Source of the DNA: Phallusia mammillata
Lineage: Eukaryota
Direction of reading: 5' to 3'
Length of the DNA: 64,000 nucleotides
Assembly (NCBI GenBank): GCA_965637545.1
Contig: OZ281497.1
Span: 9,052,001 to 9,116,000 of the forward strand
Shown: positions 1 to 64,000 of the stretch, in pieces
Position numbering within the stretch: position 1 is the stretch's first letter
Layout of the letters: each line of letters starts with the position of its first letter
The notes under the pieces: model-generated
Databases searched by the model: none
What the model saw: only the letters and a program-made list of their open reading frames with translations
What the model was told of the DNA's origin: nothing
Made by a program: the position numbers and the translations under genes

Positions 1-3000
1 TCTTTTTATCTTGCTTCATAAGTTTTGCGGAAAACTCGACGAGAATCCCGAGAAAGCTTAGATTAGGTGGTGCTTCCATATCTTCGTTGATGCTGCCATC
101 CTCAAGACGCAGAGCAAACAGAATACCTTCCCTGTATACAAATAAATACAAGTAATGAGTACGGGAAAGTCTAAAAGTGGGCCGATTTTGGCACAATATC
201 AACTTTATAGAGCTATTCTGGCAATACTTTATCGAGGGTATTTTTATACCAACATTTCGACGTCCTATGCATGTCGCTTTCATCAATTCTCGAGTTATTG
301 AACATTCACCAACGGGGCAACACAATAACCTTAAAACAGACGTAATGCTTTCAGCCTGCCATAGGCGCCCGCCCAAATCAATCGTTATCGCACAGTGTTT
401 TCGATGCGTTGTGACGTACTTGCGTTTAAATCTTTTTCCTTTGATTATCGTGCACTGTACTAGTCGCATTCAGTGTTATTTACCCTGATGAAGGCGACCT
501 GTGTATAGGACGTCGAAACGTTGGTATTAAAATACAATTGCCAGAAGAGATCTATAAAATTCTGGAACTATTTTCTAAATTTTATAAATAACAATAAAAA
601 AATCTTTACTGATAGTATTATACAGCCCACTAAAACAATATGAACAATCCTTAAAGCGATCCAAAGTTTTAAGAACTGGGAACCACATAACAAAACATAT
701 ACACTCTTACTTATGCAATTCAGCAACTGCGTCTCTTGTCTTGACCTGGTCGAGCCCAAAAGTAAGAGCAAACCTACGAGCCAGCTCCTTCATATGTCCA
801 TACTCTTGTGAGCTGTAATCCAAGTGGCCGCCCTGAACACGGACTGTCTCTTGATACAGCTGCATAGAAAAACGAGATATTCTTCAGATAGTGTTATTTT
901 TCTATTTTAAAAGCACTAAGAAGCGTTTGCTAACATCAATCCTTTTTTTTGCTCTGTTGAATTGGGGAATCATTTTGGTGGATATTTGTGGTATATAGGA
1001 ATGCATTTAATCGCACAACCTGTTTAAATGCATATGGGCCGTATAACCAGCCATTTGTTTAAAAATCACTGGATAAAAATGGCTAATACAAATAAACTGC
1101 TTCGAGACAATACAACTCGGAGAAATAAAATTTACACACATGTTCTATAATTTGTTGACAAGCTCGATGGTGGTTAAAATGTCAACCAACTTCCATAAAT
1201 TAAAAAAAGCTTTTGCTAACTGTTTAGTCAAAATATTAGCAAAGCACTAGATTTTTTTAGACAAAAAGTATAACAGTATAACAACGCCCAGTAATATGTA
1301 TAAAACTTTACCAATGGTTGCGAAAAATACAAGATATGGGAATGAAATAAACGTTTGGTAATAGAAAGTTGACATACCGTCATTAGACTGAGAGCGAGAG
1401 TCTTGGCACATGACAACTTGTCAATATGACGTGATCGACTGATTGTCTCTTTGATGATGTCACCATAGTCCGAGTAAAACCTGAAACAGAAAAAAATGCG
1501 ACAAATGACGCAAGGATGATCCAAAACACAAAAATCTACAAACATCTATTCATGATGCTTAGAAATTAAATTTTGGGAAATTGTTTCTGTCAAACACCTA
1601 ACTACACAAGATACGTTTCTTATCACAAAATATGTAGTTCTTTCGGCGACCTATACGAGAAACCACACGTGCGGACCGCTTTTGAAACTGAACTACAAAC
1701 ATTTAGCAATGAAAACGCCTAAATTAGTTTGTCATCCTTGGGATGCATGGGCAAAATGTTTCAAAGCCTTTAACCCGAAAAAGCATACGACCCGAAACGA
1801 ACTGCTCGCGGACGGGCACCGGGCCGCAGACTGGCGGTCGCCGACAACTGCCTTATTTGCGTCATTGTTGCGCTAGGAAGTGTTCAGAGATAGTTTTATA
1901 GTTATCCGGTATCATTGTGATATTATTGCATTATTCAACTGTTTAATTCAGTTTCATTCATGCTTTAAGACTGGACAAGTTATTTTGTCCTTGTAAGTTC
2001 ATTATTTTCCATACCTGATATACTGTTGGAAGATATAGGCGGCCAGTCTGAGTTCCATCATACAGAAAACGAAGAGTTTACAAACATTCGCCAACAAAGA
2101 CCTTCTTCTGTGCAGGGCGTCAATTTTAGCAGCGTCATCGTCGTCTGGAACAAAAACATGACTCAGCTAATATATGGTGGTAACAACATCGATTAAAATA
2201 CTGAACAAGCGTTTCCAGCAGGTTGCTTATGTGACAAATTTGTCATTTAACTGCCGTGATGAATGATGGTAAAAACCTAAAAACCTAAACCCTGTTTTCC
2301 GCCACTTATTACGCACAACTTTCCCACCAACTATCGGACATTAGTTAAGCACTGTTGTATTGTGGCGCATACATTTTTTCACGGCAAAAGCCTGTGTTCA
2401 TATGCAATTATTTTATCATATCTCGCTACACAAAATTTCATTCATTGCTCTTAAGAATCCCTACCGTTCTGCTGGGCAAAACGTCAGCATAATTACAAAA
2501 AAAAAACTAAAAACTATTTTGTATAACATCACACCACTTGAAAGACAAATTTGTTGAACAATATCGATTTTAAAACATTTGCAAAATATGTATTTTTTAC
2601 ACTGTTTTTTAATAAAAATTTGTTGCATAAAAAGTGTTGGATTTCAACTTTAATAACGAGTTAAACAGAAATGTTACCATCGTCATCTTCAGTGGCTACG
2701 AAGACAAATTCTTTGACAAACTCGATGAGCGCATGTTGCAGTGAATCTGATGCTCTCTGAACCAGAGGTTTTAATGTGGGACTTGAGTTGGCCAGTTGGG
2801 GAGCAAACATCACAAGCAAATCACAAATTGACATGTAACTTTCCTCTTGCACCTAGTAAAAATAAAACTAAGGTATCACAGAGGTGTTAAGTCCAAAAAA
2901 GCAAACTTCAATTATGTGGTGGTTGGTAAGTAAGGAGTAAAACTGATTTTAAAACTAAGATAGTGTTTCCATAAGAAGCTGAGGTAGTGTGTCCCTGTAT

Positions 3001-6000
3001 CACATTTTTCTTATTTTTTGTTAATTATAATTAAATATTGTGTACTATCGTTAATCAACATTGTTATTTTGAAGCAAAAAATTGAATATTGTGTCCTAAA
3101 ATATGCAACAAAAATTATACAGCATAACTCAACAAGCCAGGGTAATAGGTACCATTTGTATAATATGTATTGACAGTTTTCCAAACCTTTTTGTGGGGCG
3201 ACTGGGTCAAAAGATATTCACATGATCTCAAATACTCTGTCACCCTTTGACGAAGTTGGGAAATTGCCGCACGGGGGTCTTCTGCACCCCCAACCCCAAG
3301 GGTGCCCTCACTTAACTCTTTTGCCTTGTTAAGTGCATACACGAGATCGTAGTAGATAAATTTCACAGCCTGTCTCAACATCTGTAAATGAAAATAAGTT
3401 TCTGGCTAATTGGGAATGTTAAGTCAATTAAAGTAGACATTTTTACTTTGATCAATGAAATGTTGAAATGGTACAGTACATATTTTTTATTCTACAGTTT
3501 AGCTGAACATAAATGTACCTTACAAGAACTATAGAACATAGTTAAAAAGGAAAATTTACCGGTTCTGGTATTGAATCTGGTCTCTCTTGGTGCATTTGCA
3601 AAATGGAATTCACCTGTAAATTAAATAAAGATATTTTTTTAATACTTGTAGGGTATGCATGTATATGCCAAATAAGTATTTATACATAAAAATTTTAAAT
3701 ACATTTTCCAACTCTAAAAACAAAGTACCTTTGGAAATTGGTAGTTTGTCAATAGCTGAGTGTATAACAATTTCATAGTGTATCAACCATTTTTACCAAA
3801 ACAAATTTTATAATTTTAACAAAAACAAAATTATGAAAAATAGGATAGTTGTTTTCCTATATATTGCCAGTTTATATATACAGTACTACATATTTAACGA
3901 TGTATCACATATACCATTTACTATATTTATAATGGATATATATTTGGCACCTACATTTCATTGGGTCCCTATCTTTTTCCTGGCACTTTATAACATAATT
4001 GTTTCTGCAAGCATAATCTAATGGGTCCCCACACATGTGCATATGCGATTTGGTAACAATAAAAATAGGGCACAATCATTGTTAAACTGGTATAGTGGTT
4101 TTCCTATATATTCCATTTTACAAAAACTGTGCCATATCTTAACATCTTAATTCCAACCAGTGAGAAAATGGTCAAGTGACGACTGCGTTCATGCGTGAAG
4201 CAGAGGCATTTTTCCATGCGCCACTACCGTCAATCACTCCCATTGCGTCAGCTGTGCATTGAGCGAGCACAAATGCGACAAACAACAGCATGTAAAAACA
4301 TATTTGGGGCTGTACTGTCTTTTATAACCTTGGTTGTTTCTGCAAGCAGAAACTCATGGGTCCCCCACACATGCAAAGTTGTAAATAATGCATTTCAAGA
4401 GATAACGATGAGAAAGTTTGGTATCGTTAGGTCAAACACAGTGATCGGTACTTTACATAAATCAATATGTTATAAGGAGTACAAACTATTTAAACTCATT
4501 CCATTAATACAGTTTTGAAGGTTCTTCTATTTTATGGTCTATCTGAGAAAAAGGGTTAAATAGTGAGAAAATAGGCTAAAACACAATAATCGGCTCCTAT
4601 TAATGGCAAATTTCACATGATGGTAGGAGGCTAGTGGAGTAAATGATAGAGGACAGGGTTGAACACAAGAATCAACACCTATAAATGGGACACTCTACAA
4701 GCTATCTGAATTTTATTAAATTCTGACATTGTTTAAAAAATAACCTTTTTGGGGGGCTAGTGGGGTAAATGTTGGGGGAACAGGGTTGAACATAACAAAC
4801 AACAACTATAAATAGCACACTCTATAAGCTGTCCAAATTTCATCCAATTCGGACAATATTTAAAAAATTCACCCATTTTAGGGGGCTAGATACCCCTCTA
4901 GCCGGGTTAAGCACAACAATTGACACCTATAAATGACAAATTCTACAAGCTGTCCAAATTTCATCTAATCCCAACACCGTTTAAAAAACTGACCCATTTT
5001 AGGGGTTAGTGGGGTAACTGATGGGGTTCAACACCCAAACGTAAGAAATATGAAATCACAATGACCCAATCAACAGTTGTGTAAGTTTTTATCCAAATCG
5101 GCCAATGTTTAAAACTCTGGCCACTAGAGGTGTTATAAGCAACATTCGTCAACGCTTCTGACGTCATAAGGCTGTTAACACCCCTCTGTTGCCATGTGCA
5201 AAAACGACCACCTAGTAATGCACAAACACAAGTAGCAAATGTTCTGTTGCCTTTATTATACCATTCTACCACAGAAATCTTTCGTTTGTGGTGCGCAGCA
5301 ACATACAAAAACGTTTTACACTTTGGGGTCTAGCGGGGTAAATACTGGGGTTATCAAGTCAAACAAAGCAGATGGCACATCTGCATAACTATATCTACCA
5401 TCTGTGAAAGTTTCATCCAAATTCATCAAAGATTTCATGTCAAAAGTGCATGGACAAACTTCATCGGAGAAAAAAACAAACATAGTGAAATCAAGATGCG
5501 TCCCCTTCAGGGAAGGGGACCCATAATTACTGAGCCGATTGCACTGAAAATTTTAACAGCCAACAAGGAGCACCCTATCCACAGCTGTTTAAAATTTCAG
5601 CAGGTTAAGTCTTGTATTTCTGACCTCATTAACATGTGAACAAACAAATAAATATTTTGGGGTAAAGGGGTGAAATTGGATATATACAGCTTCAAGTTAC
5701 AAAATACTTTAAAATACGCTGCAATGTACCAATCAAAAAAGTATGAAACTTTGCTTTAGCAAGTATAGCCGTTTTAAATTTTTTTGGGGGCCGTGGGTGA
5801 ACCGTGGGATTAAACAGTATCAAAATTCACATGGACCGTCTTTGGACCAATATCTATGTGTGTAAATTTGAAAAAGTTTAAACCATTCTTTCTTGACCAA
5901 AACGTGGGAACAAATCTGCGTTAGACGGAAAAAAGGGAAGGGGACCCATAAAAAACATATTTTGCAATGGTCTATTTATCCTTTTTTCCGAAAAAGTTTT

Positions 6001-9000
6001 TTGCTTGTACAAATCGCCTAATGAAAACTTACTTTAAAATCATTCTCAGTTATTTACAACAGAAATACAATGACACAAATTCAAATATACTAAAAAGCAA
6101 CATACATGTGGATAGATATCCCAAGATCTCATGTCATTGTACATGTACAAGTTTGTCAATCTCTTCAAACCTTGCACCACATTGTATATCTCTTCTTCAT
6201 CAGCCTCATCACCCTGTTACGAACATAAATAGTATATAAATCTAGTTCTCTAGATCAGTGTTTATCAACCTTTTTAAGACCACTGAGCACTTTATGCAAT
6301 AAAATAAACAACCCTACACCCAATTGCTGCAATGGGCCCATACAGTTACATTCCTATTAACACCTGATAATCTTTCACAGAACACCAGTTGAAAATCCAT
6401 GTTTTACATCACCTTAACTAGATACATATTGAATGTAATGTAGTGGTCTGCAATATTGAGCACTACAAATAGGGGGAAAACGTTTTTTTAAGTTAAAAAT
6501 AAATTATGGCCATCCAAGAGAATATGTGATGCACAAAAATTAGGAATTTACATGTTTCCAATGTTTTGAAGTGCTACAATTCAAGACAAAAACTGCCTAA
6601 TATCTAAAATAATTTTAGCTTTCTGACCGATTCTCTTTTTTCTGCCACAATAAATTTTATTGAGGGTACAACATATCCCTTAGATCAGTGGTTCTTAACC
6701 TTTTTTCCTTGCTGCACCCCTTTCAAATCACCAACCAGTTTTCGCACCCCCTGGGTTTTTGTATTTATACCAGGGGTTCTTAAACTTTTGCGGTCGTGCC
6801 CCACTTGACACTATTTATTTTTTCTCCCCCCCTAAATAAAGATTAGCACTGATAGTGTTTGTCTTGTTTTTCGGAAACAACATGGTAGGTCCGCTTTAAG
6901 CTATTGTCAAGTTAGTTCCAAACGTTAGAAAAATGAAGGCACTTAAACAGTTGCGCGCACAGAGCCACGTTACCAGTATTCTTGTAAACCATATGTAGCC
7001 CAGAAATTGTTGATTCACTCAAAGTCAAGGCAATCTCTAATGCGAACAAATAAAGAATGTACAGCCGACTATATAGTACAGGGGTCACCAAACTACGGCC
7101 CGCGACCCAATTTTTTAGGTTTGTCAAAACGTATTGATAACTTTGTTACAGTCAAAAATTAATCTACTCCTTACGAAAGTTTACTGTTACGACATGTAAA
7201 ATTGATATTACCTAGTTTCATAGGATTGCAACGCCCAGGACTGATCCAAAGCCAGTTTATTATGTCATAGACAAGACAAAAAGTGTTAATTGCGCTCAAA
7301 CAATTGCCTTATTGTGTTATTTGTCACGTAATATACAAGCATTGCTAACTATACAATTTAACAGTCGCATCAACAGATTTTAAATTGGATTGTAGAAAGA
7401 CCATATCGTGGCGCACCTAGAAAAATCGCCTTGTGGACTAAGTTTGAGAAGACAGCACTAGGGCATGAAAAAAGTTTGGTTAGTACAACTGGACATCCAT
7501 TTCAAAGTAATGAAGCGCTTACTTTGATTTCTAAATAAGTTAGAAGTCAGCGCCAACATAATTCCCATGCACTCATTTACAATTGTTTGCAAGTGAAAGC
7601 AGCCATAATGTGCTGCGAACCCTTCACGCCCCCCAGTTTAAGAACCCTTCATTTATACAGAATAGACCTAACCAACCTTAATGATTCAGCATTCCCACAC
7701 CCCCTAGGAACAGTTCTCGCACCCCTTGGGGGTGCGTGCACCCCAGGTTAAGAACCCCTGCCTTAGATGTTCATATAATAATAGGTTAAAAAACCAAGTA
7801 TTTCATGCACAATATAGTAAAACCAACCAAAAAATATGCTGCACATTTGCCTACCGCTTCTTTGAAAATCCCCAATGCCAAATTAAAGTTCTCGATCCAG
7901 GTGTCAATAACAGCTCTTCTTGCAACTGAAACTTTGCTGTATATCGCATACTCTTCATCACACAAGTGGTAGTAAGTGCTGGATGCTTGTTCCAACACCT
8001 AATTGTTAACAAACAATTGACGATGAAAACTATAAAATTAAAATTTGGGACAAAAACTTCCAAACACCGTATGTCAAGGGGTGTCAAACCAGTGGCCTGC
8101 AGGTTAAATCTGCCCCAACAATCTCATTTTGTGGTCATGTATTATGTAATATATTGTGGTTTCTTTGAGTTTAATAAGTTTACACTGACCATGTAAACCA
8201 GGGGTTCCCAACCTTTTTACGATCTCGTACCACTTGGACGCTCTGTACTGCCACGCGTACCACTTCTTGCACAACAACTAATTTGTTTGAATCATATTTT
8301 ATTCAGAAGAACAATATTGGCCTACTAAAATAAACTAAAGCACCACAACTAAATTTAATGAGATTTTTGTTTTTGTTTACTGTCCACCAATTGGTCGCTA
8401 ACAGTAACAGCGCATCGAAAGTCATTTCAGGGCGCACCTAGTTTTTGTGAAAAACACGGAAGCTATACTCACATACCACCTCAAAAACCTTCGCGTACCA
8501 CAGGTTGGGAACCACTGATGTAAACAGTTCAACAAGCCACTCATATTACAATGACATAACATGACAATAAGAAATATTATTATACCAACATGTCAGGTTT
8601 CAAACAAAGGTTTGTAAAATGTGGCAACTTCTGTGGATTTTGTAGTTTGGAAAGTTTTGAAAACTAAAAGAAACTGGCTGTATCATTTTAAACGAGTTTT
8701 GCCCACATAAAATCTTGGTGGTTACGTAACATCACCGACTATAGATTAGACATTTTTGGGGGGATTTTCTGGTACAAATTACATTTACATTGTGGTATAA
8801 CTAGAAAAGTATTTAGACATCATAAAAACCGTACATCAGAATCTGTGTGTTTGTCAACAACAACAGCCATCTGTGCAAGCAAGTCGTCCAAGTGTTTTTC
8901 CAATCTAAAATAATAAAAAATAGTGTATGGTAAATTTATAATTAGTTTTAAATGAATACTTTTGGTATGTTTTAATTAAATTGACAATAGTTGCTATTTA

Positions 9001-12000
9001 AACAAATGTTGACAATGCCAAATTAAGTTTATATGCAAGTAATCTGTATAAGGTGCCATGTATGTTATGTGAGGATTTAGGCCCAGCCACGTGGTAAAAG
9101 TGAAGAAAACTGTCTTCAATATTACGTAATGGGCATACTAAGTTTAAATGTGAGTATTTTAGAAAAAATGAGTGCGCAACTTTTAACACAGGTGGGCCAA
9201 ATACAACAAATTAGCTTAGAGGCCACTACTTTATTGGCTTGACTTCATTGCGAACCAAGCACTCTTTATATTGAGATGACAGCCACTAGTAAAATTTGCA
9301 AAAGATTCTAGCCTCATTTCCTCAAAAAACAACAATATATTGGTATCACTAATTATGAGTGTTCATTACATAAGCCACATCTTCCTGAAACAATCCAAAA
9401 CACAGAAAATATTTTTTCCCTACGTTGATTAACCCATTTTTACATCATTCACCGCTGATGTTTAAACACTCAAATAGCATACTTTATGGTGCAAAAAGCA
9501 TTAACATGGCTTCGTGTGCCCGGCCAAACAAAACATTTGCAAATTGGGTAAATCTCAAATTCTGACCTGCTGGTTGTGTAGAACTCCAGGTCGAAGTATC
9601 TTGGGATTTGTAGAAGACAAGCAACTTTTTCTTTGTCCACATGGAATTTCTTCAACAGGTTGGGCAGAGCAACGATAAAATGCTCGGTTAGACGTACTTT
9701 GTCCTCGATTGCTGTTTTACGATCCCGAGAAGCAATTTTCTAAAACAAGGCAAATTTTGTTCAAAATCTATGTGACAAATGGTTGAATAAAGTGTAAGTG
9801 ATATATATTGCAAAATCATTGCTTCCAAGATGTTTTTAAAAAACAATGCATTCGAACAGGGGTGTGCAACTTTTGTTACTGTGGGGCCAAATACAACTGC
9901 CAAGATTAGATTGCGAGCAGCACCTTTGTATAACACAAGGTGATTTTACTTTGCTTACCAAATATGGTTAACTACAAGCAAAATTCGCAGAAGATTTTTG
10001 CCACATATTGCCAGGACATAGAAAAATAGCACCAGACGCGTTTATCTACTCAAAAATAAATAATAATTGGACTTGTTTGCCGTGGGCCACACAACCATTA
10101 ATTAATGGGCTGCATTTGACCCGTGCAGGTTGCACACCTCTGATTTAGAATATGAATATTTTTTACCCCATTGGAAATAGAATATCATATCCTATATTTT
10201 AACCGAGCAAACCTTGCTATAGCCTTGTCTTCCAGAAGGAGGAACACCATCTGAAGCTTGTTTTACAGAACAAACCATAATATCAACTAAGGCACTTTCC
10301 TGGCGCTCATCCAGAGCATCGCGGTCATTGGCTGGCTCTTCCAACAACATGTCAGACATACATTCCCAGTCTTTTAACATGGGGCCAGCCACTTCCCAGA
10401 GAGAGTCCACTAGATAAGTTGCATGCTCATGTAACTGTAAAAAGGCAGTAGTTTCTCTTTTCAAATTTCACATTTTTGCTTCAAATATCAATAATTGTTA
10501 AGTTCAGTATATTTTCTTTGCCTATTGTCCATAGCTGCTACAGTTGAGCAATATGATATTGCCTGCTATAAATGACTACTCCTAGATATTACTAAAGAGT
10601 TATTCTAAGACCATGATGGAACCATAAACACCCCAAAAAGTTCAGGCCCTTACCCCAATTTAGGAAATCACAAATGTAAGGGTTTAAACAATTGTGTATT
10701 ACCCTTACTATACCATAACACACAAAATGGTGTTAAAAAACAAAGAAAGCAAGCAATAGTCAGAGGAAACAACTGTTTTAGTTGGTGTATATCCATGACA
10801 TTTTTTTTTCATTATATGTACATATTTCGATTTTTCTTGACCCAAAGTTGAGATCCAAATTTTCCACCTATTTGCAGACCCTTGGTGCATAGGACTGCAC
10901 ACCTTACTTATAGATGTTATACGGCAAGAAAACTTGTGTAATTAAAAATTTTCGTAACATTGCTCTTGCACTTACCTCACTCTCAATGAAGAACATGACA
11001 AGATCAGATATCAGTGGAGCATTAGGGCTGCGCCTTCTTCCTCGCTTTGTGTATCCAGGATTCACATCCTAAAACGAAACAATGACCAATAATGGAAACT
11101 GGTGAAAATTAACTAAATTATGACAAATATCTGACAATGTACCCAAGTAGAATTTCTGAGACAATTTTTGTCAGAGTTGCCCATACAAGAGCTAGAGACT
11201 GTTATTTACCTTGTCTGCAAACAATTGTTTGTTAAGAAACTCAGCAGCTGCTATAGCAACAGGTCGATGGCAGGAAAACACCAGCTGATACACACTTTCA
11301 CTGTCACCAGAAGTCAGCACAGGGCTGTCATAGCCACAATTTCTAAAAGAACATTCAATTTCTATTTTAGCAACTATTATATCAGTGCTCCTAAATATTT
11401 TACTGTGGCGACCCAAATATTTAACATAAATTTAAAACTATATTTTATTAACTATTTTTGAAGTGTTGGAATGGTACAGACCTAATTGCAAAGTCTTAAA
11501 CATCAAATAAATATGTGCAACTTAGTATCAAACTCAAGTATCATAGGTTGTTGAACTGTTGTAATGGCAACCCATCCAATTTTTTGGCAATTAACTTTTG
11601 GGTTGCGTCATAGAGCTTTAACAGAACTGCACTAGATAGTGATAGAGTGTTTGAAACCATGTCACATTAACCTACAGGAAGTTGCCTGGTATAATGTGAT
11701 TTCTGAGAAACGATTTCCAACTATTAGCCACCTATAACAGCTTAATAAAAAATCAAACAAAGAGTTCTTACACAAGAATCAAAACAAGAAGTTTGATGGC
11801 AAGCACAGCAACATCATATTCCTTGTCAAGAGTCATAGAGACAATCCGATCCTTGAAGCGACTTGTGAAAAGTTTCAGGTCTCTGGTCATTTCTGTATCA
11901 GCATACAGACCGATGAGTGTGTTCAGACATTTTAGTCTTACTTCCTTTTGCTGTGGAAAAAGGTAAAGCAGTGATTAGTAAGCAATTCATTCAAGGAGTT

Positions 12001-15000
12001 GGATACTTTGAGTCCTACTGATTGTTACTAATTCAAACAAATCTGTTTTTCCAGATTAGAAATGGCACCCTATGACTAATGAAAAGATGCAGGTGCTTAT
12101 TGCACAGGCATGCATAACACTTCTAATATTTTTCGATTCATAAATGTATTAAAAAAATTGACAAATTTATCTTATAAAACAGAAATACAAAAACAAAATT
12201 CCATTTTTTCTGATAAAATCAAAGCAAAAAATAAGAAGTAAATAAAAACAGAGAACCAACATTCATTATCAGTACCTTGTCATGAAGTGTCCAACCTACA
12301 TATTTTAGGTAACTGTCAGTTAGGAAAACTTTTGGAAACATTTTCATCCAAGTTCCAATTTCCTCCATACAGAGAGCTCGAATGTCGGCAATGTAATCAC
12401 GATATCGATGCACAAAGATTCCCTGAATGTAAGATAAAACATGTTTCAAAAATTTAGGTTAGCTTTCAATGCCTGAAGCTCACCCAAACACACAAGTGAT
12501 TTGGTTATTTTTTAATGTGTTGGTTTGTTTAAGAAATGATGAGTAGGAGACGTAACATGCCGATTTTCGCAGTAGGTTGTCACATACCTTAAAAATGCCA
12601 TTAAGCATGTTTTCGATTTCACTTTGTTGTTCTTCAAGCTAAAAAATGAAAAAAATTTTTTTTAGCTCTGTTGAATAAAAATAACCTGAGTTCAATAACT
12701 CATTTTTACAGAAATTCAAAACAGTAATGTTGGGACGAAACCAGGTTTTAAAGCGAGTACGAGTACCACATGTATATACCTTCGATACCGAGTCCGATTA
12801 CTGAATAAAGTGTAGTGTTGTACTTAGTTGTATATCATTGGCTAATTTATCGGTCATGGTCGGGGGACATACACACATGCCGAAAAATGTAAGCTCCACG
12901 TGATAGCGAAAAAGATATACATAAACTGGCGGAACTTTTTCCCAATTTTGTGCTGTCCAAAGCAAATATCGTATTCTTATGATGTAAATGGGCTTTCGGT
13001 ACTCGCATGTTGGAATCAAAAACTGGGACAAAATATTTTGATACCGAGTACGAGTATCGATACCACTGACATCATTCGATACCATCGATACCAAGTACTC
13101 GTCCCACCATTACAAAACAGGTGTTTTTTGCTATTTTTAGGCATTTTCACTGCCAATAAGTACAATTACTAAAATCTTGCATATGTCAGTTCAAAATACA
13201 TATTGTTTAAAGCCGTGTAGTCGGCTACTTTTGACAACCATTCCAACATGCCAAAAGAAAATATTTTTTGACTTATTTTGCACATTTTACATATCTTACC
13301 TCCTTTCGTTTTTGTAGCAAAATATCAAGCTTTTCAGATGCACGTTTGTTCAGTGCTTTGTTGCGCTCAGAGTCATATTGCCGTTGTGTGTTGTCCAAAC
13401 TTACACTTAATCCCAATGCAACATTCACCAAACCAGTCATTAGCTTCATTGCTAAAAAAACAATTTGCATTTTTCAATACAACACAGGCATAACAAACAT
13501 GGGCTGCGAAAGATTTCTTAAGCTACCATGACACAAATGTTTTTGTGAAAAAAATAGCAAAATTAAAAAAAGAATAAAAAAGTCCGAGTCATAGATACAT
13601 ATTTTTTTATCTGATTTTCTTACCCCTAAACAAACTGTTTTAAGAATCTCATTCTATATTAAGAATCAAGGTTTGTTTAGGGGTTCTAGGTTTGTTTAAT
13701 TGCATTTAGGACATGTTTAGCAATTTTTTTTCTCCAAAAAACAAATTTACAAATATACACCTTTACTCCCTGCAATCTTAAAAAAATAATTGTTCTATAC
13801 ATACCAGCAAGAGTTGATGTGTGACGAAAAGCTCGAACTTGTGAGTTGCTTAATTCAGTGAGCAGAGTCAAGACATTATCCATCATGTACTGATCATATA
13901 TAATTTGATATTGGCACTGCCTAACCAAGGCCTGCAATAAAAATGTGCCCAATTTTATGTGTTTGTTGAAATGAATCCCAATCCTTTAAAAATTATTTGT
14001 TATTAAAAAAGTCTGTTTAATTGCATGAAACAAATCTGAAACTTTGATATAAATATACCAGATTGTTTGTACCATAAAATACAACTTAACTTAACTAGCA
14101 TTGCAGTTTTTAAACCAAAATTTTCTAATTTACCTGAACAAAATCACAAAAGTTTGATCTAAACTTTCTGTAATAAGTTCCAGCAGCAATCAATGGATAG
14201 TCACCACTATCCTGAGAAATAAAAACAATGATTTTAACATACTATGCAAAAAATATATACATATGAAAAAAATAAAATCATTTTTTTCGAGATCAAAACT
14301 ATTAAAAATGGCAAAAGTAATAAAATGGTAACCCAACATTTTTCCAAACCACCCAAATACATTTTACTCCCTAAACCTTAATGTAAGTAAAAGCAAATTA
14401 TAGTTTATAGTTTGGAAGGTCACTCAACACCCGCCGAAAAGAACATCAACGGGATGTTGCCAACAGCGACACGAAGAAGTCGGCCCTGTCCAATCATGCG
14501 GTATCACAAGGCCACCGTATTGGTTTCAATGTGGCACTGTTGTGGCCCGGGAGCCTGACTACAGGAAAAGACTATTTCTTGAGTCATGGAATATTCACCA
14601 ACGGGGCAACACAATGAACATCAAAACAGACGTGATGCTTCCAGCGTGCTACAGGCACCTGCTTAAAGATTAGAGGGCCAATCATTTGTTATCGCGCGGT
14701 GTTTTCGTTGCGTTGTGACGTGCTTGCGTTCTATTCTTTTTTTCTTTGTTTATCGTGCACTGTGCTAGTCGCATTCAGTGTTATTTACCCTGATGAAGAC
14801 GACCTGTGTAGGACGTCAAAACGTCGGAATAAAATCACATTTGCCAAAAAAGCTCTTTAAACTTGAAGTAAAAATCTTTCACAATAAAATATATAACTGA
14901 ACAAATTTGGCAATCGACCTACACAATTTGTATGATTTCAAACAAAAATTTTACCTCATCAAATTCTTCTGTCATTCGCTTAATGACATCTTGAAATCCT

Positions 15001-17613
15001 TCGGTGGCTTCACGGAGCATTTGTGCAGTGACTGTTCCCTTGCACCCCGATGCATGAATAAAAAACTGTATCAGGTCGAGAAGAGATCCATTCCGATTAG
15101 CCTATGATAAATAAATATGTTGGCACTTTAATTTTCTGTTAAAGGTTTGTCAAAAAATAAAAGATATATATTCTTCGGAAGCTTTTAAATCACGCTGTAC
15201 TATGAGAGCTTGCAGCCGAATGATCATGCACTTATCGTTTTATAAGAATCGTTTTATTATTGCAATTAAGGTTTTTAATATAAGAAATTTGTCTTGCAAG
15301 ATATGACATTATATATCTTAATTAAGCTGTCTTGTATTGAACGTTGAAACATAGATTATATATTTATGATAAAAACTGCTCAAAGAGCAATACTCGCATT
15401 TTCATATTGAATTAAAGGGAACAATAAAATGTAAACAGAGATCACCAGTAAATAGTTTTTAACTGAAAAGGCAGAGATTATTTAGATTTTTTTCATGTAA
15501 AATAATACAGTCTGTCATAATTCAAATACTTTTTTTCACTATGTTTTTAATTTAAAGGCTTTCAAATTGTAAATTGATCACCTTATATGCTTCAATCCAA
15601 TCATCCACAACTGCAACCATAGCCATTTTCCCCTGGCGAACAATCTCAAACAAAGTTGCTTCCACTGCAATGTTACTTTCCATAGTGTCATGACGAGGTC
15701 GCTTGGATGCCTGCAAAAGTTTTAAACATCAGAAATAAAAACTAAACTGCTAATCCAAAATCTTGACATACTTTTTAATAAACATCACACATGAAACAAC
15801 TCCTTTAAATCACAAAGTGAGTCATTGAAAGTCCATTTTATTGGTATTTTTTGGAGGTAGGGAAGCTGCGTTTGCAATGGAGCAGAACTGGTGAAGATTG
15901 GTTGTGTTTATTCTTGTTATTCTACTTGTCGCATTATTGCAGAAGTTACATACAACTTCCTTGAATCAAGTCACTTGATTTGTACAGAAAAGTTGTAACT
16001 CCATGCAATTATTTTACCCAAAAAAGCAATCTGGCACACATCAAGTAAATTGGAATTTTAAGACTTCCCCCCTTACTTTTACTAATAATTTGCAATTGCA
16101 ACAAAAACTAGTTTTTTAAATAATTGTGTCAGATTTCTGCGGACCAACAAATGTAGATTTAGTGAATGTGAAACAGATGACATTTGCATAAAGTCTTCGA
16201 ATGGGCATTGCAAATTATTATAAATATGCATTTTATTGAAGACAGATATATCTACAAAATATATTTTGCACTTCAATATATAAGCTATTGCTCTTTAAAC
16301 TTGATATTTTGCACTTGTATATGTTAGATCCACAGTAAGGTTTGCTTGCTTTTTATCAACTTACTGCATTTCTTCCACCCTTCCCACGTTTTCTTGGTGG
16401 TCGCATTCCTTCATCTTCATATTCACTTCCACTGCCACTGTCATCAGGATAGGCAGGCATCGTTGGAGAATAAGTACCCTGTGTTACCTAGCATAGGAAC
16501 CTTGAACGATTAAAGGAATCTAAAAAAAACAATATTTTCCAAATTCTATCGTTTTTAACCAAAGTCCTGTAACAAAAGCTGACCAACATATGCTGTACAA
16601 AATACAAATTTCTTTCCGTGCAAATTACACTTTCAAATCTTAAAAAGAAAGTGTTACCACGCCTATAGCACACATAAAGTTTATTCTGCTTGTCTTACTT
16701 TTACAATCATGCATTTGATTTTGATGGTACTCCGAAGGTAAAATATTTCACAGCGCAAAAAATTTTGTAATTAAAAAACACAGCTTTCCTTCACTATACC
16801 AGTGTCCCGCTACTATTACCTTTATTGTTGCTTGTTTGCGCGGGAGGGTTTCACAAACTTTTTACGTACATGTAGAGCAGTGGTTCTTAACCTTTTTTCG
16901 TTGCTGCACCCCTTTCAAATCACTAAGGAATCTTCGCACCCCCTTTCAAATCACTAACCAATTTTCGCTCCCCCTTCTGTAATTGCTTAAATAGAATAGA
17001 CCTAACCAACCTTAATGATTCAGCATCCCCGCATCCCCTAGGAACAGTTCTCGCACCCCTTGGGGGTGCCTGCACCCCAGGTTAAGAACCCCTGATGTAG
17101 AGGAAAAAGAAATAACACACGTAATGAAATGCAGGTGCAACTCGACTTACATTTTATGTGTTTATAAAGAAAAAATTAGAAATAAAATCGAAATAAATTA
17201 TCTGTATTGCTAACGGTGAGAATTTGTTCGCTTTATAAAAAACTCAGTTAAAGTGCAATCGTAAATCTTCCTTACATTACAGTTCGCATTTTTATGTCTC
17301 AAATTTAATTTGAAATTCACTAGTTTTTTAATAGATTTGAACTTACTTATTAGAATTGTACCGTATTCTAAAATCTAAAAATCAGTGAAGCTTCGGTTTA
17401 TTTCATGGATCACTGATCATGTGTCAGGCGTTGGAGGCGTTGCTTGTTGATGGCAAAGTAAAGTATAGAAAGAAATAGACTTTGGTAGTTTGGTTAATGG
17501 CAGGACCGGAGGGTGGGGACTGGGGAAGGCTTATCCATCTCGTGCATAGTCTAATCTGCCCTGTCAAAATGCATCCATTTTTTTCTAACCAGCGAGTCAG
17601 AGTCAGAGATCAT
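1..17613 (-). CDS. STAG1: Cohesin subunit SA / stromalin (STAG1/2 orthologue), multi-exon, 3' end beyond window start
   Basis: Manually spliced GT-AG exons give colinear STAG motifs: [25 protein letters not shown] (15582-15710); [16 protein letters not shown]...MTEEFDE (14955-15101); DSGDYPL (~14133-14210); LVRQCQY...[12 protein letters not shown] (~13804-13930); [12 protein letters not shown]...[12 protein letters not shown] (~13285-13440); GIFVHRYRD...[12 protein letters not shown] (~12274-12423); [22 protein letters not shown] (~11770-11950); [13 protein letters not shown] (~10210-10440); [17 protein letters not shown] (~9567-9740); [12 protein letters not shown] (~1990-2150); YGDIIKET (~1375-1482); [19 protein letters not shown] (~707-860); [22 protein letters not shown] (1-~132). 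The first coding exon (17590-17613, MISDSDSL) and exon 16365-16478 are inferred from phase-compatible splice sites. The symbol denotes the family; which vertebrate paralogue it resembles is not resolved. Confidence 0.95.
200..560 (+). mobile_element. Penelope-like element (PLE) 3' fragment with partially inverted terminal repeat, in a STAG intron
   Basis: 303-526 is homologous to 14590-14832. 246-286 is a diverged reverse complement of 485-526. A hammerhead-type core CTGATGA...GAAAC lies at 485-519. Confidence 0.7.
4600..5420. repeat. Degenerate tandem repeat of ~125-130 bp units in a STAG intron
   Basis: The unit ggggctagtggggtaaatg...gggttgaaca...ctataaat...cactctacaagctgtccaaatttcatc...aaaaaa..acccatttt recurs at ~4625, ~4752, ~4882, ~5003 and partially at ~5325. 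Confidence 0.7.
6686..7760. mobile_element. hAT-type MITE (217-bp family) enlarged by nested insertions
   Basis: TIRs CAGTGGTTCTTAACC / GGTTAAGAACCCCTG; 8-bp TSD CCTTAGAT (6678-6685, 7761-7768). An uninterrupted sister copy lies at 16878-17094. Confidence 0.9.
6771..7650. mobile_element. hAT-type MITE nested in the element above
   Basis: Left TIR CAGGGGTTCTTAAAC, right end GTTTAAGAACCCTTC, 8-bp TSD ATTTATAC (6763-6770, 7651-7658). It contains a further hAT terminus, CAGGGGTCACCAAACT, at 7079. Confidence 0.8.
8199..8517. mobile_element. hAT-type MITE, 319 bp
   Basis: TIRs CAGGGGTTCCCAACCT / AGGTTGGGAACCACTG; TSD ATGTAAAC on both sides. Confidence 0.9.
9857..10142. mobile_element. Older hAT-type MITE
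   Basis: Ends CAGGGGTGTGCAAC / GTTGCACACCTCTG; the TSD is degenerate. Confidence 0.6.
12722..13113. mobile_element. Probable MITE with internal (C)GATACC/GAGTAC repeats
   Basis: Imperfect TIR GTAATGTTGGGACGA / TCGTCCCACCATTAC; no clean TSD. Confidence 0.5.
14414..14870 (+). mobile_element. 5'-truncated Penelope-like retroelement (GIY-YIG endonuclease C-terminus + 3' repeat)
   Basis: With one frameshift it translates as [38 protein letters not shown]...[45 protein letters not shown] (stop 14671-14673), typical of a PLE GIY-YIG end. It is followed by CTGATGAAG-stem-CAAAACGTCGG and AATAAA. Confidence 0.8.
16878..17094. mobile_element. hAT-type MITE, 217 bp
   Basis: TIRs CAGTGGTTCTTAACC / GGTTAAGAACCCCTG; TSD ATGTAGAG (16870-16877, 17095-17102). 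Confidence 0.9.
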
Positions 17614-17827
17614 GAAAAAACACTTCGGCGAGACGGCGGCTGCCGCGGCTCGACCATTGTCTGCTTTTAGTGTTTTTTGACACAAGAAATTACCGATTAA
17701 ATCAGATATCACTACTTGCAATGAAGCAACTTGCAGCAAAAGTTGTCCTTTTTGTAATAAAAGTTAACAAATAATTGCTCAAAATATTGTTTTTCAGGAA
17801 GGAAAAACAGTTCAATGTTTAGAGAGA
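17614..17827. promoter_or_regulatory. Putative bidirectional promoter between STAG (-) and MRPS33 (+)
   Basis: Divergent start codons ~215 bp apart. A splice-acceptor-like TGTTTTTCAG ends at ~17797, upstream of the MRPS33 ATG. The call depends on the inferred STAG first exon. Confidence 0.5.
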
Positions 17828-18341
17828 ATGAAGAGGTTTCCATCTAAATATGCACTTAATGTAGCTCGATTGAGTGCTCGGATTTTCCACGAATTTGATC
17901 CATTGTATAAGCATTCGTCCAGGGAAGTTGCAAGGGTGCTAGCGCAAAAACCATTTTACAAGAACAAGGAATTTGTCAATTACTACCCTCCTATGCACGA
18001 TATTAATGTATTAACGGGCTATCTTCGACGTTTGGGACTTTATGTGTAAGTATTTTTATACTACCTGTTCTTTAAATTTATCCTCCTGAAATACCGAATA
18101 AACACAGATTTGTTTATGCCTTTGTAATGTACAAAAATGGTCACAATATTGTCATTACAATAAAAAAATTCCAAATAATTACCTTTGACCTCCACTATTG
18201 TTCGAATTTTTAAACAAATATAGTGATCTCTATTAGATTATCATGTTTGTTTTTTAATTTTTCAGTGATGACCACCTGGACTTTAAGGAAGAAATGCAAC
18301 GTCAACGGAATTTAAGAATCAAGGGTCGTAAACAGAACTAA
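17828..18341 (+). CDS. MRPS33: Mitochondrial ribosomal protein S33 (2 exons: 17828-18045, 18266-18341; 97 aa)
   Basis: SKYALNVARLSARIFHE...YYPPMHDINVLTGYLRRLGLYVDDHLDFKEEMQRQRNLR matches the mS33 pattern (Y..RM.RLSARLFGE...YP...L...LR.LGLYRDEH.DF..E..R); phase-2 GT-AG intron. Confidence 0.9.
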
Positions 18342-18419
18342 CTTCTTTTGGTCTTATTTTCAACATTACCAAAAGACTAGAAAAAACTTTTTCACTACAC
18401 TTGACTTTTACTGTACATT

Positions 18420-19798
18420 ATGGCTGCAAATGCAAATCTTGTCAGAGAACAATCAATTGAGTGTGCTATTTGTCTTCAACCTTGTATGCAGCCGGTACAG
18501 TTACCCTGTTCCCATATCTTTTGCTTTTTGTGTGCCAAAGGAACTGCACTTCAGAGCCGAAAATGTGCTCTATGTAGGGGAGCTATTCCTGATGATTTTA
18601 TTTCCAAACCATTCCTGTTCAAAAAAGATGCAACAGGCAAAAGTGCAGGAAATAGTGAAGACCCCAGGTAAACTAATAGTTTCTATGCAATGGTTTGTAT
18701 GCTAATGGTAGCTGTATTTTGTTTATTCATGTTGGTCTGTTTGTGTTTGGAACTTTATACAGTACAGTGCTTCCCCTAATTTACTGACTGGTTGTGACTA
18801 TGTTTTGACAAATCTCAAAACAATTTTAGCTTGTCTTTAGATTTGACTAACATTTTTTGACTTCTAATTTATGAAGTCATACTAATGTAAATGTTTAAAA
18901 CTGTTGTTTATATTCCAAATTGAGGCCACTGTGGAAATTGGTCTAACATGCATTTGTTTTACAGTATTGTTAAGTCACATATTTTTTCACGTAACCAGAC
19001 ATTATTGCTGATTAAACATGTTACAGATAATCAAGAAAGCACTGTGACTAAACAAAGTTTATAGCACAAGCCATAGTGTCATAAACTATAATACTAAGAT
19101 AAGTTTGTAGATCTCTTGTGGGCTAAAAACCTACTACAGTTTGTCTGGCCTATGCTGCTTGATGTTGTTTCTTGGGAGAGCATCTATGCTAGTTTCATTG
19201 GTCTGCATATTCATGCCAGGGCTATTCCAATGAAAAAACATGTTTTTGCACTTGTAGGTATGTCTGGTATTACCAAGGGTACAATGGCTGGTGGCAGTAT
19301 GATGACCGCACCTGCCTTGAAATAGAAGCTGCATATGCCAACAAAGAAAAATCTGTTGATGTTCTAATTGCTGGCTCAGTCTATGTCATTGACTTCGAAA
19401 ATGAGGTACAGTATCAAAGACATCGCTCATCACGAAAAAGAAAAATTAAGCGCGATCTTGTAAGTATGCCGAAAAAGGGAGTAGCAGGGCTACAGACATC
19501 TGACAGCACGACAACCTCATCAAACACTGATGTTGCAAGTTCAGGAGATGGTGGACCTGTAGAGCCACAGCCTGATTCACAACATAGCAGTCCTGATGCA
19601 GTGGTTGATGTACCGCCTGACCTACAACGAGGGGTTCCAATCGGCCAAAGCCACAGCAGCAACTTAAATCCGGTTGTTCTGCTTCAAAGGAGCTTAACTG
19701 AACCAGCACAGAATTCAATTGATGTTGCTGGTGTAGGCCAAATGACAAGGCACCAAAGCATGTACACTCGCAGTCTGGATGATGAACCAATGGAGTGA
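18420..19798 (+). CDS. RNF146: E3 ubiquitin ligase RNF146/Iduna (exons 18420-18667, 19258-19798; 262 aa)
   Basis: C3HC4 RING ([27 protein letters not shown]...CALC) spliced in frame to a WWE domain: [26 protein letters not shown]...[43 protein letters not shown]. Confidence 0.95.
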
Positions 19799-21151
19799 AT
19801 ACTATGCTGCAAAACTGGCATGGTGAATTGATGCATGGTCTTGCTTTTTCCAAAAATAAAAATCTTAGAAATGGTACTATTGTGGAAAAGTGTCACCAAT
19901 AATGGTTTCCAAGTAAAGTTTCGTTTGAAATGACCTTGTAAAAAAAACTTTTCAACTACAACATGATATTACAGAGTTGTTTTTTAGGCTTCTGCATTTA
20001 AAACTATTCAAGAATATGTATGGGTTTTTTGTGCTTAGAACTGTACCCATATACAGGTTGTTTTTTTTAACTTGTACACAATCTTTCTATTCATTACTGG
20101 TTTTCTTCAAACTTGTAAATTTGTGGCCTTGAAAGCATAGACAGATGTTAAACTAAACTGTAATTTTTTTATTCCCAAATTCATTCTTTACACAACCCTC
20201 AGAAAATTATATATTGGTGGATTTTCCAATGTCTGTCAACAAATTGCATAATTGCTGAATTTTTAATGTTCTGAGTTCAGACCACCAGTTAGTTCATGAG
20301 CAAAACTATACAAATATGTAGGTAATGGTGTTGAGGGTTGCTACACAGCTTTTAAATTCCAAACTCAGGGGATTGAAGTACAGTATTGTGTGATTTTGGT
20401 ATGCCATGTAAAACATTAGGTTTCACCCTTTTGCAAAAAGCTTGTCAGACAGAAGTAAATATCTTGGTTGGTTGGACTAGGCCCCTGACTGTACTCAGAG
20501 ACCCTGGTTATGTAATATCCACATTGTCTATTGTGCTTTGCTGAACAAAAATGTAAATTGTGAGTTAGCAAAATTTTTTATGTGGTGCTGTGGTCTAAAA
20601 CTAAGCTAAGTCCTAAAAAATGTTGTGTGTGTGTGTGTGTGCAATGAACAGTCAACCAGAGAATGTAATTCTGACCAACTCCACGTCAAGTTAATCAAGC
20701 ACAAAAGACAGTTGAAAAGGGAAGTTCAAGCTTGGACTAACCGAAACTTTTTTATGTGGCAGCATAGTTCACAGACAGAAATACCCAAGGTTTGTTATGG
20801 ACAAAGAAGTGGCTTGAATTCATCTTTGGCTATGAAACATAAACATTCATGTTGCAAACATTTTACAAATCATGTCAACAAGAACAAGGTACATTTTTAA
20901 AAAAAAACATTTATTTTCACTTTAGACAAACAAAAAGTACAATTAAAAAGGGCTTTTGTGTAGCATTCCTTACAAATTCTTCTTCACATGAGCTGTAATG
21001 CTGGAAGTCTTGCTTATGAACAGGGGCTTTGGAAGTTATAATAGAATGTATCAATGTCCATAAAACCTTTGAAAACTGTAATATCTATCCAAGGGTAAGG
21101 AATGTCTAGTCATAATCGAGGAAGCCCCTAATAGTAATATTATTGCAACTC

Positions 21152-21833
21152 TTATTGGCTTCCAGGTGCTGGGAGAGGTGGTGCGTCGAACGAAAGGTCT
21201 TTAAAGGCCGTGGACAGAAAGACTCCTGCTCCAAACAGTGCAATGTTGATCAGCAACTTTCTAAAAAAATGATAAAGTTATGGGTGTTGAAATTTACATG
21301 TACAGCCCATGTGCTAGCCTGCAAATAATATTTTGTTGCTAAGAACATTCTTGACTCAATGTATATTTACAACACAGGACTGATGGCAAGTATTCTGAAA
21401 TGAACCATTGCTGCGTTTTATGTTCGTACTAGTATAAGATTCTATACAACTTCGTGAATTAAAAATCTGCAAAGAACTTTTTTTCAGATTTCACACTCCC
21501 CATCAAGTGTGCCAAAAAAATACTTTTAAATCAAGCATATTTGAAAAGGGATATTTTCCTTTGTGATTAACAAGCAGAAGTCAAGTCGGACTTCAAAAAT
21601 TTAGTCTGAGTCAAAGGTTAAATAGTTTAGACTACCAACTTCCAAATCCAAACCCTGCTTTAAACAATATGCCCAATTCTTGTTTCAAATTTTATATTCA
21701 TAACACACAAAAAAATTAACACAAGCTGTTGTTAATGTCACCTTTTTGTGGCATTAGTAAACCAATCTTTAACTTTGTTTTTAAATCCTTTCGGCTCTGG
21801 TTTTGCAGATGGTGGTTTTAACCCACCAAACAT
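21152..21833 (-). CDS. TOMM6: Mitochondrial import receptor subunit TOM6 (exons 21742-21833, 21152-21260; 66 aa)
   Basis: Spliced product MFGGLKPPSAKPEPKGFKNKVKDWFTNATKRKLLINIALFGAGVFLSTAFKDLSFDAPPLPAPGSQ resembles TOM6 (DW...AT...RNLILNLGLFAAGVWL...D..AP.P); phase-2 GT-AG intron. Absent from the ORF track because the exons are short. Confidence 0.75.
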
Positions 21834-22459
21834 GATATTCGATGAACTATTTCAAACCTGCAAATAAGAACAATGACCAGGTAGGTTTGTGAAACAAAAA
21901 CAATGCTTCTTGAGTCTTCACTCACAGAATCACCCTCATTTAAGATTTTATTGGTAATGAAGTTTAACTTACCCAAAAAGCATTCAATTATGTAAAGTAT
22001 CATGCAGTGTGTCAGATATCAGATTGATACAGATTTCAGGCCTACTGTTTGCAAGTTTTGACTAAATTTGCGTGATAACCTGTCCTTTACTTTAGTCCTA
22101 ATGGTATGTGGTCACAACAAATGTAAGACCATGATGGTATTTATAATTACAAACCCTACCCCCAACCTGAATAGCTTGCCATCTCATGAAAATGCTTACC
22201 ATCTAAAATCATGCGGTAATATAAATAACGCCCAATTATTACCAAAAGCTTACCAATACTGTTAAAATTTGTCCACTTTAACTTGGAAAAAAAAACTGAA
22301 TAATTTCACGTGTTCGAAAAACATAGAAAACTTAATCCCGAGCAGAAGAAAATTTTCAAATCGAATTGTTTTCGGTTTTATTTCATCAGAAAGCCCTTAA
22401 ACATAGAACCATTTACATTCGAAAACCAAATATAATAACAATACTGCATTGACAAAAAG

Positions 22460-25400
22460 TTAATCCAACCACGGCAAAACAGGTCCACAATTCTCCGAAC
22501 ACCCAGCTTTGTCAAGATGGTGTTTTAGTTTGACGTTTCTTTTTTGATGTTCAGCTAGAATTTCCAATAGCTCTTTAACAACCTGAAAAAACAAATGTGT
22601 TAACCTTCTTAAAAATACTTAATATTTTAGTTTGGCAAAATCAGAACGGAAATATATGCCATTCCAATTAAAAAAAAACAGTAATTTTATTTTGTACGTA
22701 AATGATCGGAAAAAGATAACTCGTCCCCTGTTCTGATTTAGGTGCATCCGTCGTTCTAAAACAGGGGTGGGCAACCTACGGCCCGCGGGCCGCATCCGGC
22801 CGGCGAGCAATTTTGAGCGGCCCGCGACTGGTATTTTAGTTTCAACGACCGGACGGAATGTGTGTATTAAATCCCATTTTTGTACCAAAGAGTTGTTTCA
22901 TTAAACGTTGATAGTTTTTAGTTAGTTACTAAGAATAGGTCTGTTGTGTGCAAAGACAAAATCATTGTGTATTTGACTTTGCCTAGCACTGCTATGTTAA
23001 TGCATGACCATCGCTGCGGCCCGCCTCCACAATATATCACTACATTTTGGCCCGCGCATGGAAAAAGGTTGCCCACCTTTGTTCTAAAACAACCAAATCG
23101 GCATTGGTTGAACCATATGTAGTATCTATGGTTAAACCCAACAAAAGTTTTCATGGGTCGACATTATTGGTTTAAAAAATAAAAGCAGCCTTAATAAAAA
23201 ATGGATGTTTTTGCCGATAGCCTACTGCCGCAAACCACGTGCAACGGAAGTTCGTGCGCAAAGTAAATGTTTGATATAGACTTTGTTCGTACGCAGAGCT
23301 TTTTTGTTTTAACCCAATTATATATGGGGAAAACTAATATTATTTCTGTGAAAACTTCTCTTTTTGTTTTTTTGGCTTTTTTGTAGCCTATTGCAAAGTA
23401 ATTTTAGTGTTATAGCGGCCTCCCTTACTACGATTCTCGTGCTCTTGCATACCTACAGCGAAGCGGATAGATTGCGTATTTCTTTCTTTGACTGTCGTCT
23501 TATGCGGTCTATATGTATAACGAATAAACACCTCGCTACATTGGTGACCCTTAGCGTGCAAAAGTGTGACCTTTTATGTAGATATCTACTAAAGGCCAAA
23601 TCAGGGTTTCGTCCTTAAAAATCAGGTCATACCGTCCTTATTTCTAAGATTTTTCCTAAACTCAGTTGTGTTGCATGCGTGATTCGGACATTTCAGTTGT
23701 GTTCGCTTTTATTTGTATTTATTCTTTTGCGAAATTAAATGATTACAAAACACAGTTGGCTACGTTAAATTTATACCAACCAAGTTGCTAGCTTGAATAA
23801 GCAACAACCCCAAATTAAACATTACGAAAAGCAGAAGAAAAACAGAAACAAACTATAAATACCTCGGGATGTTCTTCTGATATTTCGTGTTGTTCATATG
23901 GATCGTTTGCAAGATTGTACAACTCAAGTGGTTTTGTATCTGTTGCCGGTTTCCGGCTGACTATTGTCGACTCACGTGGTGCGGTCCAAACACCTTATAT
24001 TGTGTACAACAATTTTAATTGCAATGTGAATTGAAAATACAACCACAGATTATTATCCTAGCATTCAATTTTTGAATGTCTACAATTATACTATTTTTTC
24101 TGTAGATTTGCTGTAGCCTATACGTCACCATCGACCACATTTTTCATGCTGTAATAAGTGCACATACCGTGCGTGGGAACTGTCAAAAGTTTGAAGTCAT
24201 GTTTGCGCACGGCTGCTGGAGTACCAATGTTAAAAATTTTCATTTCTTCTTTATACTCCTCCATTACACTTTTCTTAGGTTTGGAAGAATTTGGAAGAAG
24301 ATTAATCAACATGGTGTTTCTCGGTGTTTTTATAGATTCGTCTCTGAAAAAAGTGTAACAAATGAAGTTGGGATAACGAACGACCGAACAGTATATACTT
24401 TATTGCATCCCATTGATCAACGCCGTCAATGTCGTGCAGATTTTCGTCACACTGAATCGCACTCATAATAGTAGGTAACCAATCAGTGATGTGCATCATC
24501 TTATTGCTGACGTAACTGCTTAGCGATGAGTGATGAACCAATGTGGGACCTCTGATTCCTCCTTCGTAATACCCTAATTTCGCTCCTCTCAAAGGCCAGT
24601 TGCTTGCAGCTCGTGCAGCTCCCCCATTATCTAAAAAAGGCACAGTATAAAATATGTTATCGCGAAATGACGGTTCTTTTTAGTTTACACATGTGTCTCA
24701 TAAGAACCTTTAGTTTACACATGTGTCCCACTTAAACCAATGATGTTGTTATAGTTTATTGCCTTTCATTTTGGCGTCCCTATTATTTTAAATACTGTTA
24801 AAATTAAACTGAAGTTAGGCTTGTTATAAACGAAAAAGCAACAAAACAGTCAAAGAAGCCTAGGCTACAGCTGTACCTGATGTAAACACAAATAAAGTAT
24901 CCTCCCACATTTCCGCATCTTTCAAACTGCCTACAATGTTTTCCAGAGCTCGGTCAAGTGCGCTTATCATTGTTAGGAGTTTGTATCTGTTCTCGTTCAC
25001 TTTACTGCAAAAAAAACGGGGGGTAAGGTTTCAGCTGCACAACCTTTTTGAATGTTTTTTTCCTATCCGGATGCAATATTGCTTACCGTTGGAGCAAGAC
25101 CTAAACTTTTGTTTCACATAGGTTTTTGTTCGCGATTAGGTTTCCGAGAGTTTAATTGGCCAAAACATTTTTTGTAACATGCCGTTTTACTTTTAAAATG
25201 GAACACCAAAGATTAATTAACATTCCTTTTGTTCAACCGGCAATTGTATATAACTCATCCGACGTTTGTCGTCTCATTTGAGGCGTTTTTTATCAGGGTG
25301 TCAGTGGGAAATATTTGTTCGCACTTCACTGTTGCACTACTTAATGTAAATTTGATCTTTATCACGAGACACATCTAAGGTCACTCACCCTAACATCGAC

Positions 25401-28400
25401 TCATATGGCTTTCTGTATTCCTCAGGAGCCTCGACGAACGGAACGTGAACTGCTTGAAAAGCAACGTATGCAAACAGAGGCTACAAAACACGAAAATCAT
25501 TTATCAGTAAGTCAGGTTTGGTTTTACTTTGTGCACCGATATTAACTTTTTGCTAATGAAGTAAGTTGTATAGGCCCAATCGGGTTCAGGATTACATTTT
25601 ATTAAAACGGGCTTGATTTCTGTTACGAACGTATAATGCAACAATTCAGTTTAGCTAATTACTTTTGATTGATTGTGTTTCTTAATGATTTCATTCACTT
25701 TCCTTGCAACCAATTCACTTTCGAACGAATTCCCTTCCACAGTAACTGGCTCTCCGTTGTACATTAGATCAGAGGTACAGCAATCCCTGACGTGTAACGG
25801 GGTCATAAGTTGACTCGTGAGGGCAACGTACCCTAAAAAAAGTAAAAGCTGATTTTTAAATGTGTGAAAGTTAGTCAGGCCAGCAGTAACGGGTTGTGAG
25901 TGTTTTTCATTTTTGAGGACTTACAAAACTACCTCGGCAATATTGTTTTTAAAAATTCTTTGCGTAATGTTTTAACCAGGGCTGGGGAGTCGGTAGTATT
26001 GAACTTTGACCCCGACTTCTGGAAATTTTAAAGTTCCGACTTGTACTTGATTTAAATGACTTTTCGGCCTGGGTATAAATGTACAAGTATTTAGTCAATA
26101 ATAAATTCCGATTCCACAGTCCTCGTTTTAATCTAAGCAAGTGACTATTTTTTTTTCCCTAACAGACTACAGCATCTTGTAAAACGGGGTTAGCTACAAG
26201 TTGTGGAGGTACGATCTACACCAGGGGGGTCAAACTCAAACAACTTTGAGGGCTAAAATAAACTTTTTTTAAAATAAAGTAAGTCGAGGTCGAAACATTT
26301 GTTACAGTGTATCATGACAACAAACAATTACAGGATTGCTACATTAAGAACAATATTGTAATTATTAACAAACCGATATACAGTGCAGCTGAGTAAAATT
26401 GCTTTGTGTGAAAACAATGGTGTACAATGACGCAACAATCGCATCTGCTGATTCTAAAGACGAGCTAGTTCGATCAACCTAATAAAACGTTGCATACGCC
26501 ACTAATAGAAATTGATTGCATCATGTAAACTCATTGGTCTGACAGGGTATTCCGAGTAAAACACACAATGGGGCAGTTAAGGGTCGACATTTCCGCATGG
26601 TGTCGCCACGCAACAGTTACAGTTGTCATTACGGCACAAACGCGCGCAAATTTAGAAGCCTAAATTACACCTCCACTCCGTCATATTTTTACCATAAAAC
26701 ACTGTTATTTGCCAACATCAATTGGATTATTCTAATTGCACAACATACAGATTAAAATCTAAGTTAAATAAACGATGTGCCAAAACAACAGGCAAGAAAG
26801 AGGATTTCATTTTAAGATCCGTTGTATTTCTGTGTTTTTTTGCAATAGCTTCTTGTTTTTTTCTCTGCATAACTACTTGTACACAGACTTCAGGCTTATG
26901 ATAGGAATGACAACTTCACTTGTGCTGTGAGTATGAGGGAGAATGTAGGTAGCAGCTGTGAGTTACAGTGGCACGAAGTAGAGTTTACTCAAATAACCAG
27001 CTTGTATCAAATGCCACACACAACTGAGGAACAAGTGAAAGTCTATTTTCATTTCAAATCTACATGTGACAAAATTCCAACAGTGCTGTGAAAGCTTTTG
27101 TGAAAGGACGCCTAGTCTGAAATGTTTATCTGAGCTTTATTTAAGTGGCATTGTACATGCTTCAGTGAAAAAAAAGTTTAATATAATGTCAAAATGAAAC
27201 TTGAAAACAGTGGAGAAATTGTAAATTAAGAATGTAAGTGTGTTGCTACATGCAAACATCTAGAAGCCATAGCTCTTATGGTTTCCTAATTTCATATCAC
27301 AGAAGAGCTATCTGTTAATAAAAGTTATACAGATCAGTTTCAAACATTTCACCACCATGCAATACAATTGAAAAGTAATCACTCACTTTATTTATTACAT
27401 GTACTGTATAGTGGTGACTTGTAAACCTTGTTTTCTACAAATTAAAAAATTGAATGAAAAACAACTGAACAAAGTGCAAGGAATGTTAACCAATGAAAGT
27501 TTCGCATAACTGCACCAAAATTTAGAGATATTATTTTACGTTTTAGGCTCTTGATTTATGTTTAAAATCTTTTTAACCACCTTTATTGTGTTGTTGCCAT
27601 TTGGTAAGATAATGTAAGAAACAAACCACAAAAAAGTATTCACAGAGACCAAGTTTGTTGGTAATCATAACTACTGTCAAAAATACACACACCTAATACA
27701 TTGCCTAACATTTGTCCACATAAAACAAACAAAAATAAGTTTATTTGACAGACGCAGCATGATGTGGCATGGATTGCTTTAATATACATCTTGTATATTT
27801 TAGCTATATATATTATTTTATATTTAGAGTTCTATGACTCGCTCAACATGCGATTCTTTCTGATGCAGTATGCCTATCCTTTAGTTACTACTGAAATACT
27901 TCCAAGCTGGCTTTTTCCTTTTAGCATTGTTGGGGATGTTAACAACTATAGTTATATGTATACATCAAATGATGTAAACAAATCTTGCACTCTAATTACT
28001 CTGTCTGCCAGAGGCATTTTAGTATAGTATTCCAACCAGAATCTTTATGGTATTTTTACATGTTGAAAATGTGGAATTTTGAGCTTTAATATTTGTTTTG
28101 TTATAATTTTTGTGGCATCTAAAATAACTCTGGTAGCAGGAAACTGCAGTTTAAATTTGGCAATCATTGATTGATCAACACCTTCTCGTGCTTGCCATGT
28201 ATTAATTTCTTTAATCTGATAGAATAAATAAATTATCGGTTTCCACAACTTTTCCGTTTAAGGGTCATAACGCTTGATAGCCACCTTTCTTTTCTCATAC
28301 AGTTCCACCTTTACTTTTCAGGCAATTTTGTACACAACAGTATTGTGACATTGTATCAGCAATATGATGAATCTCTTAAACTTTTCTTTCAAACGTTCGA

Positions 28401-30282
28401 CTTCATCAGACAACAGTAGCCCCGCAATACAAATCCGCCGCTAACAATAACTGTTGCGTGGCGACATCGTGTGGTCATTTAATATTTTAATTAACTGCCC
28501 CATTAACTTCTTAAAGTTACTTCGCGGGCCGCACAAAAAATCTTGGAGGGCCGCGTGTTTGACTCCCCTGATCTACACCATACTGATACTTGTATAGTGT
28601 TCTAGTGTTCGAGTCTTTAGTGAAATAAAACATATGCCTTGCATCCAGTGAGACCCATATTTGCTTACATCCACCATACCGTCGTTACTTGTAAGTCTTT
28701 TTTGGTAATGTCAGGATTTCTTGTCTTTATATTCTTTTGACTTGCGACCTTATTTGTACTCAGTTTGTGTGTTAAGTTGGTTGTGAAGGCTAATTTTGCT
28801 GTGAAGCTTTGATTTGCAAAACACCTATGTGTAAATTGATTTGTTTTCTTAAATGCAAATATTTTCTCTAAAAATTGTTTGTTTTATTTTAAGGTTTCCC
28901 ACATTTAGCGAAAAAATGGGATGTATTTTACTTACCGAAAAACGAATCAAATCCACGGCGGTGGGGTAAGTAGGCTGATTTACAATGTCCGAGATGCCAT
29001 TTACCAACCATGTGTGTGGCAAACCCGCACCTTTTAAGATATTCCGGCATTAGGATATGTTCAAGTGGAAGTCCAGGTGTGAACTTAAATCTAATGCTAT
29101 TTTGAGCTCCTGTTCTGCTCTGTAAATGCAAAAGAAAATCAAAAAGTTAAATTGTTTTTGTACAGGTACATACTAAATCATCGTCACGAAACTTTTTAAT
29201 TCCCTTGAACTGATGTATGATGGTAGCGCTAAAATCCTAATATGTTGAAGCGTGTTAAAATAAGTTAATCGCGCGGCAGCAAGGTTGCATTTTGTTGCCG
29301 GCCCAAGTCATGTTATGTCCTTGAAAAATTATTTACCGTGTATTTTCCTGTCATCAAAGCTGCTCTGGTCGGAGTGCATTTTTGCAAAGTATAGTGGTTG
29401 TCCATTTGCACCGAAACCTCTGAAAACAAACGATTATTAAATGAGGACTGTTTTTTTACATATATCGCCACTTCTAGTTTTATCTTTGATGGATGCAGTT
29501 ATTGAGAGGACATATTTTTGCCATTTTTACATCATAGTTGGGAATACAGGGCCAGGAATATTACCTCAATACGCTAATTGGGCCTTTTATACTTGGCGTT
29601 AGCAAAACACAATCTGAAATGCTTTGCGGGCTGCAAAAAATAAATGGCCTCATGCGGCCCGCGTGTTCGAGACCTAGGCGTACTCTAAACTAACAAATAT
29701 TTTTACCTGCCAAGCTGTCGAGAAACGGAGTTTTTACAGCGGATCCGGATCCAACTGCTTTGTAGCCGACATCTCCATAACCCAGGTCATCCGCCATTAC
29801 AAAAACTACATGTTTTGGTGGCACTGAGTGTGCTAAAAAGATGTATAGTTGAGAAGTTTGTTCATAATGAAACAAGAAAAAACGATAGGAGTGTGTATTC
29901 GGAAGCGTACTGGTTGTTATTTATTGGTTATTCCGGACTATTGTGTTGCGTTTACTTTTTGCTTGAGTGAGGCAAATCTAGGAAGTCCCTAAAGATGAAA
30001 TTGTTGTAAATGCAGAATGTTACTCTATTCAACGACTGTTTTAGCCTAAAGCCGCTATTGACTGTTACCGCAATTACTGAAAAAATTATATTTTAGGCCT
30101 TATAGTACTTTTATACCTAATTAATTGTGCAAGGTTTCACTAAAAACATCACATTTTTATTCTCAAATCATGTCAAATAAAATAAATAATATTTAGATCT
30201 AGAGAATAAAATAAAAACCAGTGTAAGTACCGTTTTCTGCAAAGGAAAAATACAGAAGCAAAAATAAAACAGAAAACATCAT
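22460..30282 (-). CDS. Secreted/lysosomal arylsulfatase, ARSB/ARSI/ARSJ-like (11 exons, 498 aa)
   Basis: Exons 30231-30282, 29707-29832, 29337-29419, 28936-29119, 25663-25832, 25389-25480, 24877-25004, 24399-24630, 24168-24343, 23863-23993, 22460-22582 splice in frame (1497 nt). It has a signal peptide MMFSVLFLLLYFSFA and sulfatase motifs ADDLG, CTPTR (formylglycine motif CxPxR), GKWHLG, QAVH, SDNGG, NWPLRGAK, YEGGIRGP, HITDWLPT, LYNLANDPYE. Confidence 0.93.
22762..23081. mobile_element. hAT-type MITE, 320 bp, in the last arylsulfatase intron
   Basis: TIRs CAGGGGTGGGCAACCT / AGGTTGCCCACCTTTG; TSD TTCTAAAA (22754-22761, 23082-23089). Confidence 0.88.
26222..28570. mobile_element. hAT-type MITE (~415 bp of its own sequence) carrying a nested ISL2EU-like element
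   Basis: TIRs CAGGGGGGTCAAAC / GTTTGACTCCCCTG; TSD ATCTACAC (26214-26221, 28571-28578). Confidence 0.9.
26570..28501. mobile_element. Decayed ISL2EU-like (PIF/Harbinger group) DNA transposon
   Basis: TIRs GGGGCAGTTAA / TTAACTGCCCC, AT dinucleotide TSD, subterminal inverted repeat GTCGCCACGCAACAGTTA. Minus strand: THAP-like start MSQYCCVQNC (~28325-28350) and DDE_Tnp_4-like FKLQFPATRVILDAT. Plus strand: SWIM-like ECKCVATCKH (~27230-27260). Stops and frameshifts throughout. Confidence 0.75.
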
Positions 30283-31974
30283 CAGTGGACTGCTTCCTTC
30301 TTTTATGCTGGTTTTTCTATTGTATTTGCAGATGACTAATTTACTTTAAATCTGTAAGTATACACTATTTATTAACGGCGTGCTTTACCAAAATTCATCC
30401 AAAATAAAGCAATAATATTAATTAATAAATGCAAAAAACAGCTAATCCAATTAATTCACAGCTGTGAATTAGTTGTATGTCGGGTTCTTGCCGAGTTTGG
30501 GCTGAATGAGTTTAGAAAATACGGGCTTGATTCGAGCCTGACTTTTTACACTTGGAATAATTCTTCGTATTTTTGCCGACTTTAGGGCCTGATTGTGGCT
30601 TGTTTTGAAATTCCCTAATTATTGATTCATAAACTGTTTATAAAGTTTTCAGCACATTATAGGCCTACACATTATTATTTTGCATTATCAAGCACAAAAC
30701 CAATTTGCTACTTCGATGTGGTTTGGTAAAGTTGCTTTAGTTACAAATACAATAATATGTGTTTTTCAATGCCTAAAACAGTGATTCTCAACCTTTTTGT
30801 ACTTACAGACCCCTTTTATAAATTTCATAGGCCTGCGGACCCCCAACGTATCTATCCGTAAGTCTTTCTATATTTTTCGTTTCTTTCATTATACGTTATT
30901 ACACATTTTGGGTAGCATTTTAATTTTAATCAACCTTCACAGTCCTTAAATCTCAATGAAGTTCAGTAGTGTAGCAATCAATGCAAAAAAAGATAAATTT
31001 TCTGGTGTAAAAAGCTTGAAACAAAACATTATAAATTTTATTGTTAATGTGTGTGTTGCTGTGATGGCACAATGGAGGTATAACAATCACAAAAAGTAAT
31101 TTTTCCTGTTCTAAATTCTAAAGTTGTGATAAACAGTTTAAACTTATGCAGGATTGTAAAACGGTTTGGAAACTTAAAAATATTTTACTATTGGTGAGTG
31201 GCACTAAAAATGTTTGCTTCCACGTGCCCCCTGAAATAATCGCGTAAACTGTTTATAAAGTTTTCAGCACATTATACACAACTATAGTTTTGCATTATCA
31301 AGCACAAAACCAATTTGCTACAAAATCAATCAGGTATTTTTCGAAATACAGTATCAGATTAATTTTCGTACGTATTCTAAACGCATATCAACGTTACGTT
31401 TTGGACCAAATTAAAGGTAAACTATATTTAAGACAGTAAGCTATAGTTAAGACAGTAACATAGGTAGCCTACCTCTGCCTTACTTGACGTACTGCTACAG
31501 TAGTTACACCACACCAGTCGGAAAAGGCTTTGTTTATCCCGATTAACTAACACACCACCAGACTACGGTCTGAATCACACTACCTCGAAGAACAATGAAA
31601 TGATACACTGCAAAAGGAAACAATTGTGTGGTGCGCAACAGCATCCAGCTAAACAGCAAACGAATTAAAAATGTGTGTGCTACAAACGTTTTACTTCTTT
31701 GTTTAAAGCCAAATGCCCCATGTCTGTTAAATGTCGGTGGATGTTATGTATTTGACACAAATAGTTTAGTTTCGCGATATGGCCGATTTTAAAAATCTGT
31801 TTCAATATGTTTAATTTGAAAAAGTGCTTTTAACCCTGAATTTTCGATAATGTTATAAAGGCAGACCAAAACACCTGTAGTGTTCCGCGGTATAAAATGC
31901 AAGTCCATGCGCCTTCAGACAACACAGCAGGGCGATCATTTGAACTCCTAAACCGTGTGTTTTTTTATTTGTTT

Positions 31975-32075
31975 TTTCACGGGCTTCGAACCCAGGACAT
32001 TCCAGGGGACGAATCCCGATCAGTTTTTTTGTCGGTGTATGGGTCAGGCGCGCTGGACCATTCGGCTTTACCTTG
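31975..32075 (-). mobile_element. tRNA-derived SINE copy
   Basis: Reverse complement matches 52127-52264 (…GCCGAATGGTCCAGCGCGCCTGACCC…GGGTTCGAAGCCCGTGAAAAAA). Confidence 0.8.
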
Positions 32076-32363
32076 CTCTCAATCTCCAAGGCACCAAGTG
32101 CTTTATTACGGACTCTATTATTAGGACAACATAGACAGATGGGGTCGCTCGAGGGTACAGCAGCAAGATGAGCACAAAGCGGTGTCTAGACGAGAAAATG
32201 ATTAGTGACGTTGATTCTTACCGTGTTTGTCCAATATAGAACATTGATATTTTTTATTGCAGTTTTTGCAAAAGTCCTCGGCCTACTTATTAACAAAAAG
32301 AGCAGAAACTGCACATAAAAACATTAGTATTCTATATTCGAAAAAAGTGGTTGGACAAAAAAG

Positions 32364-32546
32364 AGCAGAACAGGGGTTTAGCACAACATGGGATTGAAGT
32401 GCGCACCTTGACTTCCACTTGAACACATCCTAATGCCAGAATATCTTAAAAAGTGCGGGTTTGCCGCACACGTGGTTGGTAAATGGCATCTCGGCCATTG
32501 TGAATCAGCCTACTTACCCACCGCCATGGAGTTGATTTGTTTTTTG
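32364..32546 (+). pseudogene. Inverted, disabled duplicate of arylsulfatase exon 28936-29119
   Basis: Aligns to the exon (LPLEHILMPEYLKKCGFAAHVVGKWHLGHCESAYLP) but has two in-frame stops (TAG, TGA) and a 1-bp deletion near the 3' end; the donor GT is retained. Confidence 0.9.
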
Positions 32547-33064
32547 GTACGTAAGATTTGTGTTATTTCTGGAAAAACCTCACCCAAGGTAAGAAGAGCT
32601 GGCATTGATTGTCATCAAAAAATTAGGACAATTGTTCTATTTTCCCACATACAAGTAAACAACAATTTTTCTGGGAAAATAATTCTAGAATTATTGTGAA
32701 ACAATTTTAACGTAAACTGGTGCTGTTGCAAGGCAAAATGCTAAAGTTTTATAGCAAACTTAGCTTTTACAACCAACTTTAAGCCGTTGAAACAGTAAGA
32801 ACCAATAATGGCGCAAGTCAAACATCTAAGGGACAAAAATTCCGGACGTACTCCAACTCAACGAGAGTAACGATAGCATGATGCGTGTAAGTATATATAG
32901 GTCACCTCTCTGTTGCAAGGCATGTTTTACGGCACTTAAAAGCCCTTGAATAAACAAGATATAAGTGAAGTATACTTTGCCTATTTCGTCAATTTGTTTA
33001 AAAATTCAATACAAACATGGTATAGTTCGTAACACCACAACTTTCAGTTAACCCTGTATTTTAA

Positions 33065-33790
33065 AGTGTAGAGTTAGTACATAAGGAGGGATAAATTGTC
33101 GCTTACCGTTGAGAAAGTTTGGTAAATGTGGCTGTTTTATCATTGTTGTTAAAATGGCATGGAAGGCTGCCAATAGTTTTCACATCAGTAATAAACCAGT
33201 ATTTGACAAATATATTTACTTACGTTTTAGGCTAATGCCACGTGGCCCATTCCCCCACTTGCATTCAATGACATCTGACAGTTAAAATCTGAAAGTTCCC
33301 ATGAAAATGTTAATTGATTGACTGACTAATTCAATAGACACAAGGAGGGACTTTATCTTCAGGTATCAACTCACTCTCCCGTCACGTTGTAACGATACTC
33401 AATACGTTAGTGCGTTTTCGTCATATAACAACCTTATATCGATAAACTGTCCTTACAGTTATTTAAATTATTAATGATTGTTTATGAAAAACCGTTTCTC
33501 GAATGGCAAGATAACAATATTATTGCCCTTTCCTGTGTTTTTCCTGCGGACGCCCATGATTTCTTCTGTGTATTCTGATTAATGTGATTATATAGTTAAA
33601 CTGTATGCTGCTGATAATGGATTTAGAAAATTGGATTATCCACAAATTACGTATGACCTCCAGAAAGGCTCTTTATGCTTATTCTTCGTCAACTGAAATG
33701 TTCATTCTGTTTACAACAGACTATTCAGTAACTTATACAGGGCTTCGAATGTCGTATAGAAGCGTGTATAACCCTTACTTAAGGACTAAG
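33065..33790 (+). pseudogene. Inverted, internally deleted remnant of a VIT-CUB gene
   Basis: 33065-33120 matches the reverse complement of the upstream region at ~50890-50935. 33230-33300 matches the exon-2 start (ANATWPIPP..AFNDI). 33345-33440 and 33640-33790 match parts of the terminal CUB (FIFRYQLTLPSRCNDTQY; MFILFTTDYSVTYTGLRMSYRSVYNP). Confidence 0.8.
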
Positions 33791-34731
33791 TTTAAACACT
33801 TCTTTTAATATTAATTTTGGGAATTGCTTCGTGGCATTACTACAAAATATCGACTGATAGTTTTGTGGTTTTTTATTGCCGTGTGTTAGTTTCTGGTAGG
33901 TTTATAACTTAAAAGGACGATGTTCAAAATATGTAATTTAAAGTTAGCTGAGTCTCACAGTTCTTGTATGTATTTATTTAAGTAATGTTGAAATTGACCC
34001 ACAACTTCAAAAATTGCCACCATTGTCCCTCGATAGACGAAAGGCCCTTGGGAGGCGATCGCCCCCGTTGAAGAACACTGCTTTAAAACTAAGTTCGTAG
34101 TTTCATTTGTCTCCTAAAATCTGACCACTTCCACTGCAAAGAACTATGGGAACAGTGTACAAAGTTAGAAATAAATATGCTAGATATGAATCAGCATCAA
34201 GCTTTGAATGTGCGTGTATGGTTTGTAAATCTGTTTGTGGAGATTTACCCAAACAAATATTCCTATTTTTAGAATTTCCTTTCCTAGCAAAGATATCGTG
34301 GAATGTACACATATATTTTCGCGTAACCGGCAGAAATCGAGCTCGTTTGTTGACATCAACCTGATATGGATTTCACATACACAATGGGTTTTGTTGCATG
34401 GACAATGTGCGTTGAGCGAGCGATGGAAAATGAATTGTGCGGTCCAACAGAGCTACCTTTGTCAGTTCTTGGAAACCAAACAAACCGAGCATTCAGTGGC
34501 TGGTGTTGACAAGGTGTTTTCGGCCTTTTTTGTACTCTGTTTTTGCACCCATGGTTACATTAACAGTTTTACTGGAGTCCAATTCTTACTAAGTAAGTAT
34601 ATTTAAAGCCTATATGTATGGAAAGGTTTGATGCTACAATTTCAAGAAAAATATACAGCAGTTTTATTAGTAAATGTCTAATATCATGATTACATAACAG
34701 ATTTAAACTACCTATCGGTAGAATAACAAAT

Positions 34732-37700
34732 ATGCTCTGTGAAACAGTTTTAGCAAATGAGCTAAAGAAACAATGTCTGTCAAATGGAGTAGAAATCAAT
34801 CCCAAGGAATCGGCGAAAACTTTGCATCAGTTGGGTCTTGTGTACAAGGAAAAGAGCCCAGACAAGATAAGTCTAATTCAGAGTGTTGCTTTAATGACAT
34901 CAGCTGCATTGCGTCAACCAGACAATGTCCATGAAGTTAGAACAGATCTCAACACATTGTGTCTGCACATTTTAGATCTCGCAAAGGCCTCTAAACAGGA
35001 TATTACTTTATTTGATAACGCAATTTCAGAGGCAAAACGTGAAATTGCTAAGCTTCGTGTAACAACGCAACGTGAAATCGAAAAGTTAAAGCCAATAAAC
35101 GATGATCTTAAGGGACCAAAATTGACAAGAATAAGAAAGCAAAGAGTTCAACATATCAGGAAAATACAGGACTATGTTAGTGAAACGTATACCAAAATTA
35201 TGCAACACATTGCAAAGAATACTGTTGATATTATGGGAAAACCACCTTGCCAATTTGCTCTGATGGGAATGGGTTCTTTAGCCAGAAAAGAAATAACTCC
35301 ATATTCTGATTTTGAAAGCATTATTGTTTTGGAAGAACGAAATGGAACTTCCAAACAAGTACTAACCAACAAGTACTTAGCTATTCCGTGCCTTAACAAT
35401 CCTTTAGTCCCCGAAGAAGATTGGTTTTATGATGCCTACACTCCATGCGGAATATGTCCTGATGGACTTGCTCCCCAAGCCAGTAAAAATCCTTTGGGAA
35501 GACAAACAAAAACAAAGAAAAAACCGTGGACAACTGAGCTTATCAAACCAGTTAGTCAAATGGTAAAATACTTCGATACTGCGGAAGATCTTAAAAATGG
35601 TTATCATTTGGCGGATATGTTAACGACGACTTGTTTTGTTTTTGGAAATTATGTTGTATATCATGACTTCGAAAATAAGGTGCATAAAAAAATAAATAAT
35701 TTGCCAATGTTTAGTCAAAAGGCAGTGGAAACCATGCAAAAGGATTTTGAACAGTATTTGTTACCAAACTGTAGAACACATTTCACTGTGGATATTAAAC
35801 GTGTCGCTTATAGAAGCTGTTCACTTTTTATCATTGGACTTGGCCATTTACACGATTGCAAGTTTTCAAACTGTTTTCAGATCGTTGATAAACTGCGTGA
35901 ACGAAGAATCATTGACACTGCACTTCATGGGAAATTGCAGTTTTCATTATCAGTTGGATGTGAAATCCGTTTAAGAAATTACAACCAAGCTTCCAGTCAA
36001 AGCGACATTTTACATCAAACAATAAATCTTAATATTTCATCCTGCATCAACAACATGGCGACATGTATTGGCCCAAGAGCTTTGGTAGATGGATTGGCCA
36101 TTGCAAAATCATTACAAATGTATGTTATGTCATGTTTTACGGTTTGTTCTCGTTTAGACCCAAGTTTGATTGTTGAAAGATCAATTGGTGCAGCAGAGTT
36201 TGCCAGTTCAATGAAGTTGCATCGACTTACGATTAAGTTGATTCATGAATGTAAGGATATCGATGAATGTAAGAACGAAAAAATTCAAGTTCTCTTGCTA
36301 TTATGGTTAGCATTTAGTTTACATGGCTGTGAGGAATACAAAAAGTGTGTCAAACTCGTTAAGGCAAACCTCAAAAATATGAAGCAAAATGGCCTAATTA
36401 ACGCAGCATGCAGATTAATGATGACCTGCGCTCGAGCTTGGGTGGATTCCGGAAAATTCAAGAAAGCCCTTAAATATTACAGAAAAGTGAATTTTTATCT
36501 GTTTTTCAAACTCGCAAATTCTGTTACAAAACTGCAAATTAACATTGGAATTGGCGACTGTTATAAAAAACTAAGGCGCAATAAGAAAGCCTTGAAGTAT
36601 TTGAAACTGGCTTACAATGAAGTCAAAGATGATTTTAAAAACCATGCGGTTGGTGATGAGTATTATGAGTTGATGATGCATTATAGTATATGCCTTTATC
36701 GTGGAGGAAAATTTAATGAAGGAAAAAGGGTAAATGAAGAACTTTTAAAAGCCAGACGAAGCCTTCACGTTGATGAAGAATCAGACCTAGTGATCAATTT
36801 TGCATGTCTTGGAATAGGTTCTTGTTTAACTGGCCTGAAAAATTATGAAGAAGCTCTTGTGTATCTAAATCGATCTTGGCGGTGCAAGTGCATAAGAGAA
36901 GACTTCTGTCAAGATACAAGTGTCACCTGTGTGCGGTTAACGGCACAATGCTTAACAAACTTAGGAAGATCCTTTGAAGCCATTAGCTTCATTGCAGCAT
37001 ATTTAAATAGCAGCAAGAGTGAAACCACTGTCTTGGGCCAATTCTTTAATATTTGCGGACTCATGAACATCTTGTGGAGGTGTGGTTTTTATGAAGCATG
37101 TATTTTGGATAACAACTACAGAATATTTGCTTTAATGCCAATGAGACAAACCAAACACACCCGGAAGCGAATAGATATTCTCCGGCGACAAAATCAAGAT
37201 CTTCAGCAAATAATTGACCATTACGACCAACATCGTATTGATGATGAAACAAAGGAAATATTTAAAAAGGAACCTAAGGTTGAAATACTTCATTTGCTTA
37301 GACTGGGAAGCAGTCTTTTGAAACGTCAATGCATTGAAGAAGCAATAAATTGTTACAAAATGATCGAAATTCTTCTTTTAAAGGTTGAAATTGGACCTTT
37401 TATGTCTAAAGATGTTGAATTTCACAGTATGGTTTATCATGAAATTTCATACTCCCTCATCATGCAGCGCTACGGCCGCAGATCAATAAGGTATTCAAAA
37501 AAGGCCTTCCATCTTTCGTTTCATACACGTGGACCACGATTTGTAGACACCTGTGTTGACGCTGCGGTAATGCTTGCTGAAAGTTTGTATTGTTTAAAAC
37601 TCTTCACAGAAAGTATGGATGCTGCATGGCACGCTGTCAGGTTGTGTCTGCACGTGTATCCAAACTGCAGTTTTATTTCCAAATTCATGCACGCGGTAAT

Positions 37701-37917
37701 AATCGTTGCCGATTGCGAAGCCGCATTGGGCCTGGCAAGACCTACTCTTCCATTTCACTGTGCGCCATCAATATTTTTCAATGCACCTGGTCGATTTTTT
37801 CTGTTAAAAGCAGATGCAAGGCGCAACAAGTTGTTTGGCCTTGCACTAACGCTTTGCAACGTGCAAAAAGTTTTCATTACGAATGGATTATATCAAAACC
37901 TTTTCAATACATTTTAA
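34732..37917 (+). CDS. Intronless 1061-aa protein: N-terminal helical region, GlnD/GlnE(DUF294)-like nucleotidyltransferase, helical substrate-binding domain, C-terminal TPR array
   Basis: Uninterrupted 3186-bp ORF. Pol-beta-type signature FALMGMGSLARKEITPYSDFESIIVL. DUF294_C/GlnD-like helical module VDIKRVAYR...IVDKLRERRII...LQFSLSVGCEIRLRNY. Several TPR-like units (ARAWVDSGKFKKALKYYRK; IGDCYKKLRRNKKALKYLKLA; IGSCLTGLKNYEEALVYLNRS; LGSSLLKRQCIEEAINCYK). Domain calls are by motif recognition only. Confidence 0.8.
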   Translation: MLCETVLANELKKQCLSNGVEINPKESAKTLHQLGLVYKEKSPDKISLIQSVALMTSAALRQPDNVHEVRTDLNTLCLHILDLAKASKQDITLFDNAISEAKREIAKLRVTTQREIEKLKPINDDLKGPKLTRIRKQRVQHIRKIQDYVSETYTKIMQHIAKNTVDIMGKPPCQFALMGMGSLARKEITPYSDFESIIVLEERNGTSKQVLTNKYLAIPCLNNPLVPEEDWFYDAYTPCGICPDGLAPQASKNPLGRQTKTKKKPWTTELIKPVSQMVKYFDTAEDLKNGYHLADMLTTTCFVFGNYVVYHDFENKVHKKINNLPMFSQKAVETMQKDFEQYLLPNCRTHFTVDIKRVAYRSCSLFIIGLGHLHDCKFSNCFQIVDKLRERRIIDTALHGKLQFSLSVGCEIRLRNYNQASSQSDILHQTINLNISSCINNMATCIGPRALVDGLAIAKSLQMYVMSCFTVCSRLDPSLIVERSIGAAEFASSMKLHRLTIKLIHECKDIDECKNEKIQVLLLLWLAFSLHGCEEYKKCVKLVKANLKNMKQNGLINAACRLMMTCARAWVDSGKFKKALKYYRKVNFYLFFKLANSVTKLQINIGIGDCYKKLRRNKKALKYLKLAYNEVKDDFKNHAVGDEYYELMMHYSICLYRGGKFNEGKRVNEELLKARRSLHVDEESDLVINFACLGIGSCLTGLKNYEEALVYLNRSWRCKCIREDFCQDTSVTCVRLTAQCLTNLGRSFEAISFIAAYLNSSKSETTVLGQFFNICGLMNILWRCGFYEACILDNNYRIFALMPMRQTKHTRKRIDILRRQNQDLQQIIDHYDQHRIDDETKEIFKKEPKVEILHLLRLGSSLLKRQCIEEAINCYKMIEILLLKVEIGPFMSKDVEFHSMVYHEISYSLIMQRYGRRSIRYSKKAFHLSFHTRGPRFVDTCVDAAVMLAESLYCLKLFTESMDAAWHAVRLCLHVYPNCSFISKFMHAVIIVADCEAALGLARPTLPFHCAPSIFFNAPGRFFLLKADARRNKLFGLALTLCNVQKVFITNGLYQNLFNTF

Positions 37918-39187
37918 ACAAAGGCTAAAAAGGCAAAGTAAAGACCAACTTTTTGCAACATTCGTAGAATTCCAATCATCTTGCAATTTTTTTAAACAAA
38001 AGCGTTCTGTTGCATTATACTTAAGTTAAAAGGTTGCAATCGTAAAAAAATAGTGTAAATTACCTTACAAAGATTTTTTTTCATTTTTTAATCAAACAAA
38101 AACTTTTAGTCTTTTTTAAGTTTAGTTTTCGTTTTAAACTTTAATCGTTGCCCGTGCTGTGGTGTTGGCTGTGATCTTTTACTAAACCTAGTAAATAACT
38201 GATAACTATTAAACATCATTATAATCATTTCTGACAATGACATATTCCAATTTAAAGCTTTGTTTGCAAATGCTTCTATGTAGCTGTTTAGCATTACTAC
38301 GCAGTACTGCAGTCTAGTCGCCTACGCTGCTAGAAGCTGACTTCAACTGCGTTCTTTTTTTCACGGGCTTTTTTATGGACGTTTCCTAATGCGAATCCCC
38401 GTCTGTGTTTTTTGTTTGTTCCTGGTCGTTTCGGTCAGAACAACATTCTTGTGATGCTATGGTCTGGTTGCTCTGAAGCGCCACCACTCGTTTGGGATCG
38501 TTTGAAACTATTTGTTTATGAATAATGAGATACATGCCGGACCTGAATACATAGTTTTTATCTGAACTCTGCTGAAACTCTTTAAATTTAAATAATTCCG
38601 TTTATATGCGCTGTATTTTTAGCGTTAAGTGTGTTCGCAACCGGGCAAAGTCTCACTTTGTCACATTCTCTGCAATTTCTAAAATTTTATCCAAGTGACA
38701 AGAAAAATCTGCAGATATTTCGAGTGTTTGTTGCGTTTTTAACAGAGGTTACTTTGGTGGAGTGGTTTGTTGTTGAGCAGAAAGATTGAGAGAACTATAA
38801 GAACTGAGAACTAACTATAGGTTAGGCCAGTGCTCTTCAACCGGTGTGCACGGTGCACCCTAGGGCGCCCCAAAATGCATGGGGTGCACCAGTACGAAAA
38901 GGTATACAAGGGTGCATCGCGGACATAACAAATGGGATATGAGTGAAGGGTAACGCACTGATCATATATGCATACCCACGATTGCAATATACACATGTAG
39001 GACGACTTTCCTTTCCACCGATGTAAAATAATGTCCCTTGAGTTACTTATCTGATGATCAGGTTTATGACTACTGTATTGCAGTACAGATAGCAGTGCCT
39101 TAAACTATAGGCTACATTTATTTGCATTACAAATGTTTGGAATGGAAACAAAATAATTCATACATTCAAATAAAAAGTCAACAAATC

Positions 39188-41124
39188 CTACACGCTATTA
39201 GTGTGGTTAATTTCCAGGTCTGTCATTTCATCGCATCCCATTGGCTCGTTGGTCACCAATTCGTGAAAACATTTTCTTGCCAAACTTTTTCGAGCGTTGT
39301 AAATTAAAAACGAAACCATTTGTAGTAAAGGTTGTACAATCACACCCAAAAGGGTAATTATACCTATAGTCAATCCGGGATTACTACGCCAATCTAATAT
39401 GGGATAAATCGCTGAAATAACGCCAGCAAGATGAAGCATAAGACTAAAAAACGCGTATGCAAGGCCAAACGCAATTCCATGAATGACATGCAGTAATCTA
39501 ACGGTCAAGGAGCCGACAAACAAGTCGGCTATCAAAACCAAAATATTAACCAAGTGCAAGTGTATGGACAGAGGATGAAAAGCGAAAGCAGGAGGCAGAA
39601 GTCCTGCCAGTAAAGACCAAAATATAACGTCAACTATTATTGAAAACGTAAATGAGCAGTTGAAGAGTACCCACGTCACCTTGTGAAACCACTGAAGGTT
39701 TTGATTTCCTGTAAAATCAGACGGTTTAGTAAAAAAAATAACAAGTCGACCTGAAGTGGAAAGTGTATTCAACTTGTTCCAAGGTTTAACTTTTTACAAC
39801 CTTACATTTACTGTCGATAGGCTCAATTACTTAATTACTCTAGCTTTGTCTATTAAAGATATTTTAAGCAAAAGGTCAAAACCCAACCATAATGTGCATA
39901 CTGTTTTTTTTTATTCAAAACACATACTTTTTTGATGTGTCCTCTTTTCCAACCTGTCTTGCAGTACCTCGTGTATTGTTATACTTAACGACATTGTAAA
40001 GTACAGAATGGTCAGAACTTCGACCCAATTAGTGAGATAATAAATAAAATGGTAGTCTTTAACATAATTGCTTGCGGTCGCGTCAACAACTTGCCAAATC
40101 AGCCATCCAAGCATGTACAGCAAAAGAAAGAGTCGAAATATAATGAAAAATCTGTTGCTGAGTCCCCACTAAAACACAAAAAGGTTAAAAAAGCATATAA
40201 AACAAGAATTGTGTTTTAACACAATACGTTTGTTTTCAGTTTTTTATATGCTATTTAAGGTGTGGGGTTAAACAAGGGTGTGTGAAAAACAAAATGGCGA
40301 AGTAGGTCAAAAACATGATGCGCAAGAGAAAGTATTGCTGAACATTTGCTAGAATGGCTGTTTAATTCTTGCAGTAGGCTTAGTTAGCACTTTTGAACAT
40401 GTACATCTATATCACCGGAAATACAGTGAATAAAACATGCAGGTAGATATCAAATACATAACTGATTCAAACACCTTTATGTGCAGCGCAAAAAGTATGA
40501 TAGTGGTTTTTTTTTTGAGAAAGTATGTCGTGTTAGTTAAGAGTAATAGTCTGTGTTTCCGGTTTACCAAAAAATCGTGTAAGGCGAAAGTTTTAGGTCC
40601 AATTAACTGGCACGAGGGGCAAATCCCTCTGTCATGCACTTTTTAAATAAACGCTCTGTTGCTGTTGCGCTCACAAGAATCTTTAAATTAACAAAAATAT
40701 GCTAATTATGACTTTTGACCAAAGTAACTGCTGTCAATTCGAGTGAAATCATCCATACTTGCAACGTTGTCTAGTCCTAGTACAAAAGGCGAATATCGCT
40801 AGAAATCATTTTTTTGTAGGCTACGTGTTTGTCCGAAGTTCGAAATGCACCGATAGCAAAGTGCGCTAGTTTTTTATTGGTTTCTTTTTTTAGTTCTCCC
40901 AGTTCCAAACCAATTCAACGGTTTGCTTTAAGCTGTTTACTTTTTCGTTTGACGCTACTGTCGAAATGATACTTGGTTTCTTTTAGCCCAAGGCAAACCA
41001 ATACCAACTGACAATGCAAACTATTCTATTCATTACTCACTTGTGACTTGTAAAAGTATTTTCGTTCGCTTCCCTTGAAGCCAAAATTTTGCAACCGAAA
41101 CTCGTTATTCAATTGAAAGCACAT
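39188..41124 (-). CDS. Protein rolling stone-like / FAR-17a-AIG1-type multipass membrane protein (exons 41041-41124, 39928-40168, 39188-39708; 281 aa)
   Basis: Spliced product MCFQLNNEFRLQNFGFKG...FYKSQWG...YLTNW...WFHKVTWVLFN...VIFWSLL...HLHLVN...RLLH...IYPILDW has about six hydrophobic segments and rolling-stone-type motifs; splice phases 0 and 1 are compatible. Confidence 0.8.
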
Positions 41125-42017
41125 TCCTGCAAGTTTTAATGACTGGTTTAGCAACCCAAACAAAAACCTGAGGAAACATATGCTTCGCTGCTCCAATCTG
41201 TAGATTTCGAACTCTTTCTTGTGCCGGTTACAATAGCGCCAGTCAAGCGAAACGACTTTTAACTGGCAATTTTGGTTGCCGGACTCATCAAGCAATGCTA
41301 CTTTATTTCGTCACAAATAACAACACAAGGTGATCTATTACAATCTTTTTAATTTTAGTGTCCTGCTTGTGATGTAACAAACTTCATTTGAATTATCGCT
41401 ACATGAGTCAATTGTTAACGTTTGTTTTTGGTGTGACGTATTTAATTCTAACGATGTATATCAGCTTGGTTAATTGAAAAATGTATTCAGCCGCAGGTAT
41501 TCGAAAAAAATGCAAATGGACGGTCATAAAAATACAATCAAAAAGAATGGGAACCACTGTGACTGACAGGCTCAAAATATGCATCAAAATACTTTGTGGT
41601 TAACCATGTAATAAAGGTACGTTGAAGGAGATTTTTCAGTTTTTATAACTTCGGCTTCGTATCATTCGAAATCAGCTGAATGAGAATCGCTGAACCAGCA
41701 AATTCTTCGTTTAGAAACGGTAACAACGGTGCTTAAGTCGGTTTTGGTCGTCCCTGGTGTAATTGTTTGATTCAGTGTTTCACATTTTTCCTGGTATGGT
41801 TTGCATAAGTTTTATGAAAATACAACCTGTTTTCGACTAGAGCCCGGGGATCAACTGACTTCATGTAGGCTATCGTGTGTTTGTGTAGGGCGGAAGTAAT
41901 GCAAATACTTAACTCCCTATTCCTGGATACAGTCGATTCTCAATTCTACTTTGATTTAAACTTTTAGTGGCACCAGCTGACGCCAAATAAGATTATAGAA
42001 CTACTTCAACCTTTTCG

Positions 42018-43830
42018 CGGTGCGGCTAACGGCACAATGCTTTACAAACTTAGGAAGATCCTTTGATGCAATTAGCTTCATTGCAGCACATTTAAAGAGC
42101 AGCAAGAGTGAAACCACTGTCTTGGGCCAATTCTGTAATATTAGCGGACTCATGGACATCTTGCGACGGTGCGGTTTTTATGAAGCATGTATTTTAAATA
42201 TCAACAATAGAATATGTCCTTTAATGCCAATGAAACAAACCAAACACACCCGGAAGAGACTAGATACTCTCCAGCGACAAAATCGAGATTTTCAGCAAAT
42301 GATTGACCATTACGACCAACATCATATTGATGATGAAACAAAGGAAACATTTCAAAAGGTACCTAAGGTTGAAATACTTCATCTGCTTAGACTGGGAAGT
42401 AGTCTTTTGAAACGTCAATGCATTGAAGCGGCAATGAATCGTTACAAAAACATCGAAAATATTCTTTCAAAGGTTGAAATTGGACCTTTTATGTCGGACG
42501 ATGTTAAGTTTCATAGTATGGTTTATCATGAAATTTCATACTCCCTCATCATGCAGCGCTACGGCCACAGAGCAATAAAGTATTCAAAAAAGGCCTTCCA
42601 TCTTTCTTTTCATACACGTGGACCACGATTTGAAGACACCTGTGTTGACGCTGCGGTTATGCTTGCTGAAAATTTGTATAGTTTGGAACTCCTTACAGAA
42701 AGTCTAGTTTCTACACGGCATGCTGTCAGGTTGTGTCTACATGTGTATCCCAACTGCAGTTTTATTTCGAAATTTATGACAGCGGTAATTATCGTTGCTG
42801 ATTGCGAAGCCGCATTGGGTATGGCAAGACCTACACTTCCATCACATTGTGCGCCGTCGATATTTTTCAATGCACCTGGTTGATTTTTCACGTTAAAAGC
42901 AGATGTAAAGCTCAAAAAGGCGTTTGGCCTTTCACTAACACCTTGCAAAGTGCAAAAAGTTTTCATTACAAATGGATTAGATCAATACCTTTTCAATAGA
43001 TTCTAGCAACAGCTAGAAAGGCAAAGTAAAGACCAACTTTTTGCAACATTCGTAGAATTCAAATCATTTTGCAAATTTTTTTGAACGAAAGCGTTGTGCT
43101 GCATTAAACTTAAGTTGAAAGGTTTGCAATTTAAAAAAAATAGTATAAAATCCCCTTAAAGAACTTGACATTTTTTAATCAAACAAAAACTTTTGGTATT
43201 TAGTTTTTTAAGTTTATTTTTTCGTCATATACTTTAATCGTTTCCCGCGCTGTGGTATTGGCTGTGATCTTTTACTAAATCTAATCAATAACTATTAAAC
43301 ATTATAAAATCATTTCTGACTATGACATATTCCAATTTGAAGTTGTTGTTTTTGCAAATGCTTCTGTGTAGCTATTTAGCAATACTACGTCTAGTCTCCT
43401 ATACTGCTAGATGCTGACTTCGAATGCGTCCTTTTTTCACGGGCTTTTTTATGGACTGCGAATCCCCGTCTGTGTTTTTTGTTTGTTCCTGGTAATTTCG
43501 TACAGAACAGCATTCTTGTGATGCTTTAGTCTGGTTGCTCTGAAGCGCCACCATCCGTTTGGGATTGTTTAAATTATTTGTTTATGATTAATGACATACA
43601 TGCCGGACCAACTGAATGCATAGTTTTTATCTGAACTCTGCTGAAGCTCTTTTAATTTAAAAATTTATGTTCATATAAACGTGTTCGCAACCGGTTTCTG
43701 TAATTTGTCACATTATCTGTAATTTCTAAAATTTTATTCAAGTCGGTGACAACAAAGATCTACAGACATTTCAAGTGTGTGTTGCGTTTTTGACACAGGT
43801 TACTTTGGTAAAGTGGTTTGTTGTGGAGCA
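42018..43830 (+). pseudogene. 3' fragment of an NTase-TPR paralogue plus its 3' flank
   Basis: 42018-42990 aligns to 36930-37917 with a premature stop (CGA>TGA, 42881-42883). 42990-43830 aligns to 37918-~38790. It begins abruptly after a MITE fragment at ~41930-42017. Confidence 0.92.
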
Positions 43831-44129
43831 GATTTATTGGGGCATAGCTTTTCAGCAATAGAGTGCTACAGCCTAGCTCAGGGGTGGCCAACCTTCTAGA
43901 TACCATTCGCCAACTTTTTAACATACTGTGTTGGATGCGCCATAAATGTCTCGTAACTTCACCTTCTATGACTACTTCTTGTATAGAGAGAAAGAGAAAG
44001 AAACAACTTTTGCTTTTGCTTACTTTAAGGATAGTAATAAGAAATAAGAACTATTAAGTAAAAAATAACTCTGATAAACTTGATGAAATTTATTTACCTG
44101 GTTTAATGAGATTTTTGAGCCTGTTTTGA

Positions 44130-45330
44130 TTTCGCCAGTTTTGCAACGATAAAAACATATACCATAATGCATCATTAACTCATAATACTCATCACTAACT
44201 GCATTATGTTTAATATCATGTTTGACTTCATCGTAAGCTTGTTTTAAATACTTCAATGCTTTCTTGTGGCTCCATATTTTTTATAACAGTCGCCAATGCC
44301 AAAGTTAATCTGCAGTTTTTGCATCAGAATTTGCAAGTTTAAAAAAATGATAAAAATTCACTTTTCTGTAATATTTCAGGGCTTTCTTGAATTACCTGGA
44401 ATCCACCAAACAGCGAGCGCAGGTCATCATTAGTAGGCATGCTGCGTTAACTAGGCCATTTTGTTTCATATTTTGAAGGTTTGCTTTAATGAGTTTTACA
44501 CACTTTTTTTATTTCTCACAGGAATGTAACTAAATGCTAACAAATATAGCAAACTTGATTTGTTTTGTTCTTATTTTCATCGATATCCCTACATTCATGG
44601 ATTAACCTAGTAAATCGATGCAACTTCATTAAACCGGCAAACTCTGCTGCAACAATTTGTCTTTCAACAATAAAACTGGGTTCGTAACGAGTACACACTG
44701 TAAAACGTGACATAACATACATATGTAATGATTTTACAATCCATCTACCAAAGCTCTTGGGCCAATACATGTCGTCATGTTGTGGATACTGTATGAAATG
44801 TTAAGATTTATTGTTTAAAGTAAAATGTCGTTTTGACTGGAAGCTTGGTTGTAAATTCTCAAACGCATTTCGCATCCAACTGATAATAAAAACTGCAATT
44901 TCCCATGAAGTGTCAATGATACCTCGTTCACGCAGTTTATCAACAATCTGAAAACAGTTTGAAAACTTGCTGTCATGCAAATGTCCAATAATGAAAAGTG
45001 AACAGCTTTTGAAAGCAAAACGTTTAATATTCAAAGCATGACCTACAGCTACTTGCCGCCGAATACTGTTTCGAATCATTTCTTTCGAAGACAGTTTCTT
45101 CTGCCTTTTCAGTAAATATTGGCAAATTATTAGTTTTATTTTCAAAGTCTTTATATACCACATAATTTCAATTAAGTCTTAATTAAGTAATTGGTCGTCA
45201 GCAGATCAGCGAAGTGATAACCGTTCTTAAGATCATGATCCGTATCTAAGTACTTTACCATCTGAGAGACTGGTTTGATAAGTTCGGTGATCTGAGGTTT
45301 TTTCTTTGTCATTGATTGTCTAATCGTAAT
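44130..45330 (-). pseudogene. Frameshifted middle fragment of an NTase-TPR paralogue
   Basis: The reverse strand reads TKKKPQITELIKPVSQMVKYLDTDHDLKNGYHFADLLTT, then SCSLFIIG..LHDSKFSNCFQIV, GCEMRLRIYNQASSQ and YLKQAYDEVK...YYELMMHYGICFYR. It matches ~35510-36710 with many indels. Confidence 0.88.
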
Positions 45331-46239
45331 ATTGTCTTCCCTATACCCTGAATAAATAATTTGAATTTGTAGTCTCGACTGTGATGCAATAAACTTTCTT
45401 TGGACGATTTCTGTTTGTTGTAATCCTATGAAACTAAGTACAATGAATCCTACATTTTATGCAGGAACATCGACAAGTCAATTATTTTTCGAACGTTACA
45501 AAAGTTATTGAATTGTAGGATGTTGCGTGCGGGTCGTAGTTTAGTGAACCCTGCTCTATAATTAAAAAGCTTTGCTGGATAACCCCTAACTAACTATCGT
45601 CTCGCACCAATTGATTTGGACGTCGACGTGTCGCGCTTGCACATTGTAATTGGACGCTATAGTTTTAGATTGAGGCAGTTCTCGCCTAGGCCTCGTGGTG
45701 TACGGTTTTCATTTATATCTAACGTCGGTTCCATTTTATATTCTATTAAAATTGTTCTAGTTGGGACCCTGTTCGTAACTATGCGGTAAGCCACTATTGT
45801 AGGGTGACCTGTTTTTTACCAAGGTAGGGACGATGATCTTGCTTGTGTAAGCTTACTTTATTTAGTAAAAGATAACCATATTGCCTTTCCCAAAAATCCT
45901 AGGCAAAATTCGGGATAATTTCGCCTTGGAAAGGAAGCCGGGTGCACCAACTACAACGAAAAAGTTAGTTAGTGTGATAAGTCAATAACTGATTTGTTCC
46001 ATTTTAGCTTACTATTAGCGGTGTTCAGAATTTTAGTTATTGTAAAAAAAAAAGAATCACCCTCGTAATGCGTTAATGCTTCGCTGAATTTTAAGCACTG
46101 AAAAAGCTAGAAACACATACTATTGTATCTGTTACTAAATCAACCATACCAAACTACATCAAAGTGGCAAATTCGTTTTAAGATTTTTTGTGTGTGTCTA
46201 AAACAGTGCAAATCGATAGTTGTGCATAAATAAATTATT

Positions 46240-47330
46240 CAAACAACCTAAACGGGTGGCGGCGCTTCAGAGCAACCAGAGCGTAGCACAAGGAACTTGA
46301 GCGAATGGTCTGGCTCGTCTGTCCCATATGCAGACATACAAAAACCTGATCGTGATTCGTCCCCGGGAGTGTTCTGGGTTCGAACCCTGTGAATAAAAAA
46401 GAATGTTGTTCCGGCCGAAATGTCCGAACAGCCTGAACCAGGTACAAAAAAAGTACAGATCGGGATAAAAAGCCTGTGAAAAAAGAGCGCAGTGCAAGTC
46501 AGCTTCTAGAGGCCTTGACAACTAGACTATAGTATTGTAGTATCAGTACTGTACAGTACTGTAGTAAGCAACTACACAGAAGAATTTGCAAAAAAAGCTA
46601 TAGTTTAAATTTTAGAATACAGTGCTTTAATGACAATTGTGTTTTTGTTAGAAATGATTTCATAATGTTTACTAGTTTTTTAAAAATCTATTAAAAAGGT
46701 ATTAATCTAATCCATATGTAATGAAAACACTGTAAGGTGCTATATCAAGATCTTTGCTAATGTCAATGACATTATTTGGTTGACGCAATGCAGCTGATGT
46801 CATTAAAGCAACACTATGAATGAGACTTATCTTGCCTCTTTTCCTTGTGCACAAGTCCAACTATGCAAAGTTTTCGCCGATTCCGTGGTATTGATATCTA
46901 CTCCATTGGACAGACATTGTTTCTTTAGCACGTTTGCTAAACCCGTTTCACCGAAAATGTTGGTTAATCTACCGAAAAATAGTCTTAAATCTATTATGTA
47001 GCCAAGATATTAGCCATTTATGTATAAAACTGCTGTATATTTCAGATTATATACTGTTTGTTTTTCTCAAATTCAAAGTAAAGATGTTTAGCAATTTAAA
47101 CTGGGATCGTCTCAACTGCGCTTCTGTATAGCATCGAAGACTCCGGTAAAACTGTTAATGTAACCATGGGTGCAAAATAAGGATGAAAACACCTTGTCTA
47201 CAAAACCCATTGAATGCTTGGTTGGTGTGGTTTCCACGAACTGAAAAAGGTAGCTGTTGGACCACACTATTCATTGTTTATCACTGGCACATCGTACATA
47301 CGGCAAAACCCATTGTGTTAATGAACCGCA
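46240..47330 (-). pseudogene. Third NTase-TPR copy: upstream region and first ~65 codons joined by deletion to the 3' flank
   Basis: Reverse complement of 47000-47330 resembles ~34370-34730, and of 46760-46975 resembles 34732-34950. Reverse complement of 46240-46700 resembles ~38200-38500. Confidence 0.8.
46288..46400 (+). mobile_element. tRNA-derived SINE copy
   Basis: GGAACTTGAGCGAATGGTC...GGGTTCGAACCCTGTGAATAAAAAA, homologous to 52127-52264. Confidence 0.75.
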
Positions 47331-48069
47331 TGTCCTCGTGTGGTTATTGTCAACAAACAAGTTTGACTTATGACATTCTGATGCAAGAGGGTTGTTTACT
47401 TACATGTCGAATCTGGCGATATACGTACTTATTCCAATGTGTGTATTTCCAGTAGGCGGGGCGTTACTGGTTGGGTATGGGCCATGCTCTAATCGTTTGC
47501 AGTCCAGATATACTCGAATTCACACTCTTTTGCGTTAAGCTGCAGTTTCACCCTTCTCTATGATTGTGCAGAATGCTAAAAATAGACAAGAGCAAGTGCC
47601 ACTTAACAGTGTTGAGCAATAGATGTCTGGCAGGACAATCTTAGATTATATATTTTTTCCTTTTTTAGACTTAATTACGACAAATAAAATCCCGGGCTTG
47701 GCCACAATTTGAGTTAAAATCCATACACCGATTAAAACACTGACTGTAAAATGATTTATGTATTTCTTTTTTTATATTTTTATTTGTTTTGAATATGACA
47801 TACCAAGAATGTTCCTTTAAGAAAAAAAAACAAATTTAAGAAAAAAACTAACAACACAAACAATTCATGATTGCGTTTCGTTTATTTAGCGACCAAGCAA
47901 AATTTAACCATCTTATATTATTCAATTCACAAATATAAGTTATAAACCAATATAAACCAACCAGAAACCAACACACAGAAACATCAACCGTCAAATAACA
48001 AGTGGATAATTTGTACTAATGCCACAAAGCAATTACGACCAAAATTAATGTGAAAACAACTGTTTTGAC

Positions 48070-50782
48070 TTAGTTCTTTCGTGTAGGGTTATACACGCTT
48101 TTATACGATATTTGAAAACCTGTATAAGTCACTGATCCATCGGTTGTAAATACAATAAACATGTCAGTTGTCGACGAATAAACGTAAGAGCCTGCCTGGG
48201 GGTCAAACGAAATTTGTGGATAATCCAAAGAAGAACCATCAAAAACCATCAGATGATCGAAACCACCTTCTATATCCATATCAGCAACGTACAGTTCAAT
48301 TATATTATCATAAGGAGATTGAATACTCCAAGTGGAACAAAGATTATTTGAATAACTGTAAGGGTAGTTTATCGATGTAAAGTTGTTATATGACGAATAC
48401 GCATAAAGGTATTGAGTATTATCATTACAGCTTGGCGGGAGAGTGAGTTGGTTTCCAAAATTAAAGCCCATCCTTGTTTGTGACGAATCAGTCACTAAAT
48501 TAATATTTATGTATCGAGAAACAATTGGATCGGTAGGATAGCTACTCCCAGTAAAGGTAAGTGTACCATTATCCGTATTAATATAAACATAATCATAGTT
48601 GTACTCTAAATCAAGATCTATAATTTCCAGTGAAATGAAAAGATTGCAATTACTCCTTAAATACCACCAGCAATCAATATTGTTATAATATTGGCCGGGA
48701 TAGTTTGGAGAGGATAGGTAAGAGTATTGACCCGCTTGTGGATACAAATACTCCGAATTACATGTTTCATTAGTAATCGATTGGAGACTATATGTAAAGT
48801 TAAAACCCCTTCGCGTTACGGAACTGTCACTTTCAAAGTGAATCATCATATATCCCGTGGCAAAAAATTGACCATTTGTGATATCTGATCCAGTTAAAGT
48901 TGCAATAATGTTGCTTTGGTTGAAGAGATAAACATTATCCCAGCCATGTTCTATATCAAAATCACTAATTTCCAATATTATTACTTGATCGGAAGAATAA
49001 GAATAGATATACCACCAACAGTCAGCATTATCATAGTACTGGTTTGGGTAATTTGGTGAAGACAAGTAATAATTGTTACCTATTTGTGGATATAAGTATT
49101 CATTGTCACAATGATTCACACTGGTCGAATCTAGGTGATACATAAAGTTAAAACCACGACTGGTCACGGAACCATCAGTTACAAAGTTAATCTGCATGTA
49201 ACTAACTGCGAAAAACTGGTCGTTGGTATAATTTGATCCAGTTAAAGTTTCAATAAGGTTACTTTGGTTGTACAGATTAACATAATCGTAGTGGTTTTCC
49301 AATTCAAAATCAATAACTTGCAATGTGATCAACTGATTGTATGAATAAGAATAAATACGCCACCAACAATCAATGTTGTTGGAATACTCGTCAGGATAGT
49401 TGGGAGAAGGCAAGTAATAGTATTGACCCGTTTGTGGATAGAAATATTCGTCACCACAGGTTTCACTATCTCCAGAACCAGTTGTGTCAGTGATCACCTC
49501 AGCAGTTGTTGTTACAACGGGAAAAGTTTCGGTTGTTGAGCTAATAACACCAACCGAATTACTTACACTTGCCCTAAAACCAGTTTTTGATCCAGAACAA
49601 TCAGAAGTCAAATGCAACGACATACTACTTCCAGTAGACTGGTAGATGGTCAAATTGTTCTGATCGGTTAATGTACCAGATAAAATGGCAATAACTGGAC
49701 CGTGAAATGAGTTACCGTCATAGATGGTGAGTCGGTCGCAGCATTCCTCGATGTCGATATCGACGATATTAAGTTGAACAACATCATTGTCGGGGACACG
49801 AACCAACCACGCGATGTCAGCAGAGTTCGGGTACGGTTGAGGATAATTTGGAGAAAATATTTCACCCACCAAATTCTCAACAGTGGAGCCGTAAAGATCA
49901 AATAGCACCTGAGCTCTGTTTTGTATCTTCACATCGGAGTCGATCATGTCTTGCACGGTTTCCTTGTACTCGATGTTGAAGGTGACCTCCTTGTTGCCTT
50001 TGATGTGGACTGTGTTCTTTGCAGTTTGAATGTCAACGTTGAAATCACCTGTAAAATGCACAACGTAAGTAAACACAACGTGAGTAAACCAATGGCGATG
50101 CGATCTAGCAACAAAATTAACTCATTTTGTGTCCAAAAAATCAAAATGGAGTTACAAAAAACATTAAGGTAATAGCTGACCTAAACGTTTTTCCGAATGC
50201 ATGGCAGCCACGTGATCATTCCTCTTTGCATTTTGAAGCACCTCTTGCGCCTCCTTGTGGTTGGTTTTTCTTCCCTTGTACGCCACTCCCTCGGTGTGCA
50301 TTGTAAACGACGTCATCTCTGCGTAGTCGGGGAGGTAAGTGTGAAATCCGACGTCATCGGCTGTTTCACCATTGTTCATGATTGTGACCTTCAGATTTTG
50401 AATGTCATTGAATGCAGGTGGTGGAATGGGCCACGTGACATTTGCCTGAAACATAAGTAAAATATATTTCCATTTTAACCCATAATCAGCAAAAAGACTA
50501 AGCAAAACGTAACCTATTTCAAATGTCCAGCGTACTAATAAACAAACAATTGTAGAACCAATATCATTTAAAACAAACATGGAAGCAATCTAATAAGATA
50601 AACGGGCGACAAAATTTCTAAGCTTTATGACTAAAAATGAATAAAATAATTTCACATACTTTTTCGTAGATTGGTTGGGGCAGAAGTCCAATGACGAAAG
50701 CTTCATCGTCTTTTGTCGCATCGCCGAAGCTGGTCAAAGCCCACAGAAAAAATATGACAGTAGACAATTTGTAACAAAGCAT
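48070..50782 (-). CDS. Secreted VIT + 5x CUB domain protein (exons 50660-50782, 50181-50445, 48070-50048; 788 aa)
   Basis: Signal peptide MLCYKLSTVIFFLWALTSFG. VIT-like LKVTIMNNGETADDVGFHTYLPDYAEMTSFTMHTEGVAYKG...EAQEVLQNA...VTFNIEYKE. Five CUB units (SPNYP..Y..N.DC.W...ELE..YD.V...TDGSVT..GF). Splice phases 0 and 1 are consistent. No transmembrane segment. Confidence 0.88.
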
Positions 50783-52126
50783 TGTAAAATGCCTTTGGCT
50801 GTTTCTGTAATATAAGTTAGTTTAAAAGTTTTACCGTTGCTAGTTAAGTAAAAGTAAATTCATTCGCAATCACATATACGGATGCAAACATTCTCAACGG
50901 TAGGCGATAATTTATCCTTTCTCATGTACTAACGCCTATTTATGCTAATACAACTGTAACGTACAATTCTTTTTGCCAATGATCCAACTCCTTTGACGAT
51001 CCTCATATTTATATCCAACAAGTGTAAAGTGATGTCTTGGGAAACAACACCTTGTTAAACCTCAATATTTGTCGCATGATTATCATGTAACAATATTTTG
51101 GAGTGTTTTGTCAAAGAATAAATTTGACTCAGGTGCTAGTTCCCACGTTATGGTGCAACCTATTTGAAACTAACGCTTGGGGTGTCAATAATATTTTGCC
51201 TACAGGTTTGTCTTTTCAAATTTGACACAAGTTTTAACCAACATTTTGTTCACTGGACATTGACTGCATTAAAAATATCATGAAAACATTTGTCTTTAAA
51301 ATCATCTTTCTATTTGAGAAATTTGTACTCTTTGCAAAAAAATGTAGATTTTAGATTTTTTGTCCTTGAAACTAAAAACAACTATCATATTGTTTTTCTC
51401 GTTGTGTCAAAAAAACTTTGCATAAGAGGATACATTCTTTATTATACTCGTTTATTGTAATCTAAAACGAGAAATAACATTTCTCTATATCTTCGTCCGG
51501 TTTTGACTATCACGTAGGCACATGTACATTGTGAACCGAGGATAAATATCGGTGTTCTCTTTTTAGCAAGTGCAAACTTAACTTTCCTGACGCAAACTTC
51601 TCAACAGCCGTAAGCTTTCTCAGGCAAAGAAAAAGTTAAAGTTCATGAACTCTAACTTGTAGTTTTCACCCAGTGATACTTAAGTTTGGCTCCGGGACCA
51701 CGTGCCTATTTCTCGCGTTATGACGCATCTCATGTTTGTCGCCCTCGCACTCAAAAATACATACATTAAATGCTCAATGGAAATCACTGCAAAACAAAAG
51801 TTTAGCTTAACAACAAGTAGTCTGCTTCTTGTATTTCCACAAATACTTGAAGTATGCATTGCTGGTTTACCATACTTAGGAATAATTTTGGGGCATTTTG
51901 TTACATTACAGATTTGCTTAAAACGTTACTCAGATTGTATGCTAAAATCCGTTTTGCTTTGAAATAGAGTATAGCATTGCTTTGTACAGAAAGACTTAAT
52001 ACCACTCATAAAAACAGTTGCATTAAGTCTAGAAACTTCCAGTAGGTGTCTCGCAAATTGCTTGGCTGGCACCAGGTGGAAACTGGACATCAGTGCATGT
52101 GACTGCTTTCAATAAATAACACCAAG

Positions 52127-52264
52127 GGCAGGAACTTGGCCGAATGGTCTAGCGCGCCTGACCCACATACAGACATAAAAAACCTGATCGGGATTCGTCC
52201 CCAGAAGTGTCCTGGGTTCGAACCCCGTGAAAAAAAATAAAAATAAAAAAATAAAATAAAAATA
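52127..52264 (+). mobile_element. tRNA-derived SINE, 138 bp, with A-rich tail and 16-bp TSD
   Basis: A box TGGCCGAATGG, B box GGTTCGAACCC, tail of A/AAAT, TSD AATAAATAACACCAAG (52111-52126, 52265-52280). Confidence 0.9.
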
Positions 52265-52579
52265 AATAAATAACACCAAGCATTAGAGAATATCGATAAA
52301 CATTAGAAGCATAATCAACTTCGACGCGGTTAACTATGTCGTCATTTTCTAAAAACGTTCAAATGTTAGCGTTAATTAACATGTCCAAAAAACAACTTTG
52401 GTTGATTGCTTATTTTAAAAAAATAATAATGATATTTGTCGCTTATTGCGTTTTTTGGTCATGAGATGAAACAATAAGCTCATGACAAAACTTTTTGGAG
52501 CATACGAACTTAGGTTAACCATATTTATCCCTATTTTGATGTTAAATTATCGAAAAACAAACTTTTTACACCTAAGGCA

Positions 52580-52975
52580 GTACCTTACCCCAGCAAGGGC
52601 CTGGTGGCTCCGGATATGCCATATTGGCAGTTCTGGTCTCCAATGGAGTGAAGGGTTGCTCATGACTCTAAGCCTAGCCAGCAGTTGAGATAGGAGAAGG
52701 AAAACTCTGATTTCAAATCACCTACTGCCTTGTAGGTTATGCCTCGAAGGCTAGGGGAAGGAAAACTCTGATTCCAAACAACCTAACTCGGTATTGGATC
52801 TGAGCGGATCTAGAGGAGCAAGCCTCGACAAAAGCTACGGCGGATGGGAACTGGGGCTCCCACCGCCATACACTGCCCCTAGTATACAATGATGACAGTA
52901 AGACAGCAATACACGAACGTTTGATTGTCGCCGACGTCAGAGTCTGACAGGGCACCTGTATTGATTGATTGAAGG
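52580..52975 (+). mobile_element. Possible non-LTR (RTE-like) derived interspersed element
   Basis: GC-richer island with an internal repeat GAAGGAAAACTCTGATT(T/C)CAAA (~52697, ~52757) and an (ATTG)n tail at ~52959-52971. The family assignment is from recollection of RTE 5' UTRs and is unverified. Confidence 0.4.
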
Positions 52976-55058
52976 TTTGAAACTTAGTTGGGTTACGTTA
53001 GAGGGATCAGCGGAAACAAACAACTTCACTGTTAAATGAAAGCAAGCCATACAATATATGGCCCTACCTTATACCTGTTAAAATGGAAACCGACTTGATT
53101 GTCCTGCTAACAAAAAAAACCACTCGATGTCAGCAAAGATAACACTATGCTTAAAAAAGTTTTCACCCAATATTGAAGGCCGAATTTTAAGAGATTGTTC
53201 AATTGAAACTTCCCCAAAATAAAAGGTAATATTTTTTTACTTGACATAACTGTGAGCTATTCATGTGTTGCAACATCTTTTTCAGGTGTTTTGCGTGATT
53301 TTTATACTAAACCAAACAGAAGTACGCGACCAGTTCTTGACTTTTATATTTACGACCAGTGAGTCTGGCACCGTTTAAAGCAAAAGTATTTTTCCGCTTT
53401 TTGCGTTGATAAATATAACCAGCCTAGAAAACTGCTTGCATCCAAAATACTGGTCTTAAAAGCTATACTCAGAAAGTATCATCAATATTTTTAGGCTTGA
53501 AAATTTTATGCATTCCGTATTAAACTCTTTCATGCAGCTTGAATGACTTACCAACGAGGGCGGCCTAGATTTTTTCTAATACCTCAAAACGCGACTTACG
53601 ATCAAATAAATAAGTTGATGTGCTATCAAATAAAAATAAACTTTGATTTTCATAATTCCCTTACACTCGTGACGCCATAAAACGTTTTACCTACAGTTCT
53701 GTTACATTTATGCATAAAACCAGACGGCGATTTCCTTTTTAGCACGATTGGTGATTCTTTGGGTTACGTAAGGAAACAAACTTTTTACTGAAACAAAATA
53801 ACAAAATTTAACTAAATCATAAAAATACAGACCGACAAACCAAACCCGGGTTTTATTGATGACCAAGTAAAAACAGCACAATAACACCACGAAATACACA
53901 GTTTACACCGACTTCAACAAGTGAACTCAGCACACCTTCCCACTACTTTGTACACCGGCAAAGTTATCACACACAAAATTACATGCAACATAAACATCAA
54001 GTTGCGAGGCCAAATCAACCGAAATTAATGTTTAGTTTAAATGTTACAACAATTATATCATATAAATCGATAAAATAATTGAAAACCTTTATCAGGTACT
54101 GTCCCATCTGTAATAAATGCAATAAACATGTCGGTTGACGTCGAATTAAGGTAAGAGCCTATCGGTGGATCAGCAGAAATTAGTGGAGAACTCGTAGACG
54201 GGCCATCAAATAACGAAAGATGGTCACAACATCTTTCCAATGCAATATCAGCAACGTAAATTTGAACCATATAACCATAATACGGAGAATGAATGCTCCA
54301 AGTAGTGCAAACGTCATTCAGGTAGTCGTTAGGATAATTAATAGATGTAATGCTGTTATAATAGGAAGAGGCATTTAAGTGGTGAGTATCGTTACAATTT
54401 GCAGGAACAGTCAATCGGTACCTAAAATTGAAGCCCCTACTTGTGTTACGCAATTATTTCGGCAGCTTTGGGAATTCGGCTAAAAGATCTTTCAAGTGGC
54501 GATGTTAAATTCCAATCAACCCCTTAAACCTAATTCTATACCTTAAAATCAAAACTGCCTCCCTAATTCGGAAACGGCCCGAACCCTGCAATAACGGCTC
54601 ACCACTAAGCCAAAGAAAGACCACAAACTGGTTTCACTAATGGGCGCCTTGTTTAAATACAGCGATAAAAAGCCTTCACATAAAACAACTCCGAATTCGA
54701 CAAGTTTCGCTACAAGTCAACGCCAGCAATACACGACACAAAACAACACGGTGTTACTCGCACGGCGCCCAGAGGAAGACTGACCATGCTTCCTTCTCAA
54801 GCACGTTTTACCACATGCACCAATCACGTTGATAACGTACAAGGGTGAACATGCAAACGGCACATATGAGGCGAACGTATAAAACACAGGAAAAGCATCA
54901 TGTGTAACAAGAACCATTTAGTGAATATACTGTTGTGTGAGAATAATACGCAAAACAATTAGGTGAATAAATGAGTGGCGAAACATAACAACGATTAAAC
55001 AAAACAATTAAGTGAATAAATGCGTGGCGAAACATAACAGCGATTATACAGACTAAAC

Positions 55059-55480
55059 CAGTGGTTCCCAAACTTTTTCATATTTTTTTCAAAACGGTCC
55101 CTTTGCCATTATTTCGAGGGCTCGCGGTCCTTAAGCCTAAATGTGTATTTCATAAAAACGAAATTTGATTGCAGGATTTTAGCTAGTTATGCAAAATTGC
55201 GCATAACAATCATCCAAAGACAGCATGTGACATCACAAACAGGACAAAAACATTACGATTGTGCGCGAACAATTGCATTTTTTATATAGTTGTCATTCAA
55301 TAAAGGCCATTGTTTAGCAATGGAGACAGTCGATTCTCAATTCTACTTTGATTTAAACTTATTTAGTGGCACAAACTGACGCCAAATAAGATTATAGAAT
55401 TACTTCAGCCGCTTCGCGGTCCCCCCAAAATTGCCTCACGGACCCCTAAAGGACCGCGGACCCCAGTTTGGGAACCGCTG
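55059..55480. mobile_element. hAT-type MITE, 422 bp, inserted in the Gypsy LTR
   Basis: TIRs CAGTGGTTCCCAAACT / AGTTTGGGAACCGCTG; TSD GACTAAAC (55051-55058, 55481-55488). Confidence 0.9.
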
Positions 55481-55707
55481 GACTAAACAATAGTGAAACA
55501 CAGGATAATAAACTGTAAAGGATGTTATGTGCATGAAGGTGTGTAATAATCCGAACAAATATAACAAAGTAACGTGAAAAAATAAGTGAAAATACGTGTG
55601 TGAAGGTAAAGTATTTAAAAGATGCGTCATAAATAAAACGTGATTAAAATTCGCCACATTCCCCCCGACTTAAAATGGTCCTACTCCCGTAGGACAACCG
55701 TCTACAC

Positions 55708-56571
55708 CAGGGGCGGGCAACATACGGCCCGCGGGCCGGATCCGGCCCGCGACGGGATTTTGAGCGGCCCGCAGACAGTTACCGGTCTTACATGATAGTT
55801 TGGCCCGCGGCCACAGTCTGTCGCAATTCCCCACTACTTGCTTACTACGTCAAATTATAGTTGTAACGGACAGTAACGCTCCCCAATAGCAAAAAACTTT
55901 CCCGCCGTTGTTACCATTAGTTGTAAAATTAATTTTTAAACATTTTGCATCCTAAACCAACCCTCTTTAACCGCTAAATAAATAATTCAGCTCTTTACGC
56001 CACTTATCGAAAATTAAGCACTTTTGTATCTCCTAGGAAGGCACCACGTCAGTAGCTCTACCGCCTGCTTTCAGGTAGAACTACTAACACTGTAATTTGG
56101 CTGGCCCCTGGTTAAAAATTGTTCGATAGGTGACGCAACGGAGCATAGGCGTTTATGGTGCTGACTCAGCAATTTGGGTATATGGCACCATAACCGCCTA
56201 TGCTCCGTTGCGCCACCTATCGAACAATTTTTAACCAGGGGCCAGCCAAATTACAGTGTTAGTGGTACTACCCTTCTTTCACGGTTTCCTTTGTTTCCAC
56301 ATGTGTAGCCTCGTTAGTGTTTCAGCAGTATCTAAGTCTGTGGTGTATGCATTAAATTTGCTGTGGTCAATAATTTTATGTTATATCAGTTAGATTGTTC
56401 GGACTGTATTGTAATTGTGACGTTCTTGACTGTATTTGGTTTAGGCGGTCAAAATTCCGTTGTAAATCACTGGATAAATACGCGATTAATGTATCGATTC
56501 AGGAATCCGGCCCGCCAAGTACTTCATTTTCCCATATCAGGCCCGCCGACTGAAGAAGTTGCCCGTCCCTG
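55708..56571. mobile_element. hAT-type MITE, 864 bp, inserted in the last codons of the Gypsy integrase
   Basis: TIRs CAGGGGCGGGCAAC / GTTGCCCGTCCCTG; TSD GTCTACAC. Removing it restores ...DGVDGCPTGVGPF* immediately before the PPT. Confidence 0.92.
56083..56263. repeat. Near-perfect palindrome: 79-bp arms, 23-bp spacer
   Basis: 56083-56161 is the reverse complement of 56185-56263 with 2 mismatches; weaker pairing extends to ~56074/56272. Confidence 0.95.
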
Positions 56572-59500
56572 GTCTACACCATCGTTTCCGGTGAATATCG
56601 CGCTGGTCGACGACGTACCCGAGTCGACCTTTCTGCACCCATCCGAGTTGCCCTGAGGATTCCACTCGGTTGTGTCTTCCTGTGAAACTACTTTAGGGTT
56701 GTAAACATACACGACTGCAGGCATTTCAGGTGGCGGTTGCGGATGTTCTAAAGGTTCTTGCGTGGGGCAGGGGAATGTACTCGTCGTTGGCTTTAGTCTG
56801 TTAAAATGTACAGTTTGCCTCTTGCCTGTCGCGTCTTCGATTACGTAATTCACAGGACCTCGAATATCGGTGATCCTGTATGGTCCCTTGTATGGATACT
56901 GAAGTTTTTTACTTTGTCCAATCGGGACGACCGGGTTTGTCAACAAAACAAATTCGCCTACCGAGTAGGGTCTTCCTTGTTGTCGTTGATTGTACCAGTC
57001 TTCCATCCGCTTCCGTTGCGTCGTAAGACTCTCTCTCACTACCTCTTCCGCAAGCTGTAGACCATCCCGAAGCTGGTCAATCTCCGCTCCATACGAATGC
57101 GTGGTGTCACGCGCCAAAGACCCCATCAAGTCTGCCGGCAATCGCAATGGTCGTCCGGTTAAGAGAGTATGCGGAGCTTCTCCCGTTGCATCGTGGGCAC
57201 TCGCGTTGTAGGCGGCCACCACTCCTGGTAATGCTTCGTCCCACCGCCGGTTATCTTGCTGTATATAATTTCGGATCATAGTGATAATGGTCTTATTGTT
57301 ACGTTCGACCCCACCGTTCCCAGGCGCGTGGTATGATGTCGTGCGACTTTTCTTACATCCCATTAGGCGTAATAATTCTGCGAACAAATGGCTTTCAAAA
57401 TTTGAACCGCGGTCGGAATGAACAGTCTCCGGTACCCCATGTACGGTGAACCAATTTCGATATAACAAACTGGCGGTCTCATTGGCAGTTTGATTTCGCA
57501 TCGGCCAGGCTCTTACGTATTTTGTGAAAATGTCACACGCTACCAAAATAAACTGGTAACCCGACCGGGTGAGAGGTAGAGGTCCGACAACGTCCACTTC
57601 GATCCTTTGCACGGGTCTGTCCTCCGTTGAGGGCATGAGCGGGGCTTGAAAATGATGCGTGGGTCTTTTATTGTATTGACAGGTGACGCAGTTGCGGCAA
57701 AAGGTCTCGACAGAATCGCGCCATTTATACCAATAAAAGCGTTCCGCTATCTTAGCCAGCGTCTTAGCTATGCCCAAATGCCCTCCCCCGTGTACGTTAT
57801 CATGAAGATTTGACATTGCTTCATCGACTAAACTCTGTGGCAAAACAATTACAGAATCACTGCCTAGTGTAGAGTTTCCACGACAACAAAGTACACCTGC
57901 TTTAAGCAGGAGGCTGGCAAAGCGAGACCAATAATGGCGAAGTACTGGTGATTCTTTTTTAACGGTTTTGAATTTCGGGCGCATACCTTTATTCAACCAT
58001 TCCAAGACAACTGCTAGATCAGGGTCATCTTTCTGCCGCTCCAACAAGTCCTCATGTTGATATCCTACCGTAGACTTTAAGTCAACGACGTGAACTTGGG
58101 TATCTTCGATACCCTCGGCCAATTTGTATGGGCATGCCCCGCAATCTTCTATGTCATCAAGGCGTGACAGAGCGTCTGCATTCCTATGTTTGCTTCCCGA
58201 CCTGTGATGGATTTCAAAGTCATACGCGGATAGTGCTCTACCCAGCGGGCGCACTGCCCGTATAACTCTTTAGACTTCCAAAGCCACCTTGACGAAGAAT
58301 GGTCGGTCCGTAAGGTAAATTTTTGACCCAGTAAGTAACACCGGTACAGCTTTGTCGCAAATATTACGGTCAAAAGCTCTTTTCTCGTGGTGGAATAGTT
58401 ACGTTCCGACCTGCTCAAAGTGCGACTACCATAGGCGACCACGCATTCCTTACCGTCGATTTCCTGAGAAAGGACACAGCCAACGGCAGCGTCAGACGCA
58501 TCCGTATCCAGTATAAACGGCATGTTAAAGTCAGGGTATCGAAGAATTGGTGCAGTCGTCAAGTGTTGTTTTAGTTGAGAGAAGGCATCCTGACTCTGGT
58601 CATCCCACTGAAATCGTCTTCCCTTTTCCGTCAACCGGTGAAGAGGACCCGCGATCTGTGCGTAACCGCAAATAAATTTACGATAGTAGGAAGTAAGGCC
58701 TAGAAACTGCCGGATTTCTTTTACGTTGCGGGGGGTCGGCCACTTAGCAACTGCCTTTATTTTGTTAGGGTCGCATCGTATGCCCTCTTTCGATAATACG
58801 TGGCCCAAAAAGTCTACTTCGTGTTTAAATAGAGTGCACTTGCTAGGTTTTAAAGTTAGACCAACCGATTTGATTCTTGTTAGCACGTCCGACAGTCGCT
58901 TTAAATGCTCTTCGAAAGTTTTCGAGTATACAATGATATCATCCAAGTACGCTAGGGCTCCCTGCCATTCGATTCCGTTCAGGACAATACGCATCAGGCG
59001 CTGAAAAGTCGCTGCAGAATTGCACAGGCCCATGGGCATTACATTAAATTCAAAAAGTCCGACGTGGCTAGTGAAAGCCGTTTTCTCCCGGGAAGAGGCA
59101 TCCATTGCAACCTGCCAATACCCGGATTTTAGATCCAAAGTTGAAAAATAGGCGGCGTTGGACATTTGGTCTAAACTCTAAACTGTCATCTATCCGGGGA
59201 ATCTGGTAGCTATTTTTTTTAGTTAACTCATTCAACTTGCGGTAATCAACGCAAAAACGAGTCTCACCGGATTTCTTTCGGACCAACACAATCGGGCTGC
59301 TCCACGGTGATTTCGAAGGTCGGATTAGGCCTTGTCTGTCCATTTCAGCTAAGATCTCCTCTACCTTTGCTTTGTTGTGATGAGGCATGCGACGCGGTGG
59401 CTGTCTTACAGGGCCGTTGTCACCCGTGTCGATAACATGACGCACTATATCAGTGCGCCCCAAGACATCTTTGGAAGTCGAAAACGCTTGTTGATTGGCA

Positions 59501-62500
59501 CGCAGCAAATCGAACAATTCACCTCGTTGATCTGCCGTTAATCGGTCACCGATGGTGACTTTGTCTACAATGTCCTGAAACGGATCTTGGTTAGATATTT
59601 TCTGGGCCGACACGGAACAAATCTGGGTGTCTGTAACAAAACACTCAGGGTGTTTACATCCAGGGACACCTCCCTCTATACAAGTACCCGGGATTTTGCA
59701 ATCGAGGTTACCAAAAGCATACACAGGGGTAACCGTAGCGAATCTCGCCCCACTTGGTATTGTTACATCATCATCCCCCAAATTTGCCACAAACACCTTC
59801 ACCTCGCGGCTTTGCGCCATCGTTACACTTGTCGCAGTCAATAACCCAAATCTCCCCACGAACCCAGCTATCTGCTCCGTTAGAACCGGAGTGGCCAACT
59901 CTTGTGAATTAAGAGATTCTTGACATAAGCTGCCTGTTACACATACCTCTGCGAACGCTGGGACAAGGACGTCATCCGCAACACATACGTCACAGGGTTG
60001 GGACAAGGCTGTCGGAGAACTAAAGAGCGGAAGTCTGGCGTTTCCTGCCGTTAGAGTATTTTCCCTGTAGCAGATTCGGCACGCATTGGCCTGCAGAAAA
60101 TCCAATCCTAGAATAAAATCATGGTTGAGGTTCCTAATCATTTTGGGGCGCATACCCAGGTGTGGACAGTCGCGTCGAAAATGACCTGGCTGCCCGCAAC
60201 CGTAGCACTTGCGTTTTTGCTCGTGTTTGCCATAAAAATGTCCTGTCCTTTTAAGGGAATCTACTTCAGCTTGCAGAGTCTTCAAAGTGTCCTCGAATTT
60301 AGCACTCCGTTCCGCCGTACGGCGCTCCATGTCTTCAAGTTTTTTTCAAAATTACCTCCATTTCCGACGATTCTTTGTACTCGATGTTGAAAGTGACCTT
60401 GTTTCTTTCATTATGTATATCACTGATGGGAAATATTTTTAATAGTGGGCAATAGAAGGGATTGAAAGTAATCTGCTAGGCTTTCAGTTGAGAAATGATC
60501 GTTTGTGTGAAGGTACTATTAGCCTTTTTTGACTTTAGTCCCTTTCATTGATATTCATAGACACTAAAGACGCTTTTTTAGTGAAATATATTTGTTCTCA
60601 ATAAGATTGTTAATTGATTTTACCCTGAAATAAACTTTTCCCAACTGGTTATGAACCATCAATCTCATATCATTAACCAAGACTTATTTCTACTGAACTG
60701 AAAGATTCTGCTTATACAAACCCATCGGATTAAAAGCTGAAACGTATTGTGAAACAAATTAATTAGTGTCCCTTTCCAGATCATTTTGAATTCTGAGACG
60801 AAAACACACAAAAAATATTTCTACTCACTTTTTCGTAGATTGGTTTGGGAAAAAGTCCAATCACAAATAACTTACTTCGACGCGTCTTTCGTCGCATCAC
60901 CATATCAAAGTCCCAAGAAAATATATAAAAGCTAGAAACTCGTAACGTAGCATTGTGAAACGGCTTCGGCTGAAAGTGTTTTGTAAATCATATTTTAGTA
61001 AACGTCCCCAGCAAGAAAACGTAATATTAATATTTGTGTACATTGTCGGATCTGTAACCCTTACGACGCATTTTTTGTTGATGCTCCACTAACCGTAAGT
61101 TTTAACAACAAAAGTACGTTCTTCTCTTTTCAAAATTCACTGTTAAGTTATTGTTTTCAGAATTGGATAGGTTACTTGATCCCAAATATTACACTTGCTC
61201 AGTGGTAAACCACAAATAACTATATCACTTATACTAAGCCCGAAACAACCAATGTATATGTGATTTTACGCATATTTTGACAATCCTCAGGTCGTTTTGC
61301 GTTTAAATAGCCACAAACAGGTCGTCGTGGGAAGCAACATCTTGTAACACTTCACCATTTGTCAGGTTCGCACCATGTAATTATAAGAAATGGTCAAAAT
61401 ATATTTTCGAATTTTTTATCGTAGAACAAACTCGATACCGATGCTTCTGAAGTGAATAGCGTTAAAGTCTACCAATCAATTTGTTTACAAGCAATACTTT
61501 GTAGCTATACTGACGAGTTTTTACCTTTTTAAAGAGCACTAAAAATTGCCGACGCTGTGAGAATCGTCAACAAAGTAAAATTACTTGTACTTTTTGATGC
61601 TCTTTGTCTCCTATGGTGACGTTCTCTTGGAAAAAAATTACAAATATGTGTATTAAGCCAATTTTGCTTTATTTGTGTTCATCTTTTTTCAACACGACTT
61701 TAAGCTGGTTCCAAACACGGAACAATGCCATTTGAATTAAAAAAAAACGATTTATCCGCGTATGAAGTTAAACCATGATATTGTGGTTGTCTTGGGTACA
61801 TACAAATTGTCAACTTAAGATAACCAGAATTTCCTACTTCGACACTTCGACACTTCGACGCCAAATTGCCCCCAAACAAACTTTTCAACAGGCGTTTGTC
61901 TTCCCATGCAATGACTTTAAAGTTCACCAACCCTGAAATGCACTTTTAACACAGCCAAAGGTATCAACCTTAATTGAGTTTAAGGAATCCAATAGCTAAT
62001 ATTGTCAAGGTTGTTTTCATGGCACCCACAGCAAACAATCTGATAGACATGCACGTCAATAAACAATTAATCCCTGCCCATTTTCAGACAATTTGCTTTC
62101 AAGTTTTCGCAAATACTCTATGCGCCGTAGCTCTACCACAGTTCGTACTGCTTACAATCGAGGGCGACTTATATCATTTTTACCACCTCAACATGCGGTT
62201 TTTGAGCAAGGGCGATTAGTAATCGAGAGTGGCTTAATTAGAATCGAGTAAATACAGTAATTGCCTAATTCAATTTTAAACTTTGATTTCATGTTTCCCT
62301 TAGACTAGTGGTGTTGGGTTCTCACGCCCTTGTGGGGTCTGGTGTTGTCATAAAAACATTAGAATTATGTAACGAACAGTTCTGTCAAGTTTTGTTGATC
62401 AAGCCCGACGGAGATCCCCTTTTTTGTCAAGTTTCGTTTTACGCCGGGTGACATTAAAAGCAAACTTTGCATAAGGAGCAAAACAAAAAAATTTACTCTA

Positions 62501-62748
62501 AATCATACATAAAAAACAGACCGACGAACCAAACACGAGTTTTATTAATGACCAAGCAAAAACAGTATATTGACACCAAGAAAAACACAGTTTACACCGA
62601 CTTCAACAAGTACACCCAGCAATACCTCTACATCACTTGGTACACCGGGAAAGTTATCACACACAAAATTACATGCCACATGAACATCAAATTGCTAAGC
62701 CAAAATAGACCGAAATTAATGTTTTGTTTAACTGTTATAAAAAATAAA

Positions 62749-64000
62749 TCATATAAACCTATACATTAAATCAAAACCTTTATCAGTTACTGAACCATCT
62801 GTCATGAATGCAATAAACATGTCAGTTGACGTTGAATTAAGGTAAGAGCCTATCGGTGGATTGGCAGAAATTCGTGGGGAGCTCGTAGACAGGCCATCAA
62901 ACAATAAAAGATAGTCGCAACAGTCTTCTAATGCAATATCAGCAACGTAAATTTCAACCATATAGCCATAATACGGAGCATGAATGCTCCAAGTAGTGCA
63001 AATGTCATTTAGGTAGTTGTTGGGATAATTAATGGATGTAAAGCTGTTATAATAGGAAGAGGCATTTAGGTGCTGAGTATCGTTACAACTTGCCGGGAGA
63101 GTCAATTGGTAAATGAAATTAAAGCCGCTACTTGTTACTATTTGATCAGTCACTAAATTTATATGTATGAAGCGGGATACAAATGGTTCGGTTGGATAAC
63201 TACTCCCAGTTAGGTTTGTTGTGCCTTTATCCGTAAATATTGTAACAAAATCATAATTGTATTCTAAGTCGAGATCGACAATTTCCAATGATACCCAAAG
63301 GCCGTAGCTCCCATAGATATACCACCAGCAATCAATATTGTTATAATATTGGTCGGGATAGTTTGGCGAGGATACGTAATAATATTGACCAATTTGTGGA
63401 TACAAATACTCCCAATTACAAGTTTCATTGCGAAGCGAATCAGTAGTGTTAGCAATTACACCGGGAACAGTTGTACCCATCACAGGAGTTGTTTCGTTTG
63501 CCGGAGCAATTTCAACATGATATGTAAAGTTAAAACCACGACTTGTTACAGTACCATCAGTGATAAACCGAATATTCATATAATCAATAGAAGTAACAGT
63601 TCCATTAGGGCGATCAGTACCGTACAAGGTCATACTAAAATCATAACCATATATTGCAACATAATCATAATAATTTTCTAAACTTATGTCAATTACATCC
63701 AATAAAATCAACTCATTGTAAGCATAGATATACCACCAGCAATAAATATCATTGTAATATTGACCGGGATAATTAGGAGATGACAAGTAATAGTATTGAC
63801 CCGTTTGTGGGTATAAATATTCATAGCCACAAGTTTCGTTGCCAGTTGTTTCGTTTGTTAAAGCACTTTCCACATAGTACATAAAGTTAAAACCACGGCT
63901 TGTTACAGAACCATCAGTAACAAAATTTATATCCATCCAATTTTTGGCAATAATCGTTTCATTCGGAGCACTGGTACCATACAAGCTGGTTAAAAGGCCG
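62749..64000 (-). CDS. Multi-CUB protein, 3' part (paralogue of 48070-50782; 5' end beyond window)
   Basis: The reading frame is open to the window edge. It holds one partial and three complete CUB units with Thr-rich linkers; the terminal CUB ends ...DKGFDLMYRFI*. Confidence 0.88.
   Translation of the reverse strand, partial: GLLTSLYGTSAPNETIIAKNWMDINFVTDGSVTSRGFNFMYYVESALTNETTGNETCGYEYLYPQTGQYYYLSSPNYPGQYYNDIYCWWYIYAYNELILLDVIDISLENYYDYVAIYGYDFSMTLYGTDRPNGTVTSIDYMNIRFITDGTVTSRGFNFTYHVEIAPANETTPVMGTTVPGVIANTTDSLRNETCNWEYLYPQIGQYYYVSSPNYPDQYYNNIDCWWYIYGSYGLWVSLEIVDLDLEYNYDFVTIFTDKGTTNLTGSSYPTEPFVSRFIHINLVTDQIVTSSGFNFIYQLTLPASCNDTQHLNASSYYNSFTSINYPNNYLNDICTTWSIHAPYYGYMVEIYVADIALEDCCDYLLLFDGLSTSSPRISANPPIGSYLNSTSTDMFIAFMTDGSVTDKGFDLMYRFI

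What the first reader, a model, noticed from the sequence alone, without database searches (positions are those of the whole stretch)
34732..37917. Animal gene coupling a bacterial-style GlnD/GlnE(DUF294) nucleotidyltransferase to a TPR array: candidate sensor-effector system
Seen: a single-exon 1061-aa ORF among intron-rich neighbours, with hGS...DxE motif FALMGMGSLARKEITPYSDFESIIVL, a following helical module with DIKR...LRERRII...EIRL, and about 8-10 TPR-like repeats. Established: GSxxRxE...SDxD/E plus this helical domain defines GlnD/GlnE/DUF294 nucleotidyltransferases, bacterial protein uridylyl/adenylyl-transferases that are not a standard animal family; TPR arrays act as ligand sensors in many immune proteins. 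From memory (unverified), similar DUF294+TPR proteins occur in environmental Chlamydiae. Inference: a horizontally acquired or retroposed NTase-TPR family expanded in this lineage, possibly a sensor that NMPylates a target or makes a nucleotide signal, analogous to cGAS/OAS or anti-phage NTases. Local birth-and-death of paralogues fits an immune-type family.
Basis: partly seen in the sequence, partly recalled or inferred. Interest (0 to 1): 0.88.

Follow-up and report, generated by a model that had tools for sequence, protein, structure and literature searches.

The report
Tunicate-type GlnE/DrrA-fold nucleotidyltransferase-TPR gene, core-deleted copy
This is a real, intact gene of a large, unstudied invertebrate family that joins a bacterial-style protein-nucleotidylating enzyme (the fold of GlnE and Legionella DrrA) to a long TPR arm, but this copy alone has lost a core helix of the enzyme and may survive as a non-catalytic binder.

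Summary
The 1061-aa ORF (34732-37917, +) and every quoted motif are there. Pfam DUF294 scores above its cut-off. A high-confidence model of the nearest paralogue matches DrrA (Z 23.5) and GlnE (Z 18.5-19.2), far above any other nucleotidyltransferase. The catalytic motif reads G-X11-D-X-E. About 12-13 TPR-like hairpins follow.

The gene is one of at least 45 copies in this 240-Mb genome. These sit in a 100%-supported clade with Ciona and Clavelina. Amphioxus has a very large set, octocorals have members, and a few intracellular bacteria (Holosporaceae, Parachlamydiaceae) carry expansions. A recent transfer into this lineage is therefore not supported.

New here: the focal copy alone lacks 20 residues, the helix after the D-x-E strand. 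Its own model loses confidence in that region. Its branch still shows purifying selection, unlike the rearranged pseudogene pieces 4-10 kb downstream.

I found no RNA evidence and no paper on the animal family. The scan has reported this family before on other DNA of the same genome (s1-351710, s1-364003).

Best reading: a protein-NMPylase family with a TPR targeting arm, and a catalytically compromised focal member.

The parts
34732..37917 (+). Intact intronless ORF, 1061 aa, ATase(DUF294)-TPR family member
34732..35001 (+). N-terminal helical hairpins (aa 1-90), TPR/14-3-3-like, family-specific. The same region is matched in some Holosporales copies.
   Evidence: Z about 8 to Tom70/14-3-3 over model residues 1-90
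35254..35331 (+). Catalytic strand-turn-strand with G181-S182 ... D193-F-E195 (G-X11-D-X-E), aa 175-200
   Evidence: (invariant columns); motif definition from PMC12409994
35368..35373 (+). Site of the focal-specific 60-nt (20-aa) in-frame deletion, between N213 and K214 (nt 35370|35371). The missing residues are the helix after the D-x-E strand (L002 aa 214-233, within helix 207-226 of the model).
35419..35466 (+). Conserved loop DWFYDA...GICPDG (aa 230-245) with invariant D234 and D244, candidates for the third metal-binding carboxylate
   Evidence: the assignment of a role is inference
35716..36156 (+). Helical bundle (about aa 329-475) equivalent to DUF294_C / the ATase C-subdomain
   Evidence: (weak DUF294_C hit in L007)
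36181..37728 (+). TPR-like solenoid, about 26 helices (aa 484-999), about 12-13 hairpins
33313..33906 (+). Upstream flank similar to the 3' end of the VIT/CUB gene at 47951-48504 (-). It is part of the duplicated segment.
42020..43832 (+). Decayed partial copy: C-terminal third (aa 734-1061, one TGA) plus 3' flank, 85% nt identity to focal 36931-38781
   Evidence: (L010)
44146..45321 (-). Decayed inverted copy of the middle part (focal nt 35500-36702), 81% nt identity, split over three frames
45322..45365 (-). Remnant in the pseudogene of the helix-coding DNA that the focal gene lacks
46748..47372 (-). Decayed inverted copy of the 5' flank plus the first ~72 codons (focal nt 34331-34949), 74% nt identity

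Best explanation
The ORF is a functional or recently functional member of an intronless, lineage-expanded invertebrate family. The family architecture is: N-terminal helical hairpins, then a GlnE/DrrA-type adenylyltransferase module (Pol-beta core with G-X11-D-X-E, plus a DUF294_C-like helical subdomain), then about 12 TPR-like hairpins.

By analogy with the only characterised enzymes of this fold, intact members most likely transfer AMP or UMP from an NTP onto a protein side chain. Those enzymes are GlnE on glutamine synthetase, DrrA/SidM on Rab1, and more distantly GlnD on PII. The TPR arm and N-terminal hairpins would choose or sense the target. This step is inferred, not shown.

The focal copy is special. 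After a local duplication it lost the 20-residue helix that packs behind the catalytic strands. It kept the catalytic carboxylates and stayed under purifying selection in its helical and TPR parts. I therefore read it as a catalytically weakened or dead pseudoenzyme that survives through its binding function, for example as a regulator or decoy of active paralogues.

The family is old in tunicates and shared with amphioxus and octocorals. Its link to a few intracellular bacteria reflects inter-domain transfer of unknown direction. It is not a recent gain by this genome.
For: Fold: the AF2 model of the nearest intact paralogue has pLDDT 90.4 and pTM 0.90. Foldseek gives DrrA 1.2e-7 and GlnE 1.5e-6 and 2.4e-6. 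VIA-align gives DrrA Z 23.5 (319 aa, rmsd 3.8), GlnE Z 19.2 and 18.5, and the next class (ANT/KNTase) about Z 7.5. ESM Atlas shape matches to bacterial DUF294+DUF294_C proteins have TM up to 0.77.

Sequence: Pfam DUF294 is above its cut-off in the focal gene, the paralogues and the Holosporaceae homologue. G181, S182, E187, S192 and E195 are invariant, and D193 is at least 90% conserved, over 64 homologues. D193 is invariant over the 35 full-length sequences.

Deletion: the 20-aa gap is seen only in the focal copy. The spacing from the catalytic motif to AIPCL is 44 aa in 21 paralogues, 41 in L002 and 21 in the focal copy. The pseudogene neighbour keeps part of the deleted DNA. The focal full-length model has pLDDT below 50 at residues 191-193, 204-217 and 231-254. 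In the paralogue model, the 10-residue blocks covering its residues 191-270, the same region before the 20-residue offset, average 66-97.

Selection: dN/dS is 0.25 against L002. On the focal branch N/S is 71/64 against 90/26 on the pseudogene branch (Fisher p 4e-5). For the piece covering aa 257-657 it is 45/46 against 57/14 (p 7e-5).

Family and phylogeny: (823 cluster representatives at E <= 1e-30).
Against: No enzymatic data exist for any member of this family or for any DUF294 protein, so the activity and the substrate class are analogy only. No transcript evidence was found: RNA-guessed runs of the species hold none of the ORF, and the only holders are DNA runs. AlphaFold confidence is not a measure of the effect of a deletion, and the two models used different alignments and lengths. 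A remodelled loop could still support catalysis, since all the acidic residues are kept. The N/S contrast for the C-terminal piece alone is not significant (p 0.18). The focal branch shows more synonymous changes than the pseudogene branch (64 against 26), and piece A is almost equidistant from the focal gene and L002. Gene conversion or a different age for the pieces may therefore distort the branch counts. When the deletion happened within the branch is unknown.
Confidence: 0.55

Rival explanations
1. The focal protein is a fully active nucleotidyltransferase. The 20-residue helix is dispensable or replaced by neighbouring elements, and the gene works like its paralogues.
For: All candidate catalytic residues are kept: G181-S182, D193, E195, D234, D244. 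Purifying selection acts on the focal branch. In the NTase-region tree its terminal branch (0.10) is not longer than that of L002 (0.14).
Against: The helix is present in all 63 other sequences of alignment A1 and in all other own copies where it could be examined. It lies in the core of the Pol-beta fold, directly after the D-x-E strand. The focal model loses confidence across residues 191-254. The branch selection test did not cover residues 75-256.
Confidence: 0.22
2. The focal gene is a young pseudogene in the making: no longer expressed or functional, with an ORF that is still open by chance.
For: It carries a unique core deletion. No RNA evidence was found. It sits in a locus with decayed copies, and the family shows frequent gene death.
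Against: All 1061 codons are open. The focal-branch N/S is 1.1, against 3.5 for the neighbouring pseudogene and about 3.9 expected from the site counts. There are no frameshifts or stops, whereas the neighbour has six stop-creating changes in 708 codons.
Confidence: 0.13
3. The family makes a nucleotide second messenger (cGAS/OAS/CD-NTase-like) after the TPR arm senses a ligand, rather than modifying a protein.
For: It has a Pol-beta core with a repeat-type sensor arm, a lineage-specific expansion and tandem arrays. There is a weak match to PADLOC candidate PDC-S09 (E 0.004).
Against: The closest structures are protein-modifying ATases, with a large gap to everything else. The helical C-subdomain is of the DUF294_C / KNTase_C type, not the Mab21 or OAS type. 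Pfam, NCBIfam and PADLOC gave no CD-NTase, cGAS or OAS match.
Confidence: 0.07
4. The gene was recently acquired by this animal lineage from bacteria (Chlamydiae-like or Holosporaceae-like symbionts).
For: The gene is intronless. DUF294 is mainly bacterial. The same N-helical + NTase + TPR architecture is found in Holosporaceae and Parachlamydiaceae (PMC4209131).
Against: The own copies lie in a clade with Ciona and Clavelina (SH-aLRT 100, stem length 1.23), separate from all bacterial rows. Identity to the Holosporaceae protein is only 25%. Bacterial carriers are rare: 3 strong carriers among 61 related genomes. They are intracellular symbionts, so transfer may have gone the other way. The GC content of the gene equals that of its surroundings.
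Confidence: 0.03

Closest known systems
DrrA/SidM adenylyltransferase domain of Legionella pneumophila (PDB 6yx5, 3nku)
   Same: It is the best structural match: Z 23.5 over 319 of 339 residues. It has the same two-subdomain ATase fold and a G-X11-D-X-[DE] motif, and there is a weak Pfam SidM_N match (motif from PMC12409994).
   Different: Sequence identity is only 12-15%. DrrA carries GEF and P4M domains instead of TPRs and is a secreted bacterial effector. Our family has D-x-E rather than D-x-D. No activity has been shown here.
GlnE (glutamine synthetase adenylyltransferase) N- and C-terminal NT domains (PDB 1v4a, 3k7d)
   Same: Same fold (Z 19.2 and 18.5, about 310-324 aligned residues) and the same order of Pol-beta core followed by a helical subdomain.
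   Different: GlnE has two tandem NT modules and a regulatory linker and no TPRs. No NCBIfam GlnE model matched. Here there is a single module, and the organism is an animal.
Bacterial DUF294/DUF294_C 'signal-transduction' proteins (CBS, cNMP-binding or Cache sensor + DUF294)
   Same: Same Pfam family (PF03445). ESM Atlas shape matches have TM 0.55 by the query and up to 0.77 by the target over residues 95-493. Both follow a sensor-domain plus NTase logic.
   Different: In the bacterial proteins the sensor is N-terminal and of a different kind, and there is no TPR arm or N-terminal hairpins. In the tree they are separated from the TPR family by a branch of 2.2 changes per site on each side of the root. 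Their biochemical function is also unknown.
Neochlamydia NEX2 family and the Holosporaceae / Parachlamydiaceae DUF294-TPR proteins
   Same: They have the DUF294 NTase followed by a C-terminal TPR array and form multi-copy expansions (PMC4209131). Some Holosporales copies also match the N-terminal hairpins.
   Different: NEX2 proteins carry an F-box and sometimes OTU domains, and others carry ankyrin or methyltransferase domains. Identity to the focal family is about 25%. They are bacterial, presumably effectors.
FICD/HYPE, the TPR-containing metazoan AMPylase
   Same: An analogy of logic only: a TPR domain coupled to a protein-AMPylating domain in animals (PMC12409994).
   Different: The catalytic fold is unrelated (Fic, not Pol-beta). 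FICD is a single-copy ER membrane protein, whereas this is a large cytosolic-looking family with no signal peptide evident in the sequence.

Membership tests
Pfam DUF294 (PF03445) / GlnE-DrrA-type adenylyltransferase fold | Score above the Pfam gathering threshold | tested here: met
   38.9 bits against 21, E 9.9e-10. Paralogues score 28.9-41.6 bits.
Pfam DUF294 (PF03445) / GlnE-DrrA-type adenylyltransferase fold | G-X11-D-X-[DE] catalytic motif on the strand-turn-strand | tested here: met
   G181, then 11 residues, then D193-F-E195. These columns are invariant or at least 90% conserved in 64 homologues.
Pfam DUF294 (PF03445) / GlnE-DrrA-type adenylyltransferase fold | Complete Pol-beta core, including the helix that follows the D-x-D/E strand | tested here: not met
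   The focal copy lacks 20 residues, equal to L002 aa 214-233. The Pfam match ends at profile position 81, against 102 in paralogues. The focal model has pLDDT below 50 there. The feature is met in the paralogue L002.
Pfam DUF294 (PF03445) / GlnE-DrrA-type adenylyltransferase fold | Helical C-terminal subdomain (DUF294_C / KNTase_C type) after the core | tested here: met
   The structural alignment to DrrA and GlnE runs to model residue 487-495, and to bacterial DUF294+DUF294_C models over 95-493. By sequence there is only a sub-threshold DUF294_C hit in L007.
Pfam DUF294 (PF03445) / GlnE-DrrA-type adenylyltransferase fold | Nucleotidyl-transfer activity | not testable with these tools
   This needs an enzyme assay.
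GlnD, [protein-PII] uridylyltransferase proper | NT domain plus HD phosphohydrolase and ACT domains; equivalog score | tested here: not met
   NCBIfam GlnD models score 15-17 bits against cut-offs of 631-799. Pfam finds no HD or ACT domain. The UniRef name 'Protein-PII uridylyltransferase N-terminal domain-containing' reflects only the NT domain.
TPR repeat proteins | Tandem helix-turn-helix repeats that match TPR profiles | tested here: met
   TPR_1 scores 36.9 against 27.8 and TPR_2 scores 30.8 against 27. About 26 helices lie between residues 484 and 999 in the model.
cGAS/OAS/CD-NTase signalling nucleotidyltransferases | Mab21/OAS-type fold or profile match | tested here: not met
   There is no such hit in Pfam, NCBIfam or PADLOC. 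None appears among the structural matches listed, which go down to Z 5.6 and were drawn from Foldseek's top-ranked chains only.
Neochlamydia NEX2 (F-box + DUF294 + TPR) | N-terminal F-box (with or without OTU) before DUF294 | tested here: not met
   Pfam finds no F-box or OTU domain in the focal protein. The DUF294 + TPR part is shared.
Tunicate-type ATase-TPR clade (this report) | Placement inside the clade that holds the Ciona and Clavelina proteins | tested here: met
   The clade of 47 rows has SH-aLRT 100. The focal copy is sister to L002 with support 100.

The most novel reading that the evidence does not exclude
Invertebrate chordates and octocorals carry a third, so far unrecognised class of endogenous eukaryotic protein AMPylases/NMPylases, of the GlnE/DrrA ATase type and distinct from FICD and SelO. 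These would be deployed as a diversifying family of TPR-guided sensor-effectors in innate immunity or allorecognition. The same module would be exchanged with intracellular bacteria that use it as an effector. The focal copy would be a catalytically dead decoy or regulator retained by selection.
Probability: 0.15. Interest if true: 0.85.

Novelty: new variant of a known kind. Interest (0 to 1): 0.5.

Why it matters
A 2025 review names only FICD and SelO as endogenous eukaryotic AMPylases, and it describes the adenylyltransferase type only in bacteria: GlnE and Legionella SidM/DrrA (PMC12409994). This family has about 800 cluster representatives at 50% identity. It has dozens of copies per tunicate genome and many more in amphioxus. 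If it is active, protein nucleotidylylation of the bacterial type would become a widespread animal signalling or defence chemistry.

The focal gene adds a natural experiment. It is a selected copy whose catalytic core is damaged while its binding arm is intact, which can separate binding from catalytic roles.

The patchy sharing with Holosporaceae and Parachlamydiaceae, both intracellular bacteria, also makes the family a good case for studying gene exchange between hosts and symbionts.

The gene itself is an ordinary member of a family already auto-annotated in databases, and this scan has already flagged the family elsewhere in the same genome.

Tried and rejected
- Single-sequence phmmer of L002 against PDB found nothing at E <= 1. 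The profile of A1 against PDB gave only E about 0.5 to DrrA at the catalytic motif, below coiled-coil noise. The fold assignment therefore rests on structure comparison.
- Expression: the only runs holding the stretch cover gene and intergenic DNA evenly, so they are DNA. RNA-guessed runs of the same species label hold none of the ORF. This is no proof of silence.
- Taxonomy of the metagenomic homologues: the look-up of encoding contigs and the listing of cluster members gave no names. 'Tunicate' is inferred from the named hits and the tree.
- Literature searches (DUF294+TPR; DUF294 alone; uridylyltransferase+tetratricopeptide+Ciona; amphioxus+nucleotidyltransferase+TPR) found no paper on the animal family.
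- PADLOC gave only a marginal PDC-S09 match, so I dropped a link to known anti-phage systems.
- The sigma-70 promoter and terminator scan upstream is irrelevant for an animal gene and showed nothing.
- Dating the deletion with the neighbouring pseudogene worked only partly. The pseudogene has replaced or lost the part equivalent to focal aa 75-256, apart from a roughly 40-nt remnant of the helix-coding DNA.
- The two pseudogene pieces have different distances to the focal gene and L002, so I rejected treating them as one duplicate of one age.
- Searches were coordinate or handle slips and were corrected.
- Complex prediction was not used, because there is no candidate partner.
Full report
**Observation**

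The ORF at 34732..37917 (+) is intact, 1061 aa, and by far the longest in the window. Base composition is flat across the gene and its surroundings at about 37% GC.

Pfam gives DUF294 (PF03445) at E 9.9e-10, 38.9 bits against a cut-off of 21. TPR_1 and TPR_2 are also above their cut-offs, and there is a weak SidM_N match. NCBIfam GlnD equivalogs score far below their cut-offs: 15-17 bits against 631-799. The protein therefore shares only the nucleotidyltransferase module with GlnD.

**Fold**

I built an alignment of 64 N-terminal halves (A1) and modelled the nearest intact paralogue, L002 residues 1-520. The model has mean pLDDT 90.4 and pTM 0.90.

- Foldseek against PDB gave only four matches at E <= 0.001: DrrA/SidM (6yx5_B, 1.2e-7) and GlnE (1v4a, 1.5e-6; both chains of 3k7d, 2.4e-6 and 6.3e-6).
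- VIA-align gave DrrA Z 23.5 (319 of 339 residues, rmsd 3.8), GlnE N-domain Z 19.2 and GlnE adenylylation domain Z 18.5.
- The next class, aminoglycoside nucleotidyltransferases, scores about Z 7.5. No cGAS, OAS or CD-NTase chain appears among the rows listed, which go down to Z 5.6 and come only from Foldseek's top-ranked chains.
- Against the ESM Atlas, residues 95-493 superpose on bacterial DUF294+DUF294_C proteins fused to CBS, cNMP-binding or Cache domains (TM up to 0.77 by the target).
- Residues 1-90 form TPR/14-3-3-like hairpins.

The catalytic motif reads G181-X11-D193-F-E195. This is the G-X11-D-X-D pattern that a 2025 review gives for SidM and GS-ATase, with E in place of the last D (PMC12409994). 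G181, S182 and E195 are invariant and D193 is at least 90% conserved across the 64 sequences. D193 is invariant across the 35 full-length sequences.

The full-length focal model has pLDDT 80.2 and pTM 0.71. It shows about 26 helices between residues 484 and 999, so about 12-13 TPR-like hairpins.

**What is new about this copy**

In an alignment with 14 paralogues, the focal protein alone lacks about 20-23 residues directly after SDFESIIVLEE. Pairwise against L002, the gap is exactly 20 residues (FQWFATVFQIILVRLGETIL, L002 aa 214-233), between focal N213 and K214, at nt 35370|35371. Most of that segment lies within helix 207-226 of the L002 model, the helix that follows the D-x-E strand in the Pol-beta core.

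- The spacing from the catalytic motif to the conserved AIPCL motif is 44 residues in 21 own-genome paralogues, 41 in L002 and 21 in the focal copy only.
- The focal Pfam match ends at profile position 81, whereas in paralogues it runs to about 102.
- In the focal model, residues 191-193, 204-217 and 231-254 have pLDDT below 50. In the L002 model, the 10-residue blocks covering its residues 191-270, the same region before the 20-residue offset, average 66-97. This is suggestive only, because AlphaFold confidence does not measure the effect of a deletion and the two models used different alignments.
- Contigs of two DNA runs reproduce nt 35298-35908 without a difference, so the deletion is not an assembly slip in this record. 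The runs may, however, come from the assembled individual.

**Local history**

The window holds rearranged, decayed copies of the focal gene:

- 42020-43832 (+) equals focal 36931-38781 at 85% nt identity. It covers aa 734-1061 plus the 3' flank and contains one TGA.
- 44146-45321 (-) equals focal 35500-36702 at 81%, split over three reading frames.
- 46748-47372 (-) equals focal 34331-34949 at 74%, covering the 5' flank and the first ~72 codons.
- 47951-48504 (-) equals the focal upstream flank 33313-33906. This is the 3' end of the neighbouring VIT/CUB gene.

The ancestral unit therefore seems to have been 'CUB gene followed by ATase-TPR gene'. On the right the CUB gene survives and the ATase-TPR gene has decayed. 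On the left the reverse is true.

The decayed copy keeps a roughly 40-nt remnant that aligns with the 3' part of the helix-coding DNA missing from the focal gene. The deletion is therefore specific to the focal lineage and younger than that duplication.

The two pseudogene pieces differ in their distances to the focal gene and L002. They may have different ages or may have undergone gene conversion.

**Selection**

Nei-Gojobori dN/dS between the focal gene and L002 is 0.25, with dS 0.69. I then polarised changes with L002 as the outgroup:

| Region compared | Focal branch N/S | Pseudogene branch N/S | Fisher p |
|---|---|---|---|
| Both pieces (708 codons) | 71/64 | 90/26 | 4e-5 |
| aa 257-657 | 45/46 | 57/14 | 7e-5 |
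| aa 734-1061 | 26/18 | 33/12 | 0.18 |

The pseudogene ratio is near the site ratio of about 3.9 expected under neutrality. The focal copy has therefore been kept by selection over most of its separate history, at least in its helical and TPR parts. The catalytic region (aa 75-256) could not be tested this way. One caveat applies: the focal branch carries more synonymous changes than the pseudogene branch, which points to gene conversion or unequal ages.

**Family and distribution**

A six-frame search of the window's own 240-Mb genome found 87 matching segments, belonging to about 45 or more copies. Most lie in clusters on contig C7, and most are single open frames of 860-1150 aa, some with stops. 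The nearest paralogue (71% identity) lies 1.25 Mb away on the same contig, C4. The first ~200 residues are 60-72% identical among copies. The next ~540 residues are 42-50% identical. For most copies the last ~300 residues do not align at all, so the TPR arm is the fast-diverging part.

In the large protein database the best named hits are Clavelina lepadiformis and Ciona intestinalis at 30-41% identity. UniRef names them 'Protein-PII uridylyltransferase N-terminal domain-containing protein'. A profile search of 1.84 billion cluster representatives found 823 proteins at E <= 1e-30 and 2402 at E <= 0.001.

A scan of bacterial and archaeal genomes found one carrier, Holosporaceae bacterium 'Namur'. 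Its protein is 1295 aa with DUF294 + TPR and is 25% identical. That genome has at least 7 DUF294 ORFs. Among it and 60 relatives, three genomes carry 13-24 matches each, three carry weak matches and 55 carry none.

Searching with the Holosporaceae NTase region returned many Branchiostoma proteins (three species and hybrids), octocorals (Paramuricea, Xenia, Dendronephthya) and Parachlamydiaceae MAGs.

**Tree**

The tree has 101 NTase regions, was built with IQ-TREE LG+C20 (quick search) and is rooted on two canonical bacterial DUF294 proteins.

- All own copies, all six Ciona and Clavelina proteins and 22 unnamed metagenomic proteins form one clade with SH-aLRT 100 and a stem of 1.23.
- Inside it, 17 own copies form a lineage-specific expansion (support 99), and the focal copy is sister to L002 (support 100).
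- Two older own lineages (L051, L052) fall outside that own-genome expansion, next to unnamed metagenomic rows inside the clade.
- Amphioxus proteins form several basal clades.
- The bacterial rows group weakly (support 80) with unnamed sequences and two octocoral proteins.

The family is therefore old within tunicates and is not a recent import. Transfer between eukaryotes and intracellular bacteria did happen, but its direction is unresolved.

**Mechanism**

Shown: the fold, the conserved catalytic motif, the TPR arm, the expansion, the deletion, and the selection on the focal branch.

Inferred: intact members transfer AMP or UMP to a protein target, as GlnE and DrrA do, with the TPR arm and N-terminal hairpins selecting or sensing the target. 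The focal copy, with its damaged core but conserved arm, would act mainly through binding.

An immune or allorecognition role is suggested only by the pattern: tandem arrays, birth and death, a fast-diverging arm, and occurrence in sessile or aggregating marine invertebrates and in symbiont effector-like proteins. Nothing here tests it.

**Expression and literature**

No run on record as RNA holds the stretch, and two RNA-guessed runs laid on it show nothing over the ORF. Four literature searches found no paper on the animal family. The closest is a general paper on conflict-system domains in amphioxus that does not mention this family.

Earlier notes of this scan describe the same family in two other stretches of this genome and reach the same family-level reading. 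My results agree with them independently and add the focal-specific deletion, the local rearranged pseudogenes and the branch test.

**Verdict**

The gene is a member of an uncharacterised but database-annotated family, and it is a probable pseudoenzyme variant of that family.

Noticed in passing
window 56524-60330 (-): A Ty3/gypsy-type retrotransposon in three long overlapping ORFs: a gag-like ORF with zf-CCHC, RT + RNase H, and an integrase with H2C2 and rve domains. It sits in a GC-rich island (about 48% against about 36% background). Observed only.
   Followed up: partly
window 48070-50076 (-) and 62749-63984 (-): Two long exons encoding 5 and 3 or more CUB domains. The first-stage notes call these genes VIT + CUB. 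The 3' end of the first one is duplicated upstream of the focal gene at 33313-33906.
   Followed up: partly
window 39188-39772 (-): A 194-aa ORF matching Pfam Rost (protein rolling stone), profile positions 123-257. It is probably one exon of a neighbouring gene.
   Followed up: no
window about 33891-34087 and 38816-39012: Word depth in the two DNA runs spikes 25-fold to 400-fold here, so these are short high-copy repeats flanking the gene. Many loose contig ends lie at 38822-38918, and the RNA-guessed run X3 also holds this repeat.
   Followed up: no
window 35327->35414: One contig in each of the two DNA runs joins these positions, skipping 86 nt with only 22 nt on the shorter side, at single-copy depth and right at the deletion region. 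It is most likely cross-mapping of a paralogue. An alternative haplotype is not excluded.
   Followed up: no
focal gene vs L002 (G000:C4:10332712-10335954): dS between the two copies rises along the gene: 0.38 for codons 1-130, 0.50 for 131-480 and 0.96 for 481 to the end. This suggests gene conversion that homogenises the 5' part of family members.
   Followed up: partly
G001, G002, G032 (Holosporaceae 'Namur' and its two carrier relatives; loci L033-L057): Three small genomes (1.7-2.4 Mb) each carry 13-24 segments matching the animal-type ATase profile, in ORFs of 1000-3700 aa, some in tandem. Unnamed contigs and Parachlamydiaceae MAGs in the protein search carry ankyrin (P0155) or methyltransferase (P0182) fusions. 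In the sample of 61 genomes, 55 gave no match at E <= 0.001.
   Followed up: partly
P0143, P0144-P0149, P0262, P0264 (amphioxus and unnamed): Some proteins contain 3-5 tandem ATase modules (for example P0143 with 5 matched stretches and P0262 at 3112 aa). P0147 joins the module to CUB, LDLa, Tectonin and Hyd_WA domains. These may be real fusions or merged gene models.
   Followed up: no
ESM Atlas cluster, row 5: A cluster of short (about 292 aa) DUF294 proteins, labelled mostly Ciliophora, superposes on model residues 1-342, including the family-specific N-terminal hairpins. This hints that protists, as hosts of Holosporaceae-like bacteria, also carry the module.
   Followed up: no

Follow-up and report, generated by a model that had tools for sequence, protein, structure and literature searches.

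A divergent VIT domain joined directly to five CUB domains in a member of a multi-copy family of predicted tunicate proteins

The VIT domain is a widespread beta-sandwich, found in the inter-alpha-trypsin inhibitor heavy chains (ITIH1-6), VWA5A/B, PARP4 and bacterial VIT-vWA proteins, and to our knowledge no function of its own has been established for it. Indeed, VIT is nearly always interpreted jointly with the vWA domain after it. ITIH heavy chains become covalently attached to matrix. CUB domains, for their part, are arranged in tandem and carry Ca2+-site residues in cubilin, DMBT1/CUZD1, PCPE-1 and MASP/C1r/C1s; the CUB sites of cubilin, the MASPs/C1r/C1s and PCPE-1 bind Ca2+ and clamp a basic partner side chain. 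Cubilin consists of N-terminal EGF repeats and 27 CUBs, and DMBT1/CUZD1 carry SRCR and ZP domains.

In this report, we analyzed a gene of Phallusia mammillata, located in a stretch of 64,000 nt (the whole stretch is called the window hereafter), whose predicted product resembles both groups of proteins. Like the VIT-vWA proteins, it has a homologous VIT beta-sandwich at its N-terminus and is predicted to be secreted, but it is devoid of vWA/MIDAS, of ITI_HC_C and of the ester-linkage site for chondroitin sulphate/hyaluronan; in ITIH1, VIT is followed by vWA, whereas here it packs on a CUB, as judged from a model of the Ciona relative P0005. Like the multi-CUB binders, it has tandem CUBs with Ca2+-site residues, but only five of them, and no EGF, SRCR, ZP, NTR or protease domains. 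The predicted layout runs from a signal peptide, through a divergent VIT, an atypical CUB1 that would pack against VIT and a Ser/Thr-rich linker, to a CUB array - four domains after CUB1 in this protein - that appears to vary in number and sequence between copies. We consider it probable that the gene is intact and transcribed, that it belongs to a tunicate multigene family encoding secreted glycoproteins, and that its product acts as a Ca2+-dependent multivalent binder with a conserved head and a variable tail. Such a natural family, conserved in at least two ascidian orders, with its VIT separated from vWA and packed on CUB instead, would be a clean system for asking what the role of VIT itself is. 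Apart from this, it is a case of shuffling of two common extracellular modules; such domain shuffling is frequent in invertebrate deuterostomes.

The VIT-CUB gene consists of three exons on the minus strand (50782..48070), to which all coordinates below refer unless stated. Exon 1 (50660..50782, 41 amino acids) encodes Met and a hydrophobic signal-like start, probably cleaved after TSFG, followed by the first head strand, AFVIGLLPQPIYEK, whose counterpart in the Ciona and Clavelina proteins is AYVVGLFPEPVYE by alignment. Only one 19-mer of the protein is strongly hydrophobic (KD 1.55), and it lies in this exon; because there is no second hydrophobic segment, the protein, once exported, would stay soluble. 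Intron 1 (50446..50659, 214 nt, GT..AG, phase 0) is followed by exon 2 (50181..50445, 88 codons plus 1 nt), which encodes the VIT core, and intron 2 (50049..50180, 132 nt, GT..AG, phase 1) by exon 3 (48070..50048, 2 nt, 658 codons and the stop, in a single open frame), which encodes the end of VIT, CUB1, a Thr-rich linker and CUB2-5, with the stop codon at 48070-48072.

The gene is transcribed, as seen from RNA-like data in which intron 1 is spliced out. A contig over 50659-50780 in run X1 skips this intron exactly and joins exon 1 to exon 2 (joint 50445|50660, CT..AC on the plus strand), the RNA label of the runs holding it being a guess ('probable RNA run'). A second X1 contig ends at 50047, one base off the predicted start of exon 3. 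Coverage is very thin: X1 has two small contigs and X2 has one, some of them over exon 3, and none of the reads in the probable RNA runs bridges the exon 2-exon 3 joint. This joint rests on GT..AG borders, on reading phase and on the full-length proteins of Ciona and Clavelina, to which the two exon pieces align collinearly with no gap or overlap. The splicing proposed in an earlier note, made from the DNA sequence, was seen at the first joint, while the second is unbridged by reads.

The same note had proposed that VIT is fused directly to CUBs, with no vWA between them, and this stands independently of any splice, since a single exon encodes the end of VIT together with all five CUBs; the fusion is thus not an artefact of the gene model. 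Introns of 214 and 132 nt are moreover too short for a hidden domain such as vWA. In the window protein, Pfam gave no vWA match at E up to 1 and no match to SRCR, ZP or EGF; ITI_HC_C (PF06668) had no match either, and the protein ends just past CUB5.

Is the N-terminal module a VIT? The note had recognized VIT, by its peptide pattern, together with a signal peptide and five CUBs. The peptide strings it quoted are present in the exon translations, exon 1 has a hydrophobic signal-like start, five CUB stretches are found, and exon 2 alone matches Pfam VIT (PF08487) above the cut-off of 26.5 bits, with 33.5 bits (E 5e-8, profile positions 19-87). The C-terminal part of the head, from NTVHIKGNKEVTFNIEYKE to the start of CUB1 (49897..50046), corresponds to positions 106-155 of the family profile, and its columns align to ITIH4 and ITIH1 (…KITFELVYEELL). 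Relatives in other tunicates score 33.4 to 35.8 bits in two Clavelina proteins and 27 to 31 bits in five others, over profile positions 13/19 to 111. The VIT of the family is divergent: it reaches about 25 to 36 bits, where ITIH-type VITs score about 100 bits, and the match begins around profile position 19. Compared with solved structures, the family profile matches ITIH4 (9c4f, E 1.4e-6) and ITIH1 (6fpy, E 2.6e-4) over residues ~42-157, and hhalign aligns it with the VIT of an ITIH-like protein of Styela with a probability of 96.5% (E 8e-10). A word-index search with the Ciona VIT part returned only two Ciona proteins; being insensitive, it was replaced by an exhaustive profile search of 1.84 billion representatives. 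There, all seven out-of-family matches scanned with Pfam carry VIT, and five of the seven have vWA after it.

Structure models were made with AF2 from the Ciona relative P0005, not from the window protein. VIT with CUB1 was modelled at pLDDT 91 and pTM 0.88, and VIT alone at pLDDT 78.6 and pTM 0.72; the VIT part was refolded alone because CUB structures dominated the matches in a Foldseek search with the two-domain model. With the VIT model, the first seven rows of an ESM Atlas search are all VIT clusters (TM 0.57-0.67, rmsd 2.3-3.4 A, 116-133 residues). The PDB fold searches do not discriminate: ITIH1 is matched with E 0.02 and Z 5.2-5.3, among CBM3, Cna and CspB sandwiches, level with unrelated beta-sandwiches such as Cna collagen-binding domains and below Cnm at Z 6.8. 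This ranking, and Pfam scores that in most members barely exceed the cut-off and in one Clavelina member (25.0 bits) fall under it, are what one would expect if the module were a generic beta-sandwich, non-homologous to VIT and resembling it by chance or convergence. We regard this as highly improbable: independent sequence tests agree, all matching over the same ~110 columns, where motifs are shared (N…E..F…LP..A….FSM…G..Y.G…..EA… and ..TF.L.Y.E), and in the Atlas search other folds appear only under TM 0.5. Judged from these alignments and models, the N-terminal module is a true but divergent VIT domain.

Pfam CUB (PF00431) matches exon 3 in five stretches, with a total E of 1.1e-67: CUB1 (49567..49887), CUB2 (49129..49461), CUB3 (48781..49113), CUB4 (48445..48765) and CUB5 (48094..48432). 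Between CUB1 and CUB2 lies the Ser/Thr-rich linker (49462..49566), read from the sequence and matching no family, which is likely to be O-glycosylated; the protein also has eight N-glycosylation sequons. Among solved structures, the CUBs are related to those of cubilin, PCPE-1, MASP and neuropilin, the best match being cubilin CUB5-8 (3kq4, E 2e-53). The Ca2+-site columns Tyr/Glu/Asp/Asp/Ser are invariant in all five CUBs, so that the ligands are retained, as the note had held for Tyr, Glu and Asp, and they align with those of cubilin, PCPE-1, MASP and C1s CUBs; Tyr, Glu, Asp, Asp (and Ser) at these positions are the established ligands of Ca2+-binding CUB domains. The window protein nevertheless differs from the multi-CUB binders around these sites. 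The canonical four Cys, forming two disulfides, are absent: CUB2-5 keep the first pair only, with one extra Cys in CUB4, and the first pair is missing altogether from CUB1, which has a different pattern, a CC and one Cys past the third ligand Asp (EECCD…SDCS). In addition, compared with the cubilin CUBs aligned to it, the loop from Glu to Asp is short by four residues. With this short loop, and with the second disulfide missing in CUB2-5, the geometry of the site may differ.

By analogy with cubilin, MASPs/C1r/C1s and PCPE-1, each Tyr-Glu-Asp-Asp-Ser site may bind Ca2+ and grip a basic side chain of its partner, and binding through five consecutive sites would be multivalent and Ca2+-dependent. 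Binding of this type is likely to be the working principle of the VIT-CUB protein, and the function that we infer for it is Ca2+-dependent extracellular binding. The role of the VIT-CUB1 head would be to dock to a partner that is itself conserved, or to oligomerize, possibly via an unpaired Cys, and the fast-changing CUB tail would set ligand specificity.

The cysteines and tyrosines of the family would fit another role, structural or material, in which Tyr-rich CUBs and the odd Cys of CUB1 would cross-link into tunic, mucus net or egg coat through dityrosine, DOPA or halogenated Tyr and through disulfides, with the VIT head as an anchor, loosely like matrix-attached ITIH heavy chains. Tyr amounts to 9.7% in exon 3 and to 10.9-12.3% in the closest copies (P0001, P0003, P0004, P0005 and P0008), whereas other multi-CUB proteins have 2.5-8%; the Cys count is odd in six of seven full-length relatives, the CC…C triad of CUB1 is conserved in relatives, and the Ser/Thr-rich linker and the sequons would also fit. 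However, the more distant Clavelina copies have just 6-8% Tyr, and much of the Tyr belongs to the CUB core motif (NYP, YY) and may simply be structural. The cross-linking chemistry is pure inference, and our literature searches found no proteomic or expression evidence for it. A structural role of this kind therefore seems unlikely to us. We would also give little credence to its most specific form, namely a head whose unpaired Cys makes it a covalent docking or oligomerizing module, with Tyr-rich CUBs cross-linked by oxidation or halogenation into a tunicate-specific material such as tunic, endostyle mucus net or egg coat; if true, this would be the first VIT function outside the VIT-vWA context.

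How general is this layout? It is found in Ciona intestinalis (XP_026689840/XP_026689834, named 'DMBT1-like', and XP_078495680), in C. savignyi (H2YDJ1, a fragment) and in at least eight predicted proteins of Clavelina lepadiformis, for example XP_076805322 ('cubilin-like'), CAK8682023, XP_076809046 and XP_076809594. All are computer predictions, automatically named "DMBT1-like", "cubilin-like" or "tolloid-like". DMBT1-like is a misnomer because there is no SRCR or ZP, neither domain being found in the window protein or listed for the Ciona and Clavelina relatives; this name and 'cubilin-like' rest on CUB repeats alone. The earlier note knew of no family with this layout; databases do hold it, under wrong names, so that by sequence comparison the layout is unusual but not unique, being common to a multi-copy, misnamed family of Ciona and Clavelina. 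It is neither described nor widespread: it occurs in several ascidians, and our literature searches yielded no paper describing it. As the note proposed, the protein looks like a lineage-restricted extracellular one: it is predicted to be secreted, and all named family members are tunicates. The roles that the note suggested for it, in matrix, gamete or immune recognition, would be guesses. Pfam VIT was already precomputed on several Ciona and Clavelina relatives; what is new here is the compact VIT-CUB1 head, the Cys triad of CUB1, the Tyr content of the closest copies (10-12%), and the clustering of copies in tandem, decayed ones included. Correct naming of this multi-copy, fast-evolving, secreted tunicate family would prevent false inferences on SRCR-type mucosal immunity in ascidians.

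Common to the relatives in Ciona and Clavelina are a signal peptide, an A(F/Y)V(I/V)GL…P(I/V)YE strand and VIT, then a CUB1 that contains IEECCDRLTIYDG and SDC, a Ser/Thr/Pro linker and, after it, the CUB array. The window protein fits this pattern collinearly (signal peptide, AxVxGL…PxYE, VIT, CUB1 with EECCD/SDC, linker, CUBs), and its exon pieces score 133.8 and 58.8 bits with the family profile. Its head is 46-61% identical, and collinear, to those of the Ciona proteins and XP_076805322, and ~34-53% identical to those of more distant Clavelina copies; exon 2 has 52-55% identity to the Ciona and Clavelina heads, and CUB1 50-61% to the CUB1 of relatives. The tail CUBs have 33-48% identity to relatives, with best matches that are non-positional. 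The number of CUBs is five here and three to six in full-length VIT-bearing relatives, with seven or eight in calls of the last exon made from open reading frames only, and some Clavelina copies, unlike the window protein, have C-terminal non-CUB regions. These identities and the models show the VIT-CUB1 head as a compact, conserved unit, and the CUB tail that it sits on as fast-changing. No exons 1-2 were found within 10 kb upstream of the closest relative on metagenome contigs (L001, L002).

Two proteins of Styela clava were considered in addition. One, 'ITIH4-like isoform X4' (XP_039268562), likewise has VIT and CUB in one tunicate chain, but it keeps vWA (VIT 58-167, vWA 308-488, one CUB 886-996). 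Descent of the family from such an ITIH-like VIT-vWA-CUB protein was not retained: its CUB is 26-34% identical to the CUB1 of the family, as any CUB is, and its VIT is not the closest outgroup. Since neither domain shows special affinity, a direct parent-offspring relation is unsupported. The other, 'cubilin-like' XP_077965562, gave weak repeated matches to the profile of the head, which Pfam and hhalign did not confirm.

At the locus itself, copies are clustered in tandem, some of them decayed; in Clavelina, too, the family is multi-copy, and one contig there carries many of the copies. The 3' part of a tandem paralogue (62749..64000), whose CUB array runs off the window, is 53% identical to CUB3-5. 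A relic at 54061..54444 retains only the last CUB (53% identity to CUB5), with no CUB-like sequence upstream. Another, at 60829..60942, resembles exon 1, with signal peptide and first strand (tblastn 39%, E 2e-5; family profile E 0.002), and a scrambled one on the plus strand (33231..33775) consists of the start of exon 2, then pieces of the last CUB. A retrotransposon also lies in the cluster. In such surroundings, the copy studied here might itself be a decaying, functionless paralogue, or its VIT and CUB exons might belong to separate transcription units, and the relics, the retrotransposon, the thin RNA coverage and the unbridged exon 2-exon 3 joint would agree with this. Yet ~789 codons are open across the three exons in correct phases, and the five Ca2+-site motifs are intact. 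Contigs cover exon 3 as well as the spliced exon 1-exon 2, the last third of VIT shares an exon with CUB1, and the gene is collinear with full-length relatives from two further genera. Decay or separate transcription is thus very improbable, and the gene is probably intact. About 185 nt past its stop codon, a pattern match places a candidate poly(A) signal, AATAAA (47881..47886).

The VIT-CUB gene, read at 48070-50782 on the minus strand of the window, comprises three exons: exon 1 (50782..50660), which opens with an ATG and codes for MLCYKLSTVIFFLWALTSFG and then DATKDDEAFVIGLLPQPIYEK; exon 2 (50445..50181), with 88 residues running from ANVTW… to …SEKRL; and exon 3 (50048..48070), with 658 residues and a stop codon. 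Both introns (214 and 132 nt) have GT..AG ends and compatible phases (0 and 1), and an AATAAA lies about 185 nt downstream of the stop codon. Since the N-terminus is the sole strongly hydrophobic stretch of the protein, the product fits a predicted soluble protein with a predicted cleaved signal peptide.

Fragments of the gene occur in two small sequencing runs of the same species, X1 and X2, whose RNA label is a guess. Intron 1 is confirmed, because an X1 contig links 50445 to 50660, omitting exactly this intron (CT..AC ends on the plus strand). A second X1 contig spans 49679-50047, ending one base short of the predicted start of exon 3, and an X2 contig spans 49387-49591, also in exon 3. In X3, a large run, introns are covered just as exons are and the joined 50445-50660 form is absent; this run therefore behaves as genomic DNA. 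Intron 2 is a prediction, supported by sequence signals and collinearity with relatives.

Pfam searches were run on each exon translation separately rather than on a joined protein. Exon 2 alone matched VIT (PF08487) at 33.5 bits against a cut-off of 26.5, over profile positions 19-87, and exon 3 matched five CUB domains (E 1.1e-67); no vWA, SRCR, ZP or EGF domain was found in the exons of the gene. The last third of the VIT is encoded at the beginning of exon 3 (NTVHIKGNKEVTFNIEYKE…). Pfam extends its match in full-length relatives to position 111 through the exon-3-type stretch, and in the family profile these columns pair with …KITFELVYEELL in ITIH4 and ITIH1. As the VIT end and CUB1 lie in one exon, the fusion is independent of the predicted splices, and a vWA cannot hide in the two introns, since both are short. 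The direct joining of VIT to five CUBs without vWA, as first read by eye, is thus upheld.

The VIT call itself, also made by eye, was strengthened by several independent tests. Pfam VIT scored above cut-off in the Ciona and Clavelina proteins as well as in the window gene. Run against all solved structures, A1, a profile of the N-terminal head built from five relatives and the window pieces, matched only ITIH4 (E 1.4e-6) and ITIH1 (E 2.6e-4). The hhalign comparison of the head with a Styela ITIH-like protein's VIT gave a probability of 96.5% (E 8e-10). An exhaustive search for the head among 1.84 billion representatives returned 116 proteins at E <=0.001; the best 13 of these (E <=1e-10) were VIT-CUB family members or unnamed fragments, except for P0128, a beetle VIT-Kunitz-vWA protein (E 1.2e-13). 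All seven hits outside the family that were scanned with Pfam have a VIT, followed in five by a vWA. When the head of the Ciona relative was modelled with AlphaFold2 (pLDDT 78.6) and compared with the ESM Atlas, rows 1-7 were VIT clusters (TM 0.57-0.67, rmsd 2.3-3.4 A), ITIH3, ITIH4 and bacterial VIT-vWA among them, and non-VIT folds appeared only below TM 0.5. Comparison of the model with solved structures was not discriminating: ITIH1 (Z 5.2-5.3 over 111-112 residues) ranked level with other beta-sandwiches, and first place went to a Cna-type collagen-binding domain (Z 6.8). Given the agreement of Pfam, A1, hhalign, exhaustive search and Atlas, our conclusion is that the head is a genuine VIT, though a divergent one.

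The first matches of the exon 3 product are tunicate proteins, 34-36% identical over the full length. Relatives with the same head occur in Ciona intestinalis (XP_026689840/34, XP_078495680), C. savignyi (H2YDJ1, a fragment) and Clavelina lepadiformis (many proteins, several with consecutive accessions on one contig). Databases call them DMBT1-like, cubilin-like or tolloid-like, because of the CUB repeats alone, or 'unnamed'; SRCR, ZP and EGF domains are absent from all of them. Unnamed ENA/JGI ORFs (P0001, P0003 and others) each open with the VIT end encoded by exon 3, which suggests that they are the equivalent large final exon, annotated as one ORF. Among the 116 hits, VIT is combined with CUB only in this family and in one Styela ITIH4-like protein, which differs in its VIT-vWA-…-CUB order and has no special affinity to the family. 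A Styela 'cubilin-like' model gives hints of the head, unconfirmed. The family is thus demonstrated in Ciona (Phlebobranchia), Clavelina (Aplousobranchia) and Phallusia mammillata. The claim of a lineage-specific, unfamiliar layout therefore holds in that the architecture is real and lineage-restricted, and no published description was found in the literature searched; it falls short in that misnamed predictions are already public for Ciona and Clavelina. It is a new variant made from known modules, and its value lies chiefly in offering a natural system with VIT but no vWA. VIT is classically paired with vWA. The Styela clava ITIH4-like protein, P0198 (XP_039268562), has a C-terminal CUB in addition to VIT and vWA, and P0128 has five Kunitz domains besides VIT and vWA; in invertebrates, then, shuffling of VIT is freer than the textbook pairing implies.

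Compared with Ciona and the closest Clavelina protein, VIT (46-55% identity) and CUB1 (50-61%) are positionally matched, and CUB2-5 (33-48%) find their best matches at shifting positions. By these alignments the family has a conserved head and a variable tail, with 3 to 6 CUBs per full-length VIT-bearing relative and 7-8 in two ORF-only last-exon calls. Modelling of the Ciona relative predicts that VIT and CUB1 are a single structural unit (pLDDT 91.2, pTM 0.88, versus 78.6 and 0.72 for VIT by itself), with the strand encoded by exon 1 belonging to the sandwich.

Of the canonical CUB disulfides, CUB2-5 retain just the first. It is missing from CUB1, where the canonical disulfides are replaced by a triad, EECCD…SDCS (49597-49743, minus strand), in which an adjacent Cys pair and a third Cys, immediately after the third Ca2+-ligand Asp, flank the ligand residues. 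Kept in Ciona and most Clavelina copies, the triad makes the cysteine number of the mature protein odd, and six of the seven full-length relatives have an odd count for this reason; one thiol may be free or may form a bond between chains. Tyrosine makes up 9.7% of the exon 3 product, 10.9-12.3% of the closest relatives (P0001, P0003, P0004, P0005, P0008) and 6-8% of more distant Clavelina copies; other multi-CUB proteins have 2.5-8%, about half that of the closest copies.

The locus is a birth-and-death cluster. An intact paralogue (62749-64000+) is 53% identical over CUB3-5. Between an exon-1-like relic (60829-60942) and a lone last CUB (54061-54444) of a VIT-CUB paralogue sit minus-strand gypsy/Ty3-type ORFs (56524-60330; gag-protease, reverse transcriptase/RNase H, integrase), within a GC-rich block (0.48 versus about 0.36); this insertion may have disrupted that paralogue. 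On the opposite (plus) strand, a scrambled relic (33231-33775) joins 19 residues resembling the start of exon 2 (79% identity) directly to pieces of a last CUB. Many X3 variant contigs (90-99% identity) pile up on head-coding 49632-50015 and 50304-50399, which suggests several close head copies or divergent alleles in that individual; summed depth reaches about 2200 there, compared with about 150-280 in the flanks and over some of the tail, contig depth not being copy number.

The Ca2+ ligands that the earlier note saw retained are indeed in place: the Tyr/Glu/Asp/Asp/Ser columns are invariant in all five CUBs and line up with the corresponding columns of cubilin and PCPE-1 CUBs, and MASP and C1s CUBs are also significant matches. 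In CUBs of the cubilin-intrinsic factor, MASP-collectin and PCPE-procollagen type, Ca2+ is held and a basic residue of the partner is clamped. By analogy, each CUB here would hold Ca2+ and clamp such a residue, and five in series could bind multivalently; the conserved VIT-CUB1 head would serve a conserved docking or oligomerising function while the tail diversifies. An environment-facing or gamete-facing role fits the copy-number turnover and tail divergence. A live alternative, favoured by the high tyrosine content and the odd cysteine, is that the protein is a structural component of a cross-linked material.

The relic at 33231-33775 lies just upstream of a 1061-aa single-ORF gene (34732-37917, plus strand), itself from a second family that is locally duplicated and decayed, with two partial copies nearby: the C-terminal 287 aa (42020-42883, plus) and a short opposite-strand piece (44801-45163, minus). 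Other exon-like minus-strand ORFs, identified by eye and unconnected with the VIT-CUB gene, are a possible cohesin-SA-like piece (10192-10464), a sulfatase-like piece (24302-24643) and a multi-pass membrane protein (39188-39772).
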